Positions 1-64,000 of a DNA stretch of 64,000 bases are shown here, piece by piece. The notes beneath the pieces were generated by a model. That model was not told the DNA's origin. It searched no databases and was given only the letters and a program-made list of their open reading frames with translations. The stretch is from Hemiscyllium ocellatum (taxonomy: Eukaryota). Position numbers and translations under genes: made by a program. The DNA is taken from NCBI RefSeq assembly GCF_020745735.1, contig NC_083428.1, forward strand, positions 28,582,001 through 28,646,000. The letters are read 5' to 3'. Each line of letters opens with the position of its first letter. Positions within the stretch are counted from its first letter, which is position 1.

Positions 1-1232
1 CTTGTCTCTTAGCTGGGTTATTTTATTACAGACATCATTACAGAACAATATTAAATACCTAGGATTGTAACACGGTAAGATTAAGCTTACATTTCACATT
101 CAAAATGACACAGAAAAATCCGGACTATTTCAAAATTAAAACATAAATAAACATAAAACCTGTTCCCTTAATAGGCACATGCATGTCGCTTTGGCTCCTG
201 ACTGGTGCTAACAAACTGCCAATTGTGGCTACTGAGAACATCCACACTGTTGTCTTTTTGATTATTATCATCTTGTCCACTCTTAAATAACAAAGCATTC
301 ATTTCATCTCTTTATACTAAATACTAGTGCTTTCCTTTATCTAGTTTCGGAGATTAAGCATTAGTGCTAAAGCAATCTATTTTTGAACTTATGGTACTTC
401 AATTCAATTAAACTTTTAACATACACTGAGTCTTTCAGAAGTGCTTAAAAAAATCGTTCATTATACAACTTTTCTGGAATCGTACTTAAATATTTTATAC
501 CGACTTATGAATTTTATCTGGACTCTGGGGTTAAATTGCTTTGCCCCAATCAGGGATTGTGATTAACCCAAACTCATTAAATAGAATGCAAGTATAATAC
601 GTTCTGCTGCATGTTCATTGTAAGCAACAACCCCATTACATTTACAGTCTAACACTCCTTACAGCTGGCCTGTAATCCTTAAAGCTAGTCTGCACTTGCT
701 GAACATGCATTGTGAATAGTATGCTATGCAGTAATCAATAATAGAGCATGGAAGGGAGCAGATAATAAGGTTTTTGCATGTTCCACTCAAGGTCCTTGTC
801 AACAGATGAATCAGAAGATAAATGTCCAGTGCTATTGGGGCATACTCAGAAAATAATGGCAATAAATCGCTAAGGACCCCTCCAACAGTATGGTCTGTTA
901 GAACCTATACAGATCAGTGTTTAATCTTGCTGATATTGCTAACCTCTGTATCTGAATCTGTTCCAAGATGAGGATGTTGTGGCTATGGTGCCATCCTAAT
1001 GGAGATTTTGTCCTTAATGCAAAAGTCTTTATTCAGTAGTGTTGAAGAAACATAGAATGCCTACAGTAAGGAAAAAAGCCAATCGGCCCTTTGATACTTC
1101 AAAGAGAATCCAACCCTATCCTGTCACGCCTTGACTGCAATGAAGATGAACCTTAGAGCTGCTGAATTGCAATCATTAGCACTGCACACTTGCATAGGAT
1201 TGGATTTCATTACTTTTTTCAGCTAATTCAAT

Positions 1233-1935
1233 CAGTCATAGTCATAGAGCATAGAGGCAAGCTTTTCACCCCAATTTATCCTTGCTGACTAGGTTTTCTA
1301 AACTGAACTAATGCCATTTGCCAGCATTTGGCTCATATCCTTCTAAACCTTTCCCATCCATATACCTGTCCAAATATCTTTTAAATTTTGTAATTGTACC
1401 CACCTCTACAACTTCCTCTGGCAGCTCATTCCAAATATGTACCAGCCTCTGCATGAAAAAGTTGCCCCTCATGTCCCCTTTATATCTTTACCCCCTCACC
1501 TTAAATGTATGCCCTCAAGTTTGCACTGTGGTTCAGTGGTTAGCACTGCTGGCTCACAGCACCCTCACATCACCAGGGACTCAGGTTTGATTCCAGCCTT
1601 GGGCGACTGTGTGCAGTTTGCACATTCTCCCCATGTCTGCATTGGTTTCCTCCGGGTGCTTCAGTTTCCTCCCACAATCTAAAGATGTACAGGTCAGGTG
1701 AATTGGCCATGCTAAATTGCCTATAGTGTTCAGTGATGTGTGGTTTAGATGAATTAGTTAGGATAAATATAGGATAATAGGGTAGGGGAATGTGTCTTGG
1801 TGGGTTACTCTTCATAGTGTTGGTGTGGACTTGTTGGCCCGAAGGGCCTGTTTTCACACTGTACGGATTCTGTGATTCCCCTCACTGGGGAAAAGTCATT
1901 GGCTATTCACCTGATCTATGCCCCTCATGATTTAG
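1233..1935 (-). mobile_element. CR1/HER1-type LINE 3' fragment interrupted by an HE1-like V-SINE (about 1524-1878, plus strand)
   Basis: Reverse complement of the CR1 3' end seen repeatedly in this window (cttcctctggcagctcattcca...atgcccctcatgattt). It is split by a tRNA-headed SINE carrying the V-domain (gtttgcacattctcccc...ggtttcctcc). Confidence 0.75.
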
Positions 1936-3944
1936 AGGCTCTATTCACTCCCTAGTTACTCTTTTGCCATTAGTATTCTTGTAGAATCTCTTTGGATTCT
2001 CCTTTACCTTATCTGCCAAATTTATCTCATGTCCCTTTTTTGCCCTCCTGATTCCCTCTTAAGTGTCCTCTTCAAGGGATTCACTTGCTACCTATACTTG
2101 ACATATGCCTCTTTTTTTCTTGACCAGAGTCTCAATCTCTCTAATCATTCAGTGCTCCCTACTCCTGCTACAGACTTGCTCTTTACATGCTGGCCCTGAA
2201 CTTTTGGCATCTCGCATTTGAAAGCCAGACATCCTTTTAACTGTGAACAGCCTTTCCCAGTCAACTTTTGAAAGTTCCTGTTTAATACCGTCAAAATTGG
2301 CCTTCTCCTAATTTAGAACTTCAACTTGTGGACTAGACCCATCCTTTCCCTTATCCATTTTAAAGCACACAGAAGTTCAGTCACTAGTCCCAAAGTGACC
2401 CCAATAACACCTCAGTCACTTGCCCTTCGTTATTTCTGAAGAGGAGGTCAAGTTTTGCCCCTTCTCTAGTAGGACCATGAGCAGAAAACCTGCACTGTCT
2501 TACAGGGACATTGATCCTTCCTAGAGTGCAGTATCACATTGAGATGAAGCTACAGAACAGAGCAAGGATGAAACTGGTGATCAATGTGGCCCCAAAATCT
2601 CTAAAACTTAGATTCCTTCCAGGCTGGAATTGGCAACATTGCCAATATCCCGGAGTTTGTTCTATATCACAGAAAGGCCAGAGAAGGAGACTTTAGAGTC
2701 TTCTTTCAAACTACAGAGAAGTAGGACAAGTGGTCATGTGGCTTTGCCAGGGTGTTGAGACTCCCAGTGGTGTAAGGTGCCTCAGACTTTGCTTTGTGCT
2801 GTGATAATTCAGGCCAGCCTGCCTGGACCTGTCCACAGAAGAAACAATATCTGAACAAGCCAGTTTTCATGTTATCAAAACAGTTCCTTACACTATTCTT
2901 TCAATGTCTAGACGTCAGGAAAACTTCTGATGTTGCAGTAAATCAATGTCAAATCCTGTCCTTTTGTCAGTTTTATGACTACAGTGTTAAAAGTAACCTA
3001 TTAGCCATGGTGAACTGACATGACTGTTTAAAGGCTGGCAATATTCAGGTCACCTTTTCATGTCTTTTTGCCAGAAAAGGCTTCTCGGGTATCCAGGATG
3101 CTTCTGAATGATCCTATGGATATCCAACAGTCAATCAGAATCAAGTCTATGCTTGAAACTCACTCCATCCCTATGTCTTGTTGTTTTACCAGTCACCCAT
3201 TGTAACAACGTAAAAATGCTTATGTTTTCTTGTTTGCTGCAAAAACGAATGAGACTTGTACAGGATTGGATTTAAAGTGAGTATTTTATGTCAAATGATT
3301 CTCACCTCCTTGTCTGTTATTTTGTGATTCAATGATAAGCACAATATGAAAGCTTCACCATTAAGATCAACAATCTTTGAGTGCCTTCCACTAGACACTG
3401 TTGAAGCTGGAGATTGAGGATCTTCATTGAAACAAATTAGAACCTTCAGTAATGAAGTAACCTGGTTGTACTTTGGCAGGCTCTCAGCTCTTAGCAGCAT
3501 AACTGCTTTTTGGGAAAGCTCCACACTTAGCTTGTACTTTCTTACCGTAATACAGCTACGGTTAAACAAAAGTCTTCAGGCATGTCTCTTCACCATAACT
3601 GTAGAGTGATATGACACATAGGCACAAGAGAAAGCAGAGGGAGAAAATGATGCAGAAAATAAATTAGGTTATGTAGAATGGGAGTGACTTGTGAAAGGAA
3701 ACCTAGTCCATTGATTTTTAGAAGATCTGTAATTATTTCCTTACTTCATTTGTATAGTTTTACAATACGTAAGCAAACGAAAACATGTTTTCACAATTGT
3801 CAACTTTCATGAACCTGCTATTGCTAAGCAACGTGTATCATCTTATACATGGATATAAAAGTTATGATAAGCAATTCAAGTTATATTCACTAAAGCAGTA
3901 CTGAAGGAGTGCTGCATTGTTGCAGCTGCTGCTATCCAATCAGA

Positions 3945-4370
3945 TAGACAAGCAGGAGGTTCGAAGAACAAGCAGGCCAGGCAGCATCAGGAGGTGGAAA
4001 AGTCCATGTTTCAGGTGAAACCTTTGTTCAGGACTGGGGTGGGTGTGAGGGGAGCTGCAGATAAAGGGGAGGTCAGGAGGGGGAGGGTTTTGGGTGGGAA
4101 GAAGTGAACATAAGTAGAGGCTACAATCTGGTTGGTCAATGGGAGGAATTAATCTGGTTGGTAGCTGGAAGGAAGGGTCAATCAGAGGATTGGAAGGGAG
4201 GGGGAAGGACTACAAAGAGAGTTTGGGGACAGGGAGATTATTTGAAATTGGAGAACTCAGTGTTGAGTCCTTTGGGCTGTAGGCTATCCAGGCGGAAGAT
4301 GAGGTATTGTTTCTCCAATTTGCAGCCTGATTCACTGTGGCAATGCAGGAGGCCAAGGATGGTCATTCAA
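3945..4370 (-). mobile_element. Penelope-like element 3' fragment with decayed hammerhead motif
   Basis: Similar to the 22230-23073 element: same tail (gcaggccaggcagcatc) and end of the GIY-YIG region (ggcggaagatgagg). The minus strand reads CTGAACA...GAAACATG, a degenerate ribozyme core. Confidence 0.65.
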
Positions 4371-4614
4371 ATTCCTCTCTGCTGACTTAGCATATCTTAC
4401 ATTCATGTGAATTAGCCATCATATTATCTGAAGAGGAGTACGTAGTTTATTTCCCTGGTAGTTTATTTCCTCAACCAAACTTATAAAACCTGTCATTCAT
4501 TTTATTGTTGTTTGTAAAATCTTGCTTAGAGAAGAATGCTACAATATAATAGCAATTACACACTTGAACGTGAGACATTTGAAGTTTTTTGAGAGATGTG
4601 TCAACATCTCTTGT

Positions 4615-4926
4615 GGGCGGCACGGTGGCACAGTGGTCAGCACTGCTGCCTCACAGCGCCTGAGACCCGGGTTCAATTCCCGACTCAGGCGACCGACTGT
4701 GTGGAGTTTGCACGTTCTCCCCGTGTCTGCGTGGGTTTCCTCCGGGTGCTCTGGTTTCCTCCCACAGTCCAAAGATGTGCGGGTCAGGTGAATTGGCCAT
4801 GCTAAATTGCCCGTAGTGTTAGGTAAGGGGTAAATGTAGGGGTATGGGTGGGTTGCGCTTCGGCGGGTCAGTGTGGACTTGTTGGGCCCAAGGGCCTGTT
4901 TCCACACTGTAAGTCTAATCTAATCT
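4615..4926 (+). mobile_element. Full-length HE1-like V-SINE
   Basis: tRNA-derived head with A box (tggcacagtgg, about 4626) and B box (gggttcaattcc, about 4669). Conserved V-domain core tgtgtggagtttgcacgttctccccgtgtctgcgtgggtttcctccggg. CR1-like 3' tail ending in (TAATC)n. Confidence 0.9.
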
Positions 4927-5454
4927 CAGACAAAAGCTAGGCTGGTGCTTTGCATGTGTGTTTGTTTAATCTAGCTTGTGGCAGGCAATACTTGAACACT
5001 GACATTTAAATCAATCTTTCCTATCCCAGAATTGGAATCATACCTCCACTTACTTTATTCTGAATATTTATGAAGAATAGACCTTTATTTAACTTTTTTT
5101 AACAATGTGTAAAAATTAAAACCTTTTTAATCATCTATTTGATTTTAAATTGAGTATTTATTCAGAAAAGTTATTTATTTATATGGCTGCTGGGATTCTA
5201 ATAGTATGTGAGACATTGTGCGAAAAATAAATATTTTCTTTATTTTCAGAGAACTATTATTGACAGTTCCCACACAGAGCATACCTGAATCCTAAGTATT
5301 TAATAGCTATTTACCACCTGAAACTAGGAGAGGTTTCTTTATGCTGTACTCACTGCCTCATCAGCAATCTCCATCTTCAGCCTTGGCAATATCTAGCTGC
5401 AACATTTCATACCTTGTTAGAGTAACGTTGGTGTGTGTGCACTAGAATTACAGT

Positions 5455-8400
5455 TTACAGAATTAGACACATCCGTGAAGTCTGCACACATGCTTTGAGA
5501 CGCTTCTTTCGGTTTTCATTCAGCCTGGGTTTTGCAGGACAATTGTTCATCATGACAGGACTGTCTGAATAGTGCCTCTTATGGCTCCGGTGGAGAAGGA
5601 TGCGATAAGTCCCAGTGACGGGACTGTGACAGTCCCAATTAGGATTATTACAGATGTGCTCCTCTGTGATTCCCAGGCCTCTCAATGCCTTCTTCACCTC
5701 CTTTTCCTCTTCGTTTAGAGGGAGAGAACTGACTAGATGTGCTGGATTCAAGTGGAATGGTTGGTATGGCTCAGGACATTCCATTCCCTTCAGCCATGGA
5801 CTGTCCAGGATGTTGTCCAGGGTGTAGCGGTTTGTTGGAATGATTTGAAGAATTCCATGAATTAGTTTCCGGCAGGGATCTGATACATATGATGGAATTG
5901 TGTATGATCCTAGTAAAATGTACTTTTTCAGCTTCCTGATAGTTTCCGCACGGAAAGGCAAGGTTGCCGTCACCATGAAGTACAATAGGATGCCCAGGGC
6001 CCAGATGTCCACATGAATTCCAAAGTAGCTATTTTCTTTAAAGAGCTCAGGTGCTGCATATGGCGGAGAGCCACAACAGGTGTTTAAGGGTTCTGACAAA
6101 GGACACACTGCACTGAAGCCAAAGTCACCCAACTTCACACAGTTAGTAGCTGAGTAGAACACATTTTCTGCCTTGAGATCCCGATGGATCACATTGTTTT
6201 CATGCTGAAAAGGAAAATGGAAAGTTAAGCAAGTATGAAGGAAGGAAGGAAGGAATAGATGGGAAAAATTTGGAATTGATAGTAGATTAGTTTTAATAAA
6301 CATACCAGGCACACTGGAGCTATCACCAGCTCCAACTCCATCACTCCATTCCAACATTGACTTCTCCCCAGAGCATAGCCAAGATTAACATTTCTAAGGT
6401 TATTAAGAATAGAATAGAAGAATCATCTTAACCCTGCCTCTTTATTTCTCGGACAGACGTCTATCGGTCTTCAGTGCTTTGATATTCAGATAATATGGAG
6501 GGGGTCCCTAGATATATGTCCCACAAGTGAGGCCAGGTAAGTAATTCTCTTGGAGTTGGGATTCTATATGATTCTTAATGCCTTCCTTATCTGAATAAAG
6601 AGGTAATTCTTCTACAACGCACAGAGTGTCAGAAACAAACAGATCGAATTCAACAACACAATCTCAATTTGGTAATCTTCTCTTCATTTTCTGTTGCATC
6701 TACCCAGTCTTTTCTGATGGGTCTGCACTGTGGATTCCTTTCCTGCACTAGCCTCCTTTCCTGAACTCTGGATTGCTTTCTGACAATGGATTTCTTTCTG
6801 ACACTGGATTCTGTTAGTCAAGCACAGTTGGAAGATGGAGGAGGATAGAAAGCAACAGTGATATACACCTCCCAGTCAAGTTTAGTTGACAAATTGCTGC
6901 ATGACATTTTTTAAATTGTCACGTTTTTAACAGTTTTTAAAAAAATTCTTTGGGCTAGCATTTTCTCGCCCATCCCTAATTGCATTTGAATTGAGTGGCT
7001 TCTTCGGCCATTTCAGTGGGAAGTTGAGAATTAACCACATTACCGTCAATCTAGGGTCATGTCAACGTGGCAAGATTTCCTTCAGTAAAGGATATTAATA
7101 AGCGAAATGAATATTTTTAACCAACAATCAATGATAGTTTTATGGTCACCTTTACTGGGGGGTGTTTATAGTCCATATTTATTAATTAAGTTACAATTTC
7201 TTTAATTTCTAAAAGCTGCTGTCATAACATTCAAACCTATGTTCCCCAGAGCATTACTCTGAGCCTCAGAATTATTAGTCCGGTGACAATATTACTAAAT
7301 TACTGTTTCTATATCCTGTTTTGACTTCCATAAAGGCTGCCTTTACGGATTGTTTTTTCTTCCTTTCTCATGGTTGGTGCTGATGAGAATTTGAGGGACC
7401 CACAGAAGTTCTGATCCCAGATAAGGCAAATCCTATAAGCTTACTCGTGTCACTGAAAAATCAGGCCTCAAAGGACACAACTGATCACCATTAATCAGAC
7501 TGTTCAATTATCATGCTGAAGGGAGCCATGTCGCTGAATTCTAGAGTTGATGCTTTAGGGGCCCTCTTGCAGCAAAGTGGGGGTAGTGTCCCTACCTCTG
7601 GACCAAGAGACTAGGATTCAAGTTCTACTTGCTCCAGTGGTGGGTAATAACATCCCCTAATAGGTTGATTAGAAAAATAATTTTTTTTTAAAGAGATCAA
7701 GCTGTTGGAGCAACAACAGTCTGCTATTTTGCTCAGGCCAGAAGAACACAGGCCATTACTGCACCTGACCTTTAACCCCTTCCTAACTGAAGTTTGGAGA
7801 TTACATGCATCATTTTTTGACTACCCTCTTTACTTTTCTATGTATCTGATAATGTTGACCTGCCACAGAAAGAGTGTTTGTTGGATTATAGCTTATAGCT
7901 GGAGAAAGCTTCAGACTGTTTGCTGAGAAAATGGTTAAAGCTATGCCGACTTTCATATCACCAATTCACTGGATTATTGCAGATAATCTTGGATATGTTT
8001 AGGATCACAGGGCATGGGCCTATACACCCGAATTGCTAATTGGCATATTCTTACCTCACAGAATGTTCATGAAAATGCTTTTACTGTTACAGTTTAACTG
8101 CTATCACATCCATGTCAATATCCTTTTTTAAACATTTGGCTTTGTGATGGCTATTCATCAATAAATGTCTCAAGTTGTTCAAAAATCTCAACATCCTCAT
8201 TTCAAGGAGTCTCATCTGTCACCAAAGCTAAATATGATTTTCAGGCAATGCATGATTTGAAGTCTTGCAATATGAACTGATGCTGTCTTCACTCAGGACA
8301 ATATCATGGTAGATAACTACCTGCTTGTACTCAGGCGCAGTGTCACGTAGTGTTATGTATAATATTGTTCAGACAATCTCTGCATTCGAATGTGTTTCAC

Positions 8401-11400
8401 CAGCCCACTCACATGTGTCCTACTTGATAGAAACAGATGACGATGATGAACAGGAATTAATAATGCTCAGGAAACTTGGTAGCAAATACCATCTTGATCA
8501 TTGACCTTGGTCCTTGTGAAGGAACCAAAGTCAAGAGACATGGTCACATGCCAGTTGGTCATGCAGTGTTGTATAAATAAATGAGTACCAAATAAGTAAC
8601 TGCAATTCATTTTAGTGAAAAATTAGTCTTTTAAGACATGAGTAATATTTGGATGAGGGCAGAAGAAGAAAAGAATGACATACCTTGTAGGATCTTCTTC
8701 ATTTTCTGAATGTTGTGGCAACCTCTACACTATGCTGCTACCTGGTCATTCCATAAGGACTTTGAAGTATATAAAATTGATACTGCTTTCTTCCTCTCAC
8801 AATATCCTCTGGCAGTCTGAAAACTAAATGCAATCTGGTGGATATGTCAGACTTTAGTAATGATGCAGGAACGGAAAGATTATATAGATAATCGACCTTA
8901 AACGATTTGTCTTTAATATGAGATTGTCCATTAGGTGAATGTTTGGTACCAGTCTAATTTAGTCATGTGCAAAAAAGGCAATATCAACTTAATGATGTTA
9001 ATACAAGAGGCTTATTTTAAAGCCAAGACTACATCTCCACTTACCATATGTTTAACAGCTGATACAATCTGAATAAATATAAATTTACTCTCATATTCCA
9101 AGAGACGTCCCCTTGTGGAGACCTTGGTAAAAAGATCCCCTCCATCTGCATACTCCAAGACCAGGTACAGTCTAGATTGTGTTTCCAGCATCTCATACAG
9201 CCTGATGATATTTGGATGATGAAGTTGCTCCATACTCAGAATTTCGTTTATGAACAGTTGTCGTGACTTCTGGGTTATTTGCTTTTTATTCATGATTTTA
9301 ATTGCCACCTTTTCTACAAGTTACAGAGAGAAAGACACTCAATTATATTAATAATTCATAATATTTCAATATACCTGCAGAAGACAGGTGTCTGAATATT
9401 TGTCGCTTCTAGTAAATGCAAGTAGGCTATATTACAAACCTAACTGATCATCTTAAATTAGTTGTTAATGTACTCTTAGCACACTCAGAATTATTTAATA
9501 AATACTGCCCAATAGCATAATCACATGTAACATGAGAGATTACACCCTGACTTTTGTAAGCATGGATTCGTTGAGTATAGCAGTACGCTGCCTGTTAAAT
9601 ATGTGGAACTTCATATGCAGAGACATGTCCAGACATTGTACATTTTTAAGTAAGTAAAAGCATGAGGAATAATAGTCCCTGTGCATTTGTCATTGGCAAT
9701 CTCACAACCATAAGATCTGAACTGCCAACCAGTCAACATCACTTTTCTCATGCAGTACAAAATGTTCTACCCATTGAGACTTAACATTATTCTATCTGTG
9801 CTGCTGAGTGCAAGATGAAAGATTTTAACAGCATATCTCTTTTTGAAACAATACTTAAGTCTTGTTCCAAGTCAATACTCATGGGCTGTATATGTAGAGT
9901 TTTCTGAGCACCACTATACATCAGGATAGTGTGTACTAGGACACAAACAAAAATCTTTAATTTACTGAGATTGTGTATGCCGACTGGTACTATACTAGAA
10001 TAAGCCAAGCAGTTTTTAATATTTGGATGTTTTTATGTTGCTTTAATGTTGCCCCTTTCAATTTAATCACGATTGGTAATCTTCAGGACAATTTTATGTT
10101 AATGTTTGGATATAATGCAATTTTCGAGAAATGAGAATTGACAGAACAATGTTTCTTTATGATGTTATGACTGTAAACCCACACTGTTATGTAGGTACTG
10201 AGGCACAAAACACTTCATAACACAATATGATTCTACATCAAGTAACTGGAGCTTGCAAAGTAGTTGAATATCAGATTTATTAGTTAGGGTAAGGGTTGAG
10301 AGATTACTCAAGAGGCTGGAATTAAGGGAATAAAGACTTTAGGTGGAGATTGAAGGTAAGAAACAGAGGATCAAAAACAGAAAGAGTGTCTTAAATTTTG
10401 AAGTGGAATATAAACAAAACCAATGTTTGTCATAGAAGACAAGATTGCAAGGTCAGCAGGACTTGATGTGGGATATAATACAACATCCAAGTTTTGATGT
10501 GCAATAAAGTAATTATGGCACAGAAAGGGGTCTTTTGACTCATTGAATCCATGAGCTGAAGTAAAGGGAAAACAAAACGGTGAGTGAGCGATGAGATTTT
10601 AGCCCGGAACATTGAAGTAATCAAGTCTGAAGGCTCTAAAGGTATGAATTCACATTTTTATTTAATGCTAAATGGAATGAGGCAAGAGCAAAAATAGCTG
10701 ATGTTGTCCAAGTGTAAATAGTTGATCTTGTTACAGAGAAGACATGGGTTGAACATTCAACTTGGGAAAATAGGACCCTGAGGAGGCAAACAATTCCATT
10801 GAACTAGACAATGGAAGAGAGACTTTGGAGGGTAACCCAGTCACCAACCCTGTCAAAGGATGTGGAAAGGCTGATAAAGATGAGGATGAGTAATGGCCAT
10901 GTTCAGAGCAAATGTAATTAGAGAATCTGGTTAGGGATACCAAAATAAAGAGATTGAAGCATGGAATTGCATCAAACTGAACAAAACTTTGGAAGGCAGA
11001 ACCATATTGAATTAGTTTGCAGAAGGTGAGGCAATGACAATGACAGAGAGGTTGAGTTGTTCTTTTTAAAAAAAACACGACTTTCCAAGTATGGCAGTTT
11101 CAAAAGGGAGAATAACAGTATCTCAGGGCCTATTACAATGAAGGTTGAGAAGGGAAGTTCAGTTTCATAACTGTGGAGTCAAAGAAGCAGAAACTGGGTC
11201 TCAAGGATAAAAGAGGAGGGAGCAGAGAAACTAGACAAAACTAGTTCAGGGCTCAGGTGGGGGAGATGTGGAGGACAGTAGAGTTTGACTTTATGGCAAA
11301 GGAGAAGCAATGCAGTAAACGTTGAATGGATAGTCCCAGTCTCCTTTACAAAGGATTACTGTTGAAGTTTGGAGTGGTGATGCACAGAGGAAATGTGTTA

Positions 11401-13093
11401 AAGGCAACTGTTGGTCTTTTAGAAAAAAAGCTAAGAGCTATCTTTGCCTCCCAGAAGTGGTGGGTGGTTTTGGCAAATGAGGCAGAGGTTGATTGGTCTG
11501 TTGATATTTAGCTAGACAAGATGCATGGAATATAAGATTGTCAGTGGTAAATGAAAACATTGAGAAGGAAGATAGAAAGCAAAGGGTTTTTAAGAGACTG
11601 GTATATGAGAGATGTGTCTGAACAAACTGAAGACTGCTTAAGTGATGAAGGTCCATGAAATCTTTGAAATATGGAAATACACCAACTCATGCAGCTAAAG
11701 CTACATCGTCCACCTTATGATGTGGGCCACTCAGGATAAGAGGCTGAACTGCCAACTGTTCCTAAGTTCAAAGCCAAGGCATCCTACACAAATAAAGACT
11801 TGGTAGTACTACTATAACAACATTTATCGATTAACACAATCCTATCATGGGATCACCAATAAAGAAATATTTGACTAAGTACTCCAACTATCGAGATCAA
11901 GTTGAGCCGTCCAATTTGAAAATGTTAAAAAAAATGTTATCTTCATTACTCCAAAAAAGGCAAATAAAATGTAAAGAAGATACTCTCACCATCCACATTG
12001 TAAAAACTCATGTGAATGTTAACTGTAATCAATTGGTGCTGAACCTGAAATAGTAACAAATTACCTTTGCTGATAGTGGTTGTGTCTGTGATCATCTATG
12101 GAAGTATTCCTAGTGCAGGTTTTCTAGTGCTCTAAATGGGCCATGTTTCCAAATTAACTTGTGTTTGTTAGTCTTTGTGCTTCAGAAAACCCACAACTAA
12201 ATGCTTCGGTCACAGATGATGGTTGCTGTCAATGAGACTTCGTTATTAATTGAATGGAGGTGGATGCTGAAAAACTGCAGTACACAGAAACTCAGTGAAT
12301 CAGGTGGCATGTGTAGAAAATGAAATCAAATTAATATTTTAAGTTCTTCTGAAGAGTCATAATGGACATTTTCTGAAGGAGAGTCAAATTGGACTTGAAA
12401 TGTTAGCTGTTTCCGTTGCCACAATTGCTGCCAGATCTGCTGAGATTTTCGAGCACTTTCAGTTTTTATTTCAGGTTCCCAAATTGTCATTTTAACAATG
12501 TCAAAAATTGGTGATGATTGTCAGTGGTATTTTCCTCTGCCAGTTTTAATGAATGGTTTAAAGATGCATTGCTTGATGCATTAAGCTCCATACTGTTTCG
12601 TAATGTTTAGTTTAGAATGTAATGCTACTATTACATTGTTTCACAATATATTACAGAATCATAGTATGGCACCAAGTATTATAAAGCAGACAGATTGTTG
12701 TTTATAATCTGGATACCAGTATAAATTGTCTCTTGTGAAAATGGAGACAACCTCTAATCAGCCAGACTGCTCAGTATATAGAATAGGAATGGGTCAGGTA
12801 AACATACCTTTTGTCAAGCAGTGTATTCCAAGCTTCACTTTTGAAAAGTTCCCAGTGCCAATTTCTCCACGGAGTTGGTAAAATCCAATCCTTTTTCCAA
12901 GTATCAGGTCATTTTTAACTTTCTTGCTATTCTTCATGTCATAAATAACTTTCTCAAATGGTGAGAGTAAGATGTTTTGTTCCTCTTCTTTCTCCTCATC
13001 CATATGGCGTTGCATCTGCCATTTAATACTTCGTGTTGTGCCGAGGTAACCCCTCAAACTCTCGTTGTGAACAGAAAGATTTGCAACAGCCAT
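5455..13093 (-). CDS. nim1k: NIM1-like serine/threonine kinase (AMPK-related family); exons 13093-12808, 9313-9045, 6204-5455; 434 aa
   Basis: Exon 1 ...GKRIGFYQLRGEIGTGNFSKVKLGIHCLTK with donor G|GTATGT at 12807. Exon 2 (E)KVAIKIMNK...HPNIIRLYE...AVKHM|GTAAGT. Exon 3 HENNVIHRDLKAENV...DFGFS...CGSPPYAAPELF...CLIL*. Phases 1 and 0 join in frame (286+269+750=1305 nt). Orthologue versus paralogue of NIM1K is not resolved. Confidence 0.92.
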
Positions 13094-14019
13094 CAATAAG
13101 GTTCACAGGTTGTGTCTGATAAACTGGAATTTCTTCCTCAAAAAAAAGTCTGTCAAAGCTGGTAGGAAGTTCCCCTTTAAAGGAGCATCCTCTCAATGCA
13201 TTAGTTGATCCTCATTAAATTTTATTTCATTTAAGTTCCTAATGAGCTCTTTTCTTAAAAGATCCTTTCCAAGTTTGCAGTTGTACTTCAGAAAGCCCAG
13301 GACTAAATGCTTCTGCCACAGATGATGGCCGTTGGCAATGAGACAATAATATTATTACTTCATAATCGTTTGGGTAGACATTGAAAAATATTCACTTTGT
13401 CTTCCCCTTAATGGGAGATCTTTTAATTTTTCAGACAATGACTGAATGTATTCTGTGATGACACTGGAAGAAAAATAAACGTAATTTTGATAATGGACAG
13501 TCAGTAGATCTGTGCAAAGAATGTTATTTGATAAGGTGCACAAAATCTATTGTCTGATTTATAAAATAGCAAGAGATCAACCCATAGAGAACTATTTCAT
13601 GTTGTTGAAAAACTGTGATTGGAATGTCTATGTTCAACAAGTTATGCAGTACAAAGTTATTTTCCCCTACCAAGTATACATCCAATTTTCTTTTTAACTT
13701 ATTTAACATCTTCACTTTCATTACCCTTGGAGGCAACAAGTTCCAGGCCATTACCATTCAATTCTTAAAACAAAACATCACCCTCATACTCTTGCGCAAA
13801 ACATTATGTCTGTGTCACCTATACCTGGTACCACGAGCTAATGATAACTGTTTTTCTTCAATGAGGCATAAGGTGTTTCTGAAACTTCAGATGTCAGCCA
13901 AGAATATGGCTCTACTCTTTAAAGAGTGACAATCCCACTCTTCCTGTGACCCTTTGACAGTCCCACTTTAAAGCAAGGTGTAGGTTCACTACCAAATAAA
14001 ATTCGAAACAACTGTGAAT

Positions 14020-14195
14020 GCTGTAAATCAGAAACAAAAATAAAGACTTCTGGAAAAGCTCAGCAGGTCTGGCAGCATCTGTGGAGACAAATCAGAAGTA
14101 ATATTTTGTGTCAAATGATTTTTCTTCAGTTCTGATTTCCCTCCACAGATGCTGCCAGACCTCCTGAGCTTTTCCAGCAATCTCTCTTTTTGTTG
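14020..14195. repeat. Palindromic element made of two inverted PLE-like tails
   Basis: ctggaaaagctcagcaggtctggcagcatctgtggag (about 14050-14086) pairs with ctccacagatgctgccagacctcctgagcttttccag (about 14141-14177). Confidence 0.7.
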
Positions 14196-14199
14196 CAGG

Positions 14200-16045
14200 T
14201 TCACTAATGCCCTTCAGAGAATGAAATCTGCCATTTTCACCTGGTCTGGCCTATGTGTGACCCCAGACTCACAGCAATGACTCTCAACTACCCTCTGAAA
14301 TGGCTTAGCACTCAGCTGTATCATTCACTACAAAGTCTCAACAAAGAAACTGAACCAGAGAGACCACCTAGCATCCATCTAGATATCAGAAAAGACAATG
14401 ATAGAAATAGCCCTGTCAACCTTGCAAAGTCCTCCTTATTGACATCTGGAGGTTAATGCCAAAACTGGCAGAACTGTCTCACAGACGAGTCAAGCAAAAG
14501 CCTGTCATAGTCATACTCACGGAATCATACCTGACAGACAATATTCCAGTCATCGCCATCACTATCCATGAACATATCCTGTCCTACTTGTAGGACAGAC
14601 CCACTACAGCTGGCGGCATGGTGGTTCACAGTCAGGAGGGAGTTGCTTGGAAGTCTTCAACATTGTGTCCAGACCTGATGAGGTCTCATGGCTTCAGGTT
14701 AATCATGTCCAAGGAAATCTATTGATTACCATGTACTATTCTCCCTTGATTGATGAATCAGTTCTGCTCCATGTTGAACAACACATGGAAGAAGCACTGA
14801 CGGTGGTAAGGATACAAAACATACTCCGGGTGTGAGATTTCAATGTCTACCACCAAGAGAGGCTTGGCTGCAGCACTACTGATCGAACTGGTTGGGTCCT
14901 AAAGGACGTAGCTGCTAGATGGGGTCTGTAGCAGGTGATGAGGGAACCAACAAGAGGGAAAAACATACTTGACCACATCCTCACCAATCTGCCGGCTGCA
15001 GCTGTATCTGACCGTGACAGTATTGGTAAGAGTACCCCTGCACAGTCCTTGTGGAGTTAAGGTCCCACCTTCACACTGAGAATAATGTCCATCATGTTCT
15101 GTGGCACTATCTCTGATCGAATTGGGATAGACTTCAAACAGATCCAGCAACTCAAGACTGGGCATCCATGAGGTACTGTTGGCCATCTATAGCAGCACAA
15201 TCTGCAAACTCATAGCCCAGCTTTTCCCCCACTCAACTATTACCATCAAGCCAGAGAATCAACCCTGTTTCAATGAACAGTGCAGGAGGGCATGCTAAGA
15301 GCAGCACCAGGCATATGTAAAAATGAGGTTTCAACCTAATGAAGCTATCAAACATGACTACTTACATGCTAAACAGAATAAGAAGCAAATGATAGGCAAA
15401 GGTAAGCAATCCTACAACAATTGATCAGATGTAAGCTCTGCAGTCCTACCACATCCAATTGTGAGTGATGGTGGACAAATAAAGAACTCACTGGAGAAGG
15501 AGGCTCCACAAATATCCCCATCCTCAACGATGGAAGAACCCAGAACATCAGTGCAAAAAGCTGAAGTATTTTCAGCAATCTTCTGCCAGATGTTTGAGTG
15601 AATGATTCATTTTGGCCTCCTCCAGTGGTCCCCAGAATCACAGAAACCAGTCTTCAGCCAGTTTGATTCACTCCATGAGATATCAATAAATGGTTGGAGG
15701 CACTGGATACTGCAAAGACCCAGACAGCATTCCAGCAGTAGTACTGAAAACCTGTGCTCCAGAACTTGCCACACCCCTAGTCAAGCTGTTGCAGTATAGC
15801 TACAACGTTGGTATCTACCTGATAATGTGGAAAATTACCCAGGAGGTCCTGTATATAAAAAGCAGGACAAATCCAACCCAGCCAATTACCTCCCCATCAG
15901 CCTACTCTCAACTTTCAATAAAGTGATGGAAGGTGTCATCAACAGTGCTATCAAGCAGCACTTGCTCAGCAATAACCTGCTTAGTAATGCCCTGTTTGGG
16001 TTCCACCAAGGCCATTCAGTTTCTGACCTCATTATAGCATTACAG
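14200..16045 (+). mobile_element. Degraded non-LTR retrotransposon (CR1/L2 group), AP-endonuclease and RT fragments
   Basis: Broken frames encode ILTESYL (APE) and YKKQDKSNPANYLPISLLSTFNKVMEGVINSAIKQHLLSNNLLSNALFGFHQGHS (RT N-terminal motifs). Many stops and frameshifts. Confidence 0.8.
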
Positions 16046-16547
16046 CCAAATATGAATAACTGTATTGTGCCAAATTGATTCAGGAGAGGTCTCCTGCATG
16101 GACAAAGCCTTCCTTGATGTCCCATTCATGATCCCCAGGAAATTTGCATAGAGGCATGACTCCTACCTTTAAAATGTCCCAATCCCAGGATTTGACACAC
16201 CATGTCATTAAATTGATGTAACCTTGCTGACTGCATGCTGTGTATTACTGCTATAGGGTTTAGTAAAATCAGGACTTCAATGTCCAAAGGTAAGTGTGAA
16301 GAATGGGCAAAGTAAGAACTGTCTCTCCTGTTGAACCATATGCAAACAGAAATCAATGCCTTCAGATAGCAAATTATATGTTTAAAACTTCCCTGACAAC
16401 TTTACTTACTGTAAGTAGAGAGTACATTCACGTGCATAGTAGTTTTAATATCACACCACCACCATGCAAGCCAGCAAATCAGTACTCCTAATGATTTAAG
16501 CTAAACAGATGAGTCTTATTGGTGAGGTCAGCAGATTGGGATGCCAT

Positions 16548-16750
16548 ATGTGCAGTGGTTAGCACTGCTGCCTCATAGTGCCAGGTATTCGGATTCGATT
16601 CCAACCTTGGTGACTGTCTGTGTGGAGTTTGCACATTCTCCCTGTGTCTGCATGAGTTTCCTGGGTTGCGATGTCTCTCGGAGGGTTGGTTTGGATTGAA
16701 TGGGCTGAATATCCTGCTGCCACACTAAAGGAATTCTATTCTATTCTAGT
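16548..16750 (+). mobile_element. Internally deleted HE1-like V-SINE
   Basis: gcagtggttagcactgctgcctca head and tgtggagtttgcacattctccc V-domain, followed by a truncated tail. Confidence 0.7.
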
Positions 16751-19700
16751 GATGTAAGCTCAACTGATAGATCATAAAAGAACACTATGCATATATCTCC
16801 CACTCTAATGTTACCTACTATACTCCAGTTATTGAACCCTCTCCCATTACTAACCTTAGGTTCAAAAGAACCTGTAAGGTTTCTGCTCTGTTCCCATTCT
16901 CAATGATCAAACTTGGACTGAGGCAGCATTTGGAGCTGACAGGGTAGAAATATATAACAAATATTAAGTAATTGCTCAATAAGAATAACACTGGCTTTCA
17001 GATTTGTTATGGCATTAGTGAAGAGACTCGTAATTATATCCCATTAAAAATATCCAGCAATTTGGTACATTAATGATTTTAGGACTAAATTAAATTTGTT
17101 AAATTATAACTTTAAAAATGCCTGAATTTGTCTTAATAACACTACGATTAGTGAAAATATGGCATATCATGAATTCATAGGATTAGTTACCTGTTTCATT
17201 GAATTTGTATATTACTTTCTTCTCCACCTGTTGTAGCTTTATGCTGATCCTTTAGGTTTTTTTAACCGCATGAAGTACCTTTACATTCCGTGTTTCAGTA
17301 TCCTCTACTATTCACTGCTTCTGTGTCAACTGCACATGGTGAAGTCTGAAAGGGCTTCAATCGCTGGTGAGTGCTACAAAGAACAGACAGAAATATTCTG
17401 CTCTCTGGGTTAATCTTACACAGTCACTCACAGCCTTAAGGATGAGGATTAATGCAGTTACTTTGCCTTTTTATATGTGACCTGGTTATTCATAACAGGA
17501 TTTCAAGAATTACTGCCTGATCTAAAATGACTAGGTTCTATTTATTCAAAGGTGTCATTAGTGTAATTATTTCTTTTAATAGAATGCAAGCACTTAAAAC
17601 AAACTGCCCTTTGTTATTGACCGTATTCTACAGTGCTAAGCTCCTCCAGTAATTTCTCACATTATGCTGCCAGTGTCATTTCTCACACAACAATACCAAA
17701 TTATATTTATAAAGGTAAAGTCATCATAGTCCCAGAGGACCACAGAGCTGCTCTTTTATTAGATAAACATGACTGGTGATAAATTTAACCTTAGAGTCTC
17801 CATGTCTCAGGAAAGGGGCGAGAAGGACTTTATGACGATCTTAGTCAGTAAGGGAAGTAAACCCGCACTGTTGGCATCATTCTGAAACACAAACCAGCCA
17901 TCCAACCAATTCAGCTTATATTGATATAATATCTTCAACATAGAAAAAGACCTCCCAAGAGGCTTGACAGGAACATAATCAGACAAAAGCAAAATAAAAC
18001 CGTTTCAAACTGGTCCATGTTAACACAACAAAATGATCTCTCAATAGAAATTTATTTTTCATAACGCCAGCCTTTATTTTCCATTGATTTAGAAAATGAC
18101 TGTTTGGATTCTTAATTTCAAATAGAAATAAAGAAGTGAGATTAGGAATAGTTTCTGCAACTATTGTTCTGTGAACCTCATGGAAAATAGATAGGATGTG
18201 TTGAAAAATCAGCTGCTGATTCACACAGGATCCCTTTTACTTTGTGGATGTAGAACAGTTTTACAGGCATGTCAGGTCAAAGAGGAGCATGTTGCTTAAG
18301 GAAGCTGGCCTGAAAGGGTTAACTTGAAAGCTTTGGAATAGATGTATAAAAGACTGGCTCCTTCCAGAAACAGCCAGTTTGCTGTTGGTGAGTTCTACAG
18401 TCATATAGCGTATACCTAGTTACAATCGCTTAAGAGATAACAGCGTGTCTTGCCTAATGTTAACCAGTCTTAAGCTAATGTAACCTGTTATCTTACTATT
18501 ACATAATAATAATAACATTCCACTTATCTGTGGCTCATCCATCACTACATAAGAGTAAACCCTGTAGACGAATAATAGACTAAGAAGGGTTGTTGGCAGC
18601 ATATTTAACTGAACGAGATCCCAACACAACTATGTGCCAGCAGTGTGTGTCTCTTGGAACAGGGTAGAGTAAGAAAGCTATTAAAAGGAGGGACTTAGCA
18701 GAATTTCAAAGCTTAGGCCGTGGACGACTGAAAGCATCGCCATCTATTGCGGTAGACGAGCAGGAGACTGGAAGAACACAGCAAGCCAGGCATCCTCAGG
18801 CGGTGAAGAAGTCAACATTTCAGGTGTAACCCTAAAGTGACTTTTTTTTAATGTGATCACTGTGTGTGCATGTCATTGACTAGGCCAGCATTTATTACCA
18901 ACTCCTAATTGTTTTTGAAATGATAGTGGTGAGCTGTCACCTTGTGAACTATGACAGTGCATATGATGTAGGGACAATGACAGTCCTGTTCGAAAGGGAG
19001 TTGCAGGATTTTAACCCAAGGACAGTGAAGGAACAGCAATGTAGCTCTAAGTCAGGATGATTTGGCTTGGAGGAGAACTTGCAGATGTAGGTATTCCCAT
19101 GTACCTGCTGCCCTTGTCTTTTTAGGTGGTAGTGGTCATATGTTTGGAAGGTGCTATCAAATGAGGCTTGGTGAATTACTGCAGTGCATCTTAAAGGTGG
19201 TATTTGGGCTGCATGAAAGGCCAGAGTAGGAGAAACAGGTTTGTGTGTGTTTCTGTTCCATTTCTGTTCCATATAAAGTTTCCTTCAGATGCTGACCCAC
19301 AGGTACTAATGGAACAGTTTAGCTTGAGCAAGGAATGACTGTGAGGTATTCACAGAAGGAAGATAATTAAATGGGTCATAATAGCCATATGTGGGGAGAA
19401 GTCAGTGGTTCTGGATGTCTCAAGATTGCAAGCCATTATTAGCACTTTAACTGACAAAGTAGGTAAGATTAGAGAACTGCTGCGTCTTTCAATTCACTCC
19501 AATTCCTCCAACACCATGATGTCCATCTGCATTGCTTCCATGCAGTAAAATCCTTATACTCAGAACAGCATGAGTTAATGACTCTGTAACCCCACCCCAC
19601 CCCCATCCCTCACCCCCCCCCTCCACTGGAAACTGTGTTTGGGATTCCCCTCAAGTCTCCTTTGCACACAGTGCTCCTTTGGCAACAACTATCTTGCAAT

Positions 19701-22229
19701 AGCATGAGTTTTCTGGTAGTTGAAAGATATCCATGCAATGCTCATCTTAATCCAATGTTATTACAGTATTCTTACTGCAGGACAAAATGGCACACTGTGT
19801 ATAGGGGAGGTTTGTTGTGGATGGAATTGTACTCAAAGTGAAGAAGCAATAGAGTTAGACAGCCACGTTCAACCAGAAGGCCACAGATTGTAAAGTGGAT
19901 AGTTAACACTGAATTACAGAGCACAAGGAAATCTGAGAAGTAGATGCAAAACTCATTTTATCTCTTCTAGCTATTCCTAAGAATGAACAGATTTGACTGA
20001 GGAGCCAATGGATTCAGATTTCGTGAACTGTTGTCTAATGAGAATTACACTACATTCCTGTGAAGAAATGCAGATTCCAAAACTTCATTTTCCTCATTAG
20101 ACATTTAAAAGAATAATCAATCACAGGACTGAGGGGAAAGAACTGGGCAGTAGAAATCATTGGAAGCTATTTCAAGAAAGCTGGCCTTCTACAGTACTGC
20201 ATAATTCTACAAAAAGGAGTTATTTTCCTCCTTTAGAGACCAATGATGTGCAACAGCTTCATTTCAGACCAGAATCATTCTCTAGTCCCAACAATATAGC
20301 CAAGGCCAGTGTGATCTCCATTTTGGAAGCAAAGACGTTGTGCTGGAGACAGGTCTGAGAATGCTGCATTCCAGCCCTGAGAGATTGAACTACCAGGAAG
20401 CAACCTCAATGACCGCTCTAAACTCAACCACATCAACCTTTAGCGATGTCTTGACCTAAAGCTATCAACCCTCCAGAAGACTCCTGAAATCTCCAAGGAT
20501 TTAAGATCAACATTTCCTGGAGTTTACAATTTACACTTTTAACCCCAATCTACGTTCTTCCATACTGACCACTGCAGAAAAAAAGCATTAACTGACCTTT
20601 GTGAGGATGTGGCTACAATGCAGGGTGTGCAACGGAGATGCACCAGGATGCTGCCTGGGTTAAAGCATTTTGGCTGAGAAGACAGATTTGAAAGGCACAA
20701 GTCATGTTTTAATTTTAACAGAGTAGAGAAGACTGAGGGGAGAACTGATTGAGATGTATGAATTTAAATGGGGCATGGACACAATGGGTAAGAAGTAGCT
20801 GTTCTTCTTAGTTGAAGGATCAATAACAAAGGAGCATAATTTTAAGATACACAATAGGAGTTTTAGAGGGATTTAAGGATAAACTTTGTTGACCCTGAGA
20901 ATGATGGGAAACCCGAATGCACTTTCTGGGAGAGAAGATAAGATGGGAAACCTCAAAAACTTTAACAATGCTTGGATAAGCTATGAAATGTCATAACATT
21001 CCAGGCTTTTTTTTTTATTGCTTCAGCAAATGTGGGCTAGGCCAGCATTCATTACCATTGGCAGTGCAGTCAACAACAATACTGTGGATCTGAAGTCACA
21101 TGTAGACCAGACAAGGATTGCCGTCTCCGTCCGGTTTTTTTCCCTGACAATCAACAACAGTTCATTGTCATCATTAGACTTACAATTCCTGATTTTTTAA
21201 AAACTTAAATTGCCCAGAACATTACCTGGATCTCTGGATTATGGTCTCGTGATAACACCACTAGGCCATCATCCCCTCACTATGAGCCAAGTGCATCTTG
21301 GTTGACAACCGAACCGAAAAGTCTCTTCTCCACCCTATACCTCTATGCTTTAAATAAAGAAAATGAACTGCGTATATAGGAAATCAGAAACAAAAACAGA
21401 AGTTACTGGAAACACTTAGAGTCACAGATGTACAGCACAGAAACAGACCCTTTGGTCCAACTCATCCATGCCGACCGAATATCCCAACCCAATCCAAACC
21501 CACCTGCCAGCACCTGGCCCATAACACTCCAAACCCTTCCTATTCATATACCCATCCAAATGCCTTTTAAAATTTGCAATTGTACCAGCCTCCACCCCTT
21601 CCTCTGGCAGCTCATTCCATACACGTACCACCCTCTGTATGGAAGAATTGCCCCATAGGTCTCTTTTATATCTTTCCCCTCTCACCCTAAACCTATGCCC
21701 TCTAGTTCTGGACTCCCCCATCCCAGGGAAAAGATTGTCTATTTATCCTGTCCCAAGCCCCTCATGATTTTGTAAACCTCTATAAGGTTACCCCTCAGCC
21801 TCCGAAGCTCCAGGGAAAACAGCCCTAGCAGATTCAACCTCTCCCCATAGCTCAAATCCTCCAACCCAGGAAACATCCTTTTAAATCTTTTCTGAACCCT
21901 TTCAAGTTTCACAAAAAATGTGCAGGTTAGGTGAATTAGCCTTGAGAAATTGCCCATAGTGTTACGTGAAGGAGTAAATGTCGGGGAATGGGTCTGGGTG
22001 GGTTGCTCTTGGAAGGGTTGGTGTGGACTTGTTGGGCCAAAGGGCCTGTTTCAACATTGTAAGTAATCTAATCTAAACATCTTTCCGATAGGAAGGAGAC
22101 CAGAATTGCACGCAATATTCCAACAGTCCTAACCAACGTCCTGTACAGCCGCAACATGACCTCCCAACTCCTGTACCCAATCCTCTGACCGATAAAGGAA
22201 AGCACACCAAACACCTTCTTCACTATCCT

Positions 22230-23073
22230 GCAAATGTGTTGCTGGTCAAAGCACAGCAGGCCAGGCAGCATCTCAGGAATAGAGAATTCGACGTTTCGAG
22301 CATAAGCCCTTCATCAGGAATAAGAGAGAGAGAGCCAAGCAGGCTAAGATAAAAGGTAGGGAGGAGGGACTAGGGGGAGGGGCGATGGAGGTGGGATAGG
22401 TGGAAGGAGGTCAAGGTGAGGGTGATAGGCCGGAGTGGGGTGGGGGCGGAGAGGTCAGGAAGAGGATTACAGGTTAGGAGGGCGGTGCTGAGTTGAGGGA
22501 ACCGACTGACACAAGGTGGGGGGAGGGGAAATGAGGAAACTGGAGAAATCTGAATTCATACCTTGTGGTTGGAGGGTTCCCAGGTGGAAGATGAGGCGCT
22601 CCTCCTCCAGCCATCGTGTAGTTGTGTTCTGCCGGTGGAGGAGTCCAAGGACCTGCATGTCCTCGGTGGAGTGGGAGGGAGAGTTAAAGTGTTGAGCCAC
22701 GGGGTGATTGGGTTGGTTGGTTCGGGCGGCCCGGAGGTGTTATCTGAAGCGTTCCGCAAGTAAGCGGCCTGTCTCACCAATATAGAGGAGGCCACATCGG
22801 GTGCAGCGGATGCAATAGATGATGTGTGTGGAGGTACAGGTGAACTTGTGGCGGATATGGAAGGATCCCTTGGGGCCTTGGAGGGAAGTGAGTGTGGAGG
22901 TGTGGGCGCAAGTTTTACATTTCCTGCGGTTGCAGGGGAAGGTGCCGGGGGTGGAGGTTGGGTTGGTGGGGGGTGTGGATCTGACGAGGGAGTCACGAAG
23001 GGAGTGGTCCTTGCGGAACGCTGATAGGGGAGGGGAGGGAAATATATCCTTGGTGGTGGGGTCCGCTTTTTTA
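22230..23073 (-). mobile_element. 5'-truncated Penelope-like retroelement: GIY-YIG endonuclease domain plus terminal repeat
   Basis: PCNRRKCKTC...IIYCIRCTRCGLLYIGETGRLLAERFR*HL...PVAQHFNSPSHS...EERLIFHLGTLQPQGMN, with a single stop at 22740-22742. Flanked by a 14-bp direct repeat TTCTTCACTATCCT (22216-22229 and 23074-23087). Confidence 0.9.
22286..22321 (-). ncRNA. Minimal type I hammerhead ribozyme motif in PLE terminal repeat
   Basis: Minus strand ATTC-CTGATGA-A-GGGC-TTAT-GCTC-GAAA-CGTC-GAAT. Complete core, 4-bp stem I (ATTC/GAAT), 4-bp stem II, loopless palindromic stem III (ACGT). Predicted cleavage after the C at 22290. Confidence 0.75.
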
Positions 23074-23346
23074 TTCTTCACTATCCTACCTACCTGTGAC
23101 TCTATTTTCAAGGAGCTGTGAACCTGCACTCCAAGGTCTCTTTGTTCAGCAACACTCCCCAGGACCTGATCATTAAATGTATAAGTCCTGCTAAGATTTG
23201 CTTTCCCAAAATGCAGCACCTCACATTTATCTAAATTAAACTCCATCTGTCACTTCTCAGCCCATTGACCCATCTGGCCAAGATCCTGTTGTAATCTGAG
23301 ATAACCTCCTTCACTGTCCACTACACCTCCAATTTTGGTGTCATCA

Positions 23347-23790
23347 GCTGCCAGAGGAATACAACATTTAAAAGACATTTGGAGGAATATGGGCCAAGTG
23401 CTTACAAATGGTCATTGGGTAGCACAGTGGATCGCACTGCTGCCTCACAGCACCAGGGACCCAGTGAGGGGGACTGTCTGTGTGGAGTTTGCACATACTC
23501 CCTGTGACTGTGTGGGTTTCCTCTGGGTGCTCCAGTTTCCTGCTACCATCCAAAGATGTGCAAGTCAGGTGAATTGGCTATGCGAGGTTGCCCATAATAT
23601 TCAGGGATGTGTAGGTTAGGTTCATTAATCAGGTGTAAACAGGGTAGGGCAGATCTGTGTGGGTTCCCTGTTTCCACAGGCTAGGTATTTATCCTCTTCT
23701 AAATGGGACGAGATTAGATTAGGACATCTCGTCAACATGGACGAGTTGGACGGAAGGGTCTGTTTTCATGCTCTGTATCTCTGTGATATC
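23347..23790 (+). mobile_element. CR1 3' end fragment with inserted HE1-like V-SINE (about 23417-23690)
   Basis: gctgccagagga...acaacatttaaaagacatttgg and gaagggtctgttttcatgct CR1 tail pieces flank a SINE head and V-domain. Confidence 0.7.
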
Positions 23791-23859
23791 TCGTTAACAT
23801 CTGCTGAATTTTTCCAGCAAGGGCCCTTCTTGTAACTGCTGTGCTACTTATTGCAGCCT

Positions 23860-24590
23860 CTTAAACCTGATTGGTTAGCGATGTTAATGCTGCACCACCT
23901 CATTGGACTACAGTGTAACTGTCGTGTTTATTAGACCACTAACTCTCTATTCGTGGTTGGTGTTTCTATCCAGTGTTGTGATTGGCGGAGGGGGGGGAGA
24001 GGACGTGTTGCCATTGGTGAAGGTGATGACGGCGCGCTGCGTTTGGCGGAGGCGGTGACGGCGCGCTGCGATTGGCAGAGGGGGTGAGGGTGCGCTGCGA
24101 TTGGTGGAGTGGGGTGAGGGCGCGCTGCGATTGGCGGAGGGGGGTGACGGCGCGTTGCGATTGGCGGAGTGGGGTGACGGCGCTGCGATTGGCGGACGGG
24201 GGTGACGGCGCGCTGCGATTGGCGGGGGATGACAGCGCGCTGCGATTGACGGAGGGGGGTGACAGCGCGCTGCGATTGACGGAGGGGGGTGACGGCGCGC
24301 TGCGATTGGCGGAGGGGGGTGACGGCGCGCTGCGATTGGCGGAGTGGGTTAACGGCGCGCTGCGATTGGCGGAGTGGGGTGACGGCGCGCTGCGATTGGC
24401 GGAGTGGGTTAACGGCGCGCTGCGATTGGCGGAGTGGGGTGACGGCGCGCTGCGATTGGCGGAGTGGGGTGACGGCGCGCTGCGATTGGCGGAGTGGGGT
24501 GACGGCGCGCTGCGATTGGCGGAGTGGGGTGACGGCGCGCTGCGATTGGCGGTTCGGAGAGCAGCAGGCGGTGAGGCGGGAAGGCGGTTG
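23860..24590 (+). promoter_or_regulatory. POLE4 CpG-island promoter with tandem inverted CCAAT (NF-Y) boxes
   Basis: ATTGG at 23870, 23902, 23981, 24013 and in most minisatellite units up to 24545, 46 bp before the ATG. The minus strand reads GCCAATCGCAG. No obvious TATA box. Confidence 0.7.
23975..24553. repeat. 30-bp GC-rich minisatellite, consensus TGCGATTGGCGGAGTGGGGTGACGGCGCGC, about 18-20 units
   Basis: Exact 30-bp period from 24241 to 24550; more diverged units toward 23975; five CpG per unit. Confidence 0.95.
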
Positions 24591-27500
24591 ATGGAGGAAC
24601 GCGAGAGCGGAGTGGGGCTGCAGCAAGCGGGGGAGTCGGCGCAGAGCCTGCAGCCGGAGGTCGAGGTGGAGAGGCCGGGCCTGCAGCATAAACTGCTCCG
24701 GCTGCCGCTGAGCCGGATCAAGGGACTGATGAAGGCTGATCCCGATGTGTCGCTGGCGAGCCAGGAGGCCGTGTTCGCCATCGGCAAGGCCACGGTGAGT
24801 GAGTGGTGGCCACCCCGACCCCCTGGAGAGAGCCATCGGCGGCCGCTAGAGGCCCTGACGGTCACTGTGACCTCCTCCCGGGTGCAGTCCATTGGGTCTC
24901 TGCCCGCGTTCCTTCATTGATCATGGTCTGGGCTGGTCGGTGAAGGTGCAGAGTATATTTACCAGAATAATCTCCAGCAGTTAAATTACAAATAGAGACG
25001 ACACAAATTAAGAAAAAAAATGTAAAATGCTGGACATTTTACCAGAACTTCTCTAGTGTAGCCCATTCCTGGATAATAGGTTAAACATCAATTACTCTAG
25101 AGACCTGGCCACTAAAATAAAACTCAAACGTTGGTGCAGTTTCTGAACCGTTATCAATATAACTTTTCCCCGTTTATATAGATGCTACTAGATTAAAGAG
25201 CATCATCAAAATGATAGAGCCCGACTTTTAAAAATAAAACGGACTCATCAACATACAAAGGCTTCATCAGAGGCTCACTGATGATGTTGGGGGTCAAGAT
25301 CAGAGTGGTGCTGGAAAAGCACAGCAGGTCAGGCAGCATCTGAGGAGCAGGAAAGTCGATGTTTCAGGCAAAAGCTCTTCATCAGGATGAGGCTGGGAGC
25401 CTCAGGGGTGGAGAGATAAATGAGGAGGGGGGCTGGAGAAAGGTAGCTAAGAGTGCAATAGGTGGATGGAGGTGATAGGTCAGAGGGGACGGTGGAACGG
25501 ATAGATGGGAAGGAAGATTGGCAGGTGGGACAGGTCATTAGGGCGGTGCTGAGCTGGAAGGTTGGGTCTGGGGTAAGGGTGGGAGGGAGAATGAGGAAAC
25601 TGGTGAAATCCACGTTGATGCCATGGGGTTTGTTGGGACAGATCCTCTGTCCCCGTGTTCGTTTGGAGGAGAGAGACACCGGGTCTGATTAAAAGTATAA
25701 ACAGGTTTAATGAGAGAGAATCGTACACAGTACAGTGAGGTGTCTAGCTCACTGGAGAAGGCGTGTTCTGCCTATTTTTTTAATTTGTCTATCCTTTTGT
25801 TCTCTCACATTCCAGAGTTACATCCTTATTTGGTAAAATGCAGAATTTTCGTGTGTCATTGGTTCTCACCTGATAACGTTCTATTACCTCAGTTTGAGCT
25901 ACGTGCGTTTAGACATGGCTCCAATGTCCTGTTATCTCTCACCCTCCCTGGGGCTTCTTCAGGCTATGCCATCAGCTTTTCAGTCTGTTCTTAGTGTAAC
26001 ATAATGGCTTACTGTTGTCTAGTGAAGCCAACAAGTTCCAGACTTGCTAATACTACCTTACGTGAGCACTACCTAACAATAAAGTTTCTTACACTATCTA
26101 ACCTTAATAATGGATCCCAACAGGCTGAAGGGTCCCAAGGCGAAAGATAAGGCATTCTTCCTTCAGGCATCGGGTGGTGAGGAAGCGGCGGTGGAGGAGG
26201 CTCAGGACCTGCATGTCCTTGGCAGAGTGGGAGACTGAGTTGAAATGTTTAGCCACAGGGCAGTGGGGTTGATTGATGTGGATGTCCCGGAGATGTTCTC
26301 TGAAGCATTTTGTAGAGGAGACCGCATTGGGAACAACTGTACAGTAAATGACCTGTGTGGAAATGCGGGTGAAACTTTGATAGATATGAAAGGCTCCTTT
26401 CTGGCCTTGGATGGAGGCGAAGGGGGTGGGGGGGGAGGTTTTGCAGTTGCTGCGGTGACAAGGGCAGGTGCCAGGAAGGGAGGGTGGGTTATTAAGGGGT
26501 GTGGACATGACCAGGTAGTCGCGGAGGGAACAATCTTTACGGAAAGTGGATGGGGTGGGGACGGAAACATATCTCTGGTGGCGGGGTCTGTTTGTAGGTG
26601 GCGCAAATGGTGGAGGTTGCTGGGGTGGAAGGTGAGGACCAAGGGGTTTTGACCATGTTGCGTCTGAGGGGTGGGGTTCGAGGGTTGAGGTGCAGAGCGT
26701 GGATGAAATACGTGGAGAGCATCATCAACCGTGTGGGAGGGGAAATTGTGGTCTTTAAAGAAGGAGGCCAGTTGATGTGTTCTGTTGTGGAACTGGTCCT
26801 CCTGGGACCATATGAGGTGAAGGAATTGGGAATAATGGATAGCATTTTTGCAGGAGGTAGGGTGGGAGGAGGTGTAATCCAGGTAGCTGTGGGGGTCACT
26901 GATGATGTTACCTAGTATGGTGATGAAACGTCTGAAAATAAACCTTCTAGCTCAGCAAACTTACATCCAGAACCTCAACCTGAGCTGCGAATCTTCTCAA
27001 AACTTGCTATCTTTTTCCATAAATCAGTCATGTATATCTGTTTAGCATTTTAGAAGTTCTAATTTTAATTTTTCAGCTTCAGTTAATTTATATCACTTAT
27101 AAAGACTGATATGATGTATAATCATTAAATTCTTGATGACAGTGACATTGCTCACCTTGCATAAGAATGCGTTAATTTAGATTAAGACTTAAGGAAACTT
27201 CAATCTTGGCATCATATTATTAATTGCTAATGAGGCAAAAGCAACCTGTCTCTGTGGGGAGGGATACAAAGGTTTGCCTGAGGGAGGAAATGCTGCTTCT
27301 GCTCAGGAAAGAGATTAGAGCTGTAGGAGAGTTGGAGCTGTATACTGGGTTCCTTGAGAGAGAGAGAGAACGTATTCTGAACAAACTGGGTATCCCATTG
27401 ACTGAACAATGTATTTGGTTTCTCCCAACAGGAACTATTTGTTGAAGTGATTGCGAAGGATGCATATTCATTCGCTTTGCGGGGAAAACGCAAAACTATC

Positions 27501-30500
27501 CAGCGAAAGGATGTGGGTGAGTCTGCCAGCAATTTGTTATTCCAGACTGCTACTTTGTTGTCAGAGTATACTCAAGAGTCTTTCTAGGATTATAACTTTT
27601 GTGAGTGGCTGAGTTTTAAAGTCATACAGCCATAGAGATGTACAGAACAGAATCAGAACCTTTGGTCAAACTCATCCATGCTGACCAGATATCCTAAATT
27701 AATCAAGCCACACTTGCCAGCTTTTGGCCCGTATCGCTTTAACCCCCTCCCATTTATATACCCGTCCAGATGACTTTTAAATATTGTAATTGTACCAATT
27801 TCCACCGCTTCCTCTGGCAGTTCATTCCATACACGCACCACCCTCTTCATGAAAAGGTTGCCATTTAGATCCCTTTTAAATCTTTCTCCTCATCTTAAAC
27901 TTATGATCTCTAGTTTTAGAACCTCCTACCCTGGGGAAAAGACCTTGACTATTAATCCTATCCATGCCCCTCATGATTTTATAAACTTCTTTATGATCAC
28001 CACTCAGCCTCTGATGCTCGAGGGGACATAGCTTTAAATTGAGGGGCGATAAATATAGCTCAAATGTCCGATGTAGTTGTTTTACTCAGGGTATAGTGAA
28101 GTGGAATGCACTGCCTGCAACAATAGTAACTGCAACTTTAAGGGCATTTAAATGTCATTGGATAGGCATATGGACGAGCATAGAATAGTGTGGGTTAGAT
28201 GGACTTCAGATTGGTTCCACAGGTTGGTACGGTATGGCCTGTACTGCACTGTAACGTTCTATGCTCTGTGCTCTATTCAGCCTCACCCTATACTCAAACC
28301 TTCCAAACCTGTGAACTGTGAACCTGCACTCCTCGTTTACTTTGTTTGGCAACACTCTCCAGGACCTTACCTTTAAGTGTGTAAGTCCTGTCCTGATTCG
28401 CAGCACTAAAATGTAGCACCTCACATATATCTGGATTAAACTCCATCTGCCATTTTTGGCCCATCTGATCAAGGTCTTGTTGTACTCTTAGTAACCTTCT
28501 TCAGTGTCCATTACACCATCAATTTTGGTGTCATCTGCAAACTTGCTAACCATACTTCCTGTATTCACATCCAAATCACTTAAGTGCTGAGCTAAGTTTG
28601 TTTGCGGAGTGGGGGTGCAAAGGTGAAATAGTCAGTTGTTGTTTTGTTTGGAAGTTATCCAAATTGCTAGATGGTTTATTTTTATTTCTCTTTCAGACAA
28701 TGCAGTTGATGCTACAGATGAATTTGCATTTTTGGAAGGTGAGTGCTTCCTCATTGCTTCACAGCTTTAACTTTGTTTTGTCTGTCATTTTCTCCTAATT
28801 CTTCTGTCAATCCTTCTTAGCCCAGGGGAGAAGGCATTGCTGCAACAAGGTGCAACAGACAAAATTATCTTAAGTTGAGGTACTAATATGAATGCTCAAA
28901 CTTGTTGAATTCCACGATCTTTCAAGACTGTTGTTCATCTTTCATGGAAGCAATAATTCTACTAATACAATGTACCGTTCTATTCACTCAATCACTTCTC
29001 TAACCTATTCTTAAAAGTACTCTTAATCAAACTGTTGGGACATCTTTTTTTATTCATGATGAGGGAGTCGCTGGCTAGACCAGCATTTATTACCTAACAC
29101 TAATTGCCCAGAGAGCAGTTAAGAGTTAACCACATTGATGTGGGTCTGGAATCACATGTAGGCCAGATCAAATGAGGACATTAGTGATCAGATGCGTTTC
29201 TGAGCCAACAGTCCAGCAATAATACCAATAGGCCATCATCTCCCCTTAATGAGGCACAGCTGACACACATGGGACTTGAACCCAGACCTTTTGGCCCACT
29301 GATGGGAGCATTACCTCTGATACAAGATCTGCTTACCCTATTCTTAACTATTGACATACTTTTTGCTTTATTCATATTTTGGTATTGCACTTCACAGCTT
29401 CACATTTGTTTTTTTATCCTAACTTGCTTGTTTATAATCTTCTTTCGTTCCCCTGTAAATAGTTTCTGTACATTGTCACACCTCTTTATGATTTTAGTAT
29501 TTATCACATCACTCATAATAGTATTGTACCCAATTGTGACCTTATGATTATATTCACTATGCCATTTTGACTCTTATTTTAAACATCTTAAAACTCAATA
29601 TTGTATAAGCTTATCTCTTTACACTCTTATCCTGCTGCTTTTAATGTCTTATTTATCTGAATTCCAAATCCCTCTTCATTTCCACATTGCCTGGCTTTCA
29701 CTTCAATTACTAGGTTATTACATTTCTCGCTCAATTCTCCCTCTCAAACAACTCAAAATAATTAACAGACTGTGAACTACTTTGAGACGTGCTCAGATCA
29801 CTAATGTGAAATGTTAATGCTGTTTGCTTCTTAGAATTAACTTTACTGTCACATGTACTCACATGAGTATAGTGAAAAGTTTACAAGTCACCACTTACGG
29901 TACCATGTTAGGTACAAGAGTACGTAAGCACAGATTCTTAAGTATAGATTCTTAGGGGTACATTAGAAAAATTCAAAATCATAGGAATAAAATAAATAAA
30001 TGAATGTGTTTTTTAATTAAGAATTGCAGTCCTTCCAACCCAGTCTGCGACAGTACCTAGCCTCCAGACTACAAAAGGACTAAAAAATTACATAAATAGA
30101 GTTCATCATCTGAACAAGGGGTCTACAACACAAATACACTGCTTTTGCAAAGTCCCCAGCCAGAAGTCTTTGCTCCAGGCACCACGTCCACCGAGTCGAA
30201 GCTTCAGGCACCACCACCATCACTGCATCCAAAGACCCCCCGAGTCCCCACTACTGGCCTACCACAGGTAGAAACCTTTTTTTGGGCACAGTCATGACTA
30301 GTGACCCTCCGAGTCCAGGCACTAGGCCTACCGCAGTCAGGAATCATCACTCCGGGCACTGTCACCACCGCAGTTAATCAACATTTCTCCTGATTCCCCA
30401 TGACATCAGAAAATAACAAAAAACGCCATTCCCCCTCCTATCTTTCTATCCTTCCTATAGTATCTATATCCTATACTCTACCAGTCTTGTGCATCCCTGA

Positions 30501-31443
30501 GCTACGTTTCCATAATAGCTATGATATCCCAGTTCCATGTTGTCAACCATGCCCTAAATTCATCTGCCTTGCCTGTCAGGCCTGTTGCATTGAAGTAGTA
30601 TGACCTGAGGGGTAACTTATTCATGCAGAGGGTGGTGCATGTATGGAGCAAGCTGCTAGAGGAAATGATGGAAGTGAATACAATTATAATGTTTAAAAGG
30701 CCTCTGGTTATATGAATACAAGGGATTTAGAGGCATATGGGCCAAATGTTGGCAATTAGGACTGGGAAATCAATTGGGAGGAGTGGGACCAAAGAGTCTG
30801 TTTCCATATTGTATGACTGACTATCTAATGAAGACAAAATGGAAAGAAAAGAAAAAGATAGCAGATAAGCTCCAGGCTCCTGGGCTTAGGACCCCACCTG
30901 CTGCATTGCTACCCCACTGCTATCTTGAGAAAGAATCACAAATACTGTATAACTTTGAAATTTTGGGCCTTTGTTCGTTTCATATTTTCTGCGTTTGCAG
31001 TGTTTTGCTTTTGATTCAATTAATTTTTTCTTTCTCTCTCTCCCTTCACTTTCTTGCCCCCTCCGTCTTTTTCCTCCTGTATGGTTATGCTTGTATGCCA
31101 CACTTTATTTCGTGGTTATCTTTCTTGATATAGAATTTTTTTACTGGCACTTTTGTTGGCTCTTAATGGGAAAAGTAGTGTGTGAATGAAGAAAATTGGT
31201 TTCCACCCTGATTGTTTTGAAATGATGATTCTAAATGATCTGATTGTTTGAGTCCCTAAATCAGTTTGATCCAAGGAACACCATTATTTTTCCCAGGTTC
31301 TGATGGTGCCACTGCAATTCTATAAAGGTGGACTTTGCAATAGTCACTGTTTCTTGGTCTGCATTTTGTTAACATAATTGCTTCCTGTGTGTATGTTCCA
31401 GAGAATTTCAGTGCACTTTATTCTTCCAGGAACTCTGGACTGA
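24591..31443 (+). CDS. pole4: DNA polymerase epsilon subunit 4 (H2A-like histone fold); exons 24591-24794, 27432-27516, 28697-28738, 31430-31443; 114 aa
   Basis: MEERES...RLPLSRIKGLMKADPDVSLASQEAVFAIGKAT|ELFVEVIAKDAYSFALRGKRKTIQRKDV|DNAVDATDEFAFLE|GTLD*. All three donors are GTGAGT and all acceptors CAG. Phases 0, 1, 1 (204+85+42+14=345 nt). Confidence 0.95.
25289..26895 (-). mobile_element. Degraded Penelope-like element (RT C-terminus, GIY-YIG, tail) interrupted by a solo LTR
   Basis: Minus peptides MVLTFHPSNL...HLQTDPATRDMFPSPP and FREHLRDIHINQPHCPVAKHFNS...LIFRLGTLQP. Tail has a decayed hammerhead (CTGATGA at 25385-25379, GAAACATC). 14-bp TSD TCACTGATGATGTT (25275-25288 and 26896-26909). 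Confidence 0.85.
25631..26122 (-). mobile_element. Solo LTR (492 bp)
   Basis: Termini TGTTGGGA...TCCCAACA (8-bp inverted, TG..CA). Near-identical 4-bp flanks GGTT/GGCT. ATTAAA on the minus strand near 25706. The PLE sequence resumes on both sides. Confidence 0.75.
26896..26935 (+). ncRNA. Minimal hammerhead ribozyme motif of a second, probably PLE-derived, repeat family
   Basis: TCA-CTGATGA-T-GTTACC-TAGTAT-GGTGAT-GAAA-CGTC-TGA. Full core, 6-bp stem II, ACGT stem III, 3-bp stem I (TCA/TGA). Confidence 0.65.
27620..28580. mobile_element. Cluster of CR1 LINE fragments in POLE4 intron 2 (minus about 27620-28020, plus about 28020-28275, minus about 28275-28580)
   Basis: MKRVVRVWNELPEE peptide, CR1 3' tails, and the reverse complement of the FADDTK-region DNA (ttttggtgtcatctgcaaactt). 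Confidence 0.75.
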
Positions 31444-31565
31444 ATTGGAACCAAGCTTCACAAGAGGCCAAATTGACTATAGAGAGCTGTGTTCAAAGGT
31501 TCTCACTATATGTGTATGTATATTTTGTATAATCTGTAAAAAGGTTGTTGTATCTGTAATGATTG

Positions 31566-31750
31566 ATTCCAGATGTGAATGTTTGCAATTATATGACTAT
31601 ATTATGAAGCTTTTGTGATTTTATCTTAATCATGCACATCCTAACCACAATCATGCTGCTGCTGAGGTTAGGATGTGCACGCATAAAACAAAATCCCAAC
31701 ACATAACGCAGAATCAATAGTGTACGCAAAACAGATCATCACTTGGAATA
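31566..31750. repeat. Long imperfect inverted repeat downstream of the POLE4 stop codon
   Basis: Perfect 14-bp stem TGCACATCCTAACC (31633-31646) / GGTTAGGATGTGCA (31666-31679) with a 19-nt loop. Patchy complementarity continues about 65 nt on each side. Confidence 0.75.
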
Positions 31751-34315
31751 TATCTGTAATGCAAAGCTAGCATCACCACCTAATGATATATTATCCTAGA
31801 AGGTGTGCTGACACAACAAAAAGCTTCAGGGCACAGGCTTTTACATTATTGCAGTTGTACAGGATATGATCTGAAACCTGTACTGCTTAAGTGTGGAAAC
31901 TTAACTGCCTTGACCCTCAGTTAATTCCAACCTGAAATATATTCTAACAGAACTGCTATTCTATTCGTTCATGTTAGTTTCCAACTCACTTCCAGATGAA
32001 CTTCCTGTGCATTGCAGGAGGGTGTTAATATTGAAATACAATTATGTAATTTTGTCAGTGATTTCAGACCCTAATGGTATTTATTCGACTTGAAGTCAGC
32101 TTTGTATCACTACAGTACATGATGTCAAATAACACAAGTCATACTTTGCATCCTTTTTTTTTTGAACCAAGATTACTCCAATCCCACAGCCCACAATTTT
32201 TCATTACCGTCAACCGGTTTGGTCGCTTGTCTACCTGATAGTAATATACTTGAGGAATCCATTGTAATATCTATTTGTAGGGTTATTGGCCAGTAAACAA
32301 TATACCTGTTGCTACATGCACAAGGGATTTTGTGCTGTCCTATCAGCACTGCAATATGAATTTGCTGGTGAAGGGTGAGAATTATAGGTCAACTTGTGTA
32401 ATGTCTAATATCTTGATGACCTATTTTCAAGTGATAATCTTCTTTGTGTAATCCCTCATAACCTAATTCCACTAATTTAATATGCCATGTGCTGTATCAT
32501 GTTTTGTCTAACCTCCCTGCCCCCCCCACCTTCAAATTACAAGAATGCAAAGGGTCTTCAATAAATACTATTAAATTAACAATGACCAGAATTTGTTAAA
32601 CTGGATTCAAAGTTGGTCATAATGCCTGTTAATGCTAATGGCCAGGAAGAGTCCAGTTTGAGAGTCAAGTTTTAAAGGATAGTTATCGATTAAAGAAAAC
32701 TGTGCTTTATCTTTTGAATAAGTTCAATTTTTAATGACCTTTGTGATTGTTAGTTGAGTCCTTCACTTTGCTGTACATTTCCTCGTGTTCATTCTTGATG
32801 TGAGTTGACTTTGTTTTCTCTCATCATTTTCTATTTTCTTAGCTTTTGATTTCAGAGGTTATTGGTCCAGGTCTTGTGCATGAGCACACAAGGCTGACCT
32901 TGTCAATGTTGTAACAAATGAAAATCTATTAATAAGTTCGTTGGAGAGCTGAAGAAAGACAGGGCTGTGGTTGCAAAGCGTAACAGTCAGAAATTCCTTA
33001 ACCACTTTATCCATGAGAGGTTTTTCAGAAAGAAGCTGGGAAACATCATAACATAAATGGATTTAAGCTATCACCTGCTTAAGATAGTAAGCATTCTACA
33101 TGATTAAAGTTATCAATTCTAGACTGGCTGAAAGCTTTTATATTTGAATAAATGCTAAGAATAGATGGAACATATCCCTGAATACTAAATGGATAAGCTG
33201 TGTAATTGTAGGTGTGATGTTGGCAATCATTGAGGATATTGATAAACAAAAGGCAGAGACCATAAGATTTCAAATGGGTTAACATGATTTCCATATTTAT
33301 ACATATCCTTAAAACAGTCAACTAGAGTTTACGAATAGTATTCAGAACTGCTGCAGGTCTTTCTCTGCTTCTAAGAATGAGGTTTACTAATGTTTGAGGA
33401 TGTTTGGATTCCGGTAATAGCCTGAATATAGTAATATAGGTTGCTACAAGCAATCAAGGTGAGGCATGCTTTACAACCTTTGTGCATGAGATTTTAGGAG
33501 AGATGAGAAATTGCATTTCAGTTTATGAAAGTGGGTAGACCAAGAATAATGAGGTGAAGGGAAGGGTGAAACAGCAAAAACGAGCAATGCCTTTTATGCC
33601 ATTAGAAGAAAACAAACTGGAGTTTTGAGATAGTGAAAATAACAGAAAACCAGTGAAGGAAGATGAGAGTATCACTTGAGCAGTAAGAGACCAAGGAGCA
33701 GTGAGAGAATTGAATTTCAGTTCATGGTAGAAATGAGAATTAATGAAACAGTGAAGACTTGGGAGTATAATAGTGGAGGTGGGAAAGTAAATTATTAACT
33801 AGAGTCTGAGAGAGAGTGTGATTGAAAGGTGGAAAGAGACAAGATAATATCAGTGAAGGAGTGAAGTAATAAAAAAACTGAAGATAAATGAAACAAAACT
33901 GAAATCATGCTGTTTGTTCACATTATATTCTTGTTTGAAAGTTTACAAATGTGTTGAAGTCACCAATCCTATTATGCTATATGTATTCTGTATAATACAT
34001 CAATTTACATTAATCAATGCCAGAATTACTCTTGATCCTGATATATTAATACATCTGTATAACACTATATACACATTTACACATTTTATAACTCATTCTG
34101 CAGTCTGCACACATTGCTTTAGGGATTGACCTTTTTCTTTAAAGCCATTTCTCAGACCAACACTTTTCTTGCATGGTAAGCATTTTTAAAACGATTGCTA
34201 TTAACCCCATTGCTTTCAGATCTCCTGAGGATGCTGGTTTCTCACCTCAGGAGCTAGACATTATGCAAGACTGGGATGGTTATGAGAACTCAGTGAATGA
34301 GGGGTCCATAATGAG

Positions 34316-37300
34316 TTAATGGCACCCACAGCTTCCAGCAACCATGTCATCATACTGTTTCAGGACGACGTTTTCATCATCATCAAAATAGAGAAGATTA
34401 ATGGAGAAGAGTTTGTCTGGGATACAGCATGGAGATGCCACATCATTAGCTAGTTTAAGAGCATTGATAATAGACTGGACAGTGGCATGATTGGTTGGTC
34501 TCATATTTTGGCCCAGTGGGAAGAAACATGCTCCTTTACAATGATAAGCATTGTAACCTCGAGGGGAGATAATCCAACCAGACCAGCCAATCTCTTCAAA
34601 GTCTACATATAGAGGATGCCTTTGACATGCTTGGAAATGCAAGGACCTTGTGTTTCGGTTCTGGCTTGCTTTGTTCTGGAGTGTTCTGTGAGAGAGAAAC
34701 GGAATCTCTGTGGCCATATCTGTAAATGTGGAGTATAATGAGTTAAGTCATCTCATGTATTCAGGGACCATTTATAAAGAAAAATCTTTTCTTGCCCTTT
34801 AAGATACCAGCACCATTTGTTTTTTTTTAAAGCAAATGTTGTAGACTTTGGCATTGTGTATTTTCAGCATTTTTCAATTATAGAGGAGCTGTGATTATCC
34901 GGCACTCGATTATCTATCTGAATATCGGATAATCCGGCAAGATTCAAGGTCCCAAAGCTCGGCTAAACTGTTATCCAAAATTTGATTAACCTAATGAAAT
35001 ACTCCCTGTCTGCGTCCTTTGGATAATTGAAGTTCCTCTATATTTCAGCTGCAGAGAAGGAAATAAACTTAATCTGACCTGAAACTTTTACTCAGGTTTG
35101 ACAGTTTCCTTTGGAAGGAAAAACAAAGTATTTTCTGTTTTTATTAATGCCCTCTGTATGTGTGTGTCAGCAAGGATTCTTGACTGAAACTAGTTTTTGG
35201 AAAGTTAAATCTTGTTGTGCTGGATTATGGTAATACTCCAAGCAAGGAATCTTTGAATTTTTTAGATTAATCTCTTAAACAAGCATTACTACCAGGAGAC
35301 AGAGGGAGAGAATAGCTTTTCCTTTTACACCTGTTATTGATCTGTAATCTATACTCCAGGTGTTGACCTACCTTTGAGATTACTAACAACTTTAAAACCA
35401 ACCATGGATCTGTCAGGTAGATACAATAGTGCTTGATGGCTCAAAACAGTCAAGTGAGAGAACAGTTCCAGTGCATGTCTGGCAGAAAATTCACTGTTTG
35501 GAAAGTCTAGGTCATTGTGTCTGAATCTGCCATCTGGAATGAGGGATTGCAGTCATGTTTTCAAACTCCTCCCACATAACTCTGCTAATGACTCACTCAG
35601 CTTCCTTGCTCTTTCTGGCATGGTATTACCTTCCAGTCAGCCACACATTGACTGTTACAACTGACATTACTCCGATTCCTGTTTTGTAGTAAGTATTTGA
35701 AATAATAAAGGAAGAGCCCTCAAGTCAGTCAATCCATCCATTGTAAAACCATATAGCTTTCCCTTACTGTGAACAGTACTTTGGGTGTTCTTGCAATAGA
35801 TGGACTGCACCTTTTCAGGGTGGCAACTCACTAACATTTTAGGGCAGTTAGGGATGGGTAACAAATGCTTGTTTTGCCAGTGACTCCATCATCCCACGAA
35901 AGGTGTAAAAAAAATTACAATAGTTCTGCAATGCCTCTTCCAATTCACCGCAAGCATTAGTTGTCTATTCGGGCCAACGTCTTCTGCTAAGCACTTAGAT
36001 GTGGGTCAGATGCAGAAGTAATTTAGAATTTTAAAAAGCCAATTGCTACATGGGATGTAAGGGTATTAATTAGGTTTAAAAATAAATAGTTACCATGTAA
36101 GGTGAGGGAGAATGAATTGGCTGTCCTGTTCTTTATAGAAGTAAAGTGATTGCACTGTTGTTGTGGTTTTTCACTTTGCCTCAGTCTGGCAGTCCTGAAT
36201 TTTGTCTGAACTAATGTATCAGATTAAGAATTAGACCTATAATTTTTCATGTTGTGTCCAGCTGGGCAGCACACAGGACAGGTGCCATAATTTAAAGTTA
36301 ATTACTTTTATATAAATGAAGAGAATTATACTTTTGGCTCTTAAATAAGTTTGAAGGAAGACTGTCAATAAGTGACCCAAATGAGACTGAAACCAACTAG
36401 TTAAAGCAGGAGCCTAATTACAGCTTTTTGTGAATGTGTTTAAACAGAGTACAGTAGTGAGGTGGATCTTATCTTTGGTACCAATCATAAGGACTTTACC
36501 TTTTCGTGACGGGGAAGTGGTAATCCCTCTCCTCTCCTCGTCTGTGAAGAGGACCAGCATTGGTTGCTTGCTGCTGTGATGATCTCGTCCTGTGGCAAAA
36601 CGGACAAAATGATTGCTGGTCTGCTGCCCAGCCAGAGTTTGCACAATGACCATCAAGCCTTTGTTGCTCTTTATATCCTGTGTCCATGCATATACCTGCA
36701 CAAATAAAGAAATCTTCCATCAATCTAATACAGCAAGTGTTTCATGCAGGTTATAATTCCCTCTATTGTATCTCATGAACACTGTCAAATCAGCTGCAGC
36801 AGATGTCAGAAACCGAACAAAATTCCTTTTACTCATTCCAAGCTATGTGTCTTCACCATCAACCCCAGAACAACAGCTCCTATTGCACCAAAGAGACATT
36901 TCCATTTTCCATTTGCAACACCGATATATCTGAGGTCATTGGGCTCTGCATTGCTCACATATCTCGAATAAGGAAAACCCTGATTAAGTTGTCAATACCT
37001 TTGAAAGACAGCTTTTTCATGTCCATTATATGCAAACCTATCCACTTTGTGTGAAGTTCATATCATATGTCCTTTTGTACCACTTAAAACTGTTCTTGCT
37101 TTAGTATCTTATCGCATATTTAAACAAGACATTGGATTAATTTTATCAGTGTCATTGAATTTACACAAAGCTTGAGTCACCGTTTTGAGGTTTAAGAAGT
37201 CATTCCTGAGGAACTCAATTGTTGTGCATCAATCCCATGATTTAACTATGTACCATCTGTAGATTGAATATTACTTTCCTTCCTTTTTATAGCCAAAACA

Positions 37301-40263
37301 GGGTGCTATTTATTTTGCAGTTTTAGCACTATTCTTTCTGACATAATTGACTGGTTGGATATTTGCTGTAGAGCCACAGATGTTAATCCAGTGTAGTTTA
37401 CAGAGTCAATAGTTTGATTATTTCTATCCAGCATTCAGTGAGCTCTTTATCCTCACACAGACCCCTAAATCTGGTTCATTATACCAGAGCACAACTGGCA
37501 TCTGTATGCTGGTTAGTATGCACATTCTGTTGAAGCGTATTGGTAAAGGCTGAAATACTGATACTGTTACTCTTACAAATAACAAAAAGAGTTCTAAGAT
37601 TGTAATCTGTGTAGTTTCATATCCCTAACAAGGAGAAACATCTATCTAACACCTAATGTGTCAAGTTATAACAAGATTCTGTGCAGTTACTACAATATAT
37701 TTTTCTATTTTATATGAGAAGGACTGTAATGTTTAACTTTTAAATGTCTTTATTTTTCTATTTTGTACTTGAGTACATTGTATCTGATTTTGTGCACTTT
37801 TCACTCCTGTAAGTTACTCCTGAAAATTGGTTCACTTACTGCTGATACAGCAGCAGTTGCTGTGATTATTCTCTCAGCTGTAATAATCAATACAAAGTAC
37901 TGTACATAGATGTTTCTGTGGACTGTTTCTATGGAACAGAAGGCCATTCATCTCATGAATGTTGGGTTCCCATAGCGTGGCCTCGTCAGTCACATTCCCC
38001 TGTTTGAGCCCTGTAGCATTGCAAGTTTATTTCAATTACCCATACTATTTCATTGGTTGTTTCCATGTCTACCATACTCCAGGACGGCAAGTTTCTGGCT
38101 ATTGCCACTACTAGGTTTTTAAAAAATGTTCTTCCTCTCATTCTCCTCTGTTCCCGAGACTTTGTACCAGCTAAGGGGAAGTGTGGTTGTTTTCTTGTCT
38201 TAGCTTATTTACTCAAATTGTGATCTGAATTCCTCTGTATTATCCAAGGAGAACAGTCCCAAGCCTTTGCAACCTAACTTTGTAAACCTCCTCTCCACCC
38301 TCTCAATGGCCTTCCCATCTTTTGTCAAGTGTGGTGACCAGAACTGGACACTAGTACAGTTGTGGCCTAATCAGAGCACTATAAAGATTGAGTGTAACCT
38401 CCTATAGATTTAATGTAGTACTTTCAAAAAGCTGACAGAAACAGGAAGAAGTGTTTGTGGAAACTGTTGGATTTTAAATTTTAGCAGTAAACCCTATGTT
38501 AAATGAGACCATTAAATAATGTTTTTTACTGTTCATCTAATTAAGAAATATGAGGGCCTTAGAACAGGGAAAATGTATTTCCTTCATAAATCATTCAGCA
38601 CTAACATTACAAGGTCCTTTCCAAGCCACTCACTATCCTGACTTGAAAATATATTGCCTTCCCTTCACTGTCTCTGGATCAAAATCCTGGTCTTCCATCT
38701 TTAATGACATTGAGAGTATTAATGTATCATGCCAAATGATTGTGAAAACAGTTAGTTTGGACACTAACAAGATAATGGTACAAGTTGACATGATTCCTGT
38801 TGCATCTTCCTAGAGGGCACAGTGATTAGGGATATTGTGGGTATATCATATTTCAAAAGCTATTCCTGTAAGTTTTATTAAATGTTGTGATCCAATGTAA
38901 CTTACAGCCTTGGTGATTGTGAAGACCTCCCATGTGCTGTCATGGACTGCCAGTATTCTGGATGACAGCAGTCGTAATTCCTCTGCTGTAGATGTGTTAT
39001 TACTGTCCAGTATCTGGTAGACACTGACCTAAAATAGAGTTTACAGCTCAGGCAAGTTGTTACAGCTAATTATATTTTTTAAAATAGAAGAAAACAAATT
39101 AAAATCGCTGCACTGCTCCTGATCATGAATGATTTCCACATTCTTTACATCTGGTTGCAAAAACTGTCTTGTTTCTTATGTGGTGCAGCAGTGCACACTG
39201 AAGTAGTGACATATCGCTTACCTCCTGCCCAAGCCAATTATTCCTACCTGTTTTATGTTGTGCATTCACGCCAATATTCGACCAGTTACGCTGCTGTATG
39301 TGAAACGTGGCAGAATCAGTGTAAACAATCCAGTGATCATATCAAATTCAGATAAAATTTCCTTCTTTAAGTACGCAACTGATGTTTTGGGCAGTCCCTC
39401 ATTCATACATAGAACGCATACTTGACGCTTTGGGTCAGTTTTAACTTTGTGAAAATGGGTGATCAGGAACATAATATCTATTTAACGAACAGAGAATGGT
39501 GTTAAATGGCCGTGTTGTTTCACCCACGGTGGGAGGACTTAAACTGCAGAGAAATGGTTTTGGTTTCTCAATTTTTTCCCCCGACTGTTTACTGAATTAC
39601 ATTCTGACTTTTATGTCCCTTTGAACTTCTTCCCGGCTTGCCTCCTCTGCCTCTCTCTTTCCTAAGGACATTCTGAGTGAAACGGTTCTCTCCCTTATTG
39701 TGAGGTAGTGTCGTTTGAAGAGCCTTGCCCCGCTCTTACCTGACAGAAGTGTTGTTGCCTTTCATACAGGTTATCCTGAAAGAGTCGACCTCTCAATTTG
39801 AAGAGGTGCAGCTGAGCGGTAAGAATGGTTTCGCTCTTAGCCACACTGGACAGGTTGAAAAAGAACTGGAACTGCTGGCTGCGAGCTGGGAAAGAAAAAA
39901 TGTAAAGATGAGCAAAGTGGGGCGGGGGAGTTGTCAGTAACCACGTCTTTACTTAACACAACATGGGTCAGCTAGGCTCTCACTTCTATCCAGGAAGCTG
40001 CGCACCGTGTTTCCCACGAGTAAATCAGGTTGCTTGGTCACTCCGTCCACGTCTGCAACTGCATTGTAAAGGTCCAGCATATACTGAGGGGGCTGGCGGG
40101 CCCTGTGAGGGGACTGTGGGGCGTCCTCCATCCCGAAGACCTCGAGCAGCCTCTTCAGTGCGTGGGATCGGAACTGCTGGCTGTGACCTGGCAAACTGGC
40201 GGCGCAATTCGGCCGCAGGGACATGAGCAGGAGCAACAGCGAGGCTGCGAGTCTACAGCACAT
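34316..40263 (-). CDS. admp: Anti-dorsalizing morphogenetic protein (BMP/TGF-beta family); exons 40263-39984, 39885-39740, 39028-38906, 36695-36500, 34719-34316; 382 aa
   Basis: GCCATG start and hydrophobic signal peptide. Prodomain PPQYMLDLYN...GNTVRSFLD|..FFFNLSSVAKSETILTAQLHLFKL..HFCQ|VSVYQILD..WEVFTITKA|VYAW..KQPMLVLFTD. Furin site RNTR. Mature domain [32 protein letters not shown]...RPTNHATVQSIINALKL...[26 protein letters not shown], characteristic of ADMP. All introns GT-AG, phases 1, 0, 0, 1 (1149 nt). Confidence 0.95.
34881..35040. mobile_element. Tc1/mariner (Tigger-like) MITE in admp intron 4
   Basis: TA|TAGAGGAGCTGTGATTATCC...GGATAATTGAAGTTCCTCTA|TA: imperfect terminal inverted repeats with TA duplication. 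Confidence 0.7.
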
Positions 40264-41654
40264 GGCACACTGTCAACCGAGAGTGGGCAGTGGGACAGCG
40301 GCCACCGAGGGAGCCGCAATATAATGAAAACCCACCCCCTGTGCAGCCCATTAGAGTGGAATATGCAAACGGACAATTAGTGAGTGTGAGGGATCGGCCT
40401 CTCCTGCTAACGAGGTGTGATTCCAAAGCCAGGAAGGACCTTGCTTTTCAAGTGTAATACACATTGACCCTGGCCCCACATGAAGAGCCTCCCTCCCGAT
40501 TGTATTCGCCCAGTCGGGGCCACTTTCTAAACCCTTGCGTGATTAATTTTCGCTAATGAAACCATTAGCTGTACAAACAGAGGGTGCTGACATTTTTGAA
40601 AGGGACAAGGTCAGAGAAATAGCTTTTGCAAACAGGTTAAAGAGTGGAAAGGGAAAATTAAACTCAAGAAAGATTGAATTGGCAAAGTACCCTAGATCAG
40701 GGAGGGAGATGTCAGATGCCTAAGTAGAAACTGTTGGGTTAAGGGCTAAATTGAGACCTGTTCTCATGCTGGTAGTATGTAAATGCTCTGGTGTAAAACG
40801 AATGGACCGTTTCTTCCTCCAAGTGCACAAGCAGCTGATAATCAGGTGGCCCTGCAGAAACACAAAGTATGTTGGATCCTGTGGGACAACATTCTATTGC
40901 ATTTCACACATAACAACAAATGTAATGACATTTGGTCCATCATATATAGAAATAACTTCTGAATGAAGCACGATTTCTTTTGGAAGGAAAAAAAGATAAA
41001 AATCTACATACTCTTCTGCAATAAGGGAGATTGCAGTGTCAATTCATTTAGTCCAAGGAAAATGTCTTCATGCTTCAGATTTGTAATGTTGCCCTTCCAC
41101 CTCCTTTGGTTTTCCATGTGTTTTCATCTGCTCTGGGCTTCCTTACCCAAACACACTGCGATGTTCAAATGGATTGTATTAACATTAGGTGGGAAATGAA
41201 GACCTGAATAATGCCATTCATGGTGTGAAACTCCTTCTACAGCTGAGGAAATACATTAGAAGGCCTTTGGTGGTGTTCTAATGAAAGAAGTGTGTCTGGC
41301 AATATGCGTGCAGCAAAAAAAAGCAACAGATCATCTCTTTTTTAAAATACTGGTTGAAGGATATAAAATAGTCAGATATTGGGAGAATGATGCTGTTTTT
41401 CTTAGGGTAGTGGGGTCTTTTATGTCCACCTGAAAATTAATACAAGGCTGTAGTTTTATATCGAAGGTGGAAAATATAACTGCAGCAATCCCTCAGCACT
41501 GCATTGGAGTGAGACTTAAACCTACAGTATCATGTCTCGGAAGAGAGAGTGCTACTATTAAGTCATAGCTATACCAGATGATAATGCTGCAGTTGTAAAA
41601 ATGAAGCATCTAAGTGACTGTACAGTGGTTGAGGTGATATTGCTTGTTTGGGCT

Positions 41655-42060
41655 AGCTGAAACTTGTTGGTCTTCCAGTGTGATGAGTTGACCATAATTG
41701 AGTGTTGCAGACTGGCATGTTCCAAGTCCCAGGACAATGTGATGAAGAACGCACTAAAGCTTGGGGCAGCTGCTGCCAAAGCACAGTGGAAAAAGACCAC
41801 AGTCTAAGGTCTTCCAGCTAAATTATAATGAGAGGTTGTTTGTTTTTCAGAACCTCTCTGTGTCTCAAAATGAACATAAATAGTTTTCTGCTTTTATAGA
41901 AAATGCTTTTTTTTTGCAACTGTCGAAAAGCTCTGACAACTGTCAAAATTCCAAAGTTTTGTTTCTTTATCTCTGCAAGGATTGTACAGAATTGATTTAG
42001 AATATTTGTATATATTTCTAGATGATTTTCATCAATAAGTATATATTTTCAATAAACAGT
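41655..42060 (+). mobile_element. 3' end of an L1/Tx1-like non-LTR element
   Basis: Plus-frame peptide CRLACSKSQDNVMKNALKLGAAAAKAQWKKTTV* followed by an AT-rich tail ending near AATAAA. It resembles the ORF2 C-terminus of a shark L1/Tx1-type repeat as recalled, not searched. Confidence 0.45.
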
Positions 42061-43370
42061 GGTTGAAGTGATGATTCATTACAGACATGCAGTAACAGTA
42101 CAAAAGCAAAATACTGCGCATGCTAGAAATTGGACTCAAAAACAGTAAATGCTGGAAACAGCAGATCTGTCAGCATTTTGTGACAGTAAATTCCTATTGA
42201 ATAGCTGATCATTTCTCTGGATTAAGACCAAGATTGAACATTATGGCTTCCATTTAATGCTTCTTGGCTTTCTGAAAAAAATTCCCACAACAGTGGTTTT
42301 GTGAGGTGATAGAACTCCAGGGACAGCAAACAAAAATTAAAAGAAGAGAGAACAACAGCTGGATAATTAAGACAAACAAAAACCTGATAACAAACTGAAA
42401 GGTATGATTTTACCTGAAGTATAAAGGGAATAGAGCTTTATGTCAGAAAGAATGCAAATGAATTTGGTTTCTAAAAATCTCCTGATTCTATATCCAATAG
42501 GAAAGAACATCTTTGGAAATCTCTTACAAAAAGTACCTGTATGTGACAAGAGTGAGGATCACTTCCTCAAAGCCATGATAAACCAAGCATCGAAGATCAA
42601 GTTCAATCTGATTTGTCCTTGTATTTCTTATTTACAGATTTGCTCTCTGTGAATTGTATAGGCTTGGAGGTTTGCACAGATCTTATTGCTTACACCATGC
42701 ATGCCCAGCCTTTTTACTTGAGGGGCCACATTTCAATTTCTCCCTCACTTTGGGGGAGGGTGTGTAGTTCAGTGAGCAAATTTCAGAAAGATGAGGTTGC
42801 TCACAACAGTAAACATCATGTGAATCTCAGGAGATCCAAAGCAATAAACTAATAATTTAACTGAATAATTTTAAAAAGTCCATTAGAAAATGCCAAGCCT
42901 CACAGCCAACTAATAAGAGCACTCTTTTGCCCTTGGAATTCAATTGGAGGGTGGGGGGGGGTGTGTGGATTTGGACGTGGGTTGTCTTTCAACTTGAAAT
43001 TTAATTTGCTGCAAGCCTTGTAGATAGGTTTTGCAGATTGGAAGGTGGAAAGAAAAAGTAAAGGACAGATGTATATATGTCTCAATCTTTCTTAATGACC
43101 CACCCATCCCAAAAGATTCCCTAGTGGCTCTTTAGTTGAACGTATTGAGCAGCAAACATCGGAGAGAACTGGCTTCTTATTGGAGTGGCGGCTGCTTGCA
43201 GAATGTTCACGTTACACATACCCATATTTATAAAAAGGCTCAGCATGCCATACATCTGGGCAGGTGGGACCTGTTGAATAAGCCTAGACAAGACTAGGCT
43301 AGTTAATACCTTGAACCTTTTTGCAATCAAATTAAGACCAATCTTCAAATCAATACCATCTTTGGCACAT

Positions 43371-43675
43371 TTAGATTAGATTCCCTACAGTGTGGAAACA
43401 GGCCCTTCAGCCCAACCAGTCCACACCGACCCTTCGAGGAGTAACCCACCCACACCCATTTCCCTCTGATGAATGCACCTAGCAGTATGGGCAATTTAGC
43501 GTGGCCAATTCACCTAACCTGCACATCTTTGGACTGTGGGAGGAAACCGGAGCACCCGGAGGAAACCCATGCAGACACGGGGAGAATGTGCAAACTCCAC
43601 ACAGACAGTCGCCCGAGGCTGGAACCGAACCTGGGACCCTAGTGCTGTGTGGCACTGAGCCACCATGCCGCCCCC
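43371..43675 (-). mobile_element. HE1-like V-SINE
   Basis: Reverse complement of the 4615-4926 copy, including the (TAATC)n tail (ttagattaga) and V-domain. Confidence 0.88.
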
Positions 43676-45069
43676 AAATTTAATGATTTAATTTGATGAT
43701 TTTATGGAATAATCCTGACAATTTCAATTTGAAACATTTTAATTGCCCCAACATCCTAGACTTTTGGGGAAAGGAGTGCCACTTTTCAGCAAACCTGAAA
43801 ATGAAAATATTTGCTCCTGAATGACGAGGCAGCATTTTTAAGATTGTCCTGAATTTCTCTGCCGGGGAAATACCTTATCTGTACCTGCAACAAAAACACC
43901 AGAACTGAAATAACTCTCAATCTTTTAAACTCAAAGTAATACAAATCAATCTTGATGCAATTGTCCTCTTTATTTAAACTGTTAAGCTCCAGTAGCATTT
44001 TGATTGATCAGTGCTGTAACCCCTACCAGGTTAATGCATCCTTGACACCTGTACACTGGAAAACATACTCCTTTGTAAGTTTGCTGTCATGTGAAGTGAT
44101 CATATATACTGCATATTTTCTTATCGTAGATCAAATCTTTTGAAAGAGATGAAGTAAAGCTTCTGGGTTTCCTTTAATTTGTTTGTTAGATGACAAGGAA
44201 TGTTCACTCCTTACCACTTCATTTGGGACATTTGAGGCCAGTAGTGAAAAAAGATGAGAAGTACTAAAATAACAGATTCCCAGCAAAATCAGCATTCAAT
44301 AGAAATTCACCAGGCTAGGCTGAAGAATTTGTTGGGAATCTCAGTAGTAATGGCGGTGAAGCATTACCTTACTGGTAAAAGATCAGAAAAATAAAGTCTT
44401 TATGAGCATAACCCAGGCCCGATTTCTAATCCATCTATTTGCTTCTGGTAAACTCCACACTCCTGGCATAGCTTCATAAAAGGTCGACAACTGTACCTTC
44501 ACTTTAGGGAATCCCTGAGGATTGACAATGACTTGCTTCTGCTCCAATTTGAAAGGCTCTGGAATGGCTGTTTAGACTAATCTGTAGATTCTACCATGGG
44601 TGGGACAGGTGGTGCTTGAAATGTTGGATGGATATTTGGAAATTTGTATACTCCCTTCAGCACCTCAACTTCCCCGAGCACATTCCTGGTGAAATCACTG
44701 GATGTGCTAGCTGCCCTCATGAACTAGCCTTCTCCCTCTTCTTCAGGTACAAGCCAGGGTTTCCTATGGCAAGGATGTTTGACCTTTCAGATTAGCTTTA
44801 ACGACATCCCTCAAATTATGCTATAACTGTAGGTAAAGGTAACTGTCACTCCAAGCAGAGCAATTGCAATCAGGAGTCTGGTGTCAGGGATATGAATGAT
44901 GTGTCCCACTAGCAGAAATTGTTTTTTTAGTGTTTAGCACCTTGATGCTGAGCAAGTTGACCTGCTACTAATCCATACAGAGCCTAGATTTGATCCTTGG
45001 TGAGAAGAACTTTGTATGATGTTTATGTGGTGTAACCAAATTAGTGTGACATTAGTAACTCGCAGTGTT

Positions 45070-45660
45070 GCCTCATAACTTTATTGGTCAGTGCTTTAAG
45101 TATAAGAGTTGGGATGTCACGTTGCAGCTGTACAGTATATTAGTTTGCGACTTTTGGAATTCTGCAGACAAGTCTGGTCTCCCTGCTATAGGAAGGATGT
45201 TGTGAAACTTGAAAGGGTTCAGAAAAGATTTACAAGGATATTGCCAGGGTTGGAGAGTTTGAGCCACAGGAAGAGGCTAAATAGGCTAGGGCATTACAGA
45301 GGTTTATAAAATCATGAGGGGCATGGATTGGGTGAAGAGACAAGGTATTTTCCCCAAGGTGAGGGAGTCCAAAACTAGAGGGCATAGGTTTAAGGTGAGA
45401 GGAGAAAGATTTAAAAGAGACCTAAAGGCAACTTCTTCACGCTGAGGGTGGTGCCAGTATGGAATGAGCTGCCAGAGGAAGTGGTGGAGGCTGGTACAAT
45501 TACAACATTTAAAAGGCATCTGGATGGGTATATGAATAGGAAGGGTTTAGAGAGATATGGGCCAAATGCTAGCAAATTGGACTAGATTTGTTTAGGATAC
45601 CTGGTTGGATGAGTTGAACCAAAGGGTCTGTTTCCATGCTGTACAGCTCTATGACTCTAA
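45070..45660 (+). mobile_element. CR1/HER1 LINE 3' fragment
   Basis: WSPCYRKDVVKLERVQKRFTRILPGLESLS peptide and CR1 tail ending ctctatgactcta. Confidence 0.85.
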
Positions 45661-46216
45661 TTAATATGAATAACACTGACAGCTATGAAATGTCAAATTT
45701 TGCAGATGACATGAAACCTAAATGTAGTAAACACAGAGGAGCAATGTTTCCTCTAAGCTGTATGGACATGCACACTGATCAGTGTAGCAACGCATGGACT
45801 TCTTAAGTTTCAGAGTACTGCCATTCATGGACCTTGGACATCTGTGCAGAAGAAAAATAAGTAGAGGAACATATCTGAGGAGGCTAGTAACAGACTTCAG
45901 GAAAGCAAACATTCTAGCTATATGGGCAAAATAAATTTAACAGATGTGAAAAATGATACATTTTGGTAGGTTGAATGAAGCAATGTATGAACTCAGTGCT
46001 ACAATTTTAAACATTGTTTGGAAAGGTGGTGGAAACAGATTTAATTTTACCATTCAAAATGGAGTTGAAAATGTACCTTTTCAGGGCTGTGGGGACAAAG
46101 CAGGGAAATGGAGCTGATTGAGGAGTTTGTTCAAAGCTCTGGCACATGTTTCATGGGCCAAATGGTCTTATTTGTCCCACATCATTCTGTAATCCTATGA
46201 TAATCGAGAGCAGTGT

Positions 46217-46520
46217 AGAATCCCTGCAATGTGGAAACAGGCCATTTGGAGCAAAATGTCCGTACCAACCCTTCCACCCAGATCAATTTCCTATTACTCA
46301 GACATTTCCTCAGACTAATGACCCTCACCTACACATCCCTGAACACTATGGACAATTTAGCATGGCCACATTACCTTACCTGCACATGTTTGGAAGAAAC
46401 TGGAGCACCCAGAGGAAATCCACACCGACACGGGGAGAATGAACAAACTCCACACAGATAGTCACATGAGGATGGGATCAAACCTGGGTTCCTGGCACTG
46501 TGAGACAGCAGTGCTAACCA
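46217..46520 (-). mobile_element. HE1-like V-SINE (diverged)
   Basis: gcagtgctaaccactgagccacc head and aaactccacacag V-domain in reverse orientation. Confidence 0.8.
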
Positions 46521-46809
46521 CTGAGCCACCATGCTGCCCCAATACATGCCAAATATTTCTTGGAAAAGGAGAACACTGGGCATTTTTCTGGAACAAAACC
46601 TTTAAAGCACTTCTCTTGTCAGCTAATTTATTATGTCAAAGACTAGTCAGCAATTTATTCTTTCCCTTCGTGTCCATATTAAAATAAGAGGAAATTTCAT
46701 CTCTCTGTCAGAGAGTAGTTATATGGAGTAGTTTAACCCTAATTCCTAGTGCCTCCATACCACCTGGTTCAAATTGGTAGTCCTCTACTTTTTGTCATTT
46801 GCATAAATT

Positions 46810-47765
46810 ATTTGGATGCGAGCATAAGAGGTACAGTTAGTAAGTTTGCAGATGACACCAAAATTGGAGGTGTAGTGGACAGCGAAGAGGGTTACCTCAG
46901 ATTACACAGGATCTTGACCAGATAGGCCAATGGACTGAGAAGTGGCAGATGGAGTTTGATTCAGATAAATGCAAGGTGCTGCATTTTGGGAAAGCAAATC
47001 TTAGCAGGACTTCTACACTTAATGGTAATGTTCTAGGGAGTGTTGCTGAACAAAGAGACCTTGGAGTGCAGGTGCATAGCTCCTTGAAAGTGGAGACTCA
47101 GGTAGATAGGATAGTGAAGAAGGCGTTTGGTATGCTTTCCTTTATCGGTCAGAATATGAGTACAGGATTTGGGAGGTCATGTTGTGGCTGTACAGAACAT
47201 TGGTTAGACCACTGTTAGAATATTGTGTGCAATCCTGGTCTCCTTCCTATCGGAAAGATGTTGTGAAACTTGAAAGGGTTCAGAAAAGATTTACAAGGAT
47301 GTTGCCAGGATTGGAGGATCTGAGCAAAAGGGAGAGGTTGAATAGGCCATGGTTGTTTTCTCTGGAGCGCCGGAGGCTGAGGGGTGATATTATAGAGGTT
47401 TACAAAATTATGAGGGGCATGGATAGGGTAAATAGGCAAAGTCTTTTCCTTGGGGTTGGGGAGTGCAGAACTAGAGGGCATAGGTTTACGGTGAGAGGGG
47501 AAAGATATAAAAGTGATCTGAGGAGCAACTTTTTCACACAGAGTGGTACTTGTATGGAATGAGCTGCCAGAGGAAGTGGTGGAGGTTGGTACAATTGCAA
47601 CATTTAGGAGTCATTTGAATGGGTATATGAATAGGAAGGGTATGGAGGGATATGGGCCGGATGCTGGCAGGTAGGACTAGATTGGGTTGGGATATCTGGT
47701 CGGCAAGGATGGGTTGGACCGAAAGGTCTGTTTCCATGCTGTACATCTCTATCACTCTATGACTG
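46810..47765 (+). mobile_element. CR1/HER1 LINE 3' portion
   Basis: KFADDTKIGG, MEFDSDKCKVLHFG and LYRTLVRPLLEYCVQSWSP...KLERVQKRFTRMLPGL, plus the 3' tail. Confidence 0.9.
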
Positions 47766-48719
47766 TATTAGGACATCAGAAATAACAGTAGACATTACAG
47801 TAATGGGTGATCTGAGGTTGAAGTAATGATAGTAATAACAAACAGTATTTATATAATACCTTTCAAGTCTTTATGATGTTCCCAAGTGTTTTATAGCCAA
47901 AGTAATTTTTAAGTTTGCTCTGTGATAATGTAGGAAGATTTTAACTATGCACTAGGTACATCTGTGTCATAAATAGATTCTTTAGAAATAGATTGACAGA
48001 TTAAATACATCTTCTTCCAAGCACTTATGAACCTGGGTTGTATCTGAACTGAGAGTGATTGCTGCTGACAATGGAGGATAAAGTAAGAAATAGTCAATTT
48101 CTTATCAGTGATGTTTCTCAGCTTGAGCAGAGAACCTCATTCCTAGAATATTTTAAATTTGCAAACATTAAATTCAACTGAAAAGCTCCAATCTGAAAGA
48201 CTACACACTGTAGATAATAAATGTTGTAAATCGAGTATGGTTTCACAGTGCTTCAATGAGTTCTATTTATGTGAATTATGTTATCATCTAAGTGTTGCAT
48301 TACAGAATCACCTCAGGACCATTTCATCAAACCACTGTTTGTGAACAGCTTTAAAGGACCATCCTGCTGCGTTCTAGCTGTCAGCATCCAACACTGATTT
48401 CAGCCAGTGGCAGGAGAAAATAAGTGAAGCTTCATTTAATTGTCATTTTTGATTAGTCTTTTTTTATATCCATCAATTAATTTCAGGCATTGAAGGTTTT
48501 GTTAAGCAATTCTTATTTTAATGGTTAAGCATCATTAACCTAAAACTGAATAGTTGAGTTGAGGTATCTCTGTAGTACCTAACTTATCAGAAACTGCAAA
48601 TTGACAAATCCAATAATGAAGTCAATACTGAAAATTCTGGAAATACTCAAGGAATCTGGCAGTATCTGTGGAAAAAGAAACAGAGTTAATGTTTCAGCTC
48701 TAAGGATGGGTAGTAAAAA

Positions 48720-49830
48720 CTGGCCTAACCATGGACTCCTACATCCTTAAATGCATACTACAGAAGACTTTTAGAATACTGCATACAATTCTGATACCCT
48801 TCTACAGGAAGGATGTTGTTAAACTTGAGATGATGCAGAAAAAATTAACAAGAATGTTTCCAGATTGGAGGGTTTGCGTTGTAAAGAGAGACTGAATAGA
48901 CTGGAGTTGTTTTCTCTAGAACACCAGAGGCTGAGAGGGGACCTTATAGGGGTTTATAAAATCATGAGGGTCATGGATAAGATGAATAGCCAAGGTCTTT
49001 TTCCCAGGGCAGAGGAGTCCAAAACTAAAAGGACATGAGGGGTAACTTTTTTTTTGCAATTTATTGTCAGGTGTTTTTTTTCCAAAAAATGAAAAGCTTT
49101 ATAAGTCACCATACCACAGTGCCTAAATTAATGACAGAAGTTATAAGTTATAAGTAAGAAGAAAGAAAGTAAAAGTTTGGGATACACTGGAAAACTGGAC
49201 CAAGAGCACCATGCAGCACTGGGCTGAGACAGGCCCATCACACCGAAGTCTGCTCGAATGCCCGGAAGCTGCTGAAGAAGACCTCCACATGGGACCTCCA
49301 GACTCCAGCTGAAACCGCCCCTCCTGGACCACGACATTATGACATCGCCACACTGGAAGACTGCTCCAGCAGGCACCAGGCCTACACTGCCAATCCGAGC
49401 TGTTGAAAGCCACCTCATTGCTGGGCCTGGGCTAGGGGAAGACACCTTCCTTTGAAGTCATTAAAAGAAGGTAAGGCACCATAATAAATTGGAATTTGCT
49501 GTTTGTAAAGCCTCCTCTCCTGATGTCCTGTAAAAGGAGTTTGTAAACTTCATCCCTGAGAGTTCAGAAGAGACATGCACAAAGTTCTCTCCCCTGGCCC
49601 AGGATGACCAAGCAGAGGGTAGTGTGTGTGAGCTGCCAGAGGAATTAGTAGAGGCGGGTACAATTACAACATTTAAAAAAGGCATCTGGATGGGTGTATG
49701 AGTAGGAAGGGTTTAGAGAGATATGGGCTAAATGCTAGCAATGGGACTAGGTCAGAATTGGATGTCTGGTTAGCATGGACAAGTTAGACCGAAGGGTCTG
49801 TTTCCATGCTGTATGACTTAATGACTCTAA
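48720..49830 (+). mobile_element. CR1 fragment split by an unrelated insert (about 49040-49620)
   Basis: CR1 RT-end DNA at 48720-49030 resumes at about 49630 (gagctgccagagga...tail). The intervening GC-richer segment shares an aagtcacca motif and composition with 29830-30380. Confidence 0.6.
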
Positions 49831-50099
49831 AACAATGGTTGATGATTGTTTGTCAGAATTGGAAAAATAAAGTTTGTCTGTAACGGTGCATTATTTATTG
49901 ACACAATAGAATTTATTTTCCATCTGACACATGTGGTATAAATAATCCTGTCACACACATCACCTTATCAGGCTGTTTGCACCTTGTTTGCCATGGTTTG
50001 CTGCTACTATCCTCATGTTGGGTTGGGATCTACAGGAGCACGTTTGCGCTAGAATGGTAGGGGAAAACCACTTACTAGACTAATGAGAAGATGCTGTTG

Positions 50100-50470
50100 T
50101 CCTAAATAAGAGACATAATTTCTAGCATGTGATAAACTACAAGCCTTAACATAGAATTAACTAGCTTCCCAGTATGTTCACCCCCACCTCATCTCATGTC
50201 CATGCCTCCTTCTTCACCCCGCCCCGTTCTCCTGACCTAACCTGTCCATGTTCCTTCCTACCTATCCCCTCTGACCAATCTCAATCACCCCCTACCTGAA
50301 TCCACATATCACCATCTCATCTACCTTTTACCCAGCTTAAATCCCCTCCCTCTATTTAATTCTCAGCCCCCTTCTCCCCACTCAAGTCCTGATGACGTGT
50401 CCTGCCTGAAACATTGCTCATCTAATGCTGCTTGACCTGCTGTGCTTTTTCCAGGTCCACATTTTATCAA
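50100..50470 (+). mobile_element. PLE 3' tail with degenerate hammerhead motif
   Basis: Pyrimidine-rich tail, then CTGATGA (50389-50395)...GAAACATT...atgctgcttgacctgctgtgc, as in the other PLE copies. Confidence 0.6.
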
Positions 50471-50828
50471 CACTGAAGTTTTAGACATTGTTACAGAGAC
50501 TATGAAGAGGATGTGAATTGTATACCTTACTCATCCTAAGCTGTGCTCCAACCAAGTTTGTATGATTTCATCATCGTGAATCATCTTTGAAGCATTCCAC
50601 TGTAATAACCCTTTCAGAGCATTTACATCTAACACAACAGTAATGTATCATATGAAACAAATGTATAAATATGTTGAAAACAGAGCTATTTCAGCTCAAC
50701 CAGAAGTAGAACAGCCATGGACAAAAATATTGGGTTGTTTGTTTTCTTTCCAAAGATTGACTTGTATGATTGCTCTTAAATGGAATCAACCCAATTTAGT
50801 AGATTCAGCCTAGTCACAGTGGCTACAC

Positions 50829-51253
50829 CTGGCGCTCTCTGCATGAGTCTGAAATTCTAACGGGGCCGTAGGAGAAGGTCATCATTAGTCAATCTGGTTC
50901 CACTTCAAAGCTGCCTATACTCTAAAAAACTTTTCCAAGGATCAAAACACGCTTAATTCTACACTTGCCTTCTCCCATACTAAATCAAATAAGCATTTCT
51001 GGGCAAACCCAGGATTTCTGTCCTTATAATGGTGAGCCTCTGACTCCACGTATGCATATTACTCCATTTATATGATTTGCTAGCAAGTCAAAGGCTCAAA
51101 AACTATTCAATACCTAGCAAATGTAGAATTGACCCTATTTCAATCCTTGGAAAAGTTCTGAAGAATATGGGCAGCTTTGAAGTGGAACTAGGTTGAAGAA
51201 TGATGACGTCCTGAGACCTAGTTAGAATTTCAGACCCATGTAATGAGCTCCAG
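50829..51253. mobile_element. Foldback/MITE-like element with about 100-bp imperfect terminal inverted repeats
   Basis: tctgaaattctaac / gttagaatttcaga and gttccacttcaaagctgcc / ggcagctttgaagtggaac are reverse complements placed symmetrically. Confidence 0.7.
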
Positions 51254-51269
51254 ATAGACAGTTGATAAT

Positions 51270-54200
51270 GCAAAGTTGAGTCAGTGTGGTAGGTTGAAAT
51301 GTATCTATTTTAATGCAAGAAGTATCAGGAATAAGGGTGATGAACTTAGAGCATGGATAAGTACTTGGAACTATGGTGTTGATGCCATTATGGAGACTTG
51401 AATGTCACAGGTGTAGGAATGGCTGTTGGATGTTCCAGGGTTTAGATGTTTCAAAAGGAATGGGGTTGAGGTAAAAGAGGTGGAGGAGTGGCATTGCTAA
51501 TCAGGGATGGTATCACAGCTGCAGAAAGGGGAGTCGTCAAGGAGGGTTTGTCTACTGAGTCATTACGGGTAGAAATCAGAACCAGAAAAGGAGCAGTCAC
51601 TTTATTGGGAGTTTTCTTAAGATCCCCAATAGCAACAGAGGCACGGAGGAGCAGACTAGAAAGAAGGTTTTGGAAAGGTGCAGAAGTAAGAGGGTTGTTG
51701 TCATGGGTGACTTTAACTTCCCTAATATCGATTGGAACCTCCTTAGTTCAAATAGTTTAGATGGGGTAGTTTTTGGCAGGTGTGTCCATGAAGGATTCCT
51801 GACTCAATATGTAGATAGACTGACTACAGAGGAGGCCATATTGGATTTGGTGCTTGGCAACAAACCAGGCCAGGTGTCAGATCTCTCAGTTGGAGAGCAT
51901 TTTGATGATAATGATGTTCCTATAGTCATGGAGAGGGATAGGAGTAGACAGTATGGTAAAGTACTTAATTGGGGGAGGGAGAATTACAATACTATTAGGC
52001 AGAAACTATGGCGACCATATTGGGAACAGATGTTCTCAGGAAAATGCATGACAGAAATGTTGAGATTGTTTAGGGAGTACTTGCTGATAAAGCTGGATAG
52101 ATTAGTTCCCCTGAGACAAAGAAGGGATGGTAGGGTGAAGAAATCTTGGGTAACAAGGAATGTAGAACATCTAGTCAAGAGGAAGAAGAAAGCTTACTTA
52201 GGGTTGAGGAGGCAAGGATTTAACAGGGCTCTAAAGCGTTACAAGGTAGCCAGGAAGGAACTGAAGAATAGACTCAGGAGAGCTAGAAGGGGGCATGAAC
52301 AAGCTTTAGTGGGTAGGATTAAGGAAAGCCCGAAGGCATTCTACACTCATGTGAGGAACAAGAGGATGGCCAGAGTGAGGGTAAAGCGGATCAGGGATAG
52401 TGGAGGGGACTTGTACCTGAAATTGGAAGAGGTAGGGGTGGTCATTAATGAATACTTTGTTTCAGTATTCAACAGTGAGAGTGACTTGTCATTTGGGAGG
52501 ATAGCATTAAACTGGCTGATATGTTCAAACAGGTTGATGTTAGGAAGGAGGATGTGTTGAAAATTTTGAAAAACATAAGGATAGATAAGTACCCTGGGCC
52601 ATATGGGATATACCCAAGGTTACTACAGGAAGCGAGGGAAGATATTGCTGCACCTTTGGCGATGATCTTTGTGTCCTGACTGTCCTCAGTAGTAGTGCCA
52701 GATAATTGTAGGGTGGCAAATGTTACTCCCTTGTTTCAAGAAAAGGGATAAGGATAATTCTGGGGATTACAGACCGGTCAGTCTTAAATCTGTGATGGGC
52801 AAATTATTGAAGAGAATTCTGAGAGATGGGATTTATGATTACTTAGAAAACCATGGTTTGATTAGAGATAGTCAGTATGACTTTGTCAGGGGCCTCACAA
52901 ACCTTATTGAATTCTTTGAGCATGTGATAAAACACATTGATGAAGGTAGAGCAGTGGATGTGGTATACATGGATTTTAGCAAGGCGTTTGATCAGGTTCC
53001 CATGGTAGGCTCATTCAGAAAGTAAGGAGGCATGGGATACAGGGAAATTTGGCTGTCTGAATACAGAATTAGCTGGTCCATAGGAGACAGAGGATGGTGG
53101 TAGGTGGAACATATCCAGCCTGGAGCTTGGTGACCAGTGGTGTTCTGCAGGGATATGTTCTGGGACCTCTGCTCCTTATGATTTTTATAAATGACTTAGA
53201 TGAGGAATTGGAAAAGTGAGTTTGTAAGTTTGCCAATGACATGAAGGTTGGTGGAGTGGTGGATACTGTGAGGGACTGTTGTAGATTGCAATGGGACATT
53301 GACAGAATGCAGATATGGGCTGATAAGTGGCAGATGGAGTTCAACCTGGAGAAGTGTGAAATGATTCATTTTGGATGTTGAATTTTAATGCAGAATGTAG
53401 AGTTAAAGTCAAGATACTTGGCAGTGTGGAGAAACAGAGGGATCCTAGGCTCCATCTCCATAGATCCCTCAAAGTTGCCACCCAAGTTGATAGGGTTGTT
53501 AAGAAGGCCTATGGTGTGTTGGCTTTCATTAGCATGGGGATTGAGTTTAAGAGCCGTGAGGTTACGCTGCAGCTCTATAGAGTCCTGGTTAGACCACAGT
53601 TGGAATATTGTGTTCAGTTCTGGTTGCCTCATTGTAGGAAGGATGTTGAAGATTTAGAGAGGGTGCAAAGGATATTTGCCAGGATGCTGCCTGACTGGAG
53701 GTCATGTCTGTTGAAGAAAGATTGAGGGAGCTAATGCTTTACTCATTGGAGCGAAGAACGGTGAGAGGCGACTTGATAGATATGTAAAATATGATGAGAG
53801 GCATAGAGAGAGTCATTAGAGACGTTTACCCAGTCAGAAATGGCTGTCACAAGGGGACATAATTTTAAGGTGATTGGAGGAAGGTTTAGGGGAGATGTCA
53901 GAGGTCAGTTCTTTACACAGGGAGTGGTGGGTATGTGGAATGCACTGCCAGCAGTGGCTGAGGAGTGACAGGTGGAGTTAAATTTAGATTAGTGCAAGGT
54001 GCTGCATTTTGGAAAATCAAATCAGAGCAGGGTTTATACGCTTAATGGGATGGTCCTGGGGAGTGTTGCTGAACAAAGAGACCTTGGAGTGCAGGTTCAT
54101 TGTTTTTTGAAATCAGAGTCACAGGTAGATAGGATAGTGAAGAAGGTGTTTGGTATGCTTTCCTTTATTGGTCAGTGCATGGAGTACAGGAGTTGGGAGG

Positions 54201-54950
54201 TCATGTTGCAACTGTGCAGCATATTGGTTCGGCCACTTGTGGAATATTGTGTGCAATTCTGGTCTCCTTCCTATTGGAAGGATGTTGTGAAACTTGAAAG
54301 GGTTCAGAAAAGATTTACAAGGATGTTGTCAGGGTTGGAGGATTTGAGCAATAGGGAGAGGCTGAATAGGCTTGCACTGTTTCCCAGGAGCATCGGAGAC
54401 TGAAGGGTGACCTTATAGAGGTTTATAAAATCATGAAGGTCATGGAAATGGTAAATAGACAAGGTCTTTTCCCGAGGTTTGGGGAGTCCAGAACTAGAGG
54501 GCATAGGTTTACGGTGAGAGGAGAAAAATTCTAAAGGGACCTGAGGGGCAACTGTTTCACACAGAAGATGGTGCATGTATGGAATGAACTGCCAGAGGAA
54601 ATGATGGAAGCTGGTATAATTACAGCATTTAAAGGCATCTGAATGTGTATATGAATAGGAAGGGTTCAGAGGGATATGGACCAAGTGCTGGCAAATGGGA
54701 CTAGTTTAGGTTGTGATATCTGTTCGGCATGGACAAGTTGACCAAAAGGTCTGTTTCCGTGCTGTACATCTCAATGAACCCATGACTCTAGTAGAGTCAG
54801 ATACATTAGGGACATTTAAGCGATTCTTGGATAGGAACATGGATAATAGTAAAATGAAGGGTATTTAGATTAGTTTGATCTTAGAGTTGGATAAAAGGTC
54901 AGCACAACTGAAGGGCTTGTACTGTGCCGTACTGTTCTTTGTTCTATGTT
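51270..54950 (+). mobile_element. Long degraded CR1 LINE ORF2 (APE and RT) with a HER1-type CR1 nested in its 3' end (about 53960-54790)
   Basis: CIYFNARSIRNK, VVVMGDFNFPNIDW, ILDLVLGN, YRPVSLKSVMGKLL, VDVVYMDFSKAFD and LYRVLVRPQLEYCVQFW. The host 3' end (gcactgccagcagtgg|...|gtagagtcagatacatt) is split by a second CR1 subfamily. Confidence 0.9.
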
Positions 54951-57900
54951 CTCATCTCTGTCCTGAAGAGGGTGCTAAGAACATGGCTAGGGGTTACTGC
55001 TATTGGCTCAGAGCTCTCTCTAATAGCTCTTGCTGGTAAGCACAAGCACCAAGTGAGGGCAACAATTGGATACAGGTTTGTGGAAATCAAAATCATGGGA
55101 TAGCTCACAATCACTGAAACGATTCAGTTGTCTGGGAAAGGAGTAGTGCATAACATATATTAAAGTGAGACATGATACAAGACATTCGATTGACTGTTCG
55201 GGATGTGGTAATCTCTACTATTACTGGCTCGGAAAGTGGATGTGAAATGGACATCTGACAACTGGCGGTGATTACACTGTGGTGTAACCCTACTTTCTGT
55301 CTCTCTGTTCATTATTATTTTGTCCCGTGGCAATTGCAGGGTTTGATGGTATAGATCGATTTGAACTTTCCACATCGGCTTCTGAATGAGAGAGTTTCTA
55401 TTCCCACAGGGTACAATCATTTAATGAGCTGTCTTCACAAACCAAGCACTGATCCTTCTGAGAATTCCTGAAAAAAATGGGAAGAGCCATCTACATCTTT
55501 GATAAGGGGACCAGATTTCATCCATGGAACTTTGGTCAAGTATCAGTTGTGAGGAGGGGACTTGAAACTGTTTTGCCATTCCAATTTAACAGTGAGTGCT
55601 TTTAAGATTAACTCAATATTTCAATACATCACGATCTTGTCAAAAATTCAACCAGTTTTTAAGTACAGTACATTCAAAGAACAGCTGAACATTCAGTTAC
55701 CGCATCACTGTCTTTATAGTAAATGTCTCCCCTTCAGTTCAACAACTGACTGTCAGAAATACACAGGTCCTCTGAAGTTAAAGCAAACCAAACTCAAAAA
55801 GGCTTACAGATCATGGCAGGAAAGGCAGCATCCTAGATGTCATATTCTGAAACAAACCATTAAAACAAAGCTGAACTGTACTCCTATAAATTTCCACAGC
55901 AGAAATTATTTAAAATTGTCTCTAATAATAGTCTAACCCTGGCTCTACCAGAGTGTCAAACAGCTGTGATTTACACAGAGATTAGATATCTCTTGTTGAC
56001 TTGCACAAAGATTGATAAAATCTCAGTAAATTCCACAGAAATCGGATAGTTCTGAGAGAAGTACATGAAGATTGGGTACAGTACCTACAAATAAAGCTAC
56101 ATACAAACTTTATTCTGCCTCTAACGGTGTCTTGACTTGCTGAAGAACATTATGTTGTTTATACTGTGTAAGGTGTACTTCAAATTTTTAAATTTTTTTT
56201 AATACTGCAAAACCTGGATGCAGGCCCAACATCTATAGTACTGAATACAAAGGCAATGAGGTATATCATTGTGATTAAGTTAAGCCTACCTTGCATACTA
56301 AAAGTTAGAAGATTTTGGTTGAAAATAATTATGTGGAGGATTTTACACATTCAATATATTAAAGGTCTCACTAATAATTTAAGGATCTATGAATGTGTGA
56401 GCTTTCAAAAGAATTTCCAGTGGCACATCACTTCATCATGTTTACATTCCTCTAACACAATTTTAGCACAACAGTAATTTTAACTGATACTTTCCCTGAA
56501 ATAGTGATCCAGTGAACACTTCTGGAATCCACTAAACAGTTTTTGCTAATTATGTTGCAATATCTTAAAACAGTTTGGCAAGAAAGGTCAAACAATTGAA
56601 TAAAATTCTAATTCAGAACGATCTTTGTAAGTATGTTAATCTTTTCAGTAGTTGGAATAAAAGAACTCTGATTCTTAATTTCATAATAAAACAAAATTAT
56701 GAATTATCTTTGGCTTTTGTTTTGCTCTGTTGATGTTTCTATTTCTGTACTACTGTTTCTTATTGAAGGTAATTCAATTTTACCGCGTCATTAGCATTAA
56801 AGTTAATTCATTTAATCCCTTGTGCCAGCTCTGTTTCCATATCCATTTATTTCCTTTTCTTTTAAGCACCTACCCAACTTGCTTTTAATGCTGACACTGA
56901 CAATAGAATTTCCTCAAAGATTCTCCTGATCTCCCTCTGTAATTTTGCCAGAAATTCAGAGAAACAGCATGAACAGCTACTTAAGCTGTTGTGGCACATC
57001 CATTAATATTTTTGCAAGAGTTTTGGAGAACCTTGTAGATCATATACACAATGGTTCCTGCTTTAATCTTGGCTCCAGTAGTGCTTTCAATAACCTGATG
57101 AGCTTCTGTAAATGTTGCTCTCCATCCTAAATCTTATATTTAATCTTATGTTCCTCACTTTGAGCCTTCAATCTCCAGAAAGAGTTGGTTTCTACTATTT
57201 CATTTATATCTTTTCATGATCAAAAATATCTTTATTAAATCATGTTGAAACAGTTCACACTCAGCTAAACTTACATTTTTCATCCAGTCTTCATATGTAT
57301 ATTTTCTCAGCAGACAGGCAAGCAGCATCCTGTTAAACCCTTCTTGTCTCCTCTATTATTTTAAGAGCTTTCCTAAAGCGTGGTACCAAAATCTGCAGAA
57401 AATACTTCCACTATGATTTTACTATGGTTTAATATACCATTGCAGCTTGACTTTGGTATTCTATATCTTGTGATAAATCACAGCATGCCGTTAGCCTTCT
57501 TTCGGCCTATATTGTTTAAGGTGGTGCTTTTAACTTCTTGTAAACCTGAACACCTAAATCTCTTCTCTCTTGCTGATTGAAAATACAGTTAATATTTTAA
57601 AAATATTTTTGTTGCTGCTGTACAGGGAGAATCTGTCTCTTGAGTTTGGACCAAGCCTCTGTGGACAGCAATACCAAATCATTTAGTGCCCAAAATTAAC
57701 CAGATGTCATGGCATCCGCCAGAACATTACTAATAGTGAAACTCAGCATCAGACTATCTTTTGAAAAACATATTCATGGAGGTGGGGAAGATACTTGGAC
57801 CAGCTGTGCTCACCTGAAGTGACAGCCACTTCCTGCAGTACGCACTCCCAAACATCTGCCAACCTCGATTTCCTGTAACATTATCACAACAAAGAAGTTC

Positions 57901-58644
57901 AATCACTTCTGGAGCCAATACAATGCACAAAAGCCAAACACTGAGCAAACTGCAGCTGCTGAGTAATTAACACCTCCAGTACCTTAAGGCTCTCTTCCTT
58001 CTCACTGCTGGAATTAATAGTGATCACATAGTAATACTCCACATGGGGCAGTCTGTAACGGTTCTCTGTCATTTCACACAATTCCACAGTTTGAAAAAGC
58101 TCTAATGCATTTGGATTCTCAAACACAACTGATTCAAATTTGGTGGGTACACATCCCAAGCCACCTGCAGGGACTAAACAAAACAAGGGAAAATATTGAG
58201 GAAAAAGATTGGCTTACTTTAATGATGGTATTTCCCTAAGTTCTTCCTTAAGGATTTACTGGAGAACATTACGTAAGCAGCTGTTACCTTACAGGGAGCT
58301 ACATGATTACATCTCTCAAAAGCAATAAGTATTTATAAGCACCAACTATAATATAGGCAGGAGATTGTACTTTTGGTATTAGTGATACAATGCAGTGGTT
58401 TGAAAATTAAATGTTCTGCAACTTTTGCTGTTGATTCAGGCTTGACCACCACCTCCAAGTCTTAATATTCTGCTATGAATTATATATAGCTATTTTGTTT
58501 ATTTTTTCCCTAAGGTTAGATGTTCCCATGAACAAGCACCAACCTAATGTCCTGTCACAATTGCTCTTTCTCACTCACCCTGTTTTGCTTGTCCAAGCTA
58601 TCTTCTCCTCCCTATCCTGATTTCAGTTAGGATGGAGTCTAATG

Positions 58645-59045
58645 GAATCATAGAGATGTACAGCACAGAAACAGACTATTCAGTCCAACCTATCCATGTC
58701 AAACAGATATCCTAAATTAATCTAGTCCCATTTTCCAGCACTTAGTCCATATCACTCTAAACCTTTCCTATTCATATATCCATCCAGATGCCTTTTAAAT
58801 GTTGTAATTTTACTTGCCTCCACCACTTCCTCTGGCAGCTCATTCCATACACGCACCACCCTCTACATGAAAAAGTTGTCCCTTAGGTCCCTTTTAAATT
58901 TTTCTCCTCTCACCCTAAATCTATGCCCTCTAATCTGGACTCCCCTACCCCAGGAAAAAGACCTTGTCTATTTACACTTTCCATGCCCCTCATGATTTTA
59001 TAAATCTCCATAAGGTCACCCCTCAGCCTCTGATGCTCCAGGGAA
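58645..59045 (-). mobile_element. CR1/HER1 3' fragment
   Basis: Reverse complement of the CR1 tail (catagagatgtacagcacagaaacag...ataaggtcacccctcagcctc). Confidence 0.85.
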
Positions 59046-59679
59046 ATGTCTGCTGAAAGTCCTCCAGTAGGTTACTGATGTTGCATTACGTACATTATTG
59101 GAGTTAATGGAAATTAAATTTAGGAGAAATGGAACAGGCTTTGATTGGCTATCACCCATAGGATAGTGCACACTCTGAGATTACACAATGAGATCACCCA
59201 TGTAAATTGCACAGCAAAGTTACTCATGGATTACATTTTCTTGGACACATGGTGGTGGACTTAGAGGTAGGTCAGGTCAGCCTTGTACACTTACAGCGTG
59301 CCCATAATTAATTCTCCTTAGTTCATTCCTGGCAGTTTTTCATGTGGTGCCTGTCTGTTTAAAACGTGTCTAATTCCTTTCCTCGCAAACAAGCACTGGC
59401 AGTGAGTTTCTTTTTATGAAAACCTCTTATGGTTACATTTCCAGACAACAAATGACCTCTCAGTAAAACACTGCGTAATTAACACAGTTTTATTAGATAG
59501 ACATCAAGAAAAGGTATATTCACGTGTTGAGTAGTCCATGGTGGCAGGTCAGAAGGATCACATAATTATCTGAAACAATGAATTCAGGATAAATGTCTTA
59601 TCTTGTGAATGTGGAATGAAATATGATTAGAATGTGCAACTTGTTACCATGTGGATGAGTTGAAAAGAATAGAATACCA

Positions 59680-59985
59680 TGAGTTTGGACTCAGGCCATT
59701 TGGCCAATCAAGTCCACACCAACTCTCCAAAGAGCATCCCACCCAGGCCCACACCACCTCTCCCATGGCTAATCCACCTAGCCTGCACATCCCTCGCAAT
59801 TTAGCACAGCCAACCCACTTAACCCACATATCTTTGGACTGTTGAAGAGACCAGAGCACCATGAGAAATCCCATATAGGTAGGGATATAATGTTGAAACC
59901 CCACACAGACAGTCGCCTGAAGATGGCATTGAATCCAGGTCCCAGGTGCTGTGCGGCAGCAGTGCTAACCACTGAGCCACCATGG
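59680..59985 (-). mobile_element. HE1-like V-SINE (diverged)
   Basis: gcagcagtgctaaccactgagccacc head and ccacacagacagtcgcc in reverse orientation. Confidence 0.75.
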
Positions 59986-60646
59986 TCTAGTTTAGATGTA
60001 TTTCAGGAGAAGCTATATAAGTGCAAGAGGATGAAAGAAGTAGAAGCAAGATGACCAGATTTTCAAATGTCAAAACCGGGACACATTGAAAAGCCATTTG
60101 TGAAGCTGACATATTGGCTGCCAACAGCAGAATCTACAAAGGACAGTCGAAGATGGGAGTGGATTTGATGACATCTCCTAGAATGTTCCAGCCGGAGTTG
60201 GTAATCCTATACTATAGTTGTTTAAAAAGGCATCCTCAGCAATGGAGCCATTGACACTAAAACTATAGTGATAACTCCCTTAGAAATGACCAGGGGGCAG
60301 TAGAGAGAGAGCTACAAGTCCTCTGCATGCAATTCAATATGTTTCATTGTTTACAGGAAGGAGGATAAAGTTTCCAATCAATTTCCCCCACCAGACCTAG
60401 TTTGATAAAGAAAAGGGGGAATGTTAACCATGTATAATCAAATGATTTTTCGGATGTTGTTGGGACACCAGGTCATTTAAGAAAGACTTGACTTCTAGTT
60501 AGTCTAAATAGAAGAATAAAAATGTTAGATGTCATTGTGGGAGAAGAGTTATGTCATGTATAAATTTCAGAACAAACCAGCTAAACTAAATGCTTGTTCT
60601 GGTGCTATAAATTCTGTGTGATTTCAGTTCCTTTGTTTTAGCTGAA

Positions 60647-60694
60647 GACGTTTATAAGAGAGAAAGTAATGACGTTTATAAGAGAGAAAGTAAT
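60647..60694. repeat. Perfect 24-bp tandem duplication GACGTTTATAAGAGAGAAAGTAAT x2
   Basis: Copies at 60647-60670 and 60671-60694. Confidence 0.9.
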
Positions 60695-60804
60695 GCTCGA
60701 GATGGAATTTTCTCTATTTTGTATCCATTATACCCATATGTGAGCCAGGAGACTGAATTATAACATTCCCCGCTGATTTCTAGTTAGCTTCATTCAAACT
60801 GCCT

Positions 60805-61042
60805 TGTGAAATAACTCCACAGATACCAGGATCCCATCATTAAGTCACCCTTTATTTACATGTGGAAATTCCTTGACACTATTCCAGCTCCCTCAGAGCC
60901 AACTGTCAGAGTGAACAGAATCTCTGACACTCCTGTTTATGTCTGTCAACCAGGGCTCACTGTTTGGACCAGATTAACAGCCCCAAACATGGAACTCATA
61001 TTCCATGAGGTCCACCTGGCTGTCTTTGTTACAATCACTACA
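60805..61042 (-). mobile_element. Possible short solo LTR
   Basis: TG...CA termini (tgtgaaata...tcactaca), AATAAA on the minus strand near 60850, similar cct flanks. The TSD is not exact. Confidence 0.4.
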
Positions 61043-63319
61043 CCTAGGAGCCAAAGATGGGACTGACTGCAAGGATTTCAATTGGCCATAAAAAGCAATT
61101 CAAGAGTCTCTCAAAGAGCAGTTCGAAGCTAATAGGCAATTGGGGAAGCAGAGTAAGAATCAGGTTTCATGGCAAGCAGTTGGACTGTTGAGAAAAGTAA
61201 CTGAATTGGACCTGTGTGTTGGGTCCAGGAAAAAACTGCAAAAGAAATTGTTGGGTAGTTCTGTGTCATGAGGAGACAAGAAGGAGCTACTTGATACAAC
61301 TGAGCAAGATTAGAACACAGGGAAAAACCCAGGGGCAGTACTTGCTTGACGAAGCTAACTGTTGGTGAGAAGCAGGAATTATGGTTGTAAGGGCTGGAGG
61401 GCAATTTACAGAATTTAGAGGACTGGACTCCCAGGAAAGGAAGGTAAAGTCCAGAATGTAAGCAGTCATTGAGGCTGTCTATCTGGCTTTCTAGGCCAGA
61501 TAATTATAAATGAAGTCTAATCCATTGTGTAGTTTTAATGAGATTTGTTGACCCAATTTATCACTAATGTCAGGAGGAGAATTGCTGATCAATCAAGAAT
61601 GTGTCTTGATCACTTATTGCCAGTTTTCTCTCCTCACAGAGAATAGTGTATGTTGAAAAAATTTAGAGGAGGTTATCAGGTTTGTCAGGACAACATTTCA
61701 GTGGTGCAGAAGTACAGCTAATTTCCTTGTTCACTCCACCACAGCCTTTCTGCATGAGATGTTAAACTGCTTCTGCCTTCTCAGGTGACCATGAAGAATT
61801 CAGTGGGGGTTCTAAGAATAGTTACGAGTTATTAATGGTGTTCCTGATGAGCCTTTCTTGTCTTCTACAATATAACTGAAAAGAGATTATCTGGTCATTC
61901 CTACAATGTCATTTGTGGGAGCTTACTGTGTACAAATTGGCTGTTATCTTTCCGATAGTGCAATAATGACTACACTTGGAAAAGCATTTGATAGCCTGTA
62001 AAAAGCCTGGAAATATCTCGAGGCCATTTAACGGCACTTGTAAGTTCTTTATTCCCTTACTAATAGCTAACCACTGCATGGAATTACCTGGAGTTCTTGG
62101 GTTGGAGCACTTGCCCACATCTACAGTGACCTCCAGTGGACTATCAGCTGAATGTTTTCAGAAGGAATGATTGAACACGTTGGTCTGGAGTTGCACTGAC
62201 ACTCAGACTCCATTAAACAGCAAAACCTGCTCAACCCTTACCAGCACCGGTTCACACAAAGAAACTTGGGGTGGGGGTGGGGGGCATGAAGACCCCGTTG
62301 GCATTCAGGCAAATTCCAATGTCTGTTCTAACGCTAGCTTTTGGAGAAAGGAAAGTAAGTAATGCGAACAACAGTGAGACAAAGTTTTTAATTGAAACTG
62401 AATCAATGTCCTATAATCCTTCTTAAAGTGAATAGCATGCCATCTATTCTCACATTAACCAGGAACTCAAGGTTTCCACAGAATCATCTTTGTATTCTGC
62501 AGAATACATACTGAACAAACTTCAGAAAATACTTTTTACAAGATAGGAAAACAACATACTCCAGATACTGCAAATATAAAATTAAAACAGAAAATGCAGT
62601 TAATAAGCCATATCTGTAGAGAGAAACAAAGTTGAGATTTCAATTGATGACATTTCCCAGGAGAGTTGGCTTCAAACCTATTACTGAGGAAATTCACTCC
62701 TCAATTTTCCTTATAAATACCTCATTAATTTTAATTTTACATTTTTTGTGAGTTAGTGAAAAGTTTTTTTCCCTTGAATCTTGTTAATTTGGAGTTGATC
62801 CAGCACAGAGATGTTTAGGAAATCTGAGGAATTCATTGTTGTACTTTTCTGATCTCTGACAGTTACCACAGTGAGAATGACATCTCCCAATGTCGATATT
62901 GACAGGGCTGCTGCTGATATCTGTCAGAACAGAACGGTACAGGTCACAAACGAAAAGGATGACCTAAACGTACACTATGTTTAAAATGAAATTCTTTTCA
63001 GCCATGCTCAGGAAAAGCATTACAGCAAAGCAACCAAAATATTTCACAAACTGAGCATCAAAGAACAAACATGACAAAAACTAGTTGAGGTAGAAGTGTA
63101 AGTCTACCTGAGATAGGAAGGAATTGAATCAGACAGAGGGTGAGACTGGACCAGACAGAGAAAACGTAAGACGATAAGAAATGGAAGCAGTAGGAGATCA
63201 TGTTCCTGTCGACCCTAGCCCTATATTCAGTATGATCAGGCTGATGTTTGGCTTCAACTCCTCTTTCTACCCCAATCTCTGTATTCAGTCTCTGACAGAC
63301 CAAAGATTTACCTAATTCA

Positions 63320-63410
63320 GCCTTATGTCCGAAACGTCGATTCTCCTGTTCCTTGGATGCTGCCTGACCTGCTGTGCTTTTCCAGCTCAACACTCTCGAC
63401 TCTGATCTCC
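63320..63410 (+). mobile_element. PLE tail fragment retaining the 3' half of the hammerhead motif
   Basis: ttatgtccGAAACGTCgattctcc...gatgctgcctgacctgctgtgcttttccagc; the CTGATGA half is missing. Confidence 0.65.
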
Positions 63411-64000
63411 AACTGCTAACTCAACTTTAAACATCTTCAATGATGGAGCATTCAGAATCCTCTGGAGTAGAGAATTCCATGGATACGTATCCTTTTGAAT
63501 GAAGAAATATTTTTACGTCAGTCCTAAATGACCACCCCGTATCCTGGGATGTGTCCCCATATTCTGGATTCCAGCCTGGGGAACAACTTCTCAGTGTCTG
63601 CCCTGTCAAGCCCCATAGATATATTGTCAATGAGTTCACCTCTCACTGTTCTAAACTCTAGAGTATACAGGCCCATTATACTCAGCATCTTGTCATAAGA
63701 CAATCTTCTCATCCAGTGATCAATCTCGCCCCAAGCAAGGATATCCTTTGTTAAATGTGGAACTCACCACCAAAGGCAACTAAGAGCGACAATAACTGAT
63801 GACCAGGTCTCATGAGTGAACAGAAAAAAGCTGCACACAGATGTCCAGGTGTGGTTTATCCGTAGCCCATATTATGGTAGCAAGGCATACTCATTCTTCT
63901 ATGGACTCCAATTCTTTGCAATAAAGGCCAACATGCATAAATATTTTATGCTCAGGCATACCATGACACACATCTGGAGTTTGAATGCAGGTCCTTTGAA

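What the first reader, a model, noticed from the sequence alone, without database searches (positions are those of the whole stretch)
23860..24590. POLE4 promoter is an expanded minisatellite of about 17 phased CCAAT boxes
Seen: each 30-bp unit holds an inverted CCAAT box in good NF-Y context (GCCAATCGCAG), a GC-box-like GGCGGAGTGGGG, a TGACG half-site and five CpGs. The array ends about 40 bp before the ATG. Four boxes at the upstream edge form two pairs spaced 32 bp apart (23870/23902 and 23981/24013), and units are most homogeneous next to the gene. Established: cell-cycle and replication promoters typically use two or three CCAAT boxes about three helical turns apart, and POLE4 is itself an NF-YC-like histone-fold protein. 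Inference: an ordinary CCAAT module was amplified into a VNTR that forms the CpG island and could tune POLE4 expression by copy number. It might also drive the divergently oriented kinase gene.
Basis: partly seen in the sequence, partly recalled or inferred. Interest (0 to 1): 0.7.

Follow-up and report, generated by a model that had tools for sequence, protein, structure and literature searches.

The report
Amplified CCAAT-box array at shark POLE4 promoter
In the epaulette shark a 30-base promoter segment carrying a CCAAT box has been copied about twenty times just upstream of the DNA-replication gene POLE4; other sharks have six single boxes there and skates grew their own array, so this is a real but fairly ordinary promoter minisatellite with an informative history.

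Summary
A 30-bp tandem array (TRF 24027-24552, 17.8 copies, 91% match) ends 38 bp before the POLE4 ATG at 24591. Two degenerate older units extend it back to 23981. It holds 17 intact inverted CCAAT boxes, and two older non-repeat boxes lie at 23870 and 23902. It forms the only CpG island in the 64-kb window.

Orthologous promoters show where it came from. Whale shark and sevengill shark have no array. Each has six same-orientation boxes 25-59 bp apart within about 240 bp of the ATG, followed by a conserved E2F-like GGCGGGAA. The whale shark holds the 30-bp unit as a single copy between its two proximal boxes. Two skates carry a separate 26/51-bp CCAAT array at the same spot, with 33 and 18 boxes and an unrelated spacer.

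So an ancient multi-CCAAT plus E2F promoter was amplified at least twice. No data support copy-number tuning: boxes inside the array vary as freely as other positions, and relatives manage with six. Sharing with the kinase gene is unsupported; its start codon is 11.5 kb away. The transcription start is inferred, not measured.

This scan has already noted similar promoter arrays elsewhere in this genome (PLPBP, SNAPC5, EMC8, DAXX). Verdict: a new member of a known kind.

The parts
23796..23868 (+). Distal edge of the conserved promoter. Homology with whale shark resumes here after a block of about 2.5 kb (21300-23795) that is absent from whale shark.
   Evidence: blastn: window 23796-23908 matches L004 15621-15728 at 81%. 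Window 20957-21294 matches L004 15162-15499.
23870..23906 (-). Ancient distal pair of inverted CCAAT boxes (ATTGG at 23870 and 23902, 32 bp apart). They are single-copy and not part of the repeat.
   Evidence: Both boxes and the block between them are conserved in whale shark and sevengill shark. They do not align to the repeat unit.
23956..23960 (-). Decayed third box. It reads GTTGG here; the whale shark has ATTGG in the same aligned columns and the sevengill has an ATTGG shifted by 2 bp.
   Evidence: MAFFT alignment.
23981..24041 (-). The two oldest, degenerate units of the array (ATTGG at 23981 and 24013).
   Evidence: Global alignment to the unit consensus: p = 0.0015 and p < 0.0005 against shuffles.
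24027..24552 (-). Core minisatellite: 30 bp x 17.8 copies. It has 15 intact inverted CCAAT boxes, all in CCAATCG context, five CpGs per unit and GC skew +0.45. The gene-proximal units are identical.
24575..24582 (+). E2F-like GGCGGGAA, 16 bp before the ATG. It occurs only once in the window.
   Evidence: Conserved at -16 to -17 in all five elasmobranchs examined. The frog has TTTCCCGC at about -43.
24591..24794 (+). POLE4 exon 1 coding part (68 codons, GT donor at 24795).
   Evidence: Exon 1 as read spells the first 68 residues of P0017 (comparison by eye).
27432..27516 (+). POLE4 exon 2.
28697..28738 (+). POLE4 exon 3.
31430..31541 (+). POLE4 exon 4: last codons, stop at 31441-31443 and 3' UTR. 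The approximate polyA site is inferred from the retrocopy.
5458..13096 (-). Divergently oriented protein-kinase gene. Coding exons were seen at 12797-13096, 9015-9308 and 5458-6357.
   Evidence: Pfam Pkinase, E = 6.8e-35 and 1.1e-21. The same kinase(-)/POLE4(+)/TGF-beta(-) order occurs in skate, whale shark and sevengill.

Best explanation
The array is a lineage-specific minisatellite. It was made by tandem amplification, about 19-fold, of the 28-30 bp interval between the two gene-proximal CCAAT boxes of an old elasmobranch POLE4 promoter. That promoter already had six inverted CCAAT boxes in one orientation, 25-59 bp apart, followed by an E2F-like GGCGGGAA just before the start codon. This is the classic TATA-less layout of replication and cell-cycle genes.

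Shown here: the array is real, its progenitor unit exists as a single copy in whale shark, the flanks are orthologous, and skates made an independent array at the same place.

Inferred: the direct repeat of the two boxes seeded slippage or unequal exchange. Growth continued at the gene-proximal end, where the units are identical. Transcription starts in the roughly 45 bp between the last box and the ATG, so the boxes sit at about -20, -50, -80 and so on from the start site. NF-Y binds at least the proximal boxes. The 30-bp spacing exceeds the 24-bp minimum for adjacent NF-Y trimers, so the whole array could be coated and kept nucleosome-free and unmethylated.

Most of the extra copies are probably redundant. 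Copy number is probably only weakly constrained rather than a tuned dial.
For: - Array statistics.
- Box clusters. Rhincodon has six ATTGG at -216 to -47 and Heptranchias six at -236 to -45, against a background of 1.1-1.4 per kb (Poisson P = 7.5e-8 and 3.2e-7). Every box is in the same orientation. All but one carry a CCAAT[C/G][A/G] flank.
- Orthology. A three-shark alignment shows orthologous boxes and the single-copy progenitor in whale shark.
- Independent skate arrays. Leucoraja has an array at 9415-9986 and Rhinoraja at 5652-5972. Their spacer is unrelated to the shark unit (3 of 12 identical bases after the box), yet they lie between the same conserved box E and the E2F-like site.
- E2F-like site. 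GGCGGGAA occurs once in the window and is conserved in five species.
- Transcription start. A Chiloscyllium retrocopy carries only about 21-30 nt of 5' UTR and no array unit. The H. ocellatum retrocopy product P0001 also reaches only about -21.
- Homogeneity gradient toward the gene.
- CpG island. Array CpG o/e is 1.3-1.5 against about 0.6 in unexpanded relatives.
- Literature. NF-Y sits at -40 to -100 from the TSS (PMC3730095). Direct CCAAT repeats peak at 31 bp, with a 24-bp steric minimum (PMC4982600).
- Assembly. It was built from PacBio long reads from a library averaging 54 kb, which span 0.5 kb easily (PMC10587355).
Against: - No transcript, CAGE, NF-Y binding or methylation data could be reached, so the TSS and factor occupancy are inferred.
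- Retrocopies are often 5'-truncated, so they give only a minimum 5' UTR length.
- Whale-shark RefSeq isoforms X1 and X2 (P0003, P0002) begin in upstream exons and splice across the CCAAT region into an acceptor 15 nt before the ATG. Some transcription can therefore start upstream in that species.
- The 5' flank of the repeated box (CCGCCAAT) fits the RR preference only at -1.
- 30 bp is 2.86 helical turns, not exactly three.
- Recurrent amplification at one orthologous promoter in two lineages could also reflect selection for more boxes, which would make the redundancy view too weak.
Confidence: 0.65

Rival explanations
1. Adaptive dosage dial. Selection favoured more NF-Y sites, and unit number sets the POLE4 transcription level, so the array is a functional VNTR.
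For: - Amplification of CCAAT-bearing units happened independently at the same promoter in hemiscylliid sharks and in skates, and both skates retain it.
- All units keep the same orientation, and unit lengths (30 and 26 bp) are at or above the 24-bp NF-Y minimum (PMC4982600).
- Precedents exist: the ABO CBF/NF-Y minisatellite (PMC7187371) and human VNTRs associated with expression of nearby genes (PMC8024321).
Against: - Two of 5 box columns vary against 17 of 25 other columns (Fisher p = 0.33), and three units have broken boxes.
- Whale shark and sevengill express the same highly conserved protein from six boxes.
- The two skates differ nearly twofold in box number (33 against 18).
- In skates many boxes are 13-14 bp apart and cannot all be occupied at once (24 of 33).
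- Unit length may simply inherit the ancestral box spacing.
- Scan notes report many other promoter minisatellites in this genome, some carrying unrelated motifs (unchecked).
Confidence: 0.15
2. The array is not the promoter. Transcription starts well upstream, and the array is 5' UTR or intron, a neutral GC-rich minisatellite whose CCAAT boxes are irrelevant.
For: - Whale-shark models have upstream first exons that splice over the CCAAT region.
- A matching AG acceptor context (cagcag|g) is present in the window at about 24567.
- The array is open in the POLE4 frame.
Against: - The boxes and the E2F-like site are conserved in position and orientation across sharks and skates, and partly in a frog. 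Neutral intron sequence would not show this.
- The whale-shark upstream exon is not conserved in the window: the donor is lost and TE insertions abut 23796.
- H. ocellatum RefSeq isoforms all start at MEERESG.
- Retrocopies carry no array units.
Confidence: 0.1
3. Shared bidirectional promoter. The array also drives the divergent kinase gene through a non-coding first exon lying next to it.
For: - The head-to-head kinase/POLE4 order is conserved from skate to shark.
- The array is the only CpG island in the window.
Against: - The kinase ATG is 11.5 kb away here, and 3.9-8.7 kb away in relatives.
- About 2.5 kb of lineage-specific insertion lies directly upstream of the promoter.
- A deeply conserved block at 17134-17669, where a whale-shark alternative exon also starts, is a better candidate for a separate regulatory element or promoter.
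- No conserved minus-strand exon with a splice donor was seen next to the boxes.
Confidence: 0.07
4. Assembly artefact. The copy number, or the array itself, comes from mis-assembly or polishing of long reads.
For: The assembly was built from noisy PacBio CLR reads (PMC10587355). A short-read Chiloscyllium assembly has a gap at this exact spot.
Against: - A 0.57-kb array is far shorter than the reads.
- The units carry an ordered pattern of variants: alternating TTAA units 11 and 13, paired ATTGA units 8 and 9, and CpG-transition variants in older units.
- Independent assemblies of two skates show the analogous structure.
Confidence: 0.03

Closest known systems
Human ABO upstream CBF/NF-Y minisatellite enhancer (43-bp unit, one or four copies; Kominato 1997, reviewed in PMC7187371)
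   Same: It is a tandem minisatellite whose units each carry a CCAAT motif bound by NF-Y. Copy number differs between alleles and was proposed to alter transcription.
   Different: It lies about 3.8 kb upstream and acts as an enhancer. It has at most four copies and its in-vivo relevance is disputed. The shark array abuts the start codon, has about 20 units and derives from the core promoter's own boxes.
ERV-9 / LTR12 U3 tandem repeats (up to 14 CCAAT + GATA repeats; PMC3730095, PMC4982600)
   Same: Many same-orientation CCAAT boxes in tandem units, at spacings at or near the 24-bp NF-Y minimum. They are strongly NF-Y bound in human cells.
   Different: They are retroviral in origin and dispersed as a repeat family. 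The shark array is single-locus, with its progenitor in the orthologous single-copy promoter.
Twin or multiple CCAAT cell-cycle promoters (for example TOP2B with boxes 32 bp apart; 31-bp peak in human NF-Y promoters, PMC4982600)
   Same: Same-orientation boxes about three helical turns apart, TATA-less, in a replication or cell-cycle gene, combined with GC-rich and E2F-type elements.
   Different: Human promoters of this class are described there as CCAAT dimers. The ancestral elasmobranch POLE4 promoter had six boxes, and the epaulette shark has 19.
Human promoter VNTRs associated with expression of nearby genes (PMC8024321)
   Same: Minisatellites at or near promoters that multiply regulatory sequence.
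   Different: For the human cases polymorphism and expression association are measured. Here neither is known.
Other promoter arrays noted by this scan in the same genome (PLPBP 28 x 26 bp, SNAPC5 24 x 20 bp, EMC8, DAXX)
   Same: The same species and the same pattern: a promoter-proximal CCAAT module amplified into a 20-30 bp minisatellite. For PLPBP, a 6-7-box version is reported in a skate and in the sevengill.
   Different: They are different genes and different units. Those notes are unchecked by me. The POLE4 case adds a second, independent amplification in skates at the same promoter.

Membership tests
Minisatellite / promoter VNTR | Head-to-tail units of about 10-100 bp, several copies, at a single locus | tested here: met
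   30 bp x 17.8 copies at 91% match. The unit occurs nowhere else in the window.
Minisatellite / promoter VNTR | Located in the promoter or 5' region of a gene | tested here: met
   It ends 38 bp before the POLE4 ATG. It lies inside a promoter block that is orthologous across sharks.
Minisatellite / promoter VNTR | Copy number variable among individuals (the 'V' in VNTR) | not testable with these tools
   Only one haplotype is available. Between species, Leucoraja has 33 boxes and Rhinoraja 18 in the analogous skate array.
Minisatellite / promoter VNTR | Copy number associated with expression | not testable with these tools
   No expression data were available.
NF-Y-dependent multi-CCAAT promoter | Intact CCAAT pentamer with favourable flanks | tested here: met
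   All 19 boxes are CCAAT[C/G][A/G]. The 5' RR preference is only half met in the repeated unit. The flank consensus is from my own knowledge of the NF-Y literature.
NF-Y-dependent multi-CCAAT promoter | Boxes at least 24 bp apart, typically about 31 bp, in the same orientation | tested here: met
   Spacings are 27-32 bp within the array, and all boxes are on one strand. The thresholds come from PMC4982600.
NF-Y-dependent multi-CCAAT promoter | A box positioned about -40 to -100 from the TSS | tested here: inconclusive
   The TSS is unknown. If it lies at about -20 to -40 from the ATG, as the retrocopy 5' ends and the E2F-like site suggest, then the boxes at 24485 and 24515 fit.
NF-Y-dependent multi-CCAAT promoter | NF-Y occupancy and dependence | not testable with these tools
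   This needs EMSA, CUT&RUN or reporter assays.
E2F/CCAAT replication-gene promoter | E2F-type site close to the start site and conserved | tested here: met
   GGCGGGAA at 24575 is unique in 64 kb and conserved in five elasmobranchs. The frog has TTTCCCGC. This is a sequence-level result only; binding was not tested.
CpG island | GC > 0.55 and CpG o/e > 0.65 over at least 500 bp | tested here: met
   The 500-bp windows starting at 23751-24501 have GC 0.58-0.71 and o/e 0.88-1.52. It is the only such region in the window.
Bidirectional promoter | Divergent start sites less than about 1 kb apart | tested here: inconclusive
   The start codons are 11.5 kb apart. No 5' non-coding exon data exist, and nothing found supports sharing.
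LTR12/ERV-9-type TE-borne CCAAT repeats | The repeat belongs to a dispersed transposable-element family | tested here: not met
   The progenitor is the single-copy orthologous promoter. There is no other copy in the window.

The most novel reading that the evidence does not exclude
Elasmobranch genomes may have a general, recurrent process that amplifies promoter-proximal NF-Y modules into 20-30 bp minisatellites. It would strike the same promoters independently in lineages separated since the shark-skate split, and it would manufacture strong CpG islands from weak ones. The cause could be NF-Y-bound, nucleosome-free promoters acting as hotspots for slippage or unequal exchange. Alternatively, slow-evolving, low-mutation genomes may favour gains of redundant boxes. 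POLE4 would then be one clear, datable example of a lineage-wide mode of promoter evolution, with two independent amplifications plus a small 25-bp duplication in whale shark.
Probability: 0.2. Interest if true: 0.7.

Novelty: new member of a known kind. Interest (0 to 1): 0.42.

Why it matters
Taken alone, this is one more promoter minisatellite. The comparative series makes it more useful. It shows step by step how a multi-site promoter grows: six boxes in sevengill and whale shark, a 2.2-copy duplication in whale shark, about 20 units in the epaulette shark, and separate 13- and 22-unit arrays in two skates.

The same promoter expanded in parallel in sharks and skates. The expansion turned a weak CpG island into a strong one. 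If the other arrays reported in this genome hold up, elasmobranchs offer a natural system for two questions: whether homotypic NF-Y site clusters are selected or simply tolerated, and how CpG islands can arise by amplification. The published epaulette-shark pedigree (two parents and nine offspring) would allow a direct measurement of array mutation rate and any effect on expression.

Tried and rejected
1. Fetching the H. ocellatum parent and retrocopy loci, C. plagiosum and Mustelus returned no DNA because the files were too large. P0017 and P0002 were not on record.

2. The C. punctatum orthologous promoter is an N gap in a short-read assembly.

3. Two protein searches used translations of the array: one on the minus strand, and one in the POLE4 reading frame on the + strand. 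They were meant to find transcript- or contig-derived ORFs in other samples. Both were blank, which says little.

4. A test for stronger constraint on the ATTGG core inside the array showed no difference.

5. TE origin of the unit was rejected.

6. The GC-box and TGACG sub-motifs in the unit were considered as additional factor sites. Only the CCAAT box and the downstream GGCGGGAA are conserved across species. TGACG reads TGACA in whale shark and is absent in sevengill, so these are not claimed.

7. I considered the idea that sharks lack PRDM9 and therefore have promoter recombination hotspots. The literature shows PRDM9 orthologues in cartilaginous fish with uncertain domain completeness (PMC5519329), so this remains speculation.

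8. An autoregulatory link through POLE4's NF-YC-like fold has no evidence and was not pursued.

Full report
**What is there.** Reading 23500-25100 and running Tandem Repeats Finder confirm a 30-bp tandem array at 24027-24552, with 17.8 copies and 91% matches. It is the only strong tandem repeat in the 64-kb window. The consensus 30-mer matches 14 times with up to 3 mismatches, only in this array, against zero in shuffles. Anchoring on GCGATTGG gives 18 units. Fifteen have an intact ATTGG, units 8 and 9 read ATTGA, and unit 1 reads TTTGG. Four more ATTGG lie upstream, at 23870, 23902, 23981 and 24013. All 19 are on the + strand, that is, inverted CCAAT relative to the gene, and there is no forward CCAAT in 23800-24600. 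The array ends 38 bp before the ATG at 24591.

**Array boundary.** The two segments headed by the boxes at 23981 and 24013 align significantly to the unit consensus (p = 0.0015 and p < 0.0005 against shuffles). The segments at 23870 and 23902 do not. The array therefore really runs from 23981 to 24552.

**Polarity.** Identity to the last unit rises toward the gene, and the last four full units are identical. Units 11-14 form a 60-bp higher-order duplicate.

**Composition.** The region is the only CpG island in the window: GC is about 0.70 and CpG o/e 1.3-1.5, against about 0.0-0.6 in the flanks. The coding strand is strongly G-rich, with GC skew +0.45.

**The genes.** The downstream gene is POLE4. 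Its exons are 24591-24794, 27432-27516, 28697-28738 and 31430-31443. Read together, they spell the 114-aa P0017 (my comparison by eye). P0017 is named DNA polymerase epsilon subunit 4 isoform X2 in both Hemiscyllium ocellatum and Chiloscyllium punctatum. The exon pieces hit the histone-fold family PF00808. Intergenic DNA is only 91-93% identical to C. punctatum, so the window is not that species. This agrees with the scan's earlier guess of epaulette shark. Upstream, on the minus strand, is a protein-kinase gene (Pfam Pkinase). Its first coding exon ends at 13096, which is 11.5 kb from the POLE4 ATG.

**Orthologous promoters in other sharks.** Using POLE4 proteins found, I fetched loci from five other species. 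Whale shark (L004, same order) and sevengill shark (L005, a deeply diverging shark lineage) have no array. Each has six ATTGG boxes, all in the same orientation. They lie at -216 to -47 in whale shark and -236 to -45 in sevengill, relative to the ATG, with spacings of 25-59 bp. Background is 1.1-1.4 per kb, giving Poisson P = 7.5e-8 and 3.2e-7.

**Where the unit came from.** A three-shark alignment shows that the promoters are orthologous end to end. The distal pair (window 23870 and 23902) and the block between them are conserved. A third box has decayed to GTTGG in the window (23956). The proximal boxes and the last 25 bp before the ATG are also conserved. The whale shark holds, as a single copy between its two proximal boxes, a sequence clearly homologous to the epaulette-shark unit (ATTGG-TGGAGGGGTGACAGCGCG-TTTTG-ATTGG). 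The array is therefore an amplification of the interval between ancestral proximal boxes, which I call E and F. Whale shark also has its own small 25-bp x 2.2 duplication of a neighbouring box.

**A parallel array in skates.** Little skate (L003) has a tandem array at 9415-9986: about 22 units of 26 bp with 51- and 130-bp higher-order periods, 33 ATTGG boxes, ending 15 bp before the ATG. A second skate, Rhinoraja (L006), has the same repeat family in shorter form: 5652-5972, 6.3 x 51 bp, 18 boxes. The skate spacer is unrelated to the shark unit, with 3 of 12 identical bases after the box. Even so, the array lies between a conserved ATTGGTGGAG box and the same proximal element. The amplifications are therefore independent events at the same place. 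A frog (L007) has one inverted box, at -69.

**A conserved E2F-like site.** GGCGGGAA occurs once in the 64-kb window, at 24575, 16 bp before the ATG. It is present at -16 to -17 in all five elasmobranchs, and the frog has TTTCCCGC at about -43. With the CCAAT boxes, this gives the classic TATA-less CCAAT plus E2F layout of replication genes. That description is from established knowledge; binding was not tested here.

**Where transcription starts.** I could not reach RNA data. Two indirect clues exist. The first is a retrocopy. L001 in C. punctatum is an intronless POLE4 copy with a polyA tail. Its homology to the parent begins only about 21-30 nt before the ATG and includes no array unit. The H. 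ocellatum 'POLE4-like' protein P0001 comes from another intronless copy (366 nt), and its N-terminal extension also reads parent 5' UTR only to about -21. Retrocopies can be 5'-truncated, so this gives a minimum UTR length. The second clue is that E2F sites usually lie near start sites. Both clues fit a start in the roughly 45 bp between the last box and the ATG. That would put boxes at roughly -20, -50, -80 and -110. NF-Y normally sits at -40 to -100 (PMC3730095).

**A caveat on the start site.** Whale-shark RefSeq isoforms (P0002, P0003) start in upstream exons, at L004 15549-15626 and near L004 10001, and splice over the box region into an acceptor 15 nt before the ATG. The nearer exon is not conserved in the window, where its donor is lost.

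**How it probably works.** Two direct repeats of the box 28-30 bp apart make a natural substrate for slippage or unequal exchange. This step is inferred. The spacing of 27-32 bp exceeds the 24-bp steric minimum for adjacent NF-Y trimers and is close to the 31-bp peak of human promoter CCAAT dimers (PMC4982600). In principle all 19 boxes could be occupied at once. All boxes carry the CCAAT[C/G][A/G] flank. A fully occupied array would be a 0.6-kb nucleosome-free, unmethylated platform. This fits the very high CpG o/e, whereas the unexpanded relatives have only weak islands (GC about 0.52, o/e about 0.6).

**Is copy number functional?** I found nothing in favour. Inside the array, 2 of 5 box columns vary against 17 of 25 others (Fisher p = 0.33), and three boxes are broken. 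Relatives with a nearly identical protein use six boxes. The two skates differ almost twofold in box number. Many skate boxes are 13-14 bp apart and cannot be bound together: only 24 of Leucoraja's 33 boxes are spaced 24 bp or more apart. Earlier notes of this scan list similar arrays at PLPBP, SNAPC5, EMC8, DAXX, TAF15 and WBP1. They also list minisatellites multiplying other motifs at POLR1E, UBE2J2, PELP1 and ARPC3, all in this same genome. These are unchecked AI notes. If true, they point to a genome-wide mutational tendency rather than a POLE4-specific adaptation. Parallel expansion in two lineages still leaves some room for selection.

**The kinase.** The kinase(-)/POLE4(+)/TGF-beta(-) order is conserved from skate to shark. 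The start codons are 3.9-11.5 kb apart. In the window, about 2.5 kb of sequence absent from whale shark (21300-23795) abuts the promoter edge at 23796. A deeply conserved non-coding block at 17134-17669 lies between the genes. A shared promoter cannot be excluded without RNA data, but nothing supports it.

**Reliability of the assembly.** The H. ocellatum reference was built from PacBio long reads (library averaging 54 kb) with trio binning (PMC10587355). A 0.57-kb array with an ordered pattern of unit variants is unlikely to be an artefact. The exact unit count could be off by a little.

**Comparison with known systems.** NF-Y-binding minisatellites are known, for example the ABO upstream 43-bp repeat (PMC7187371). 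So are TE-borne CCAAT repeat arrays, such as ERV-9/LTR12 with up to 14 repeats (PMC3730095). Human promoter VNTRs are associated with expression of nearby genes (PMC8024321). The shark array differs in being the core promoter's own proximal module, amplified about 19-fold, directly against the start site. It is a new member of a known kind. The added value is the reconstructed history and the parallel skate expansion.

Noticed in passing
window 17134-17669 (core about 17410-17560): A deeply conserved non-coding block lies between the kinase gene and POLE4. It is 74% identical over 554 bp to the sevengill shark and 82% over 88 bp to the little skate. It is AT-rich with homeobox-like TAAT cores. 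The first exon of whale-shark POLE4 isoform X1 (L004, about 10001) falls inside the whale-shark segment that aligns with this part of the window (window 16746-18496 = L004 9481-11249). It is a candidate enhancer or separate promoter.
   Followed up: partly
L001:9975-10445 (C. punctatum) and protein P0001 (H. ocellatum, 126.7-Mb contig): Hemiscylliid sharks carry intronless POLE4 retrocopies with intact reading frames, 114 and 121 aa long, each differing from the parent by 1-3 residues. L001 has a polyA tail. RefSeq names the H. ocellatum copy 'POLE4-like'. Whether the two are orthologous, and whether they are expressed, is unknown.
   Followed up: partly
L002:8900-10001 (at least; the start of the gap was not read) (C. 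punctatum BEZZ01000245.1): In the short-read C. punctatum assembly, the POLE4 promoter and the 5' half of exon 1 are an assembly gap. The annotated protein (P0018) is consequently partial.
   Followed up: no
L004:15549-15626 and L004 about 10001 (Rhincodon typus): Whale-shark POLE4 models X1 and X2 add N-terminal extensions from upstream exons. These splice across the CCAAT region into an acceptor 15 nt before the conserved ATG. The extensions have no counterpart in other species' POLE4 proteins and may reflect read-through or alternative promoters.
   Followed up: partly
window 21300-23795: This block is absent from the whale-shark orthologous interval. It is packed with TE-like ORFs (reverse-transcriptase-like and SINE-like pieces), and the scan separately noted a Penelope-like element with a hammerhead motif at 22286. 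It ends exactly at the conserved edge of the POLE4 promoter.
   Followed up: partly
window 34316-40263 (-): A TGF-beta family gene lies tail-to-tail with POLE4. The mature domain hits PF00019 (E = 3e-35) and a propeptide exon lies at 39949-40263. Its position is conserved in skate, whale shark, sevengill and Chiloscyllium.
   Followed up: partly
L006:6264-7000 (Rhinoraja longicauda): A large 16/56-bp purine-rich minisatellite (GAGGGATGAGAGGATG, about 49 copies) begins about 260 bp downstream of the POLE4 ATG in this skate, presumably within intron 1 (the exon 1 boundary in L006 was not mapped).
   Followed up: no
L005:5395-5734 (Heptranchias perlo): G-rich 11/21/22-bp tandem repeats of about 340 bp lie in the kinase-POLE4 intergenic region of the sevengill shark.
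   Followed up: no

Follow-up and report, generated by a model that had tools for sequence, protein, structure and literature searches.

Pinhead and Admp are among the oldest conserved gene pairs of dorsoventral patterning, and the literature views the two as co-evolving, kept jointly or, in mammals, lost jointly. What, then, is to be made of a locus at which a series of broken, Cys-rich exons lies beside an intact admp gene? We examined such a locus in a 64-kb stretch of the Hemiscyllium ocellatum genome (the window), for which the original prediction was that pinhead had been lost while admp was kept. We conclude, with a probability of about 0.88, that the broken exons are those of pinhead, now a unitary pseudogene that still stands where the ancestral gene did, upstream of admp, in this hemiscylliid shark.

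The relics, which lie on the minus strand at 55315–62920, are, judging by sequence comparison, exons 3 to 7 of pinhead (pnhd or im:7138239), a gene with seven coding exons, and this identity is supported by homology, synteny, and exon phases. When catshark Pinhead was used as a tblastn query against the window, the relics were matched with E values of 2e-30, 6e-16, 9e-15, and 9e-8, a similarity that lies far beyond chance, and Xenopus laevis Pinhead yielded values of 7e-17 to 2e-3, with four relic exons being significantly similar. Catshark, sawshark, coelacanth, and X. laevis queries match the relics in gene order. A HMMER search of a protein library with the 63-aa piece from exon 5 recovered 40 matches at E ≤ 1e-3, and each of the 13 whose source names were looked up was either listed as pnhd/Pinhead (im:7138239) or an unnamed vertebrate protein alignable with Pinhead. 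The phmmer matches to this exon include an “uncharacterized protein pnhd” from Chiloscyllium punctatum (97% identity) and Mobula pnhd (70%). The relic pieces gave no match to Pfam, which holds no Pinhead family.

Gene structure points to the same identity. The intron positions and phases of relic exons 3 to 7 (0, 1, 0, and 2) are all the same as in the intact gene of the teleost Centroberyx, and of the eight splice sites flanking these exons only the exon 3 donor is mutated, the other seven being canonical. Exons 1 and 2 (the signal peptide and the RN..CC(K/R)RQ block) were not detected at 62921–64000 by tblastn and a motif scan; they may lie past the window end because the Scyliorhinus torazame pnhd gene spans 47.6 kb. 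The name Pinhead, originally claimed from motifs and synteny, is thus borne out by tblastn, HMMER, intron phases, and Centroberyx synteny, and the Pinhead alignment that had been suggested as a check is significant with shark and Xenopus queries (E down to 2e-30). The Centroberyx boundaries likewise agree with the description of five exon relics with matching splice phases.

Nine lesions, falling into five kinds, are spread over exons 3 to 7. The frame is shifted by four small deletions and by a larger one of net 20 nt; GGA>TGA creates a nonsense codon, GT>AT removes a splice donor, and Cys is replaced by Arg twice. With five frameshifting deletions, a nonsense codon, and a lost donor, the relic has no continuous coding sequence. 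Its three Cys-rich modules can still be recognized, with two cysteines of at least 95% conservation replaced by Arg and module 2 spread over three frames.

Exon 3 (62780–62920, minus strand; tblastn E 9e-15) contains the first Cys module (DISSSPVNIDIGRC...FPKHL / SVLDQLQINK) and begins at an acceptor reading cag|AT at 62921|62920. A 2-nt deletion within a CTCTCT run near 62808 shifts the frame and exposes a TAA at 62786–62784, and tblastn divides the exon into one HSP at 62921–62808 and a second, in a different frame, at 62815–62780. The phase-0 donor reads ...AAAAAA|gtaagt in Centroberyx versus ...AACAAG|attcaag in the window, a comparison that places the lost site at 62778–62779 (minus strand), where AT follows the AAG at 62782–62780. 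Exon 4 (62088–62337, minus strand; tblastn E 6e-16) contains the second Cys module, and its lesions were scored in a three-frame view and in an alignment with 12 chondrichthyan Pinhead models. The GGA>TGA nonsense codon lies at 62307–62305; close to 62205, a deletion of net 20 nt takes out the RELEVIE codons and exposes a TGA at 62205–62203; and 2-nt deletions are located near 62175 (TGTGTT>TGTT) and near 62152, ahead of SADSPLEV. The ECQC, LLKTF, and DSPLEVTVDVGKC blocks occupy three different frames. A further change in this exon, a 12-nt in-frame C-rich insertion (PPPPPQV), is harmless.

The frame of exon 5 (57983–58164, minus strand; tblastn E 2e-30, phmmer 97% identity) is open, with CGT (Arg) at 58060–58058 replacing a cysteine (ENCYR>ENRYR) that is retained by at least 95% of 118 Pinheads from outside the chondrichthyans. 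In exon 6 (57814–57872, minus strand; tblastn, codon view, and alignment), where the third Cys module starts (EIEVGRCLGV-R-TAGSGCHF), CGT (Arg) at 57842–57840 stands in place of a conserved cysteine. The module ends in exon 7 (55315–55467, minus strand; tblastn and codon view) with ...IKPCNCHGTK and a stop. There, a 1-nt deletion near 55413 (TGTTAC>TGTAC) shifts the frame, exposes a TAG at 55400–55398, and leaves the IKPCNC ending in the other frame; tblastn reports two HSPs in different frames, at 55457–55413 and 55413–55324.

The damage described in the original prediction is all present at the bases named: the frame change behind FPKH(L) leading to TAA, AAG|AT at the expected GT donor, the ECQC, LKTF, and DSPLEVTVDVGKC blocks in three frames, CGT at two Cys positions, and a last-exon frameshift with TAG ahead of IKPCNC. 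Both in-frame TGA codons were also placed correctly, but the second is a product of the net 20-nt deletion and was rejected as an independent nonsense mutation. The nine lesions, as read from the sequence, would bar synthesis of a three-module secreted Pinhead, and they sit at the orthologous, syntenic pnhd locus.

Rate and conservation comparisons were made on protein models. In Tajima relative-rate tests, 42–49 changes are unique to the window versus 9–16 in Scyliorhinus, Mustelus, or Carcharodon, with p values of 6e-4 to 1.5e-7 for the window versus intact sharks and of 0.08–1 for intact–intact pairs. Amino acid change in the window pnhd is 3–5 times faster than in the sharks with intact pnhd, across all exons, and the window mismatches 11 of the 56 covered columns of at least 95% conservation, two cysteines among them. 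Constraint on the pnhd coding sequence thus appears to have been relaxed in this lineage.

The neighboring admp gene (34316–40263, minus strand) is intact as judged by Pfam, tblastx versus Centroberyx, and an ORF check. Its exon blocks lie at about 40263–39985, 39901–39791, 39028–38900, 36698–36501, and 34747–34316. Pfam reports TGF_beta (3e-35) and TGFb_propeptide (1e-6), representing a propeptide and a seven-cysteine mature domain, and joining the exons at canonical GT/AG sites yields an ORF of ∼390–440 aa without interruption, as expected of the live gene that had been claimed. Five colinear tblastx blocks align it with the TGF-beta gene just downstream of Centroberyx pnhd (mature domain, 89% identity over 104 aa). 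The ESM Atlas returned the mature domain as “TGF-beta ligand” only, and the putative name admp is taken from synteny and the literature. The relic lies upstream of admp on the same strand, an order that is identical in Centroberyx and that corresponds to the gene pair as published, with pnhd immediately upstream (PMC6989304, PMC8188501). Because admp and the adjacent kinase exons are free of lesions, poor local sequence quality is argued against.

How widely has pinhead been lost? Full-length Pinhead models (322–323 aa) are available for S. torazame, S. canicula, Mustelus asterias, and Pristiophorus japonicus, and the Carcharodon model is near-full. Truncated or aberrant models come only from the three hemiscylliids, H. 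ocellatum, Chiloscyllium plagiosum, and C. punctatum. A loss across all elasmobranchs was rejected, given intact models in three other shark orders and a near-full one in a fourth. The claim that pinhead was lost and admp kept therefore holds in that the relics are pinhead, cannot encode Pinhead, and adjoin an intact admp, but it does not extend to sharks and rays in general. Because Scyliorhinus, Mustelus, and Pristiophorus keep full-length models, the loss is recent and lineage-limited, probably restricted to Hemiscylliidae, the bamboo and epaulette sharks, and possibly reaching all Orectolobiformes. The Arg of ENRYR in exon 5 is common to all three hemiscylliid models, those of Chiloscyllium being derived from their own assemblies. 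The exon 6 Cys>Arg change is younger than the Hemiscyllium/Chiloscyllium split because the C. plagiosum model retains Cys, and two exon 4 deletions of 2 nt are absent from C. punctatum because its model reads RPTCVRSFLLKTYSADSPLEV in a single frame. We found no published report of a hemiscylliid pnhd loss in the literature on pnhd/admp in sharks or on pnhd as a pseudogene.

RefSeq annotates the locus as protein-coding. The H. ocellatum “uncharacterized protein pnhd” (XP_060702575.1; 140 aa) is partly out of frame; four of its exons are found letter for letter in the window, from which its first exon is absent. In this model, exon 3 is translated in an incorrect frame, splicing then jumps to a cryptic acceptor at 62148, and translation runs on past the exon 6 donor to its end; the product carries no Pinhead signal peptide, has two knot cysteines replaced, and is not a Pinhead. 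The C. plagiosum model has 107 aa (partial) and that of C. punctatum 133 aa, the latter spanning 15.4 kb with a new 5′ exon. Neither an in-frame exon 3 nor exon 7 occurs in any of the three. Transcript evidence may lie behind the protein-coding label; we flag the three protein models as probable pseudogene artefacts.

Could the locus instead have been retained for a role other than that of Pinhead, as a transcribed non-coding unit affecting admp in cis or as the source of a short, aberrant product like the 140-aa one? The mRNA models at the locus in three hemiscylliids, including the long C. punctatum model with its new 5′ exon, would fit this proposal, but protein-guided gene prediction can account for them, just as slow shark substitution rates alone can account for the seven splice sites that are still canonical. 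The 140-aa product, with no Pinhead signal peptide, exon 3 out of frame, and two knot cysteines replaced, speaks against a protein role. As cited in two reports (PMC6989304, PMC8188501), Ciona pinhead transcription acts on admp in cis, and the relic might be kept in the same manner, as a transcribed non-coding unit whose transcription shapes admp expression. We regard retention in general as unlikely and this cis form of it as improbable. If it were true, regulation would be the half of the pair that survived the loss of the protein, and hemiscylliids would offer a natural, laboratory-tractable knock-out of pinhead protein in which the cis link persists.

A dead duplicate accompanied by an intact pnhd elsewhere in the genome is very unlikely. 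The relic sits upstream of admp, where the ancestral gene lay, and its neighbors are conserved. Moreover, a search of 5.8 billion proteins with shark Pinhead, in a database that includes the RefSeq annotations of Hemiscyllium and both Chiloscyllium, returned, for these species, nothing but truncated models (no hemiscylliid protein of at least 142 aa was among the matches), and each of the other sharks among the matches listed has one pnhd match. That the gene is functional and its lesions are assembly or consensus errors is scarcely credible: three frameshifts are 2-nt losses in short dinucleotide runs, a typical context for such errors, but the nine lesions of five kinds include, besides a 20-nt deletion, four base substitutions, assemblies of two other species show one of the Cys>Arg changes too, the faster amino acid change extends over all exons, and the adjoining admp and kinase exons are clean.

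A unitary pseudogene could have arisen as follows. Selection on the coding sequence would have been relaxed in the hemiscylliid ancestor, with the first disabling event being either the shared knot Cys>Arg change or a change in exons 1–2 outside the window. Slippage deletions, the nonsense codon, and the splice-donor mutation would then have accrued, some of them after Hemiscyllium and Chiloscyllium split. Presumably Admp and other BMP ligands buffered the lack of Pinhead and so made its loss tolerable, as in zebrafish mutants, where pinhead loss causes no dorsoventral defect and admp compensates (PMC6989304). The locus would now yield no Pinhead protein, and whatever role is left would have to be played by its RNA or chromatin. 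The “rewired axis-patterning circuit” first proposed may be unnecessary, since the buffering of pinhead loss by admp in zebrafish suggests that the loss could simply be tolerated.

Epaulette and bamboo sharks are egg-laying laboratory models, and catsharks are another model group. The former have the pair uncoupled, with Pinhead protein gone and admp intact, and the latter keep pinhead, which makes the uncoupled pair a natural experiment on the part of Pinhead in axis robustness. Otherwise this is an ordinary lineage-specific gene loss, and its wider significance is moderate because the phenotype of losing Pinhead is already known, from zebrafish, to be buffered.

The closest comparison is with the orthologous intact shark genes (S. 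canicula XP_038632494.1, S. torazame XP_072338704.1, and M. asterias XP_078054856.1; 323 aa), with which the relic exons share their order, 73–83% protein identity outside exon 4, and a galeomorph W>C change in the last module. The intact models have a signal peptide, exons 1 and 2, and an unbroken ORF; the window copy, by contrast, is broken by five frameshifting deletions and a stop, one of its donors is dead, and Arg replaces Cys at two positions. The founding member, X. laevis Pinhead (pinhead L homeolog precursor), and its zebrafish counterpart resemble the relic in having three Cys-knot-like modules and in being encoded directly upstream of admp; these proteins are secreted and bind or act with Admp (PMC6989304, PMC8188501), which the window copy cannot do. 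Mammals, according to PMC8188501 (citing Imai et al. 2012), lost pnhd along with admp. In contrast to that joint loss, the window retains admp, and the pair is uncoupled.

Judged from its sequence, the locus formed by five minus-strand exon relics in the window (62780–62920, 62088–62337, 57983–58164, 57814–57872, and 55315–55467) is most probably a unitary pinhead (pnhd) pseudogene. The original prediction had named the gene from motifs and synteny, and database searches bear out that identity. By using Scyliorhinus torazame Pinhead as a tblastn query, we matched all five relics in colinear order (E values of 9e-15, 6e-16, 2e-30, and 9e-8, the third obtained for exons 5 and 6 together as one linked match), and Xenopus Pinhead also matched the window significantly (7e-17, 7e-7, 4e-5, and 2e-3). 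A whole-library HMMER search with exon 5 (57983–58171, minus strand, 63 amino acids), the only long clean piece, returned 40 matches. The top ones are entries named 'uncharacterized protein pnhd' from Chiloscyllium punctatum (97% identity) and Mobula birostris (70%), and source names are on record for 11 further matches, from bony fishes, squamates, and one bird. Some of these are labelled pnhd or Pinhead (im:7138239) and others carry no gene name, and they align as Pinhead. Follow-up protein searches recovered full-length Pinhead from many vertebrates, including Xenopus laevis ('pinhead L homeolog precursor'), coelacanth, gar, and several sharks. Pfam holds no Pinhead family.

Comparison with the intact pnhd locus of the teleost Centroberyx affinis, which has seven coding exons, identifies the relics as exons 3 through 7. 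Intron positions and phases all agree (phases 0, 1, 0, and 2 following exons 3, 4, 5, and 6, respectively), and the exon 4 acceptor 'caaaag' is common to both. Exons 1 and 2 (signal peptide and RN..CC(R/K)RQ block) were not found in 62921–64000; because the catshark gene spans 47.6 kb, they may lie outside the window. Intron 4 of the relic gene contains a LINE 3′-tail fragment and a SINE-like tRNA-derived element (58700–59060 and 59700–60010), the former of the MRGM..RVWNELP type that also occurs at 21.4, 47.2, and 54 kb.

The minus strand from 55200 to 63000 was read and translated in three frames to recheck lesion coordinates, and lesions were scored by comparison with intact shark orthologues. 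Every predicted lesion was reproduced, and the window contains no runs of N. In exon 3, CTCTCT has lost 2 nt at ~62808, which shifts the frame just past FPKH(L) and yields a TAA at 62786–62784, and the donor has changed from GT to AT at 62779 (AAG/AT at 62780/62779), the sole splice-site defect relative to Centroberyx. Exon 4 carries a TGA at 62307–62305 (GGA to TGA; Gly or Arg in orthologues), a net 20-nt deletion at ~62205 that removes RELEVIE and thereby exposes a second TGA (62205–62203), and 2-nt losses at ~62175 (TGTGTT to TGTT) and ~62152, and its ECQC, LLKTF, and DSPLEVTVDVGKC blocks occupy three separate frames. A C-rich 12-nt insertion in the same exon is in frame and harmless. CGT codons at 58060–58058 and 57842–57840 replace Cys with Arg, and loss of 1 nt at ~55413 in the last exon exposes a TAG at 55400–55398, before an IKPCNC terminus that lies in another frame.

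Relaxed constraint was assessed by joining the relic pieces, with X at every break, and aligning them with Pinhead proteins, of which 12 were chondrichthyan and 118 were not. Among columns at least 95% conserved, the window differs at 11 of the 56 covered, and ~7 of these mismatches, both cysteines among them, are specific to hemiscylliids. Tajima relative-rate tests, rooted with Pristiophorus, Heptranchias, or Heterodontus, found 42 to 49 replacements unique to the window and 9 to 16 unique to the Scyliorhinus, Mustelus, or Carcharodon sequence paired with it (p = 6e-4 to 1.5e-7), although misalignment near frameshifts may inflate these counts. Tests between intact sharks gave no difference (p = 0.08–1).

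The neighboring admp (34316–40263, minus strand), which had been called live, indeed appears so. It encodes Pfam TGFb_propeptide and TGF_beta domains, and tblastx aligns it in five colinear blocks with the TGF-beta gene downstream of Centroberyx pnhd (89% identity over 104 amino acids in the mature domain). Its blocks all join at canonical GT/AG to give an uninterrupted ORF; the name admp comes from synteny. In Centroberyx, pnhd is followed by the TGF-beta gene on the same strand, with a protein-kinase gene nearby, and gene order indicates that the pnhd synteny block is kept between teleost and shark. The window also holds a clean, multi-exon Ser/Thr protein-kinase gene (5455–13096, minus strand), an orthologue of the kinase flanking Centroberyx pnhd.

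The RefSeq pnhd model of Hemiscyllium ocellatum (XP_060702575.1, 140 amino acids) includes four exons found letter for letter in the window (62846–62920, 62089–62148, and 57813–58165, minus strand). It reads exon 3 out of frame, uses a cryptic exon 4 acceptor at 62148, and ends in read-through of the exon 6 donor. This model is a decay artefact, and its proper annotation is pseudogene. The Chiloscyllium models are truncated too, that of C. plagiosum being partial (107 amino acids) and that of C. punctatum (133 amino acids) continuing into intron 5. The Arg of ENRYR is common to 3/3 hemiscylliid species models. Because the C. punctatum model keeps the RPTC..LLKTY..SADSPLEV stretch all in one frame and that of C. 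plagiosum retains the exon 6 Cys, these models place the two 2-nt losses in exon 4 and the exon 6 Cys-to-Arg change after the split between Hemiscyllium and Chiloscyllium.

The proposed break-up of the pnhd/admp pair stands for Hemiscylliidae. Full-length Pinhead models of 322 to 323 amino acids exist for S. torazame, S. canicula, Mustelus asterias, and Pristiophorus japonicus, the Carcharodon model is near-full, and that of Heptranchias is intact from exon 3 onward. Because other sharks keep such models, the loss is, on present sequences, confined to Hemiscylliidae; it may reach other Orectolobiformes.

Several shark RefSeq entries (Heterodontus, Cetorhinus, Carcharodon, and Heptranchias) lack the signal-peptide exon or have it replaced, and the Heterodontus model additionally runs through the exon 3/4 intron; these odd 5′ ends may reflect models built where embryonic RNA was lacking, or early decay at the 5′ end. 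The manta ray Mobula birostris model (154 amino acids) comprises exons 5 to 7 only, two of its conserved cysteines are replaced by Trp and Tyr, and pnhd may be decaying independently there. The Pinhead alignment shows an apparent disulfide relocation in galeomorph sharks (sites at 55413–55460 and 57814–57830 in the window). Heterodontus and squalomorphs have the Trp of QC.VWE, whereas the window and the Scyliorhinus, Mustelus, Carcharodon, and Cetorhinus sequences have Cys there (QC.VCE). Carcharhiniformes and Lamniformes have Asp, Tyr, or His in place of the AGSGCLLR Cys, which is conserved elsewhere and is kept in hemiscylliids; the hemiscylliid combination of cysteines looks like an intermediate state. 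Many birds (ratites, Anser, Falco, and passerines) have full-length Pinhead-like models, which conflicts with the published view that birds lack a pinhead homologue (PMC6989304). Some of these bird models are fused to POLE4 and bear the name 'DNA polymerase epsilon subunit 4'.

A literature search found no report of pnhd loss in sharks. The rewired axis-patterning circuit of the original prediction is no more than a possible consequence of the loss: zebrafish without pinhead pattern the dorsoventral axis normally owing to up-regulation of admp (PMC6989304), and Xenopus Admp is bound and antagonised by Pnhd (PMC8188501). The two genes are regarded as retained or lost jointly, both being gone in mammals (PMC8188501); the hemiscylliid state, with pnhd dead and admp intact, contrasts with that view.
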